A DNA stretch of 64,000 nt from Eledone cirrhosa (Eukaryota). The notes under the pieces were generated by a model. The model ran no database searches, had not been told where the DNA came from, and saw only the letters and a list, made by a program, of their open reading frames with translations. The translations under genes were made by a program, and so were the position numbers. Shown one piece after another: positions 1 through 64,000 of this stretch (position 1 is its first letter; the number at the start of each line of letters is the position of its first letter). The stretch lies in assembly GCA_964016885.1 (NCBI GenBank), contig OZ024749.1, positions 39,370,001 to 39,434,000 on the forward strand, in the 5' to 3' direction.

Positions 1-875
1 GTATCTGTGACCTTTAGAGTGAACCAAGGGATCCTACTGCCACACCAAGCCACTTTTGTTCACAGCATTTAACTGCTGAGCTAAACAGAGTGTAGCATTG
101 GTCGGCTTGAATTTGCAAATGATATGGAATTACTTAAATCACCAAGAGGTGATCTCTGACATGCACTTGATAGGTTTGTTGCCAAGTACTGCATAGATGG
201 AATGAAAATCAGTGCTGCAAAGACTGAGACACTCGTCCTCTCAGGGAAGCCTGTGCAGTGCACTCTGCATGTGAGTGGAGTTCCACTGAAGCAGGTAGAG
301 AAGTTCAAGTGTCTTGAGGACATGTTCATGAGTGATGAAGACAGGGGGCTGAATTAATTGCAAGAATTGCAAGAGCTGGTACATTACTGTACCAGCTTCA
401 GCATTCGGTAATCAGAAGGGAGGAAAGTGTAAAAGCCAAAATTACTATCTTCAATTTGGTATTCGTGCCAACCGTTATCTATGGCCATGAATTTTGGGTA
501 ATAACCAAAAGAATGCAATTGCAAACACAAGAGGCAGAATGAAGTCCCCCTGAAGAATCTTTGGAGTAACATTACTCAATGGAGTGCATTGCTTGGAGAT
601 CAGAGTTGCTCCAGATAGAGCCACTACTTTTCTGAATTGAGATTACAGCTCTGATACTTTGGACATGTGGCTAGAATATCTCATGAAATAATCACTGGAC
701 AGATTTAAGAGGCAAAACCAACTGGTAGGAGAGCTAGAGTTAGACCACAAACAAGATGGTTGGATAACATTCATAAGCTTGACTGGTCTTGCTTGGAAAT
801 CAAGCCAAATCAAGATGGTTGCTTTTGACAGGACCCATTGGAAGGAGTGTTTGAGGAGTCTGTCCTGATAACCCT
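1..875 (+). mobile_element. Decayed RTE-like LINE 3' half (related - strand fragments 26290-26545, 26810-27140, 38695-39160, 55505-55915)
   Basis: LQHALDRFVAKYCIDGMKISAAKTETLV..VPLKQVEKFKCL, (W)FGHVAR and GRRARVRPQTRWLDNI, with frameshifts. Confidence 0.8.
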
Positions 876-1735
876 CTTATACCCTCAGTAGTATATACCT
901 GCACAATATGGGAGAAAGGTCTCTGGTGTGTATAACAGAAAGCATAAGTTGCTTTGTGGTTCCAGCAGTGGACAAAATGGAGAAAGTGTTACCCCAGAGG
1001 ATAGTGAGGGAGATGTGTTGAAATAGGCTCACCAATAGTTAAAGAGGTTGTTTCACAATCACTAGGTTCTAGGTTCTGGGTTCAATCCCACTGTGTTGGC
1101 AACTGTCATTCATCATAATCTCAGATTGACCCATGATGTGAATGAAATTAGAAACTGTTATAAAGTCTGCCAGTTGGTCTGTGCCTGTAACTCAAAGGTC
1201 TATGCTTTCTATGCACTTTGTCATACTGAATCTCCCTGAGAATTACATAAAAAGTACACTGTCGAATACAGAGGCTGTTCTGTTGATTGAACAATTGGAA
1301 GACTTATCATCGAATCTGACAGAGGTCCATTCCAATGCAGTTGAAAGAGAGGGAGAGAATAATATATCTAGACTGTCCTATTACACTTCATAGTATTTCT
1401 GTATATCAATAAATTATGGTTACCACCACCATTTAGAAGTGTACAGAAATAGACCGTGGAGAGAGAGAGAGAGAGAATTTTAACGTGTCTAGACTATCTT
1501 ATTATAATTAATCAGTATATTGTAGTTGGTCAGTCAGCCCAACTAGTTGCAAGCCAGAGCTGCTAAATCACAGCTAACCGCAACAATAACAACTACATAT
1601 TAAAAGGCGTGTGTGTAAATGGATTCACCAGTATTAACAATTGCAGTGGGGAAAGAGGTGGTTAGTCTAAATTATTGTGGTTTCAGTATGTCCTTTAGCC
1701 AAGGCTGAACATTGTATGTGTTTGTGTATATACAT

Positions 1736-1765
<30 letters not shown>

Positions 1766-1768
<3 letters not shown>

Positions 1769-1952
1769 TTATAGAAGGAGCTTCTACAGGACTAGTACTG
1801 TTTCATTCAGATGAAATCTTCAGGAAGATTTCACCTGAATGAAACAGTACTAGTCCTGTAGAAGCTCCTTCTATAAAATGAAAAAATTTTACTCTGCCAT
1901 GTATTGAGTACCTTACTTACTGTGGTTATCCCCGACTCAACCCGGGACCTAC

Positions 1953-1953
<1 letters not shown>
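1766..1953. mobile_element. Asymmetric inverted-repeat PLE-pLTR-like insertion, family A (related copies 6307-6420, 15460-15573, 59480-59628)
   Basis: Arms 1766-1822 and 1825-1878 plus a one-sided tail to 1953, (TA)n on both sides. Contains CTGA(A/T)GA..GAAA-cagtactag-TC; stem I is absent. Confidence 0.75.
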
Positions 1954-1990
<37 letters not shown>

Positions 1991-3469
1991 TCATCATCAT
2001 CACTGTTTTACATCCATTCTTCCACGCTAGCATGGGTTAGACAGGTTGTCTTGTTGTGGGCAATGCCAGGTCAAGTAACCATGTCTTGCTCATACAGGAC
2101 TCATTTTGGCTTGGTTTCTACAGCTGGATGCCCATCCTAACACCAACCTCATTTACAGTGAGTAGTGGGTGCTTTTTTACTGTGGCGCCTACACGACCAC
2201 TTTACAGTGTGGACTGGGTGCTTTTTGCTGTGACACCTACACGACCACTTTACAGTGGGAGGGGTGTGGGGGCATATTGTTTATATGCTTCAGCTTGTAC
2301 CCGTGGGAACTTGGGTCTTCTGTATTACTGCACAACGCCAGAGGTCTTGCTCCTATATATATCAGAATGGCAGCAGTAAAAATGAGTTAGACCATTACTC
2401 ACCAGAGTACTCGATACTTGGAGTAGTAGAATAGGTAATATGAAAAATTCGGAGAGTTCGGATCTAGTTGTTGAAACAACAGGAGCTCAGCCGTTAGGGT
2501 CCGGAACTTGTTCATGTATATGAAACCTGGTATGCATAATGATATTCACCATATTCCAGTATCGATAGAGGGTTGGACGCCATGCTTTGCAGCATAGAGT
2601 TACGGCCCTTTATGATCTGAGTTCAAATCCCGCCGAGGCTAACTTAGCCTTTCATCCTTACAGGGTTGATAAAGTAAAGCACCAGTCACACACTGGGGTC
2701 GATTTAATCGACTTTCCCCTCCCCCAAAATTGATGGCCTTGTGCCTATACAAGAAGCCCTTAGTCTATATTTTCTATTGTATTTTCATGGTAAAGGCTTT
2801 ACCTCACATAATTATCTCATATAACATTGAATTTATGAGACTTTGGTATTATTTATTTTGAAAACAATACCTTAACATTGGTATGAGTGGCCAGTTACAG
2901 CTGGTTTGGTCAGAAAGAGGTGAGAGAATTCTAGCTGAATACAGCCGGTTTAAATGCTAAAGGGTTAAATTATGTTCCAAACACCTACTAAGTAATTAGA
3001 AATGTAGCTATATTACTAAATATCTCAAAACTCTTGATTATTTTCGAAAGGATTTGAAAATTATAGGCAGTGTCTTTCATTAAATATATGGTAACGAAAG
3101 GATTAAAGTTGTCAATCCATGTCCTTTCAAATACCAACATTTTTAGGTATTCAAAAAATGTGTTAATGTCGTTGCCCTCAACAACGTCTGACAGAATTCA
3201 AAATCTAGTATCAATAGTCAAAACTAGACTAATCAACATCCACTAGTTTTTGACCTTGTGTACTGTTAATAATCTTTGTCAATAAAATCAATTTTAACAA
3301 CTGATGAATACTAGATGAATACTAAATGCTAATTTAGGGCATTTCTTGGTTTGCTTAAATATATCTACTAAGTTAACTGCTTAACTTAACAAATAACAAC
3401 TACTTTTAATATATTAAAATAATCATCATCATCAGAGCATTATGCCCCTTGGAACATCAAGCATAAGTA

Positions 3470-3775
3470 GTGAAAGAGTCATTCGCTGGGAAGAAAAACT
3501 TAACAACTTCCCAATAGTAACAACTATGGAGCTAAAGTGTGGAAATGCCTAAACAGACTAAGATCTGGTGTTGGACGTACAAAAGTCAATCTTGCAAAAT
3601 GGGGATATTTAAAGGATGTGGATGTTATGTGTGACTGTGGCATCGAACCACAGACCATGCAGCACCTCCTGCTGGAACGCCCCTCCACAGCATTGGACTT
3701 GGCAGAGTTTGAGAAAGACAGCTGTGCCAAGCTTTGTAACTGACACTCTTGTGGACATAACAAGATCATCATCAT
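3470..3775 (+). mobile_element. Non-LTR retrotransposon C-terminal fragment (RTE-X/I-group-like zinc-knuckle end)
   Basis: WKCLNRLRSGVGRTKVNLAKWG...CDCGIEPQTMQHLL. Confidence 0.7.
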
Positions 3776-6700
3776 TATCATTGTTTGCAATCTATGTTCC
3801 ATGCTAGTATGGGTTAGACAGGTTGTCGTGTACTTGACTGGTCTGATGGCCATGTCATATTCATACACACAATTTTTGGTTTGGTGTGTATGGCTGAATG
3901 TCCTTCCTAACAGTAACAACTCTGCAGTGGATACTGGAAACGTTTTATTGTAACTCCAGCACTGAGAGGACTGGGTGCTTTTTGTCATAGCACCAGAGCT
4001 ACCATGTTACAGTATGGACCGGGTGTTTTTCATCATAGCACCATCACTACCACCTTTCAGGGCAGACCAGGTACTTTTCATCATGGGACCAGCACTACCA
4101 CCTTACAGGGCAGACAAGATGCTTTTCATCGTGGCACCAGCACTCTATTTAAATATATTAACATAAAACATAATTGTTTCTACTTTTGGCACAAGGCCAG
4201 CAATTATCCCAGTATATTACTGGTACTTTATTTTATCGACCCCGTAAGGATGAAAGGCAAAGTTAACCTCGGCGGGATTTGAACTCAGATCGTAAAGGGA
4301 CATAACTATGCTGGAAAGCATGTCTGACCCTCTACCGATACTGCCAACATAATATGCTAGTTTCAGATTTACAATCAATCATTCTTTTCTCACTGCTATT
4401 ATAAGTTAAAAGCAGTTTATATTTTTGCTTGTTATTATCATCACAGCTGTTTGTATGAATAAAACAGGATTATTTGACCCAGTATCCGTGAATCCATGTA
4501 ATTAGTTTATGGATATTATAACAAATGCATGCCTGGTGGATTGATTTTTTTTTCTTATGGCAACATAGAATGGCCCAGCTAAAAGATAAAAATTAAAACT
4601 TATACATTAGATAGGTAGAGAAGCTCCATATTGGAGTCTCATTCACCATAAGACAGAAGAGAAAATGTTAACCTCTTCATTACCATATTTCTAATGAAAC
4701 ACCCAGTGGTGGTGGTGGGAGTGGTAGTGACTCCAGCACTACTGCCTTACAGGCAGATATTCACACACACACACGCAACACAACACACACATACACACAC
4801 ACTCTCTCTCTCCCATATTTCTAAAGTCATATTTCAATTAATTGGTGAAGAATTTTGAAGTAGTTATTCAAATTACTGATTACTTTATTATTACCTCAAT
4901 TATTTCATCATTATCATCATCATCGTCATCACTTAATATCTATTTTCCATGCTTGGTTTTGTTTCATAGAAACCAGAGGCGGTGATTACAGTAATGTCTC
5001 TGAAAATAAATAATGTGTCACAAAATATTTAAATTATAGGTGAAGACTAGAATTTTAAATGTTAAGTGACAACAACACATTCAAAAGTGGTGCTCCAACA
5101 TGGCCAAAACAAATAAAAAACATGATTTTAATACCAATACCGTTGACAAACCTGTTTTAATTATATAAGCTTGTCGATTAGTCAGCTAATCTATACGTTG
5201 GTTCTAAGGCATGTAGACTTTGTTCATACTGATCAGTGGATTAGATTTTCAACAATGATATGAAGTGAGTTGGTGATAAGTATAAGTTTATAAGAATTCT
5301 CAACAAAAAACATACCTATACTTCTAAGAGATCTACAGATGTAATATATATATATATATTTATATATATATGTTTATATATATATATGTTTATATATATA
5401 TGTTTATATATATGTTTATATATATATATATATACACACATACGCACATATATATATATATACATACATATGCATGTATGTATATATATATACATACATA
5501 CACGTCTATGTATGTATATATATATATATATATACATACACGTGTATATATATATATATATACATACACGTGTATGTATATATATATATATATATACATA
5601 CACGTGTATGTATATATATATACATACATACACATGTATATATATATATATATATATACATACATACACATGTATGTGTGTATATATATATACACATGTA
5701 TGTATATATGTATAAAAAAATTTAATATAGAAAGAACTAGGAAACAATTACATAAAATTTTCAAAAACTTCAACTTAGGTGTTACCTTAGATAAATCGAT
5801 CCCCTGTGCATTACTGGTGCTTTATTTTATCGACCCCATAAGGATGAAAAGCAAAGCTAACCCCAGCGGGATTTGAACTCAGAACGCAAAGGGCCGTAAC
5901 TCTATGCTGAAAAGCATTCTGTCTGAATCTCTACCGATACTCATTTATGAATAACAGTTTTGCTTATAGTTTACCCAGAAAGCAGTCACTGGTTTACTGT
6001 ATTTCTCATGTCGGGGTAAACAAAGGAGTGTTTATGTAATTTGGGTAAAATATATATCACAAGATATTTTTGTATGACACACTAATTTATCAGACATTTC
6101 TCATTGAAGTAGTGTGTATCTTTCCCAACATACACACACATTTCCTATGTGTATATATTTGTATATAAACCCATGCTAGCATGGAAGATAGATGTTAAAC
6201 GATGATGATGATACAAAATGTATGTTGGGTTAGAATCCAAAGTTGTGTTGGGTTAAAATGGTACTTAATACAGTGGTAAACTATAGGCATCTTAATTATA
6301 TATATATCATAGAAATGACTTCTACAGGACTAAAACTCTTTCATTCATATAAAATCATTAGGACATTCCTGATGATTTCTTGTGAATGAAACAGTTGTAG
6401 TCCTGTAAAACTCATTTCTCTCTCTCTCTCTTTCTATATATATATATATATATATTCTGTATTTATCGTTGTTGTGATATATGTATGGCCACTGCCTTCT
6501 GTTATTCTTCTTGGTGCCACACTTTTTAACTGTTGTATTTACTCTGGATGGTAATGTATTAAAATACCGGTCTACTGAGTGCTTTGTAATTGCCTCAAAC
6601 AACTCAATTAGTATCTGCTGCATGGTACCTACAACTTTGATTCATGCCTAATATATACATATATATATATAATATATAGATTAGGAAAGTCACCGAATTT

Positions 6701-7189
6701 ATTTTAGTGACCTCTGGTCATAGCTTACTTAATGAGATAACAAACATGCAGCTGATTGGCTGCACGTCGCATCACAGACTGGACACAAATAGTTGTTTAG
6801 TGAGTTTTATGGCAATGTTCAGGTTTTGGTACACTGTAACAATCTCCTGGATGGAATTCTGTTTCATTGTAATCTTCACCTATAATAGTTATTAAAAGTG
6901 CTGTCAACATTTTGATCATCATCGTTTAATGTCCATCTTCCATGCTAGCATGGGTTAGACGGGTTTGTCCCGTTTAGAGTCAAGTTGGGTCGGGTGACCG
7001 TAACTTGCCCTTATAGGACTGTTTCTGGCTGGCTTTCTACGGTTGGAGGTCCTTCCTAATGCCAACCGCATTTACAGTGTGTTGGGTGCTTTTTGTCGTG
7101 ACACCAGCACGACCACTTTATAGTGTGGGATGGATGTTTTGTGGTACAAACATAACACACACATATATATCATGTTATTTGATATATAA

Positions 7190-7690
<501 letters not shown>

Positions 7691-8072
7691 GACGCAGATA
7701 AAATATGTTGTAAGGCCATGGGGCTGTCAGCATGGTAGATGACAGTATAGAGGGAATTGATATTGAGTGTGAAGAGATGTGGTGGTAGGCTAGATTGAAC
7801 ACATGCCTGGCCAATGGGGGAGAACACACTCCAATACACAGACCACCACAATGATTTACTTTTCATCCTTTTGAGGTTGATAAAGTATCAGTCCAGTGAT
7901 AATGGTTTTGTGTATTTTTCTTAGTTTTATTTTTATCATTTTTATTGCCTTCAATAATTAATCAATTAATCAGTATTCTATTATTACCAAAACCACATCC
8001 CAAAGACTAGGCTTTCTCTTCAGTTATATCATACTCTACCATTTTACAAAAAGGAAAGACACATTAGATAAT

Positions 8073-8260
8073 TGTTTCTAGTTTAGGCACAAGGCCAGCA
8101 ATTAATCAGTACATTACTGGTACTTTATTTTATCGACCCCCGTAAGGATGAAAGCAAAGTTAACCTCGGCGGGATTTGAACTCGGACTGTAAAGGGACGT
8201 AACTATGCTAGAAAGCATGGCGTCCAACCCTCTAACGATACTGCTAATTCCCCGCCCTTC
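8073..8260 (-). mobile_element. tRNA-derived SINE (Meta/Sauria-like central domain), full length with 26-bp TSD; at least 15 copies in the window
   Basis: B-box gagttcaaatccc and core gcctttcatccttacggggtcgataaaataaagtaccag. TSD 8047-8072 = 8261-8286. Other copies at about 2560, 4172, 5790, 13988, 14173, 16525, 17739, 33825, 43550, 43730, 49990, 53440, 54670, 54880, 57190 and 57395. Confidence 0.88.
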
Positions 8261-8384
8261 CAAAAAGGAAAGACACATTAGATAATGATGTAGCTTTAGA
8301 TATACTAGCCTGGAGAAATTGTTTGCTATAGCTCCAGCTCAACATTGATCTATGTCTAAGTCTAAAGTCTGTTTTAAGCCATTT

Positions 8385-8624
8385 AAGGCTCATTAGGCTG
8401 GTGCTTATTCTGGTTTTATGGTGTGAAGTGACTAAGAGTACAAGACTCTCCCTGGATAGGATGCCAGCCAGCTATTGCTGGTACTCATTTTCAGCTGAGT
8501 ATACTGGAAGAATATAAAATGAACCGTTTTGTTCAAGAACACAACACGCAACCTGGCCCAGGAATCGAACCCACAATATTATGATTGTAAGTCTAACACC
8601 CTTACCACTAGACCACATGCCTCC
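8385..8624 (-). mobile_element. tRNA-derived CORE-type SINE (copies about 18022-18175, 20985-21108, 27410-27575, 28956-29100)
   Basis: ggaggcatgtggtctagtggtaagg A-box and ggttcgattcc B-box; core ccttgagcaagacacttta seen in the 28956 copy. Confidence 0.8.
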
Positions 8625-8689
8625 AGGTCAACATTGATCTGACAGACTTAAATTCATGTAGACAAAAAAATAGTCATTAATGGCTGTTA

Positions 8690-9480
8690 ATTAGTCTGTG
8701 TGACATTTCCAAGATAATTTCAAAAGTGTTTTTAAAGTTCAACATCTCAAATTGCTTGTTTAAGAATGCCAGAATTAATATTTCTTAAAAGAAAAGAAAC
8801 TGCTAAGATGTTGTGTCTTTCCGGTAGCAGTTTATTTATAAGCATGCATGTAATGGTGTTGTTTTATCAAGAAATAAAGTTTAAAATTGCAGCAATCTGT
8901 CCACTAATAAAAATACCGTAAGCATTTGAATTAACAAACCCTATTTTTAGATATTTACATGACTGACATGCTGAATAATTTAAAAACCTTGTTCACTCAT
9001 GTTGTAGTTGGATAGAAATGTTTCTATGTAGTGAGCATAGTTCAGAGAAGGTTAAAGATTATTTAATATTTGTGTTAGCTCAATTTGGAATTCCACAAAT
9101 TATTTTATCAGACAATGGTCCAGAGTTTATAGCAGTAAAACAATGGTTAAATTGACTTGGGTGTAAAAAACTTGAAACCCCAACATATAAGTCATCGGGA
9201 AATAGTTCAACAGAAAAGGCAATTCAAATTATTAAACATGCACTGTTAGGTTCATATAGTGCTGAGCCATTATGCTGCTTCTGGTGAAATCAGAAAATCA
9301 ATTTTTGAAAAATACTTGGTAGGTTCATTCATACAGCAGTCAACATATTCTCTGAAATAGGAGAAACTGTGTCATGTAAGAATAACCCCATGAAGTTTCC
9401 TGTAGAGCCAGAATACTTAATACATGTAGGGTGCAACACTGCCTAGATTAGAAATAGAGTAGGTGGCATCTAACTTGTAT
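8690..9480 (+). mobile_element. Decayed Ty3/Gypsy integrase fragment
   Basis: QFGIPQIILSDNGPEF...ETPTYKSSGNSSTEKAIQIIK, with stops. Confidence 0.7.
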
Positions 9481-9494
9481 TTGTTAAACAGCTA

Positions 9495-10048
9495 GAATCA
9501 GTCTGACCATTTAGTAGCAATACAGAGACGTGCAACCAAGCAAATACCCTCCATCAGGCATCTACCATACTCCGAATGCCTTGCTTCGCTGGGCAGGGAT
9601 ACATTGAAGCTCCAACGTCTGGCAACTGACTTGGTAAACACCCACAAAATTATTAACCATCTTGCCAACAACAACCCTGAGGGCCTTTTTGAATTCCAGA
9701 TGTCTAACACACGTGGGCATGCCTACAAAGTCAGAAAACAGCACAGCTCCCATGACTTTCGGAAACATTTTTTCAAGCACAGAGTTGTTGAAACACGGAA
9801 CAAACTACTTGCATCAGTTGTTAGCTGCCGAGACACTGCATCCTTTAAAACCTCCATGCTTCCTGTTATTCGTCAACACTATACCTGATATCCCCCCCCC
9901 CTCCATACACATGCACACATGTATATCATGACTCGTACACTATTCACTTTCCTGACATTCGTACATTATTCTATGTACTATACATGCACCTTTGATGAGT
10001 TGTAGTACTCCTGAGCATTGTACACTATAATTTCATTATAATTATTAA
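9495..10048 (+). mobile_element. CR1-clade LINE 3' end (shorter tails 13725-13803, 16636-16745, 36413-36715)
   Basis: IQRRATKQIPSIRHLPYSECL, NTRGHAYKV, RKHFF..RVV; shared 3' UTR ending gagttgtagtgcacctgagcactgtac...(ATT)n. Confidence 0.85.
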
Positions 10049-10729
10049 ATCATTACATGATGTCAAGAGTTAATCAACACATATCTATTTGACAAACTTC
10101 ACATTCCTAATTGACATTCATTGGTGATGATAATGATAATGATAATGGTGATGATAAATCTGATAAAATTAATGACAGCTAAGTTTTTTAGATAATTCAT
10201 TTAGCAACTAGTCATGGTCTGGTAATTTATTTTCTGTATTCTTAATAACAGTTATTTTTGTGATGATAATGATGAGGACTCTCTGAAATACTACTAGATG
10301 AGTACTTTTCACTCACTTTATTGGGTTCTTTTGTTATTCCTCCTTTTAACATTGATGTCTTTCCAAGTATAAAAAAAGAAAATATACATGCAACAATATG
10401 TACATATGGTATCAATCACAATGATAAATCATGTGCTTGTGTGTGTGTGCGTGTGTACTCACACACACACACACACACTCATTGAGTGCTTTGTAACAAC
10501 CTTAGAAAATCGATTGCGAATCTGCTACTCGCAGCTACAACTTCGGTTATACTCCTCATTATATATATATATATGTATATATATATATAATCCTCATCGT
10601 CACTGTTTAACAACCATTTTCCATGCTAGTATGGGTTAGATGAGTTGTCCTGTTGTGAGATCAGATGACCATGTCTTGCTCATACAGAACTGTTTCAGAA
10701 AACAGAGGGTAGATAAGTGGCTTTCATCA

Positions 10730-11200
10730 CTATATATTCTAAAAATAGACTTTCACCTCTATTAATATAGTTTAAATTATTACTTTCTTAGTAACTAGAC
10801 CTCTTAATTATTGATTGATATATTTATTACTGAATTAAGCTTCCATAATTTTTCTATTGGTTTTCTTAATATAGTCTGTTAATTTTATAATTTTTGTTAC
10901 TCTAATTAACAAGTATCATTAAACTTATAAGCTCTAGTTGTATATCTATAACATTATTTTTGAGTGAAGTATATGTATATCAGTATGTAATGGTTTAACA
11001 AAACATTTATAGTTACTGCACGGTATATATTTATTACTAATAAATTTTTAATTGCGTTTTAGTCTTCCATAAAACTGTAGCGTTTTCTTAGCTGTTAGTT
11101 TGAATTTTGTTTACGTTTTTGGACTGTTGATATTATGGAGATACGTTGGTAAATATTTATATTACTTAATAGATTCTGTTGAGATCAACATAGCAAGAAT
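10730..11200 (-). mobile_element. Possible heavily decayed PLE reverse-transcriptase fragment
   Basis: Broken - strand peptides LHNINSPKT*TKFKL and V(F)VKPLHTD resemble the PLE RT LN.I...IKFT and VYRKPTHT motifs. Confidence 0.3.
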
Positions 11201-11465
11201 GAATATTCCTGCTTAGGTGGATCGAAACGTTCGTCAAATCAATTAAATCATCTCAACCTTGGGCACTACCGCTCCCCCCCCCCCGAGATGATTTAATTGA
11301 TTTGACGAACGTTTCGATGGATCTTCTTAACCCCCCCCCCCCGGGGGGGGGGGTTAAGAAGATCCATGGAGGTGCTGGGGCTTAAGGGGACGGTAGAGAT
11401 GATATAATAGTATATTAAATATGAAATGATACATATATATAAATATAGTAAAATTAAAAAAATAT

Positions 11466-12116
11466 ATGACACGGATCACTAACAGATGCAGCGACCCGAT
11501 GGGTGGTCTCACCCATACCACGCAATTCCGTAATCTACTCAGATCTAATGGTTATCCCAAGCGACTGATTAACGGAATTAGAGACCCCAGACCCAGTAGA
11601 CTGGCACCCACTAGAAAACTTAATATTAGCAGGTGCTTCTTTAAAATCCCCCACCTGAGTGAATATACCACGAACGCCATCCGCAGGGCCATACGGACGG
11701 AGGGACTTGACATACATTTGGCCCACACAGGACCTTCGCTGCGAAGATGCCTCTCCAACAAACCCTACGAGGCAGATGGGACGTGTTCCCTCAGCAACTG
11801 CCCGATACGGGGGGCAGATTGCCTACGCACCTATGTCGTATATAAAATTCAATGCGATAAATGTAACAAGTTTTACATAGGTAGCACCATCCGACCCCTA
11901 CATGTTCGTATCAAGGAACATATCAACACCAACGCATCTTCCTTCCGTAAACATATCCTTAAATGCGGAAACCCACAGGGTAGACCCTTGGTCACAGTCC
12001 TAGCGACTGAACGCAGCATCGGATCCTTAAGGATAAAGGAAGCACTTGTTATTAAGAACCTCAGACCCCCACTTAACAACCGGGCTGAGAGAAATGAGCT
12101 GACATGGCTAACTTAA
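11466..12116 (+). mobile_element. Penelope-like retroelement, 5'-truncated ORF (RT thumb/linker + GIY-YIG endonuclease)
   Basis: NGYP thumb motif, CSLSNCPI linker, VVYKIQCDKCNKFYIGSTIRPLHVRIKEH GIY-YIG core, EAL.I...P.LN terminus. 216 codons open. Confidence 0.92.
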
Positions 12117-12714
12117 CCATAATGACCATTTACAGCCTACGGCCTGCTATCTTCACACACACGCACGTATATGCATACCCATACGCATACACACACACAT
12201 CTATATTTATACACGCACACATGTTTTTACAACCTACCACCTTTCACACCCTTTGATTTCCAGCTTCTACAGCCCACTATCTTTCACACACAAACGCACT
12301 CAGTTACACACACATGTATACCCATACGCTTACACACACACATCTATATTTATACACGCACACATATTTTACAACCTACCACCTTTCACACCCTTTGATT
12401 TCCAACTTCTACAGCCCACTATCTTTCACACACACACACACACTCACACATACACTCACACATATACACACTTACACTTATACACACACAGTTACACACA
12501 CATATATATCTACATACACATATCTTACGGCTTTCACACGCTAACGCACCCTCTTGATTTAACCCATTTGGTCAGTAGCTTTTGCCACAGCCTATCACGC
12601 GCACGCGCATTCTTTCCCTCGTTTAAATTTTAAATATTTTTCTCCCCATAACGGCATTCCTGTCTTAACGACATCACAACTTTCTCCGCTTAGCCTGTTC
12701 CCCCCCTTTTGGAA

Positions 12715-12765
12715 CTTTTCCCCTGTTGATGGGCGTGAGCCCGAAATATTGGGATTAAATCTCTA
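12715..12765 (+). ncRNA. Degenerate hammerhead-like motif in the PLE 3' region (pLTR)
   Basis: CTGTTGA-T-gggc GTGA gccc-GAAA (12723-12746). Core A6 is changed to U and stems I/III are unclear. Confidence 0.5.
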
Positions 12766-13404
12766 CTACGGTAACCCTTCTACCTTTGTTTTGTTTTCAT
12801 CTTTGTCTCTCTCAATTTTCACTTTCACCTGTTTTTCCTATCTATATTTCACTTCCTACCTCGAGATTTCCCTTTGCATTGTTGTGGCTTTCTTAAATAC
12901 GTATTTTTACACATTTCTCAATGCTTCAAGCAAACTTTAACACCCTCTTATATAATATGTATTTATACAGAGTATATATTATATTATTTATTATATATAA
13001 ATTAACGATTTTATTTATTATATATTATTTGCAATTTACGTGTAGGCAAGTCTCTTTGGAAATAGGAGGTGGGGGGGGGGGGGGGTTGAGTCTATTACAT
13101 GGCCTTGGGGGGTCAAAAATTTGAGAAGTTCTGAATTAAATGATTTAATTTAATTTAATCCGGGTTATTTTATTCATTTATACATAAGCTCTGTGATATT
13201 GCAAAACTATTGATTCGAAATTTATCGATTGGATTAAACTCTGAATTCTCTTTTACCTATCTTGCTGTGGACTATAAAATCACATTTGAGCTTTGAAATA
13301 TTCTTTGCCTTTATATGGAGGTGCTATCAACTCATCTAAACTCTTATTTATATATATATTGGACATTTTTTTAATGTTTCTCCATTATAATCCTGTCTCT
13401 ATTT

Positions 13405-13520
13405 GTACTCCTGAAGAAGGGCTAAAGCCCGACACGTCGAACTTTTTTCCTCTTACCAATAAAAAGCGGGAAACAAATTAGACTTTTTGTACCTCTGTTT
13501 GTTGTCTCCTTGAACTATAT
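13405..13520 (+). ncRNA. Degenerate minimal hammerhead + pLTR tail ending in (TA)n
   Basis: ctc-CTGAAGA-A-gggc taaa gccc-GACA-cg-TC-ga (13408-13440; GAAA>GACA), then AATAAA and a microsatellite. Confidence 0.55.
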
Positions 13521-13804
13521 ATATATGTATGTGTGTGTATATATGTATGTGTGTGTGTATATATGTATGTGTGTGTATATATGTATGTGTGTGTATATAT
13601 GTGTGTGTGTATATATGTATGTGTGTGTATATATGTATGTGTGTGTATATATGTAAATATATGTATATATGTAAATATATGTATGCACGTAAATATATGT
13701 GATATATATATATATATATATATATATGTACTATACATGCACCTTTGATGAGTTGTAGTGCACCTGAGCACTGTACAGAATAATTTCATTATTATTATTA
13801 TTAT

Positions 13805-13970
13805 ATATAGGAACGAGTAGGACTAGTAGTCCAGAATTAGCCGTCGAAACGGCTTGAGCTCAGCCGTCGGGGTCCTACTCGTTCCTATTACCCACTCTAC
13901 TACCCTAAGTATTGAGTACTTTGGTGCATTATGGTCCACCTGGTTCCTTACCACATTTCCTCCGTTATAT
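13805..13970. mobile_element. Asymmetric inverted-repeat insertion, family C (copies 50350-50468, 18563-18650; relatives 2360-2520, 28830-28945, 18480-18548)
   Basis: ataggaacgagtaggac / gtcctactcgttcctat arms, GAAA-cggct tgagctc agccg-TC hammerhead stem III, tail, (TA)n flanks. Confidence 0.7.
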
Positions 13971-14804
13971 ATATATATATATATATAAATTGTTTCTACT
14001 TTTGGCACAAGGCCAGCAATTACCCAGTACATTACTGGTACTTTATTTTATCGACCCCGTAAGGATGAAAGGTAAAGTTAACCTTGGCTGGATTTGAACT
14101 CAGATCATAAAGGGTCGTAACTCTTTGCTGCAAAGCATGGCGTCTGACTTTTTACTGATACTGCCATAGTAATAATTGTTTCTACCTTTGACATAAGGCC
14201 AGCAATTATCCCAGTGTATTACTGGTACTTTATTTTATCGACCCCGTAAGGATGAAAGGCAAAGTTAACCTCGGCGACATTTGAACTCGGACCATAAAGG
14301 GACGTAACTATGCTAGAAAGCATGGTGTCCGATCCTCCACTGATACTGCCAGTAATAATAATAAATGTAAAGACTAAAATCCAAAGAGGGCTCGATAAGG
14401 ATAAATATATATCAAATATATAAGAACCCTAGAGCAAATATTTATTAAAATAACAGATTAAAGTTCAAGCAAAGAATCGCTGCTTTCACCCTTAACTGGA
14501 TCTTCTGAAACTCTGAGTATAAAAAAAATATATATATATGTAGTATTAAGGATACTATTTATGGTTATGTATATACTAAAACCTTTTATAGTTATATATA
14601 TTTTAAACCCTAAATAGTGAAAGACAGTAATTTATTACTACCTTATTACCAGTAAGATGAATAGCTCAATGTAACATCAGTTGTTTTACAGAGCAGTTAT
14701 ATAGAAATTACATGAATCAAAGTTCTGTTTAAATCATTTATTTGCTTACAATTGTTTCTTCCAAACAGAGGTTTGGAGTCTTCGGAGCAATTATTCAGTG
14801 ATTT

Positions 14805-14848
<44 letters not shown>

Positions 14849-15408
14849 TACTTGACCTCCTTTCCAACACAAGAGACATATAGAAACATATGTATATATT
14901 GACGCACAGTGGGTTGACATCCATATACTATATATATATGTATGTATGAGGTATTGCATGAGATACTGCAGAAAAAGAATTATATACACATACAGATAAA
15001 CCAGCTTAGGATTGCTGAAAACAAAGTAGTATTGTTTCTGCAATATCTCATGCATATTTTAGCATTGTCTTGGAGAGAGCCATTTTCATCAATCAAAGGA
15101 CTAACATGTGACCTGGTGTTTTTTCACAAATGAAAAGAACACTTTGGGATTGAGTTTGATTTTCTCAATGACCCATTTCTCCTCAGCTGTTCTTTGCTTT
15201 TGTTTTTTTTTTGTTGAAGATTATATATTTTTTATTTGAGCAGTGCAATAACAAATGTATGTGTTGTTGCTGGCAGTATTTTAGTTAGTTGATTTTTTTT
15301 TTTTTTTTTTTTTTTTTTGTAAATTCTTTTTATTTTTCTGATAATAGTTTTCTGTTTTGGGGAAAACTGCACTTAGTTTTGTTCACAGATCTATGTTTTA
15401 CAAATACA

Positions 15409-15450
<42 letters not shown>

Positions 15451-15571
15451 TTTAGACGGAGACAGTACTAGTCCTGTAGAAGCTCCTTCTATAAAATAAA
15501 AAAAATTTTACTCTGCCATGTATTGAGTACCTTACTTACTGTGGTTATCCCCGACTCAACCCGGGACCTAC

Positions 15572-15619
<48 letters not shown>

Positions 15620-15809
15620 CTACACACACACACACATGTATATATATATATATACACACATATATATATATATACACACATATATATATATATACACACA
15701 CACACACACGTGTGTGTATATATATATATACACACACACACGTGTGTGTATATATATATACACACACACACACCTGTGTGTATATATATATATATATACA
15801 CACACACAC

Positions 15810-15856
<47 letters not shown>

Positions 15857-15858
15857 TG

Positions 15859-15933
<75 letters not shown>

Positions 15934-17492
15934 TGTTATACATTGGGAGGATCATGCTTACAATAAAAGCACACACACCTATTGGGTTTCACTTCAATTT
16001 ATTATAATTTCCCAGTCGTTTGGTTTAATAACAATATGGTTCTTCCTTCATTGATTGTCAAACCTCTTTTATCACACATCCTCTGACCTCCTCAGTGACT
16101 ACATTTGTTGTTACTTTGTGTGTTTTCTTTGTTCTGTTTTACATCATCTTGTCTTTGTGAGCTGAATGTATGTGTATATGTATAAACTTAATGAATCAAA
16201 ACATAAAATGTTAGAATTTTGTGTTTCTCGATAAGCAAGCTCAATAGACATAATCGAGAGCCATAATAAATCAAATGAAAAAGTTATATGTATATACAGA
16301 GGAAACAGCGTATTGTATATATACTAAATACGTATTTCATGTATATGAATTTATGTTAGTATTCATATATGGGTCTGCATGTGGATGATTATAAAGCTGT
16401 ATATATATATGGTTTATTTTCTACAATATAACATGTTTGTTTTTAAACTGTATATGACTCTAACAAGCATGGTACAGCTTCAGCGATTGAAGCCATATCA
16501 ATTAGACTTCAATATTAAAGGTTTGCAGAATCGGTACACCATCGGACACCATGCTTTGCAGCACAGAGTTACGGCCCTTTGCGTTCTGAGTTCAAATCCC
16601 GTCGAGGTTAGCTTTGCCTTTCATCCTTACGGCGTCATACACTGTTCATTTTCCTGACATTTGTACATTATTCTATGTACTATACATGCACCTTTGATGA
16701 GTTGTAGTGCACCTGAGCACTGTACACAATAATTTCATTATTATTAAAGTATGAAAGATTACAACATTTCTACTGACATAAGTGCTATTATGGAAAGAAA
16801 TAAACAATTTCTAATAGAAATTAAAGATGAAGAAGCAGGAATATTTTCAGTTAACTATATCTGACGATTCAATTACTGCTAAGATATTTTCTCTGATTGT
16901 TGCTTAAATAGATAGGGTTAGGCAATGTGTTTGAAGCAGACCAGTAAGTCTGATAAGTGTTAACGTATTTAATGCTTGCAACATTAAAAGGCTTACTAAA
17001 AATAACTACATGCTAAATATTTTGTTGAAAGTTCTGATAAGCGAGAATCCAGTTTTCAATGTCGGTATGAATAGGTTAAATTTTCTTGGAACAATTATTT
17101 ATAAGCAACTAATCACTCCAATCTTTCTGCCTCACGCCCCCCCCCCCCTCCGAAGTGTGTGCATGTTTGTATACGTATGTATGTATGCGTATATATATAT
17201 ATATATACTCTATACACACACATATATATATGCATACACACACATATATGTATATATATATATATAACCAAAAGTTTAACATGGTTCATTGATTAATCAA
17301 TGAATAAAGTTTTACAATAGATTAGAAGCACTCAACAAAGGTTTTCTGGAGTTATTAATATTACTTCAAAATATTAATAAATATAGACATTCATGGGATC
17401 AAATATATTTTATTATACGTATTTCTCAGAAATATGTATAATAAAATATATTTGATCACATGAATGTCTATATTTATTAATATTTTGAAGTA

Positions 17493-17514
<22 letters not shown>

Positions 17515-17523
<9 letters not shown>

Positions 17524-17735
17524 TAACAGATTAAAGTTTAAGCAAAGAATCGCTGCTTTCACCCTTAACGGGATCTTCTGAAACGTTAAGGGTGAAAGCA
17601 GCGATTCTTTGCTTAAACTTTTATCTGTTATTTTAATAAATATTTGCTCTACGGTTCTTATATATTTGATATATATTTATCCTTATCGAGCTCTCTTTGG
17701 ATTTTAGTCTTCAAATTTATTATTATTACTATATA
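17515..17735. mobile_element. Asymmetric inverted-repeat insertion, family B (copies 14352-14520, 21270-21495; remnant about 32950)
   Basis: Near-identical inverted arms plus a one-sided ~90-nt tail between (TA)n tracts. Contains CAGAAGA-tccc gttaa gggt-GAAA. Confidence 0.75.
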
Positions 17736-17971
17736 TATTGGCAGTATCGGTAGCGGGTCGGTCGCCATGCTTTCCAGCATAGTTACGTCCCTTTACAATC
17801 TGAGTTCAAATCCCGCCAAGGTTGACTTTGCCTTTCATCCTTACGGGGTCGATAAAATAAAGTACCAGTAATGCACTGGGTAAATTGCTGGCCTTGTGCC
17901 TCAAGTAGAAACAATTACTATATATATATATATATATATATCCATTCCAATCTTTCTGTCTCTCACCCTCA

Positions 17972-18027
<56 letters not shown>

Positions 18028-18646
18028 GTCTCGAACCCGGAAGCTCATCAGGTCGGTGCTTATCCCAGTTTCTGTGGCATTAAGCGACTGAGAGTACACT
18101 ACACCCCCCCCCCCATCACGGACAGAACGCCAGTCCATCACAGGTTTGTTGCTGGTACTCATTTTCAGCTGAGTGGTAATACATCTAGGACCATGTTGAT
18201 AAGATCCAATAAGACTGAAACATGTCCCAGTCCACAAACAAAGGTCAGACTACCCACAAGCTGTGCTGGACTTAACTATAAACTGAATAAGCTATAGCTC
18301 AGGGTCACACCACCCTTGGAGGCCTCTTTTTTAAAAATATATTTTTATTTTGTCATTAGTTTTTAGTTTTTAACACTAAATCATCAAAAATTATATGTGT
18401 TATATGTAAAGGAAGGAAGAGTGCTCTATATACTGAGCATGTATAGAGCTATTTTATATATATATATATATATATATAGCCATACTCTACTACCCGAAAT
18501 ATCGAATACTCTGTTGAGTAATGGTCTAACTTGTTTTAAACTGGTTCTATCCTGATTATATATTTCCTATTACCCACTCTACTACCTCAAGTATTGAGTA
18601 CTTTGGTGCGTTATGGTCCACCTGGTTCCTTACCACATTTCCTTCG

Positions 18647-18683
<37 letters not shown>

Positions 18684-19932
18684 GTGTGTGGCTATATTAT
18701 ATATATATTTTTTATCAAAAACATTAAAAAAAAAAAAATATTTTTAGAGAAGGACCTCAAATTTCATATAGCACTTCGGCAGGTTAAAATCCGGCCTAGC
18801 CCCCAAGCACTTTATATATTCATATATGGTGTGAAATTTGACTTATTTAGCGTGGGTGAAAGAAAGGAATGGTCTTTTCAGATACATATATACATATTAA
18901 CGTATTAGAACCATAATTAGATTTGATAAGTAATTATAGATGCTGAGATATCAAGAATTTCGCTCCTTAATCATGAGGACATAGGTTGTATTCCACTCCA
19001 TGGCATCTCTAGCAACTATCTTTTATCAAAGTCTCTAATCGTGTGGACAGAAACTATGTTGAAGCTCGTTAGATGAATTCTCGTTGTAAGGTGCTACTAA
19101 TTAAGCTTGGTAATTACGTTAATAGTACACGTGTCTATGGCATACTCAGTCATTTACGCGTTAATTGAATCGTTATTGTGGTTGTTGTCTCTGTTTTGTA
19201 GCTGTTGTTCAACCCTAGGTCAGTTATCACTGAGAAAACCTATAGTAATTAAAATCATTGCAGTTATGAGCATTTCTTTTCTTTCTTTCTTTTTCTTATT
19301 TTGTTTTTCTATCCTTCAGAAAGAAAAGATGATCGTGGCTGCTATTTCTAGCATGTCAGTGAACCACATACAGGCATGTTGTTTTCACTAACCAAACAAC
19401 CCCAAAGTAAGAAAATAATAAATATTATATAACATCGTTGTTATATAATTATGAGCACGAGTAGAGGATATTTTCGAGAAAAAAAAATAGACATATAGAT
19501 AGATGATGGGTTATGCTATGTTAGTGCCACTGAGAGAGAGATATATAGAGAGATAGAGGGATAGAAAGGAATAGAGAGATAGAAAGAAAGGCAGATAGAA
19601 AGATAGATAGAGAGACAGAGAGAAATAAATGTTTGTGATGGAGATTTAAATAGGCAGATAGAGAGATAGGAAATAAAAAATGTTAGTGATGGAGAGAAGA
19701 ATATTTGGAGAAGGCGCTGCTGATTAATGTTAGCAGAGGAGAAAAGAAGAGTGGTTTATCAGGTGACGTAGAACAATCAGTTGTGGTGGTGAATCAGTTT
19801 AAGGAAGCAAGCATTAATTTCGAGTCACTGCTCTGTGTAGTGTGCAAGGATATATATATATATATATATATATTATTCTACGCAGTCGGACAATATTTAA
19901 CTAAGCTATCCCCTACTAAACAGCTGATAATC

Positions 19933-19982
19933 ATGAAGTCTTGTTTAACTAAGCTATGGCCATTTTCGCTCCGGACTTTAAG
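19933..19982 (+). CDS. Candidate alternative first coding exon 1a of malic enzyme (MKSCLTKLWPFSLRTL-R), mitochondrial presequence-like
   Basis: ATG 19933, donor AG|gtataa in phase 2 matching the exon-2 acceptor at 28066. Basic/hydroxylated peptide with no acidic residues. A possible acceptor (ttctacgcag) ends at 19885. Confidence 0.45.
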
Positions 19983-20194
19983 GTATAAAATACAATTTAT
20001 TAAACTTTTTTTATTCATTTCAGGAATGATACTTTATTTTTCGATCTCTTATCTTTTTCTTAGATAGCAGATTTTTTGGCGATCTTCCTGGCCATGACAA
20101 CTGTTTTGTAGTCAATGACAAACGTAAATAAATGCTGCATGACAGTCAAATTGTCAAAATATTTTCTGATAAACTATCTATGTAAATTCAGGTG

Positions 20195-20228
<34 letters not shown>

Positions 20229-20897
20229 CTTTTATACCGACACTTAATTAAAGATAACAATTTCATTTGACGCTGTATTTTCGATTTCTATACTTTTTAA
20301 CCCATTATTTATTGATGCAGTTGCTGATTTTCTGTTTTTTGGTTTCGTTTGACCGCGGTTTTTACAAAATGGTTATTTTTATCATATAATATCATGATCC
20401 ACTTGCTTATGAGATTAAGAACGGGTTAAAGAAGGTTATAGCGTCCCGTAACAAATAAAAAGAACAATGTTTATCAGAAATCGGCTTGTTGTTTAAGAGA
20501 AAAGGAAACATTTTGAAAAATTTGATCAAAATTATTTGAAAATATGTAATCGGAAAAGGCAAGTCGACTTAGTTGACCATAGATATGTACCTTCCTATTT
20601 TATTTTGTCCAATTTAAAAAATATTTATGTCTATACAACCACTACTACTACTACTACTAGTGATGTTAATTCTATTGTTGGTGGTGCTACTACTACTACT
20701 ACTACTACTACAGAATTCTGAAATATATAAATGTTTTTAAATGTTCATAAAACAATTAAAAAACATGCGTGCATTTATATATGTGTGTATATGTGTGTGT
20801 GTATGTGTGTGTGTATGTGAGTATATATTATGTCAGGGTCAAATAAACCATTATATGTATTTATATACACATACACACTATATATACATGTGTATTT

Positions 20898-20941
<44 letters not shown>

Positions 20942-21500
20942 ATCGACTTTCGTCAAATCGGACCGAGGAAATAATGTTTCCGTTGGTCTTTCCAGTTGCT
21001 AATATTATCTATCGGTCGCAATTCCAGGTAGAAGGAGCAACGTGAAATAAAGTGTCTTGCTCAAGGACATAACGCATCGCCCGGTCCAGGAATCGAACTC
21101 ACAATCTCACATATATATATATATATAATGTGTGTGATATATATATATATATATATATAAATATTCTCCATCGAGTGCTAAAACTACATTCCGGATTTGC
21201 ATTCGTTAGCTTAGCCGCAGCCTAAAGCTTCGTTAATGCTGTATTAAAATTTGTATATATATATATATAGTAATAATAATAAATTTGAAGACTAAAATCC
21301 AAAGAGAGCTCGATAAGGATAAATATATATCAAATATATAAGAATCGTAGAGCAAATATTTATTAAAATAACAGATTAAAGTTTAAGCAAAGAATCGCTG
21401 CTTTCACCCTTAACAGGATCTTCTGAAACAAAGAAGATCCCGTTAAGGGTGAAAGCAGCGATTCTTTGCGTAAACTTTAATCTGTTATTTTAATAAATAA

Positions 21501-21540
<40 letters not shown>

Positions 21541-22268
21541 TTGATTCCTTTTCTACTATATCAAGCGCTAAACTATTATATTTCTTCATTATACTGTGGT
21601 GATTGCTTATATTTATAACATTATAATCCCGGAACCTTCTACTTTTACTATTATAAAGTTGTACACATTTCGTTAAAGCTAGTTTCTCTGCGTGGGAGGG
21701 AAGCATATACTTATATATGCTATATTGGTAGTGCTTGTTAATTTTTTTTTATATATTCATATTATTTGACTATTTAACTTATGGTGGAGCTAATTAAATG
21801 AAGATAATCAAGAAACTAGTTGCAGTTGTCCTTGCTAGTCAATAACTCCTAAGTGTTCATTATCACCTCTAATATTTCTACTCCCCCTTTACGTCATCAC
21901 AGAAAATCCTTCTAACTGCGAACAAATGATTTTCTCTCCTGTTTCTTTAGCTCTATTTTAATGTTTTATTTTACACACCACACATTCTAATTGTGTTTGT
22001 AATTGTAACATCACAATTTTATCTTTGCAAAGCTCTTTTCTAAATAGTGTACAAACGGTGCAAAATGTCAATCTTGTTCGATTTAGCGCCTAATATAATT
22101 AAGGTTGAGCAGTACTTTGCTGGTAAAGTATATATTTCAACTTGTGTCATTTGATACGTTCGGTGGTTGTTTACTGTTTCACCTTACCATACTATCTGAT
22201 GATGCGTTAACAATAGGGCTGTCTGGATTTTTGGTTTCCAAGGTATTGATTTAGTTATTTATAGGAAA

Positions 22269-22342
22269 ATGTCAGCGTTTTCGGTTGTGGTAGGGCCAGA
22301 TCACACTAGAGCAGACAGCTTTAACGGTCCTACGAGTTTCAG
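22269..22342 (+). CDS. Candidate alternative first coding exon 1b of malic enzyme (MSAFSVVVGPDHTRADSFNGPTSF-R)
   Basis: aaaATG context, 24 codons + 2 nt, donor AG|gtgacc in phase 2 matching exon 2. Lies in a unique, CpG-retaining region. Confidence 0.55.
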
Positions 22343-22620
22343 GTGACCTACTACACTCAAGTTCTATTTCTTTTTTATTTTGTTCTGTTATTAACAGTAA
22401 ATCGTTTTATATTTGTTTTCATATAACAAATATATGATTAAATAAAAATACATATAATCAATTAATTATTAAGAACCTTATAAATACAACACTCAAACAT
22501 ATATAATCAAAGCAAGAAAAATAAAAACTCAATTCAACACAAGTATGTCAATGAGTCACACACCACAAGGGTCTTCGTAATTTTTTGAGGCAAGCCAACA
22601 TACTCGCAGCATTACTGCGG

Positions 22621-22673
22621 ATGATGGCGAGGCTAACAACCAAACACCCTCGGGGGCATCACCTAACACCTCG
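22621..22673 (+). CDS. Candidate alternative first coding exon 1c of malic enzyme (MMARLTTKHPRGHHLTP-R)
   Basis: ATG 22621, strong donor CG|gtaagg in phase 2, inside a CpG-rich island (22560-22760). Confidence 0.35.
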
Positions 22674-24245
22674 GTAAGGTGAGACGCTGACGATGACAAG
22701 AACTTCGCTATCAGCGATCTAGCTCCACCAAACGTTTCGAACGCCACAGGCTGGAGAAAATATTTATTTGATAGTTCCCGGTATAGTTACATCGAGATGT
22801 TTCATGAACACATAGTGTACATGTATTGAACAGAATGGACCTCCGTCGTTTTCGACAATGAGTGTTCCAGTTGATCGACCAACGGAGCTGTCTGCTCATG
22901 AAATCAACGTGTAAGTGGGTGAGCATTCCACAGTGCTCTTGGGACCTTCAGAACATACTCTAATTCACAATAATTCTAAGGCGTAGTTTCTAAATGTGAG
23001 GGTATACCTTTGAAAAGTAAGTGGGGTGACATAATTCATAATATATGAAAACATACACCTCTATGTTTATGTATATTTATAATAAATATAGATAAGTCTT
23101 GCTATGGGTATTTTAGGCTGTGATCATGTCACAGCTACCTCAACAAACGTTAAAATGCTAATTACTAGTATTTCAGGATCTTTATCGAACTTCAGTGTTG
23201 TTTGCTCACTTGGTACTGAAAGAAAATAAAGCCAATAGCTTTTGTTAGTACTATCATCATTGTTGTTAAATGTCCATTTTTCCATGCTAGCATGTGTTAG
23301 ACGAGTCAGATGACTGTGTCGTGCTCATACAGAACCATTTCTGGCATGGTTTTTATGGCTGGATGCACTTCCTAATGCCAACCATATTTACAGTATGTAC
23401 TAGGCACTTTTTCTTGTGGCACCAAAACAACAACTGTAATGTTTTTTTTCTGGCAATTTCAGAATCATCCTTTTTAATTTTCTAAATATTTTAGTGACTT
23501 ATTTAAAGCAAGTTTTACCAAATGGAGGATATTTTGATGCTACACACTTAATCATCATCATCATTTAACGTCTGTTTTCCTTGCTAGCTATTGTTGGACT
23601 TATGTTCACATTTATCAAATTAACATTTGCTTCTCTCAACATATGACAGTGACATCAATCAACAAGTTCTCATTTTCTATTTGTTCTGTTACAGTCTTCT
23701 GAAATTTGGGTATCATTTCCAGATGTTGAATGAATGTAGTTCAAAATATTTAAGCTTCAGGTCACCTGATTAAAGATATTCTAATACTTTCACATGATGT
23801 TCAGATGATTACATGGCATCTTTGAATCTCATTTGAACTATATCATCTTTCTTCACTGTCATTTAGTTCCAATTTTATCAAATTCGCAACAAAAACAAGC
23901 TGACTCATGTAATCTTTGAGAATAACTTCGGATATGATTTGTAGTATATATTCACCTCTAATTTCATCGATAAGCACACACAATTTCTTTATTTGAATTT
24001 TTGTTTAATATTGTCGTTTTATGTCTGTTTTCAAGAGTTAGTTTTATATATAAATTAATCTCTTTTTAGAAAGTTTCACTAAGGATTTGTTTTAACTGTT
24101 TGTACTCTTCACTTTCCAAGCTAATGGTAGACTTATTATCATTGTTGGTATGTTGATGGTTAATGCGACTATGGGATCAATGGAATGAGTCAGGAACAAT
24201 TAGTTGAGACAGTATAGTGAGATGACTGTGATAGAGGAAAGTAGA

Positions 24246-25295
24246 ACTGTAGATAGAGCAGAGGTTGTGGTGTGGTAGACTGCAGATAGAGCAGAGGTTG
24301 TGGTGTGGTAGACTGCAGATAGAGTAGAGGTTGTGGTGTGGTAGACTGCAGATAGAGTAGAGGTTGTGGTGTGGTAGACTGCAGATAGAGTAGAGGTTGT
24401 GGTGTGGTAGACTGCAGATAGAGCAGAGGTTGTGGTGTGGTAGACTGCAGATAGAGTAGAGGTTGTGGTGTGGTAGACTGCAGATAGAGTAGAGGTTGTG
24501 GTGTGGTAGACTGCAGATAGAGCAGAGGTTGTGGTGTGGTAGACTGCAGATAGAGCAGAGGTTGTGGTGTGGTAGACTGCAGATAGAGCAGAGGTTGTGG
24601 TGTGGTAGACTGCAGATAGAGCAGAGGTTGTGGTGTGGTAGACTGCAGATAGAGCAGAGGTTGTGGTGTGGTAGACTGCAGATAGAGCAGAGGTTGTGGT
24701 GTGGTAGACTGCAGATAGAGCAGAGGTTGTGGTGTGGTAGACTGCAGATAGAGTAGAGGTTGTGGTGTGGTAGACTGCAGATAGAGCAGAGGTTGTGGTG
24801 TGGTAGACTGCAGATAGAGCAGAGGTTGTGATGTAGCAGATTGTAGAGCAGAGGTTGTGGTGTGGTAGACTGCAGATAGAGCAGAGGTTGTGGTGTGGTA
24901 GACTGCAGATAGAGCAGAGGTTGTGGTGTGGTAGACTGCAGATAGAGCAGAGGTAGTGGTGTGGTAGACTGTAGATAGAGCAGAGGTTGTGGTGTAGCAG
25001 ATTGTAGAGCAGAGGTTGTGGTGTGGTAGACTGCAGATAGAGCAGAGGTAGTGGTGTAGCAGATTGTAGAGCAGAGGTTGTGGTGTGGTAGACTGTAGAT
25101 AGAGCAGAGGTTGTGGTGTAGCAGATTGTAGAGCAGAGGTAGTGGTGTAGCAGATTGTAGAGCAGAGGTTGTGGTGTGGTAGACTGTAGATAGAGCAGAG
25201 GTTGTGGTGTAGCAGATTGTAGAGCAGAGGTAGTGGTGTAGCAGATTGTAGAGCAGAGGTAGTGGTGTGGTAGACTGTAGATAGAGCAGAGTTTG
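24246..25295 (+). repeat. Minisatellite with 33-bp unit (actgcagatagagcagaggttgtggtgtggtag) and 29-bp variant
   Basis: About 1.05 kb tandem array in malic enzyme intron 1; it produces the 383- and 375-aa repetitive ORFs. Confidence 0.95.
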
Positions 25296-25653
25296 TGGAG
25301 TGAATGACTCTAGACATGAACTAAACATTCTGAGCAGCTTGAATGTTTCACTAGAAGTAAAATAATGTTATCTAGGTGACATAATTAATACTAATGTTAG
25401 ACCAATTAAATAGTAACTAGGAGTGATACAGATAAAGTTTGGAGAACTGTTAACAATAAAAAGGTTTTTCTCTCTCTCTCTCTTTCTTTCTCTTTCTCTC
25501 TCTCTCTATTAAAGTGTTAAACGATATTCAATGAGTATGTCAAAGAATGAGTTTTACAGTAGATTGGAAGCACTCTACGGAAAAATAATTTTCCGGAGTT
25601 ATTAATATTAAAATATAAATATTAATAAAATAGATGTTCTTTTGATCAATTAC

Positions 25654-25706
25654 ATTTTATTATACATATTTCGGATGTACAACAGTACGTCCTCATCAGA
25701 CAAAAT
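25654..25706 (-). ncRNA. Minimal type I hammerhead ribozyme (inverted partner of 25735-25787)
   Basis: On -: attttgt-CTGATGA-ggacgtac tgtt gtacatcc-GAAA-tatgta-TA-ataaaat. Confidence 0.82.
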
Positions 25707-25734
25707 ATAATGATACATGACATACATGTATCAT

Positions 25735-25787
25735 ATTTTGTCTGATGAGGACGTACTGTTGTATATCCGAAATATGTGTAATAAAAT
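25735..25787 (+). ncRNA. Minimal type I hammerhead ribozyme (sense strand of malic enzyme intron 1)
   Basis: attttgt-CTGATGA-ggacgtac tgtt gtatatcc-GAAA-tatgtg-TA-ataaaat. Stems I and II pair; stem III is minimal. Confidence 0.82.
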
Positions 25788-25827
25788 GTAATTGATCAAA
25801 AGAACATCTATTTTATTAATATTTATA

Positions 25828-25866
<39 letters not shown>

Positions 25867-25924
25867 TGATATTAAATTGATATCAGTTGTAAACATTTAT
25901 ATTTGATTTCCAACAAATTAAATA

Positions 25925-25984
<60 letters not shown>

Positions 25985-28065
25985 GCAAACATCACGGGCG
26001 CTCTATCTCAAAATTATTTTTGAAAAGCATTAGAAATGCGCAACCGGTAAAACTTAAAACCAAAACTGAATACTAACCAATACTATTACTAATTTTCACT
26101 TATTCCTAATTAAACTATTTTTCACTGTGAACAATTTGTCACCATTTTCTTTTTCCGTTTACCAATATATATATATATATATATACATACAGTGAAACAT
26201 TAACGTATAGCAGAGATGCACTGTAGGTGAAATGAAAGAATAATTAAGTATACTGGAGAGAAAGAAATTGCGTGAATATGGATATAAAATGACAATTGTA
26301 ATATACAGGGATCTCAAACCCAGGGACTCAAAAGGACCATTACATTCTATGAGAAGCATACCAGGCCAAAAGTGGGATGGTGAGGAGTACCATTATGTTC
26401 TGGGTTGGGGGACACAGCAGACCAAAAGGGAGAATAACATTACTCCAAAGACCATTTGGAGGAATCCCATTTTGATTGCATTCTTTCAGTCATTACCTAA
26501 GATTCATGACCTTAGGTAAGGGTTGGCATGAATACCAAATTGAATGGCTTGTAGTTCAGAACATTTATCAATCTAACTACAGAAATTATTTGCATTTATG
26601 TTTCTTTGTTATGTGTTAATCTAAAGAATTATGCTGTTACTTTCTATTGGTATGTTTTTATGTAGTCTTTTCATCATCATCATCATCATCATCATTTAAC
26701 ATCCGCTCCTTCTCCTACTGATCAAAAGACTACATAATGACTATATAATTTTTTAGATTAAAGCTTAACTGGAACCATCTCTTCTTCTTCACTTACTTAT
26801 TCCTGGTGGGGTCAAACACTCTTTCTAGCAAGTCCTGTCAGAAGCAACCATCTCCAACTGATCCGGCCAGATCCCCAAGTGGGACCAGCCATGCTCATGG
26901 ATGTTATCCAACCATCTTGCTCGGGGTCTACCCCTGGGCCTGTCCAGCGATTCTTTTCTGAGACATTCTAACCACATGTCCATAGTATTGGAGCTGTGAC
27001 CTCTCAATTTGGAGAAATAGCGGCTCTACCTAGAGTGGCTCTACCTAGAGTGGCTCTATGATCTCCGAGCTACACACTCTATCAAGTAATGTTACTCCAA
27101 AGACCCTTTGGAGGAACCCAATTTCACAATTGTATTCTTTGGATATTTGAAAGTCTTGGCTCTGAATTTCAGCATTTTTAGAAAGGATTTACACATACTA
27201 CTTGAGTTCAAATACACAATGCCAACAGTAATGGATGAAAAACAATGTTTTTAAAGATAAAAATATAATGTATTTAGCAAATGTCATATTTGAAAATATT
27301 TTGGTGACATTGAAAACAATTGAAAATATGTAAAACAATTTCCAAATATTTTCTTTTGGTATTATTTTGTTTATTTCACAGTAACTGGTGTTTCATGAAG
27401 GTATGTAGATAAGGTGATCTTAATGTCATCAGTTCGATTCTAGATGACACATGTTGGCCTTGAGCAAGACACTTTATTTCATTTTATTCAATTTAGCAGG
27501 AAAAAATGAGTTGTATCTGCCATTCAAAGGACCAGTTTTGTCACACCCTATCACATTGAATCTACCTGAGAACTATGTTAACCCTTTAGCATTTACATTA
27601 TATTTACTATTGTATTTTCATGTGACTATTTGAGGCAAATTTTTACAACTGGATGTTCTTCATGACACCAACCCCCTTAGTTGCTTCATACAACATGTAG
27701 GATACTATGCATACATACATGTCAAATATGTGAAAAATAAATCTTAAGAGATGATTGACTACAAATTGACAACCAAATGATGTTTTTCTTTATAAACCTC
27801 AACATGAGTTCCCTGGAAGTTATATCAAGGAGGAAAAATTACGTTTAAAGTGTTGACATGGATAATACTGCTCAAAAGATTATACTATACATTCTTCCAC
27901 TAAGGTACCAAATTATACAAAAGCTGCTGTTAAATTTGTCAAAAACTAAGAAAGTTTCACAGTAATATTGCATATATTTAGATTAATCCAATGTTTCATG
28001 TGAAAATATTTCCACTAAATCTTGACATAGATGTTTATTTATGGATTTCTATTATTTTGTTATAG

Positions 28066-40347
<12,282 letters not shown>

Positions 40348-40452
40348 TTATGTTATTAGTAATGTTTCTCTCTCGTGTAATGTCTCTTTAATTACTATTT
40401 TTGCATCTGACAACCATTTCCTTATTATTTTGTCTCCCATCGTGATTAAATT

Positions 40453-40458
40453 AATAAA
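40453..40458 (+). terminator. Probable polyadenylation signal of malic enzyme
   Basis: AATAAA about 105 nt after the TAG, immediately preceded by ATTAAA. Confidence 0.45.
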
Positions 40459-40653
40459 ATCGTTACAGAATTGAACTTACTGTCTACGTAGTTTGCAACC
40501 AATACAGAAAAAAACGAAGACATTTATTTTTAAAATGTATGCATGCCCATCTAATTATTTAGGCAGTAGTACTCAATTGATGATTAAAATTGTTATTTTT
40601 AATGTATTAACTGCTTCACATTGTTGTTTTTTGACAAGATAAGATATATTTCA

Positions 40654-41102
40654 CCCTTTTGTTACCATATTTCTAATGAAATACACTGCCTGTGAGTTTC
40701 AAATAATCAATTTGGAGGGATTCAGTAATATAAGGCATTTTCTCATTATTAAACAGATGTTTGGAACATAAAATTATGAAGGACGGTTTTTAGATATACA
40801 AAAATGTATTGCAGCAAATTGTCAAGTCGTTGGAACATCGGATAGAATTCTTTGCTGTCTTTCATTTCAAGGTCAAAAAAAAAGTACCAGTCTACTACTG
40901 GGGTTGATTGTTCCTCAACATCTCTTTCCAACTCTGAAAGAAATCAGCTGTTTTCACACTTGGAGATGGTATGTGCTCTGTTGGGTTTAGTGTCCAAGAT
41001 ATGCCATATGTCACTACAGCACCCTACAAATCCATTAGGAATTGTGTGTCCATACATACATACATCATAGAACTATGGCCAGTTTGGTAACAAAAGGGTT
41101 AA
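40654..41102. mobile_element. Second piggyBac-like MITE, between the two 3' UTRs
   Basis: cccttttgttacca ... tggtaacaaaaggg-TTAA TIRs. Related ends at about 3095, 4670 and 49880. Confidence 0.6.
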
Positions 41103-41443
41103 TACTCAAATTATTTTTTTCATGAGTCAGAGGAGTAAAACCAGCAACATTCATGATTTCTTTTCAGGAACCCCCTATTCAAATGCTTGCATTACAATAT
41201 TTCTGACAAGAACACTACCTATGATTTTGAACAGATTTAGTAATATAACTAAGTTTCTTGTCGAGCTGGTGTTTGGAATACAACTTACCAAAGGTTCTTA
41301 CTTAAAATTATTATTTTAGATAAATATAAACATTTTAAAATAGTCTTTTGTAGTACCAATTTCAAGTGAAGTTATGAAACAAATTTTGTACCATTTACAC
41401 ACATACATATATAAGAAATAACAGCAAGGCATAAGATGGAGGT

Positions 41444-41449
41444 TTTATT
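41444..41449 (-). terminator. Candidate polyadenylation signal of cyclin C
   Basis: AATAAA on - at the end of an AT-rich, TE-free tract downstream of the stop codon, about 1 kb from the malic enzyme 3' end. Confidence 0.35.
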
Positions 41450-43164
41450 AAATACTGTTTAATTCTCAAAGAAAATTACCAACAATAAAAGAAAATAGAA
41501 AAGATGACAAACATATTTACAATGGTTTTGGTAGTTATTTTCATGAATATATATATATTATAACCATATGGTCCCCTTTCTGAGAATTGTTAAAAAATAT
41601 ACTGAACTAAAAGACTTATATCTTCTAACAACTGATTTCAGAAATAATGAGTCAACTGTTATATACAAATGACTTACTAATGCATTCTAATATTCTGAGA
41701 TGATGTTTAGATGAAAGAAAACTTAATTTCATTGATAGAGTACAAATGATGAAAATATTAAATACTGAGTTAATTTTTACAACCAAGAATGGGAATATCA
41801 AAATGAAATATACAAAAATGTTTTATCTGATATGGATTTTATATACTCTTCATTATTAAACATAATTTTTCCTCAACTAAAATAGTTATCGTTTTAGCAA
41901 AGATCTAAAATCATTTCTAAAAAAAATATGATGATGATGTTTCTATATTTGACAAAATAGTTATGTACATTCTCCTAGTTCTTTAATAATATTACTAAAG
42001 AATTGATTTTAGAAGAGCTATAAACTCAAAGAAACTACTAAGATGAGCTTTATTTAATCTTCATAATTAAAGAGCTCCAATGCAAAAAATATAGATTTTA
42101 CATTAAATTGACTAAATATCTGTTAATTAAATATTGTATTTGTCTAAGCAATTAACTTTAAAAATTTAAATATGTACTGCTTTGGTTTCAAGTTATACAT
42201 GTTCACTGAAAGAAAAACATCAACCATAAAGACTTAAGCAGCCACCATGAATTAGAATGGCTGCAAAAATAGCATTTTTTTTTTTTTTTTTTCAATCCTT
42301 GTCATGACTTATTGTATTTTTGCTTCGTTTCTGAAAAAGAAAAAAAAGGTTTTGCTGATGAGTTGAAAAGAACATTTCATAAAAATAGAAAATTTAAACA
42401 ATTAGTTTCCATTTAAAATTATGAGAGAAAAATATGTACAAGAGGTAGTAACATTGTATATAAATGATCTTATAAAATATAACCTTTTCATCAAACTAGT
42501 TAAAAAATAACTTTAAATTCTTTTGATTTAAGTGTTCTAAAAGTTTTAGGAATTCTTGAAATCATTTATGTTGGGTAGTCAAGATTCTGAGAAAATGTAT
42601 GAACATTTGAAAACAATACTTTCTCTAATAATAAAATTAATTCTTAAAAGTAAATAAACAACAAATTCATTGGTATTTTGTCTATGTAAGTAAAATGAAC
42701 AAAACATCTTTAGACATCACTTACCAGTATAGGCAAATATTGTACAAATATAAAGCTAGAAGAGTAGTTAGTTCTGTTCCTAATTTGCACTGCTAGTGTT
42801 TCAAATGGACACTAGCTGGCGAGTGTTGAGAAAAACTTAACATGCACTCTTCATCCAACTGTAGCTTGGCCACAATATACAATACAGCAGGCTATTGAAC
42901 TAGATTTAGATTTCAATATTTTCAGAAAGTTCATTAGAGGCTTAAGCATATCTAAGTGTCTCACTTCCCTGCAACATGTTATCACTGAGTACCAAAGTCT
43001 GTTTCATGATGATGATGAATAAAGAAGTAGCTCAGCTGTTGCCCACATACCAGTTCAATGAGGTTAGCAACGACCATTTAATGGCAGTAAAAATGTAGTT
43101 TGAGACTCGCTAGTAATTAAATCAAATTGTATTTCCTCTATGGTCATTAGACTGAAGCGTAGCT

Positions 43165-46100
43165 CTAATGAGCTTGCTGGGATGGCTGCAAAGTGGACTG
43201 AATGTTTTCTTGCCCATTCGGACCTTGTAATGCAGGCCTGAGAGAGATTAAAAACAACAATAAAATGATCATCTTAATCAATATACAAACTGCTGCTCTT
43301 TTATAGCAAATGCCTCACTCGTAGCCAAACTAAACATCTTTCACAACTTTATTAAATAACATCCAATTCCACAATTATTCTATTTCAACCACTCATTCTT
43401 ATAAAATAAATTAATTTTAAAATCTGTATTAAAAGAAAAAAAAAAAAAAAAAAAAAGGTGACTCCAACCAAAGACTTCCATTATTTTATCAACTGAGCAA
43501 AAATAATTATATTTCTCAGTATTAATTAACTTTGAAATATTACATGATCATTTCTAATTTAGGCATAAGGCCAGCAATTTGGGAGAAGGGGAACATCAAT
43601 TATATCAACCCCAGTACTTAATTTTAGCGACCCTTGAAAGATGAAATGTAAATTTGACACCAGGGGCAGGGTGGTGGATTTGAACTCAGAACAAATATCA
43701 AGTCTATTCTGCCCTCACCCACGTTATATATAATGGTTTCTCATTTAGGAATAAGGCCAACAATTTTGGGGGAAAGTCGATTAAATCAACCCCAGTGCAT
43801 TACTGGTACTTTATTTTATTGACCCTCATAAGGACAAAAGGCAAAGCTAACCCCAGCGAGATATAACGTAAAGAGACATTGTCAATTCACCACCCTATAT
43901 ATACCAATGATAGTGAAATCAGTTTTATCAAAGACACCAAATTAAATGGTTATACACATTCTGTGATCTGTCCATGAACAGAATCACTTACAGTGCTTAC
44001 TTAGCTATGATTTGGGTAATTTGTATTTGAAATGAAAGATATTAAATTAGATTTAATGAAACCATAACCTAATTTAATATCTTACAAATTAGCTTGTTCT
44101 AATATATATTCATAACAATCAAAAGAATTTTCAGTCTAGTTATTTTAATTTAAATTCTCCAGAACCTTTCAAATATAATCCTGTAGGGGCTAGGTCTGGT
44201 TTACAAACAGATAAGCTAACAATAGATATATATATATATACTTTTGTTGTATGCAACACATGAATTAGTAAACGGTGATGCAATTAGGTTCAAGCACTGA
44301 ACAACATCTGTCTCCTTCCAAATGGGAGTTGGTAGTCCATGATAAAGTATACATACAATATTGAGAATTGTGAAGGTCAGAAGTAGAAATTCATAATTTT
44401 TTTTTTATTTAGAATCCACCATAATACATATTTCTGTGGCATCACACAACCAACAACACAACTTCATCGGGCAGCATCTTATCCGTGATAGGAGCAATCC
44501 CTAATTCATCCATCCTCTTGTATTGAATTAGAAATTTTACATAATCTTATTACTTAAGATGAAGTTGTGTTGGTAGTTGGGTGGTAATGACATGACATTA
44601 ACATGAATGACACAGATATATGTATTAGAGTAGATTATGAATCAAATGAATTATGAATATCTACATCTAGCCTTCAAAATTATTGTATACATATATATAT
44701 ATACACACACACAACCACATATATACATACATATACATATATATATATACAGTAAAGCGATGAAGAATTTATATTGCATTGTTCTTTGTTCTTCTAATAA
44801 TGTCATACATAGATTACAATAGTAAATGGCTACTGTTGTCAAATATAAACCGAAGTAGCTTCCAGAGACAGAGACAGCATTTGAGAACAGGTTTTGGTAA
44901 ATTGCAGTTTTTACAAGGACCAAGTGTAATCAGATCTATGACAATGATTCTAAGGTTTAACCTTTAACACGCTAGAACTCTTTATGAATTGCTTCCCTTA
45001 ACACTGCATTATGTATTAAGGGGAGATTACTCTATCGGCGACTTAACGCGCCTGGAGCGTCCGGAAGATTAATAAAAACAAAGCTTGCAAATTATGATGA
45101 AATGTAATATTTTCATGCAACAGTAATTAAGCGTCTAATTACCACACCTATTGAAACTAGCAGGTATTGGTAAGTTTCGGTTGCTATGGTGCAATGTAAA
45201 TGTTGTTTAAATTTTATTTTTGGTTGCTATGGTGCAATGTAAACTTCATTAATATTTTATATTTCTTACCTCTTCTGTTAAATGGCCAATTAATAGATAT
45301 TTTGAGATGATTTTAAAACTGGTTGTCATTTTCTTATCTTGTCCTGTTTGAATGAATTGATTCACAGAAATGGTGCGATTTAAACGAGGATAAAGAGTTG
45401 GACTAGATCTATTATAGAATCAATGTTGTACTTCATAATTCTCGTGTCAACAAAATGCCAGTAATATATTGAGGATCCTTACAAACAGGACTTTTGTCTG
45501 TACAGAGACTAAGTCTTATCTTGTGTTGATTTATATAAATACTTTTAAGTGACTTTTAATTTCTCATATCTTAAGAGTTTAGACCCTAAATAACTTAACT
45601 GTTCTAAGCCAGTTATTATATTCCCTAAATATTAAAAAAAAAAAACTGCAAAAGTGTGTCTCTATAATGTTTTTCTTAGTGTTGATATAAATATTTGAGT
45701 GTTAGAAGATAGTGTAACTCAGTGCCCACCACTGTTAACAATTAAATTAATCAAAACAGAATAGATTCATTGAATAAATAAAACGTTTATGTTTCTACTC
45801 ATACAACCTTATGATCTACAGATGCTGTTTTTCTACTTATACAACCTTATGATCTACAGATGCTGTTTTTCTACTTATACAACCTTATGATCTACAGATG
45901 CTGTTTTTCTACTTATACAACCTTATGATCTACAGATGCTGTTTTTCTACTTATACAACCTTATGATCTACAGATGCTGTTTTTCTACTTATACAACCTT
46001 ATGATCTACAGATGCTGTTTTTCTACTTATACAACCTTATGATCTACAGATGCTGTGTTTCTACTTATACAACCTTTTTATCTACAGATCTTGTTTCTAA

Positions 46101-49100
46101 CCCTACAACCTTTTGATCTAGAGATGCTGTGTTTATACTTATACAATGTTTTGATCTACAGATGCTGATTGAAATATTCTATAAAACAGAACCACTTACA
46201 TTCTAACATTTTAAAGTGATTAAACTCATTTCTGCAAAGGGTCAGAAATATTCTGCTGTGGGTTTCATTTGTATTAACAGCTTCTCAGCATTTCAACATC
46301 AGAAAGCTTTGAATAGGATTGAAATAAAGCTAAATAATAATTATTATTTTAAAGTTTGCTTTCCATACTGTCATGAACTGGATTGGCTGTCATGGTCTGA
46401 GACAGTTCCTCTTAGATAGGTCGGAGGACCACATTTCACTTGTATGTACCATTTTAGGCATGGTTTCTAAAGCTAGATGTTCTTCCTAACATCAATCACT
46501 TAACAGAGTGTACTGGGTGCATTTCATCGGGACACCAACACCAGAGAGGTTGTCATGTCCTTAGCAAGACTAAAAGGTTTCCTCAAAACTAAATTGTCTT
46601 GGTTTATTTGCCAAATACTTTACAGAGTGTATTGGATATATTTTGTGGCACTACTGAAATTGCCTTGTACCTTGCAAAGCTAAGGAGTTCTCATTATTCT
46701 ATGGTGTCTCTGTTCATTCAAGGTACCATGAATAGAAGGGTGACTAGAGGAGAGCAATAATAGAACTAGGGTGAGTGGGTGAAGTATACAAGACTATAAT
46801 GGAAGAAACCTAGTAAATTGGAGTGAGAGGGTGCTAGAAGAGGAGGTAATGTGATGGCAGTTACATATTTGCTGGGGTGAGAGGCTGGGGTGAAAATAGA
46901 AATCATAGGCCTGTTTCCATTTTAGAAAATGACAAATTTATGGTCTTTTTTCCTCCCAACATACATTAACCCTTTTGACCACATGTTCAAACTAGTGCCT
47001 CTCCTATATATATTTTCCAATACTCCCAAGGTTACCCTAATAAAATTAATTGTGCTAAAAAAATGTTTGCAGAAATCTGATCCCAAGATTGTTTCCTTAA
47101 GAAACTTGATTGCTTTATATATTTCTTATATTAACTGATTACACAATAATTTATGATTGTTATTAGTAATTTTTGGCATGCAATTTTAGTTATAACAATG
47201 CTTTTAGTTAATTACAATAATATTCTTTTTAAAAAAATAGCACACATTCTATAAACTAACAAGAATTAAATACAATGTTAAATTTAAACTTTTTCTCTGT
47301 CAAGATGTTGAAAATATTGAGAGAAAGTATATCATTTTTGCTACAGATGTCACAGCTAACAGTATTTCTAATGTCTGTAGAGGTGGCAATTTTACTACAG
47401 TTGTCACTGATAACAATTTCTAATGTCTGTAGAGATTATTTTCAATCATACCATAAAGTTAATTGTTTATGTTTTTGTATTTTATATTGTTTCTTTTTTG
47501 TTTATTCTATTTATTTCATTTGCATCACATTTTTCTTAACTTTTATATTGCATTGAAGAATAATATATTCTGAATCAAATAAAATTATTTTTACAGCATT
47601 TTTAAACAGCCTTTATTCCTTATTTATTGATAAAAATTTAGATAAATTTAGAATATTTATTAGTAAAAGTCTTAAGAACCTTCTATGAGCACAAATTGGT
47701 AGACATTTTGTTTTATCATTTGGGCTTTAAGGGTTGCTAGTGTTTATAGAGTTAATGGTGAGTCACTTGACCTTTTACAGAAGTTAACACAGAACATTCA
47801 AATTGTTTCTCACCAATCACTGAAGAATTCTGCCATAAAGCAACACACTTCTAACATATGCCTCATACAATTTGTCTTTCATACAGACAGGAGCAGCATC
47901 ATCATTATCATCATTGTTTTTAGATCCACTTTTCCATACTAGCATGGGTTGGACAGGATGGTTCGAGACAATGTTTTACAGCTGGATGCCCTTCCTGATG
48001 CCAACCCCCTTCAGTCACTTCTGAAACACGGGATACAAATGGCAACTTTTCCTTAAAATTGTACTTCTAACCCCCCCCCACCCCCCCCTTAGTTTACTTC
48101 TAGAACTTATCATCATCTCCATAACAGAACCTGTTACAAATTGAAACTCTATCTATATAAATCAATGTTAACCTCTATCACTTAAAAAACTTGCTTCATT
48201 AATTTAGGATCCCTGTAATTTCTTCTTTTACTTTCCCCCACCTCTTATATTTACAGCAGTTGATGCTAGACAACAGGAATAATAAACTACATTATATAAC
48301 TTGTGTTATTTTTTCTTTATATTCTCAAGGACAAGTGCACCAATATCATTTTGGATAGTGTTATCCAATGACATAATGTGGCTTGTGTTTGTCTTATTGA
48401 ATTGGTTTCTCCAGTTTGTTTTGAGAAAAAAAACGTGATACTAGTCTATGATGTAATTGTGTATATGTGAAATGTTGTGTTAACAATTTCTTTGTCTGAT
48501 AAAAATACTTATTGTTGGTGCATGGTTTATTATTATATGACAAAGTTGTTAGACTGTAAGGCTGAGAAAGACTGAATGTAAAGCATTCACATTAACAAAA
48601 ATGAAAAGGAGTTTTACATTCTTAAGAGAAGATAATTAATTAAAATAAGAGCAACATCTACAAGGTCAACAAAACAAGTTTAAAATGGGAGGTCGGATTT
48701 AGTAGTCTAAAATAATACTTTTATAGGAAAATATAATTTTATGTAGGAGTAAGATTAAGATATGGTAGGAAAATAACATGGCTATTTTAATTAGATCAAA
48801 AGATTAATGTATGAATAAACAAGAATAATTGTTTATTAAAGAATAAAAGCTTGAGTTTGCAATTTCTTAAAAGTAGTTTAAATATTTTAAGTACTGATCT
48901 AGTAAATGCAAACACAGGGGACTTAAATGACATTTATTTAAATACAAGCATCGACACTAAAAACATAAATATGTATTCAGAAATATGAAAAATAGACTGG
49001 AATACAGGATTTGAAAATTTGACCAAAATCTTTAGTACAGAACAATAATAGCAAATTTTCATTAGAAATAAATATACATATAAAACAGGTATTACCTGGT

Positions 49101-50317
49101 TGGGCTGGTCTTGGGTTTTGGCATTTTTACAAGAACTGCAATGATTTCCTTTTTCTCTTCATAATTTTTCCACAGCTCATAAAATGCTAAAATTTGTTTT
49201 GTAATTTCAAGAACCTGATTAAAAAAAGAATAAAAAATTATTTAACATGAATTTCTGAAGGTGTTGATTTAAACAATTTTAAATTGATATGAAAGTTATT
49301 ATTAATTCCAGTAAGTACTTACTTTGTCCATATCAACAGAAAGTTCAGCAAACCACTGCCGTCCATCTTTGTCTTGAATTACACAGGCTATATGCAAACA
49401 AGCTTGAAAAGAATAAACAATCAGATATTCAAATGGTCTCATAGGCTTCAAATATATTAGAATTTAAATATAATATTTTAAAAAAATAAAACCTTATATT
49501 TGAAATCAAATAATTCTTTCTAAGACTGGTACAAGGCCAGTGATTAGTGGAGAGGGAAAATCGATTATATTGTTCTCAGTATTTGATTGCTATTTTAACC
49601 ACCCCTGGAAACATCGATTATTAATAATTCTTTTATGGTCTAATGGTGATGGCACCAGTCTCTAGAACTGAAAATTGTGGATTCAAGTCACATCACAGCC
49701 ACCACTGTTGTTTAGTCTCAGGGGAGCAGGAAGTTCCTAGAAAGAACAGCACTTAAGAATATTTTTATTATCTTTATAATAAAAACATTCTTAGCTACTG
49801 TTCTAAATATCAGCTTTCCAAACGTTTATTATCAAAACAAACTGAAACACATAGGCAGTGGATTTCATTAGAAATATAGTAATGAAAGGGTTAGCTAGGT
49901 ATTTCTTCTGTGATCAACATACAAAAGATATGGAATTGGTAATTTCCTATCTTTGCAGTAGTGGGCAATAACTCTGACAGTACTAATTCTTTCTAACATT
50001 AGCACAAAGCCAGCAATTTGGGAGAATGAGAAAAACAATTATATCAACCCTAGTACATGACTGGTACTTTATTTTATCAACCCTGGAAGGATGAAAAGTA
50101 AACTCAGAACAAAGAAAGTTTTAACTAAATAGCACAAAGTATTTTGTCCAACACTCTACCAATTCTGCCAATCCACCACCCAATTGATAGTAATAATAAG
50201 AATAAGACACTTACCTAAAGCAATAAGATATGGTGGGTACATTAGACAGACATCAGTTCGAAGGCTATCATTTACTATTCTCCTGTAATGAAATTCAACA
50301 AATAAAGAATATATATA

Positions 50318-50351
<34 letters not shown>

Positions 50352-52335
50352 ACGAAGGAAATGTGGTAAGGAACCAGGTGGACCATAACGCACCAAAGTA
50401 CTCAATACTTAGGGTAGTAGAGTGGGTAATAGGAACAAGTAAGACCCCGGGGTCTTACTTGTTCCTATATATATATATATATATATATATAACACAAGTA
50501 AGAAGTAACTATCAAATACATACAAACACACAGGTAACTGTAGATTTACACACACACACACACACATATATATATAAACCATTTATATTGCATGGTTTAC
50601 CAAAGGGTAGAACTGGTCATTCTGGTTAGTAAAGCATTATTAGAAAACATTGATAATAAATATTTCTACATCTTCACATACAGTACAACATTATAAGAGA
50701 AACTAAACATTAGAAATAGCAACAAAGTCTTACCAAGCTACAGGTAGTAGGTTGTCATCTTGTCCAAGATCAGCACAGTATTGTATGAGAGGCCGATAAG
50801 GATGATAAAGAACTAAACAACAATCCTAAAAAAAGAAAAAAACAACAGAAATATATATATATATATAAAAATTTGACAAGATTCTAATTAACCCTTGATA
50901 TCAACCTCCCTGAAACTATCCCAGGTTCTATGATACAAAACTACCTATTTTTAATCATTTATATTATATTAAAACTGTAACATAATTTTATAAGTGAACT
51001 TTTTTCTTAAATAATGAACTTCAGTTGTGTCAAAGACATGACAATCTTCCGAGTATTGGTGATCTACATGATAAATGAACCCAGTACACTTGGTAGAGCG
51101 TTTGATGACAGGAAGGGCATCCAGCTTGCCAAACAAGGGTTGGGAGGACCCTTCAGTTGTGTCAAAGACATGACAATCTTCCGAGTATTGGTGATCTACA
51201 TGATAAATGAACCCAGTACACTTGGTAGAGCGTTTGATGACAGGAAGGGATTCCAGCTTGCCAAACAAGGGTTGGGAGGACCCTTCAGTTGTGTCAATGA
51301 CATGACAACCTCTCTAATGCTCGATTCACAACAAAATGTGGGAACATATATAAATGAGATGCAGGCACTCAGCTCATCTGAGAAGTCAGTAGCCACACCT
51401 GAGCACTGATTTGGTCTGTGAAGACCTGTCCAACCCTTGATAGCAGGGAAAACATGTTATATGATGATGATAATCATGATTTCTTTATTAACCACAAGGG
51501 TTTACATAAAGTAGACATTAAGGACAGTGCAGGACAATGCAGGACGGTACAAATGGGCATTTCTGCGTGTAAAAAACAAAAACAGAGGATGTAACAAAAA
51601 TAACAATGAAAATAACAATGAAAAATTCCCCAATAGGGGGGAGACTTCGGAGGGACATTTGTGGAGAAAGCCCAGTAAAAAGCCACAATGGTAATGAAAA
51701 GGATAAACTGTTAGATAGAAAATTCATAAAAATAAGTTACAATCTGAAAACAAAATAATTATTAAATGGAAATTAATTGTGATTGTTAAAATGGCTGAAA
51801 CTTTACTCACCATCATTTCTAATAAATAAAACTCACACTCTAAAACACTATTTATACGATAAGGATATTCTTGGGTGTAAGCATGAGAGAACTTGGTTTT
51901 CACTGAAATGAAAAATAAATGAAATAATGAGATAATTATTAGAAAAACATTTTTTATTTTATTTGATAATGATAATTATATGTCAAGTTTAAAATATAAA
52001 TACCTGATCTAATGTTTTTCTTTGTCTTCCCCAGCCTAACTCAGTAAACTGAACCAGCAAACTGATCATTGAGCCTCTGTTTCTCTCAGTTTTCCCCAGC
52101 CTAAATCAGTAAACTCAACCATTGTTTAAGCTTGGTAATGTTGAGTAGCTCACTGATAAAAGGAAAGTTAGCTGGTAAGAGAAGCAATGGTTGACGGCCA
52201 AATCGCTGGCTTGATAATGTCAACTTATGGATTGGACTTGACCTTTAAACTCTGCTAATGGTGATCGAACTTTGTGGAGAAGAATATCTCATGTTGATGC
52301 ACAGTCTGCAACAGGCAGAGTGAGCATCTAGAAAG

Positions 52336-52374
<39 letters not shown>

Positions 52375-55300
52375 TACAAACATATAACATATAGTTGATA
52401 CTTACCAACATTTTGACAAGTGGTCATTAATTTATTATTTGATATTACTCCAAATTCCTGTTTATAAAAGAAAAAAAATAATGATTTAGCAAATACATTT
52501 GAAATTATCAAGAGAGAAAGTAAATCCTAAATTTCATCATCCTTATTTTCTTTTTTTTCTTTCCATACTGGTATAAAATGAAAAGGTGTGTAGAACAGCA
52601 TCTCTCCAGAAGTTTCAATTCTGTATTTAATTAATTATTTTAATCAAAGACTTCATTGATCTATTGCTATCACAACTACCTTTCCTTGCCAAACCATTTA
52701 CCATGCATTATCCATTTATACAACATTTCCATATAAATAGAGTCGTCTTTTACACTTAAAGTAGTCAAATAATACTAATTCTTTACTCAGCTCATTTGCA
52801 AGAATGTCTGGCTAATGCAGTTTCATATGATGCAGGACATTAAAAGTTAATAAGCAACAATTAAGTAAAATCATTTGACTTCATTGATAAGGAAATAGAA
52901 ATGAATGGAATGATTAACCAGAAGTACACTGACCTCAACTTTGGAAGCTAAAAAAATACATGTTGGCGCCATTAACCATGGATCAATAGATCGGAGGGAA
53001 TTCCTGAAAATAAAGAAATTACAGACATCAAATAAAATTGTCCAATGTGTCAATAATAAGAGAAATAGCATTGAATGTATTCAATTTTTTGAGTCAAACT
53101 AGGAAATTTATGTTTTGATAAATGGTTTGGAAAAGGGATTAAAAATGTGAATGATATTTTAATAATTTATTTCTAGGATATAATTACATAAATGTTCAAC
53201 AATTTTGAAACTAACCTGAAACTACCTCTTAAATAAAAGGAATCTATTTTACAAAAAGAAACAAAAAAATAACACTGTAAAAAATATTATCCCAAATGTA
53301 TGTATGGACCCTTGATTGGGATACCATATTGGCATGCAGTATGTCTTGGGTATTTTAAACATGACAGTGGCCATTACTGTTTCTTTTTTAAATTTGTTTA
53401 ATTCTTTTTTTTTTTTTTTTTTATTAACCTCCAAGAAAATGAAAGCCAAAGTTGACCTCAGTGAGGTTTGAATGCAGAGAGTCGGAATGAAAACCGCAAA
53501 GCTTTCTATTGAACGTTTTAACAAATCTCACTACTTGCTGCCTCATTATCCCAATTACAGAAGTAATATATAATTACCTTGCATAAAATCTCTTGAAATA
53601 CACAGTAGCTGATGCTATAACTTGTTGCCGCATCTTCAATTGTTCTCCTAATGCCTGGATAACTGGGGAGAAACAAATAATAGCTGCAGAATAGCTCTTA
53701 AAACAGAAAGCAATAAAAATAGATAAGATCATCATCATCATTTAACATTTGTTTTAAGGGTTGGATGGGTCATCACAGACTACAAAATTAAATACACAAC
53801 CTATATCATCCAATTTTGAAAATTTGAAAAGTTTAATGAGTTTACTAACATTTTTTTTTGATGTCAAAACATCACTTAACAAAAATTTTTTAAATAAAAT
53901 TATGATGGAAGGTTTTATGAACATTTCAAAATGAGCAGCAGTTTTGTATCATAGAATCTTGGATGGTTTCAGGCACAGGTTGGTATTAATGGTTAATTAT
54001 TGTAGGATTGTTGTTTAGTTCTTTATCATCCTTATCGGCCTCTCATACAATACTGTGCTTGGACAAGATGACAACCTACTACCTGGAGCTTGGTAAGACT
54101 TTGTTGCTATTTCTAATGTTTAATTTTTCTTATAATGTTGTATTGTATCTGAAGATATTGAAATATTTATTATCAACGTTTTCTAATAATGTTTAGTTTC
54201 TCTTATAATGTTGTATTATATGTGAAGATGTAGAAATATTTATTATCAACGTTTTCTAATAATGTTTAGTTTCTCTTATAATGTTGTATTATATGTGAAG
54301 ATGTAGAAATATTTATTATCAACGTTTTCTAATAATGTTTAGTTTCTCTTATAGTGTTGTATTATATGTGAAGATGTGGAAATATTTATTATCAACGTTT
54401 TCTAATAATGTTCAGTTTCCTTTATAATGTTGCATTGTATGTGAAGATATAGAAATATTTATTATCAACCTTTTCTAATAATGTTTAGTTTTTTTACTTA
54501 TAAGGTTGAATTATATGTGAAGATGTAGAAGTTTCCTTCTAATGATGAGGCTAAGTCGACTCTAATAACAGAGTTTCTGCCCCTTGCTTTCCTGAAACTA
54601 TAAAACTATTTCCAGTTATAACATAAGTATTATTACCACTTCGCAGAAAAACTAATAAATATGTTATATGTAGTGGTAGATTGGCAGAAGTAGTAAAGCG
54701 TTGATAAAATGCTACTGTGGCATTTGTTCTTTATATTCTGAGTTCAGCTTTGCCTTTCACCCTTCGAGGGGGGGGGGGGGTCAATAAAATAAAATACCAG
54801 CCAAGTACTGGGGTTAATTTAATCAACTTTGTCCTTCCTCTAAAATATGTTGACCTTGTGTCTAAATTAGAAGTAAGTTATAATGGTTTCTGATTTAGGT
54901 ACTAAGCCAACAATTCTTTGGGAAAGAGAAAGTCAGCTAAATCGTCCCCAGTGCATTACTGGTACTTTATTTTATCCACCCAGCACGGATGAAAGGCAAA
55001 GCTAACCTCAGCAGCATTTGAACTCAGAACACAAAGGGACGTAACTCTGTGCCGTAAAGCATGTCCGACGCTCTGCCGTTACTGCCAATCTACAGCAGTC
55101 AGTTATAATGACGTATCATATACTTACAATTTGAATAAAAGACCATAATTTTCTGATATTCATCTTCACTGAGGACTTTCAGATCAGCTTGCCTTTCTCT
55201 GAGTATATCTTGGCGGTCCAACAACCACTGTTGGCTAAATATGACAGATTAGAACATACTGAATAGTTGAAACTACAAGAATAAAATTTAATCAAAACTG

Positions 55301-56060
55301 CACAGAATAAATGAAGTACACTTAAGATCCCTTCCAATGAAATTTACATATTCTAAATAAAATTATCACTGAGAGAGAGATTTGTTGCAGGAGTCGGGAT
55401 TTTACATATCTCTATACCTACTCTGCATCTCCCCAAGCATTGAGTACTCCAATGATTAGTGGTCTCTTCGGTTTCAGCACCACATACTCTCTCTCTCTCT
55501 TTCTCATATATATAATTAAATTGAATGGTTTGGACTTAGCACCATTTATCCTAACACAAATACTAGAATATTCGTATAGAGGCTTCAGGAAAACAAGAAA
55601 CTGACCACCGATCCCATAATCCTGCAGAACCTTCCACAACAGGTTCCATGGAATGCAGTCATATAGCTTTTCGAGGTCTACGAAACAAACATATACCTCT
55701 TGGCATTACTCCCACGATTTCTCAAAGACAGTGTGAACATTTGGTCGGCTGTGCTGCGTCCGGACCGAAAAGCACATTGTTCGTCAACTAGATTGGACTC
55801 GACAATATGCCTACATTTCTTTGCCAGTCAGGAAGCATAGACTTTATTGGGGAGGCGTAACAAAGAGATCCCTCTATAATCGGAGTAATTTTTTTTATCC
55901 CCCTTATTGAAAATTGCGATTATCCACGAGCTTGGCTGGTCTCGCTTGGAGATCCAGCCGGACCAATTGGAGACGGACTCACTGGATGGCTTGCTTGAGT
56001 TCTGTCCCCACGACCCCCCAGGAGTAAGTGGGCGAGAAGATATATATATGTGTGTGTGTG

Positions 56061-56091
<31 letters not shown>

Positions 56092-56356
56092 TTGATTAGC
56101 GAGTCAGTTGATTTGCGGCACACATACACATATTGTATATATATACACCCACAAATTATACTTATGGACACATGAGAATCTATATAGTTAGCTGTGTGTA
56201 TATATATATAAATATATGCAAGTTATATCTATATACACATGAAGAAATATATATATAGTTAGCTATATACGAAATAAAAATAGAACTTGGAAAAGAAGTT
56301 TTAAAAGGCAAAGATTAAACTTACTAATGAGAACTTTGCCAGAAATTACCGGCCAT
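43165..56356 (-). CDS. CCNC: Cyclin C (CDK8/Mediator kinase module), 289 aa; exons 56356-56325, 55234-55128, 53662-53578, 53003-52934, 52457-52406, 51902-51811, 50825-50734, 50282-50215, 49402-49323, 49214-49096, 43237-43165
   Basis: GT-AG introns with consistent phases, 870 nt CDS. Translation: MAGNFWQSSHYQQWLLD, RQQVIASATVYFKRFYARNSL, APTCIFLASKVEEFG, LECEFYLLEMMDCCLVLYHPYRPL, AWRIVNDSLRTD, WFAELSVDMDKVLEI, KMPKPK, QGPNG. Confidence 0.96.
45792..46167 (+). repeat. 38-bp minisatellite, about 10 copies
   Basis: Unit ttctacttatacaaccttatgatctacagatgctgttt, degenerating at the right end. Confidence 0.92.
51020..51310 (+). repeat. 132-bp tandem duplication (2.2 copies) inside a decayed repeat
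   Basis: Units start at 51020, 51152 and 51284 and are almost identical. Confidence 0.9.
54001..54190 (+). pseudogene. Inverted, frameshifted duplicate of CCNC exon 7 plus its downstream intron, inside CCNC intron 2
   Basis: 54006-54092 is the reverse complement of 50734-50825 with a 5-nt deletion (tgtgct[gatct]tgga) and GTA>GGA. It keeps ag/gtaag flanks and continues into intron-7 sequence. Confidence 0.93.
54115..54530 (+). repeat. 73-bp minisatellite, about 5.7 copies
   Basis: Unit starts at 54115, 54188, 54261, 54334, 54407 and 54480. The unit is the reverse complement of single-copy sequence at about 50640-50712. Confidence 0.92.
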
Positions 56357-59346
56357 TGTTCATTCTGAAAGAAACTCTTTTAAAATAAAAGGTAATAATA
56401 ATTCCGTGACTGTCATTTTCTTATCTCCCTCTTATTGGTCGCTCTTCTTTATCACACACACTCTCTCTCTTTAACAATTTCTCTCTCTTGTTATTATTCT
56501 CTTTCTCAAACGCTCTCTTTCTCTCTCATTATCACTGTCTCTCTCTATTTATCAATTTCTCTCTCACTTACCAGTCATTACTTTTTCTCTTTTTAATATT
56601 TTATTACTTGTTCCAAATAGTTTGTCTGTCCATGCGTTTCTTTAAATTAAACAATTTTAATTTAGAAAAAAATTCTGTAAAGTTTTCTTACCAGATAATT
56701 ATAGAAACAGACGAATTTAAAATTTAAAAAAATCTTTCCTGAAATTAATAAAATGTGAAATGTTGCGTTTCCTAAGGAAATATTTTCCAGACGCTCTTGT
56801 TGATATAATATATTAAGACGTATGTCTTAATATGATATATATTATGTTATATATATATATATGTGTGTGTCTTAATATATATATATCATAATATATTATA
56901 TATTTCTCTACAAATATGTTTTGATTTACTACTTCACCTAACGCCATACACACTAAAGAAAAACAAGATATGAAAATAAGGAAACATTTAGTTTACATAA
57001 GCTGGTTCATTTGGTTCTTCAGTTTTTTTTTCTGTCACAAATCTTTAAAACCTATAAAAGCATTTTCTATTCTTCTTTTGTGATCAAAATATAATTTTAG
57101 AATGTTTTTTTTTTTAACTGTTATACTTTGGCATGGTCATATTGCCCATCGAAAACACACGCACCACTTCAGTTTCAGTTGTTAGGTAAAGGACCGTAAT
57201 CGATAGAGTGTCGGACTACATACTTTGGGGCATATAGTTACGGCTCTTTTCATCTGACTCCCCCAGGTTAGCGTTGCCTTTCATCCATACGTGGTCGATA
57301 AAATAAAGTACCAGTAATGCACTGGTTCGATGTAATCGACTTTACTTTCTCTTCAAATTGCTGGCCTTGTCCAAAAAGTAAAAAAAGTATTAGGTAAAGG
57401 CAGTGGATAAATGCCTAGCAGTATTTGTTTGGGCTCAACACTTTGAGTTCAAATTCAGCCAAGGTCAGCTTTGCCTTTCATCCTTCCGGGGTCGATAAAA
57501 TAAAGTACCAGTCAATTACTAGATTCGATATAATTGACTTTCCCCTTCTCCAAATTGCTGATCTAGTTCCAATGTTAGAAACAATTATTAATCAGGTAAA
57601 TGATCTATTGTTCGATTAGTTTAATAACCAGATGGTTATTTAATTGTCAAAGCTCTTTCGTCACACATTCTGTGACTTTCTCAATGACTATATTTCCCTG
57701 CTTGTTTTATTTACTCCATTTTGTCTTTCTGTTTTCTGACTTACTTTTTTCAACTATTTTTATCGTTTCACACGCATATATACATACACACATACATAAA
57801 ACACACACATGTGCCCACGCACACACATCTATACTTACATATATATTTTACACCTAAATTGTTTTCTCATGACCCAGGCCCGTATGTAAATTATAATATA
57901 TTATTCATTTCAAATATTTACCTATTCGCTAGCGTTTTATGTCACTAGCTCATTCTTAATAATACCCTTTATTAGAAAATATATAAACAACTCCGGCCTT
58001 CACTCTAATAACCTTTGTTTTATTCCCTTAAGAAATGAAATAGTCGTCTCGTCAGGTTTACATTAGGAGATATACAATATAAACGGATTTACTGTAAAGA
58101 TTATCATTAATAATCCCTCGGGAAAAACAGACATTGGGATGAAAGGTAAGGATGAGTGATAATTAAAATGTTAATTGATTGTCATAAACTTTATTTTTCT
58201 AATATAGTTTTGTTTATTTTAAACTATGTAGCCGTTTTTATGATTCTCATATTTCCCCATAAAAAATATTTTTTAAATAAGATTCTAACTTTAATTACCC
58301 AGACTATAAACTTCTTCATTAGGAACCAATATTCGCAATATTTACATTTATCGCTGTATTAGGTTTTCATCTTCGATCGCCAGCAGATGTTTTCTGGTTC
58401 GTCTAAGACTAGATTTGAATCAGCAAGAATGTTATAAACAGTTTAAAGTAGCAACAGCGGTTCCCAGTTCGAATCCTGTCTCAATTTGTGTACACACACC
58501 TACCTACAAATTGATACACACACACACCTACCTACAAATTGATACACACACACCTACATACACGCGTATAGACATTCAGGAATAAGACACCCGATGACGA
58601 TCAGAAGTGAATGGAATGTTGTGTTGACGTAAATATGAGGTCAGTGTATCGGAAATAACTGATAATCTAAGTTATTCGAAATATTTAAGATTTGTATAGT
58701 TATCTACAAATGGGTTAGTATACATACTTTTACACAAATGGGTTAGTATACATATTTTGACAGAATAAATCAACATATATACATATATAGTAATAGATAT
58801 AGATATATAGATAGGGAGTTACTAGTTAAGACTTAAGCTTAGTAGGCGATGCTTAAGAAAGTGTAGGCATTATAATTGTCTTCACTACGACTGAGCTCAT
58901 AGTGTTTCGACATTAATAAAAATATATATATTATATTAAAGTTTCAGTTTTAATCAACGTACAAATGGTTCTTTTCTGGTTGACTGAGGTAAAATGTTTG
59001 TTACTAACTATTGGAGTAATTTCCCCTTAGTAAGGGATTAACTCAGTGTAGTGGGATATGGTGGCGCTATTGTGGAGGGCACGTGACATGGAGGTATTCC
59101 CCCACATTTCGTTCTGCTGTCCAGCTCAATGGCTTTTCATTTTACTGGATTAATTACAAGTTGCCCAGGTATGCCGTTCAATATTATTTCATAGACATAA
59201 CTTTTGGATAATCATTATGTTATTTTGTCTTTCTTATCGTCTCTCGAAACCTCAAGAATTCCTTAGATATATATCTTCAATCATTGTTAACCTGCGTATA
59301 TATAAGGATGTATGTACATGGATGGATATATATATATATAAGGATG

Positions 59347-59417
<71 letters not shown>

Positions 59418-59627
59418 ATATCTATATTATATATATAATTAAGAATGGTTTTGCGGAGGGGATCGGGAAGAAATCGCAGTTAAATAAGGTACTCAATACA
59501 TTAGTAGAGATAATATAAATTTGGTTCATATAGAAACTACTTCTACAGAACTAGAACTGTTTCATTTGATATCATCAAACGAACCAAACAGTTCTAGTCC
59601 CGTAGAAGTCATTTCTATTTGAACCAT

Positions 59628-59664
<37 letters not shown>

Positions 59665-60322
59665 AGATATATATATGTATGTGTGTCTAGATATATATAT
59701 ATATATGTGTGAGTGTGTGTTTGTGAGAATATAGCAGCCACAGGTTCAGAAATTTTAAGGATTTAAAGAAAGAATAACTTTACACTGTACAAAAATTCTC
59801 GTAAATTTTAACTTTATATGAAATTCTTAAGAAGCATATTATGGTTATTGAAAAATTAATATCGATGAGCAGATTGTAAAGTTGTATTTATTCCTTAAGA
59901 TCGCTAAACCAATAATTTCTACAATGTTGTTTAATTATATTTTCACATTTCCTCTCATTTGCTACCATTGTTGTGTCACGCGAACACTCTGAGCTGTGAA
60001 TTAAATTAAAAAGCACTTATCACGATCTAGCAGTAATATCAGGTCTAGGCTCTCTATACGTGTTTATATATCTATATATATGTTCTTATTCATATTTATG
60101 TATGAATGCATATGTATATATATATATATATATATATAAATGCACATTTATGCATATATGTGGATATGTATGGATGCATATATGTATGGATATATATATA
60201 TATATGAATGTATATATATATATGAATGTATATATATAATGTGTATATATATATATATATATACACATATATATATATATATTAAGTATGGATGAGGTGT
60301 CAAATTTTCATTAAGATTATTT

Positions 60323-60413
60323 AGATGTGACGCGCGTTTCGCGATTGATCAGCTCAAGGTTCGATCTCTATCGATCGGGCCCGACTCTGGAATCAAAAGC
60401 TCATCAGACTTCT
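60323..60413 (-). ncRNA. Type I hammerhead ribozyme with extended stem II in a ~145-bp (TA)n-flanked element
   Basis: On -: agaagt-CTGATGA-gc..(56 nt)..gc-GAAA-cgcgcg-TC-acatct. Palindromic stem III, GUC site. Confidence 0.85.
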
Positions 60414-60965
60414 CTCTGCTTAATCAATATATATATATATATAAATGAAAGTATAGAAATTATTGTGAGCGTGAAGCCAACAGTATTTCATAATATATAA
60501 GTGACTATAACGTCAAAATGGAAAAATAGTTAACGTAAGATGTGGGAAAATAATTCAAACTCAATTAAAAAAAAAAAAATCAAGACATTGACTTATCCAC
60601 AGAATTTTGTGAAATCCAGGGAAAAATCAATAGAGCCTTAATTCAGAATAAAATAAAGTCTAACGTGTTCACACTAAATGTGGTTGGCGTTAGGAAAGGC
60701 ATCCAGCCGTATAAACGAAGCCAGAATTATTTCTGTATGAGCAAAACACGATTATCTGATCTGGCTTCTCTCGTGTATGTGTGTATACATATATATATAT
60801 ATATTTGTGTGTGTATATATATATATGTATGTGTGTATATATGTATGTGTGTGTATATATATGTATGTGTGTGTGTGTATATGTATGTATGTGTATATAT
60901 ATATGTATGTATATATATATGTGTGTGTGCATATATATATATATATGTATGTATGTGTATATATG

Positions 60966-61038
<73 letters not shown>

Positions 61039-61118
61039 ATATATATATATACGTTTCTAGTTGACGACTGAGTGAAAAAGAGTACTCAATATCGAAGTGA
61101 AGTTTAAATTTAGAGTTT

Positions 61119-61162
61119 CTTGTCTGATGACCCTGTGACAGACGAAATACCAGAGTGACAAG
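61119..61162 (+). ncRNA. Hammerhead-like motif with non-cleavable UG site in a (TA)n-flanked element (61050-61163)
   Basis: cttgt-CTGATGA-ccctgtgacagac-GAAA-taccagag-TG-acaag. Perfect 5-bp stem I. Confidence 0.6.
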
Positions 61163-61569
61163 TATATATACCCAATATCTACACACACATGTAGATACAT
61201 ACGTTCTAGTCTGTCTAAATATAACTAGTGACCGGAATTGACTTGAAAATATCATATTTAAGTAGTTATACACCCGTTCATATTTCTACCACTCTTTTAG
61301 TCAGGGTGGGGCACAGTTTTTTTTCTTTAAATATAAAACCACTCACTGAATGTTTAAAATCCTCAATAATCGAAAGGAATTTCTGTAAAATGGCATACGT
61401 GAATTTGTTACGATTAATTTAGTTGATATTTTTTTTACAATTATTGTGTTTTTAAAATTTAGAAAACCGTCAAATGTCAAAAGATTTGGTTGTTGTTCTT
61501 TTTTTAAAGTCAATTATGTATATCCCAACACAAACGTATTATGGTATTTCGTTCGTAAACATAAACGTG

Positions 61570-61664
61570 CACGCACACATATATATATACATACATACAT
61601 ATATATATATACACATACATGCATGCATGCATGCATGCATACATACATACATACATACACATAC

Positions 61665-61704
<40 letters not shown>

Positions 61705-61778
61705 ACACATACATACATGCATGCATGCATGCATACATACATACATACACATACATACACATACATATATATACATAC

Positions 61779-61814
<36 letters not shown>

Positions 61815-61896
61815 ACATATATATACATACATATATATATATACATATATATATATACATATATATATATATACATATACATATATATACATACAC

Positions 61897-61941
<45 letters not shown>

Positions 61942-62416
61942 CATATATACATACATATATACATACATACATATATATATACATACATATATATATACAT
62001 ATATATATACATACATACATATATATATACATATATATATACATACATATATATATACATACATATATATATACATACATATATATATACATACATATAT
62101 ATATACATATATATATACATACATACATATATATATACATACATATATATATACATACATATATATATACATACATATATATATACATACATATATATAT
62201 ACATACATATATATATACATACATATATATATACATACACATATATATACATACACATATATATACATACACATATATATATACATACACATATATATAT
62301 ACATACACATATATATATACATACACATATATATACATATACACATATATATATATACATATACATATATATATACATACATATACATACATATATATAT
62401 ACATACATATACATAC

Positions 62417-62449
<33 letters not shown>

Positions 62450-62450
62450 C

Positions 62451-62485
<35 letters not shown>

Positions 62486-62500
62486 CATATATATATATAT
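61570..62500. repeat. ~0.9-kb compound (TA)/(CATA) microsatellite (similar at 5345-5715, 13515-13730, 15575-15930, 60775-61050)
   Basis: Direct inspection; source of the YI/HT-rich ORFs. Confidence 0.95.
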
Positions 62501-63559
62501 AGCACATTCTTCACAATTTTTTTTATTTCATTTGATTCACATCCCAAATATCAGAAGATCCTTGGCTATATTAACTGAATTCATTGCGAATTTCTAAATA
62601 GAATACTAAAAATACGAAAACCAAACCTTATTTGCTTCAATTAATAATTAATGGAATGATATTTACTTAAGTTGAACTAAATTTGGGATCGGTAATGGCT
62701 TTTCTATTTTTGGTACTACTCGTCTGAGAGAGACAGGCTGGGGGTGTAATTTAGTCTGTTGTGTACATCTCAGTACTATCAGAATCAATGGACCCCAAGA
62801 GTAATAAATAAAACCGTAATTTAGACTTAGTGTGCAATTTACTTATACATTGTTTACTTTTGTTTTTTTACTAACCATTAGGTAGTCTACGCTTCATTGA
62901 ACTGTTTCATAATTTCTAGAAAAGTTAAAACCCTTAAAATACACTTTTTAACTTGTCTGAGCAGAGCAAAAATAACTTAATATCTTATCTGAGCTACCTT
63001 TGAAAAGGAGACTTCAAGTTCAAGTTGCCCCATTTCAGACAAAGTGGAGAGATGATACCTCCTATTTATTTTATTGTACTTAAAAGGATATGAACGACAA
63101 AAGATAATCAGTTTTCTTTACTAATAACTATCATTAATTTCAATAGGGGCGTTTCACTTTAGGTGTACAAAATAAAATTGCAAGGTACCTGCTTTCGCGT
63201 TTGAATTTTTTTAGTCGATAAACTGAAAAATTTTGTGATTCTTTATTTATTTTCGATGTCGACCTTAGTTATTTGTCGCCGACAAATTCACTCAACGAGG
63301 CACCACAGTTGAGTATAAGTTCCAGTAAAGAATCTTGCCTAAGCTGCGCGAAAACTGACACATTTCGCTCAATTCTATTTTATTATCAAGCTTTTCCTTA
63401 ATTACCATGTTGTTGTCTGTCCGGTTATATACCTAAAATGAAACATCCCTATTTAAGTTATTTAGCTTATAATTTATAAGGAATGATTTTACAGTGAAGA
63501 ATACACTTCTACGACTGAAGTGTAAATATCCTGTAAGTTATGATATATATCTATATATA

Positions 63560-63770
63560 TATATTTGAAAAAAGAAAAAAGAATGACTTCACTTGTAGTT
63601 CTAAACAATTTAATTTTATATTATAATTTTACAATTTGGTTAGATCTACAAAACCAAATTGTAAAATTATAATATAAAATTTAATTGTTAGAACTACAAA
63701 TGAAGTCATTCTTTTCCTTGTTTCAAATATACCTAACTGTACCAAGGATTTCACACATTTTCCAATATAT
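63560..63770. mobile_element. Asymmetric inverted-repeat insertion between (TA)n tracts
   Basis: Arms about 63574-63640 and 63652-63717 plus a tail to about 63766. No intact ribozyme core. Confidence 0.65.
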
Positions 63771-64000
63771 ATATATGTATATATATATATGTATGTATGT
63801 GTGTGTATATATGTATATATATATATACACACGGATAATCGTGTCTGAAATTTCTATTTTCCCCCTATTAAATTTGGTTCTCGGTACATACTGTGTGTGT
63901 GTGAATGCTTGCTTTCTTGTATTACTCGTAAACTTAAGTAATTAGCTTGGTTAATGACACAATTCTGATTTGAATTTCACCGATTATTTTTATTGTGGTT

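What the first reader, a model, noticed from the sequence alone, without database searches (positions are those of the whole stretch)
50640..54530. Cyclin C intron 2 contains an antisense copy of its own exon 7: a built-in dsRNA/editing or splicing switch
Seen: 54003-54190 is a near-perfect reverse complement of exon 7, its 5' splice site and ~95 nt of intron 7. Further homology (53938-53998 vs 50886-50945) lies in an adjacent MITE-like end. In the pre-mRNA these could pair over ~190 nt or more, looping out exons 3-6 and masking exon 7 and its donor. Known: intronic complementary sequences direct ADAR recoding, exon skipping and back-splicing, and coleoids edit heavily. Inference: a newly born editing-complementary sequence or circRNA driver, generated by template switching between homologous repeat ends. 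Skipping the 92-nt exon would frameshift.
Basis: partly seen in the sequence, partly recalled or inferred. Interest (0 to 1): 0.72.

Follow-up and report, generated by a model that had tools for sequence, protein, structure and literature searches.

The report
Backwards exon copy inside cyclin C
An octopus-type cyclin C gene carries, in its second intron, a decayed backwards copy of its own exon 7 that was likely pasted in during DNA repair at the end of a small transposon; it could pair with the real exon in the RNA, but the one transcript seen is spliced normally, so it is likely a tolerated by-product.

Summary
Window 53997-54194 is a 92% reverse-complement match to 50632-50834, which holds cyclin C exon 7, both its splice sites and about 100 nt of intron 7 (E 9.6e-78). 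The match is unique in the 3.0-Gb genome. A 5.7-unit, 73-nt tandem array made from the intron 7 part follows it.

The copy begins at the TTAA end of a 247-bp MITE in intron 2. A sister MITE in the opposite orientation ends 62 nt from the real exon 7. The last 59 nt of the intron 2 MITE resemble the sister MITE more than any other family member sampled, while its interior does not.

One contig of a related species joins exon 2 to the MITE with only 21 nt between, so it lacks the copy there.

The functional reading of an editing, splicing or circRNA switch is untested. The only RNA seen is one spliced contig, with exons 2-7 joined normally and no differing letter in exon 7. Long inverted pairs are common in this window. 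My verdict is a real, lineage-specific, probably neutral templated insertion of modest interest.

The parts
50734..50825 (-). Real cyclin C exon 7 (92 nt). The RNA contig aligns it as 50733-50824, a 1-nt ambiguity at a G.
   Evidence: E 7.7e-12 to human cyclin C residues 150-179.
50632..50945 (-). Source segment that was copied: the first ~100 nt of intron 7, exon 7, the acceptor, TTAA and the last ~55 nt of the intron 6 MITE.
50835..50885 (-). Spacer of 51 nt, rich in (TA)n and T, between the MITE end and the exon 7 acceptor. It is absent from the copy.
   Evidence: Alignment.
50888..51020 (+). Intron 6 MITE fragment: TTAA at 50888-50891 and the element from 50892. It is cut off at about 51020 by a 132-nt tandem repeat.
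   Evidence: 472 candidates in the genome, of which 40 were scored.
53742..53996 (-). Intron 2 MITE of the same family. The element is 53746-53992 (247 bp), with TTAA on both sides, 83 nt from the exon 3 acceptor.
   Evidence: 767 candidates, of which 40 were scored.
53938..53996 (+). Source-like terminal part of the intron 2 MITE, the likely entry point of the copied tract.
   Evidence: 49/57 identical to the source MITE, the best of 9 comparisons. The interior 53850-53937 is 62% identical to the source but 84% to L015.
53997..54005 (+). Junction: TTA, shared with the source flank, followed by an acceptor-like TTGTAG.
   Evidence: X1 contig 53888-54032 bridges it with 0 differences.
54006..54092 (+). 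Copy of exon 7, antisense to the cyclin C transcript. It is 87 nt, with 1 substitution and a 5-nt deletion.
54093..54550 (+). Copy of the donor site and intron 7 start, amplified into a 73-nt tandem array (TRF 54114-54530, 5.7 units).
   Evidence: X1 contig 54440-54797 bridges the array end into the flank.
54551..54737 (.). Single-copy intron 2 sequence to the right of the insertion. It has no other match in the genome.
   Evidence: no hits for query positions 1-207.
54738..55100 (.). Head-to-head pair of SINE-like repeats next to the exon 2 donor. It is absent from the relative's contig together with the copy.
   Evidence: 9720 candidates, 40 scored; record 19.
55128..55234 (-). Cyclin C exon 2.
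   Evidence: X4 record 9.
53578..53662 (-). Cyclin C exon 3 (85 nt). Exon 4 is 52934-53003, exon 5 is 52406-52457 and exon 6 is 51810-51902.
   Evidence: of three open-frame splice-site solutions whose three lengths sum to the 207 nt the RNA contig requires, this is the one I kept, judging by eye that it keeps an uninterrupted cyclin-like reading. Also.

Best explanation
Intron 2 of cyclin C holds a real, decayed, inverted copy of exon 7 plus about 100 nt of intron 7. It was likely written in when a break or stalled fork at the TTAA end of a MITE in intron 2 was repaired by copying out of a sister MITE 3 kb away in intron 6 and on through exon 7. It likely persists as a tolerated by-product and not as a regulator.

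Shown:
- The inverted match exists and is unique in the genome.
- Both partners abut the same terminus of one dispersed MITE family, in opposite orientation.
- The intron 2 MITE is mosaic, with a source-like terminal 59 nt and a foreign interior.
- The intron 7 part has been amplified into a 73-nt array whose inner units are identical and whose edge units are diverged.
- One contig of a related species lacks the segment.
- A spliced RNA contig shows normal exon 2-7 joining.

Inferred:
- The 3' end primed on the homeologous MITE end, synthesis ran about 250 nt into the foreign flank, and the strand then rejoined without homology.
- An 8-nt direct repeat (TTTCTAAT) that brackets the 73-nt unit in the source allowed slippage, and later unequal exchange built the array.
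- In the pre-mRNA the copy would be able to form a duplex of about 190 bp with exon 7 and its donor. Intron 2 can be removed before exon 7 is transcribed, and no consequence has been seen.
For: Match and uniqueness: (203 nt, 92%, E 9.6e-78; all 7 genome matches lie in this locus).

MITE family and termini. One search shows the right end ...GGG|TTAA, with TTAA at 6 of 10 aligned ends. Both the source and the copy carry TTAA followed by TTA, and both share a 2-nt shorter terminus that none of the 8 other members has.

Mosaic. In the last 59 nt, the copy MITE against the source MITE is 49/57, the best of 9 comparisons. In the interior 53850-53937, the source is the worst at 62%, while L015 and L017 reach 84% and 82%.

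Age. The intron part has 7/94 mismatches and the MITE end 8/57 (Fisher p 0.26, so one age is possible). The divergence between the two species is 123/1573.

Read support: X1 contigs bridge the MITE-to-copy junction (53888-54032, 0 differences) and the array-to-flank junction (54440-54797). X5 record 19 joins 55113 to 53973 with 21 nt between them. X4 record 9 is a normally spliced mRNA contig with 0 other letters in exon 7.

Array history.

Background: 17 other inverted pairs of at least 80 nt lie within 15 kb of each other in the same window. Filler insertions within 3 bp of DNA-transposon ends are described in rice (PMC5023962, passages read).
Against: - Only 8 of several hundred family members were compared, and they were the top hits of two searches, so the mosaic could be a subfamily effect.
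- The MITE-end identity (86%) is lower than that of the flank (93-99%).
- The relative's contig lacks 1139 nt, not only the copy. A deletion in the relative is therefore as possible as an insertion here, and the copy's absence before the split is not proven.
- X1 may be the assembly's own sample.
- The exon part is less diverged than expected under neutrality (1 substitution seen against 3.2-4.2 expected, P 0.08-0.17). This could hint at gene conversion or at selection for pairing.
- RNA evidence is a single majority-rule contig set from one sample. It cannot exclude partial editing, skipping or back-splicing.
Confidence: 0.6

Rival explanations
1. The copy is a working cis-regulator. It would pair with exon 7 and its donor in the pre-mRNA and so direct ADAR editing of exon 7, skipping of exon 7, or circularisation of exons 3-6.
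For: The predicted duplex is -346 kcal/mol against about -104 for shuffled arms. The geometry fits circRNA-type flanking complementarity: intron 2 pairs with intron 6 over 59 nt and with intron 7 over 81-100 nt, and there are six alternative registers in the array. The exon part of the copy is better kept than the intron part (1/87 against 7/94, Fisher p 0.066). Octopus edits heavily, mostly in introns and 3'UTRs (PMC9699675, passages).
Against: The spliced RNA contig shows normal exon 6-7 joining and no differing letter in exon 7. The mismatches give no excess of G.U-preserving changes in the cyclin C strand (3 of 7 in the intron part, against 2 of 7 for the other strand). The relative's contig lacks the copy at this place, so it is not conserved. 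CircRNAs are reported as low overall in octopus, and editing as rarely altering splice sites (PMC9699675). Intron 2 can be spliced out before exon 7, 2.9 kb further on, is transcribed (inference). Similar long inverted pairs are common here.
Confidence: 0.15
2. It is a plain segmental inverted duplication. A ~310-nt piece (50632-50945) was excised or copied and ligated by end joining into intron 2, with no role for repeat homology.
For: The source-to-copy homology covers one continuous source interval apart from the 51-nt spacer. The MITE-end identity and the intron identity do not differ significantly.
Against: The piece would have had to land exactly at the terminus of a same-family MITE and in register with it. 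The intron 2 MITE reads continuously against family members from 53786 to 53993 (L009 aligns over 53814-53993), and the relative carries that MITE up to at least 53973.
Confidence: 0.12
3. The exon was captured and moved by a transposon, through Pack-TIR-like capture, read-through transduction or alternative transposition using the two MITE ends.
For: Earlier notes of this scan report TIR elements carrying host exons in the same genome (not checked by me). The copy touches a transposon end.
Against: The exon copy lies outside the terminal TTAA, not between the inverted ends. The composite is single-copy in the genome. Outside the last 60 nt, the MITE next to the copy is unlike the source MITE, which excludes co-mobilisation of MITE plus flank. 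The copy contains intron, so it is not a spliced retrocopy.
Confidence: 0.08
4. It is an assembly artefact, such as a fold-back chimera or a mis-join.
For: X1-X3 may come from the sample that was assembled, so they are not independent. No listed contig spans 54032-54440.
Against: The copy has diverged from the source: a 5-nt deletion, 8 substitutions and diverged edge units. Short-read contigs match both outer junctions exactly. One X1 contig carries the copy's deletion plus its single substitution (record 2, my reading).
Confidence: 0.03

Closest known systems
Filler (templated) insertions left by break repair at DNA-transposon ends (rice; PMC5023962, passages read); short-range template switching and MMBIR-type templated insertions (PMC7954356, PMC8421209, listing and abstract start only)
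   Same: The insert is a copy of nearby sequence and begins within 3 nt of a transposon end. It is absent in a related species, and homology at one junction serves as the primer.
   Different: Here the template is reached through a sister transposon in inverted orientation inside the same gene. The copied tract contains a coding exon with both splice sites, and the transposon itself was not excised. The mechanism is inferred from anatomy, not observed.
Inverted intronic repeat pairs (IRAlus and Drosophila intronic repeats) that drive loop-out exon skipping, circRNA formation and ADAR editing (PMC2533698, 10.1101/2025.03.07.642063, PMC13019944, PMC4617980; listing and abstract start only)
   Same: There is long-range complementarity between two places in one pre-mRNA, a few kb apart, bracketing internal exons.
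   Different: One arm is not a repeat but the gene's own exon 7 with its acceptor and donor, so pairing would bury an exon and not merely bring introns together. No RNA effect has been seen here.
Intronic editing complementary sequences of ADAR targets, such as insect Syt1 (reviewed in PMC5705066, passages) and the distant intronic inducer of Gabra-3 editing (PMC3479170, abstract start only)
   Same: An intronic element is complementary to an exon of the same transcript.
   Different: Known ECSs are short, imperfect, conserved and tied to observed edited sites. This one is about 190 bp, is not present in the relative's contig, and has no observed editing.
Hairpin-RNA or MIRNA loci born by inverted duplication of their target gene (10.1101/682591, listing and abstract start only)
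   Same: An inverted partial duplicate of a gene creates complementarity to that gene.
   Different: Those loci are separate transcription units with adjacent arms. Here the second arm is the gene itself, 3.2 kb away in the same transcript.
TIR elements carrying host exons in this same genome (earlier scan note e1-9578849, unchecked)
   Same: A host exon fragment is associated with a cut-and-paste element in an octopus-like genome.
   Different: In our case the fragment lies outside the element's ends and is single-copy.

Membership tests
Templated (filler) insertion by break repair or template switching at a transposon end | The inserted tract is a copy of sequence present elsewhere, here nearby. 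| tested here: met
   203 nt at 92% to 50632-50834, 3.2 kb away and inverted.
Templated (filler) insertion by break repair or template switching at a transposon end | A junction lies within about 3 bp of a transposon end (the criterion used in PMC5023962). | tested here: met
   the MITE ends at 53992, TTAA is 53993-53996, and source-flank letters start at 53997.
Templated (filler) insertion by break repair or template switching at a transposon end | There is homology or microhomology at the entry junction between the recipient and the template. | tested here: met
   same MITE family, same terminus, source-like last 59 nt. Only 8 other family members were compared.
Templated (filler) insertion by break repair or template switching at a transposon end | The tract is absent at the orthologous place in a relative. 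| tested here: inconclusive
   one X5 contig lacks 53974-55112. It lacks more than the copy, so a deletion in the relative is not excluded.
ADAR editing complementary sequence (ECS) | It can form a duplex with the exon in the same pre-mRNA. | tested here: met
   in silico only.
ADAR editing complementary sequence (ECS) | A-to-I (read as A-to-G) changes are seen in the paired exon. | tested here: inconclusive
   the RNA contig has 0 other letters in exon 7. Contigs drop minority variants, and no raw RNA reads were available.
ADAR editing complementary sequence (ECS) | The element is conserved between species. | tested here: not met
   it is absent from the relative's contig at this place.
circRNA-promoting intronic complementary sequences | Inverted complementary sequences lie in the introns flanking the circularised exons. 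| tested here: met
   intron 2 pairs with intron 6 (about 59 nt, 85-86%) and with intron 7 (81-100 nt, 89-95%).
circRNA-promoting intronic complementary sequences | Back-splice junction reads are present. | not testable with these tools
   Only RNA contigs were available. None of the 15 joints shown is an exon 6>3 joint, and 1431 joints were not shown.
piggyBac-type MITE (TTAA target and CCC...GGG ends are recalled textbook features) | The element is flanked by a TTAA target duplication. | tested here: met
   TTAA on both sides of 53746-53992, and TTAA at 6 of 10 aligned right ends.
piggyBac-type MITE (TTAA target and CCC...GGG ends are recalled textbook features) | The terminal inverted repeats begin CCC / end GGG. 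| tested here: inconclusive
   the right end is ...AAAAGGG in most members. The left end CCCTTTTG is clear in only 2 of 10 (L010, L012), and the intron 2 copy is decayed.
piggyBac-type MITE (TTAA target and CCC...GGG ends are recalled textbook features) | The element is short, non-coding and present in many dispersed copies. | tested here: met
   472 and 767 candidates (40 scored each), with an element of about 250 bp.
Pack-TIR / transduplicated gene fragment | The captured host fragment lies between the element's terminal inverted repeats. | tested here: not met
   the exon copy starts after the terminal TTAA.
Pack-TIR / transduplicated gene fragment | The composite has been mobilised to more than one copy. 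| tested here: not met
   all matches lie in this one locus.

The most novel reading that the evidence does not exclude
This is the birth of an editing complementary sequence caught in the act. A transposon-primed repair event gave an essential, highly conserved Mediator cyclin a 190-bp antisense partner for one of its own coding exons. In a heavy-editing octopus, that partner now subjects exon 7 to ADAR hyper-editing, loop-out skipping or circularisation of the 300-nt exon 3-6 block in some tissues. The unusually well-kept exon part of the copy would reflect selection or ongoing gene conversion.
Probability: 0.12. Interest if true: 0.75.

Novelty: new member of a known kind. Interest (0 to 1): 0.35.

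Why it matters
It is a clean natural example of how repair at a transposon end can write a gene's own exon, backwards, into another intron of the same gene. That is the raw material from which exon-complementary RNA structures such as editing guides, splicing loops and circRNA drivers could arise.

A related species appears to lack the segment. The pair therefore offers a direct with/without comparison in animals known for heavy RNA editing.

It also carries a risk worth noting. Gene conversion from the copy, which has a 5-nt deletion, into the real exon would make a null allele of an essential gene.

As it stands, nothing shows that the copy does anything.

Tried and rejected
- **Sequencing runs.** No RNA holder was listed by the look-up of sequencing runs. 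X4, of unrecorded kind, turned out to hold a spliced contig.
- **Second lay of reads.** This leaves three things open: whether the relative holds the copy or array elsewhere, what covers 54032-54440, and any minority RNA forms.
- **RAD-seq run X6.** It gave depth 0-2 over the copy and is uninformative.
- **Earlier scan notes.** Searches near the place, in relatives and by words returned nothing.
- **Whole-window inverted repeats.** The repeat finder was swamped by microsatellites, so I replaced it with a dust-filtered self-BLAST.
- **Exon 3-5 boundaries.** The first search used ranges that were too narrow and found nothing. It was corrected.
- **A second MITE terminus at 54581-54611.** Only 10-11-nt matches were found, with E 0.13-0.5, so I rejected it as not significant.
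- **Retro-transduction.** Rejected because the copy contains intron, and because the adjacent MITE interior is unlike the source MITE.
- **Selection for pairing.** I looked for an excess of G.U-preserving mismatches in the cyclin C strand and found none.
- **Literature.** "cyclin C" + "A-to-I" + "cephalopod" returned 0 papers. Searches on an inverted copy of an exon in an intron listed Alu-type and disease duplications. None of the 15 and 12 papers listed, of 806 and 359 that held the terms, described an exon's own antisense copy in another intron as a regulator.
Full report
**Observation.** The inverted match is real and far beyond chance. The repeat finder gives arms 50632-50781 / 54045-54194 (150 nt, 91%) and 50772-50834 / 53997-54059 (63 nt, 97%). 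A search of the window's own 3.0-Gb genome joins them into one 203-nt match at 92%, E 9.6e-78. All 7 reported matches lie in this locus, and both of the 2 first-look candidates were scored. Tandem Repeats Finder reports a 73-nt array, 5.7 units at 91% matches, at 54114-54530. Its unit is the reverse complement of 50640-50712 in intron 7.

**Gene context.** Cyclin C lies on the minus strand.
- Translation of 50733-50822(-) matches human cyclin C residues 150-179 at E 7.7e-12.
- Run X4 holds a 914-nt spliced contig that places exon 2 at 55128-55234, exon 6 at 51810-51902 and exon 7 at 50733-50824. That contig has no differing letter in any of these pieces.
- The 207 contig letters between exons 2 and 6 fit exons of 85, 70 and 52 nt at 53578-53662, 52934-53003 and 52406-52457. 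One search returned three open-frame splice-site solutions, and I kept this one because, by eye, it keeps an uninterrupted cyclin-like reading.
- Intron 2 is therefore 53663-55127 and holds the copy.
- In the copy the exon part is 54006-54092 (87 nt), with one substitution and a 5-nt deletion. It is preceded by TTGTAG and followed by GTAAGA.

**What lies at the junction.**
- Window 50887-51018 belongs to a dispersed repeat with 472 candidates, of which 40 were scored at 74-88% identity.
- Window 53786-53998 belongs to the same family with 767 candidates, of which 40 were scored. Several genomic places hit both queries on opposite strands.
- I aligned the two local copies with 8 family members. 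The element ends ...AAAAGGG|TTAA, and TTAA is present at 6 of 10 aligned ends.
- The intron 2 copy is a 247-bp element, 53746-53992, with TTAA on both sides. The intron 6 copy starts at 50892 behind TTAA and is cut off near 51020 by a 132-nt tandem repeat.
- The TTAA target and the CCC/GGG ends suggest a piggyBac-type MITE. That rule is recalled textbook knowledge, and the left end is clear in only 2 of 10 members, so the label is tentative. A repeat survey of Octopus vulgaris does list PiggyBac and MITE classes (PMC13282606, one table passage seen).
- The two MITEs are in opposite orientation. In both, the same terminus points at exon 7 sequence: directly in the copy, and across a 51-nt (TA)n/T-rich spacer in the source. 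After TTAA, both continue with TTA.

**Origin.**
- Direct homology between the two MITEs is confined to their last 60 nt, at 85%.
- In those columns the intron 2 MITE is closest to the intron 6 MITE: 49/57 identical with the fewest gaps, the best of 9 comparisons.
- In its interior (53850-53937) the intron 6 MITE is the most distant at 62%, while L015 and L017 are closest at 84% and 82%.
- Both local termini also share a 2-nt shorter end that none of the 8 other members has.
- Such a mosaic is what a copied tract beginning inside the MITE end would leave. The inferred sequence of events is as follows. A 3' end at or near the intron 2 MITE terminus paired with the inverted sister MITE. The new strand then rejoined the broken partner without homology near 54550.
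- The source carries TTTCTAAT at both borders of the 73-nt unit (output), which would let the strand slip and recopy. All five full units share two changes against today's source. Units 2 and 3 are identical, unit 4 has 2 private changes, and the edge units have 5 and 6. The array therefore kept growing in its middle after the event.
- Filler insertions that start within 3 bp of a DNA-transposon end are described in rice (PMC5023962, passages read). Template-switch insertions are described in apes and cancer cells (PMC7954356, PMC8421209, abstract starts only).
- Caveats: only 8 family members were compared, and they were the best hits of two searches. The 86% at the MITE end is lower than the 93-99% in the flank, though not significantly so (8/57 against 7/94, Fisher p 0.26).

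**Read support and a relative.** The look-up of sequencing runs listed 8 runs. I laid four of them.
- X1 is organism A and may be the assembled sample. It has contigs that match 53888-54032 exactly, bridging the MITE-to-copy junction by 34 nt, and 54440-54797, bridging the array end into the flank with 1 other letter.
- A 173-nt X1 contig lies on 50651-50828 with 1 other letter and 5 gap letters. That is exactly the copy's deletion plus its one substitution, set in source-like flanks. I read it as a graph chimera that took the copy's branch between shared 31-mers. This reading is an inference.
- No listed piece spans 54032-54440.
- X5 is organism B. In non-exonic pieces it differs from the window at 123 of 1573 aligned letters, or 7.8%. 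Its 1711-nt contig (record 19) is colinear with 52640-53973 and then, after only 21 letters, continues at 55113-55248 (exon 2).
- The relative therefore lacks 53974-55112 at this place. That interval holds the exon copy, the array, 187 nt of single-copy sequence and a head-to-head SINE-like pair.
- The 21 letters are about what the MITE terminus plus TTAA would need, so the breakpoint again sits at the MITE end. Because more than the copy is missing, I cannot tell an insertion here from a deletion there.
- The copy-to-source intron divergence (7.4%) is about the same as the divergence between the species, so the event is roughly as old as their split. "Newly born" should be read in that light.

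**Function.**
- In silico the two arms pair with -346 kcal/mol, against -104 ± 5 for 30 shuffles of one arm. This follows trivially from the sequence match.
The duplex would bury exon 7 with both of its splice sites and loop out exons 3-6, which total 300 nt.
- The evidence obtained does not show any of it. The single RNA contig set shows canonical joining of exons 2 to 7 and an exon 7 without differing letters. Contigs keep the majority form only, so partial editing, skipping or back-splicing remain possible.
- The 7 intronic mismatches include 3 that would keep a G.U pair in the cyclin C strand and 2 that would do so in the other strand, so there is no bias.
- The exon part of the copy is better kept than expected. 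One substitution was seen against 3.2-4.2 expected from the intron rate, P 0.17-0.08. This is suggestive at most, and equally compatible with occasional gene conversion from the real exon.
- In octopus, most editing is reported in introns and 3'UTRs, editing rarely alters splice sites, and circRNAs are low overall (PMC9699675, passages read).
- Intron 2 can be removed once exon 3 is made, 2.9 kb before exon 7 is transcribed (inference).
- Long inverted pairs are ordinary here. A dust-filtered self-comparison finds 17 other pairs of at least 80 nt and 80% identity within 15 kb in this 64-kb window, up to 336 nt at 88%. What is unusual is only that one arm is an exon.

**Comparison with known systems.**
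- It works like a templated filler insertion at a transposon end, and I file it there. Three features are met and absence in the relative is inconclusive.
- It resembles inverted Alu pairs and ADAR editing complementary sequences in potential only. For an ECS, editing is unobserved and conservation is not met. For a circRNA driver, the flanking complementarity is met but back-splice reads could not be tested.
- It is not a Pack-TIR capture, because the fragment lies outside the terminal TTAA and is single-copy. Earlier scan notes describe such captures elsewhere in this "octopus-like" genome (unchecked). The organism label itself also rests on those notes.
- Searches for print precedents returned no cephalopod cyclin C editing paper (0 papers). 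Among the papers listed, none describes a gene's own exon copied antisense into another of its introns as a regulator.

**Verdict.** The structure is real, and its origin by repeat-primed templated repair is likely (about 0.6). A regulatory role is possible but unshown (about 0.12-0.15). It is a new member of a known kind and of modest interest, and it would become considerably more interesting if RNA-seq of the two species showed a difference at exon 7.

Noticed in passing
window 51019-51308: A 132-nt tandem repeat (2.2 units, 98% matches) starts exactly where the intron 6 MITE fragment breaks off. I did not examine whether it belongs to the element or interrupted it.
   Followed up: no
window 54738-55100: A head-to-head pair of SINE-like repeats from a very large family (9720 first-look candidates) sits 28 nt from the exon 2 donor. 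The related species' contig lacks it.
   Followed up: partly
window 50651-50828 (run X1, record 2): A 173-nt short-read contig equals the real exon 7 region except for a 5-letter gap and one other letter, which are the two differences of the intronic copy. It is probably a graph chimera between the paralogous paths. If instead it were a real allele, it would be a frameshifted exon 7 made by gene conversion.
   Followed up: partly
window 2557-21518: There is a dense cluster of inverted repeat pairs of 110-336 nt at 80-92%, a few kb apart. Long potential dsRNA is commonplace in this region.
   Followed up: no
window 45774-46168: About ten tandem units of 38 nt show up as a ladder of identical 37-aa frames in the ORF list.
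   Followed up: no
window 60700-62600: A compound (TA/TG/CA)n microsatellite of nearly 2 kb gives spurious open frames of up to 402 aa on both strands.
   Followed up: no
window 54581-54611: Short collinear matches (CCCTTG..CCTGAAACTAT..AAAACTATTT) to the MITE terminus lie just right of the array. Each is too weak (E 0.13-0.5) to call a second element end.
   Followed up: partly
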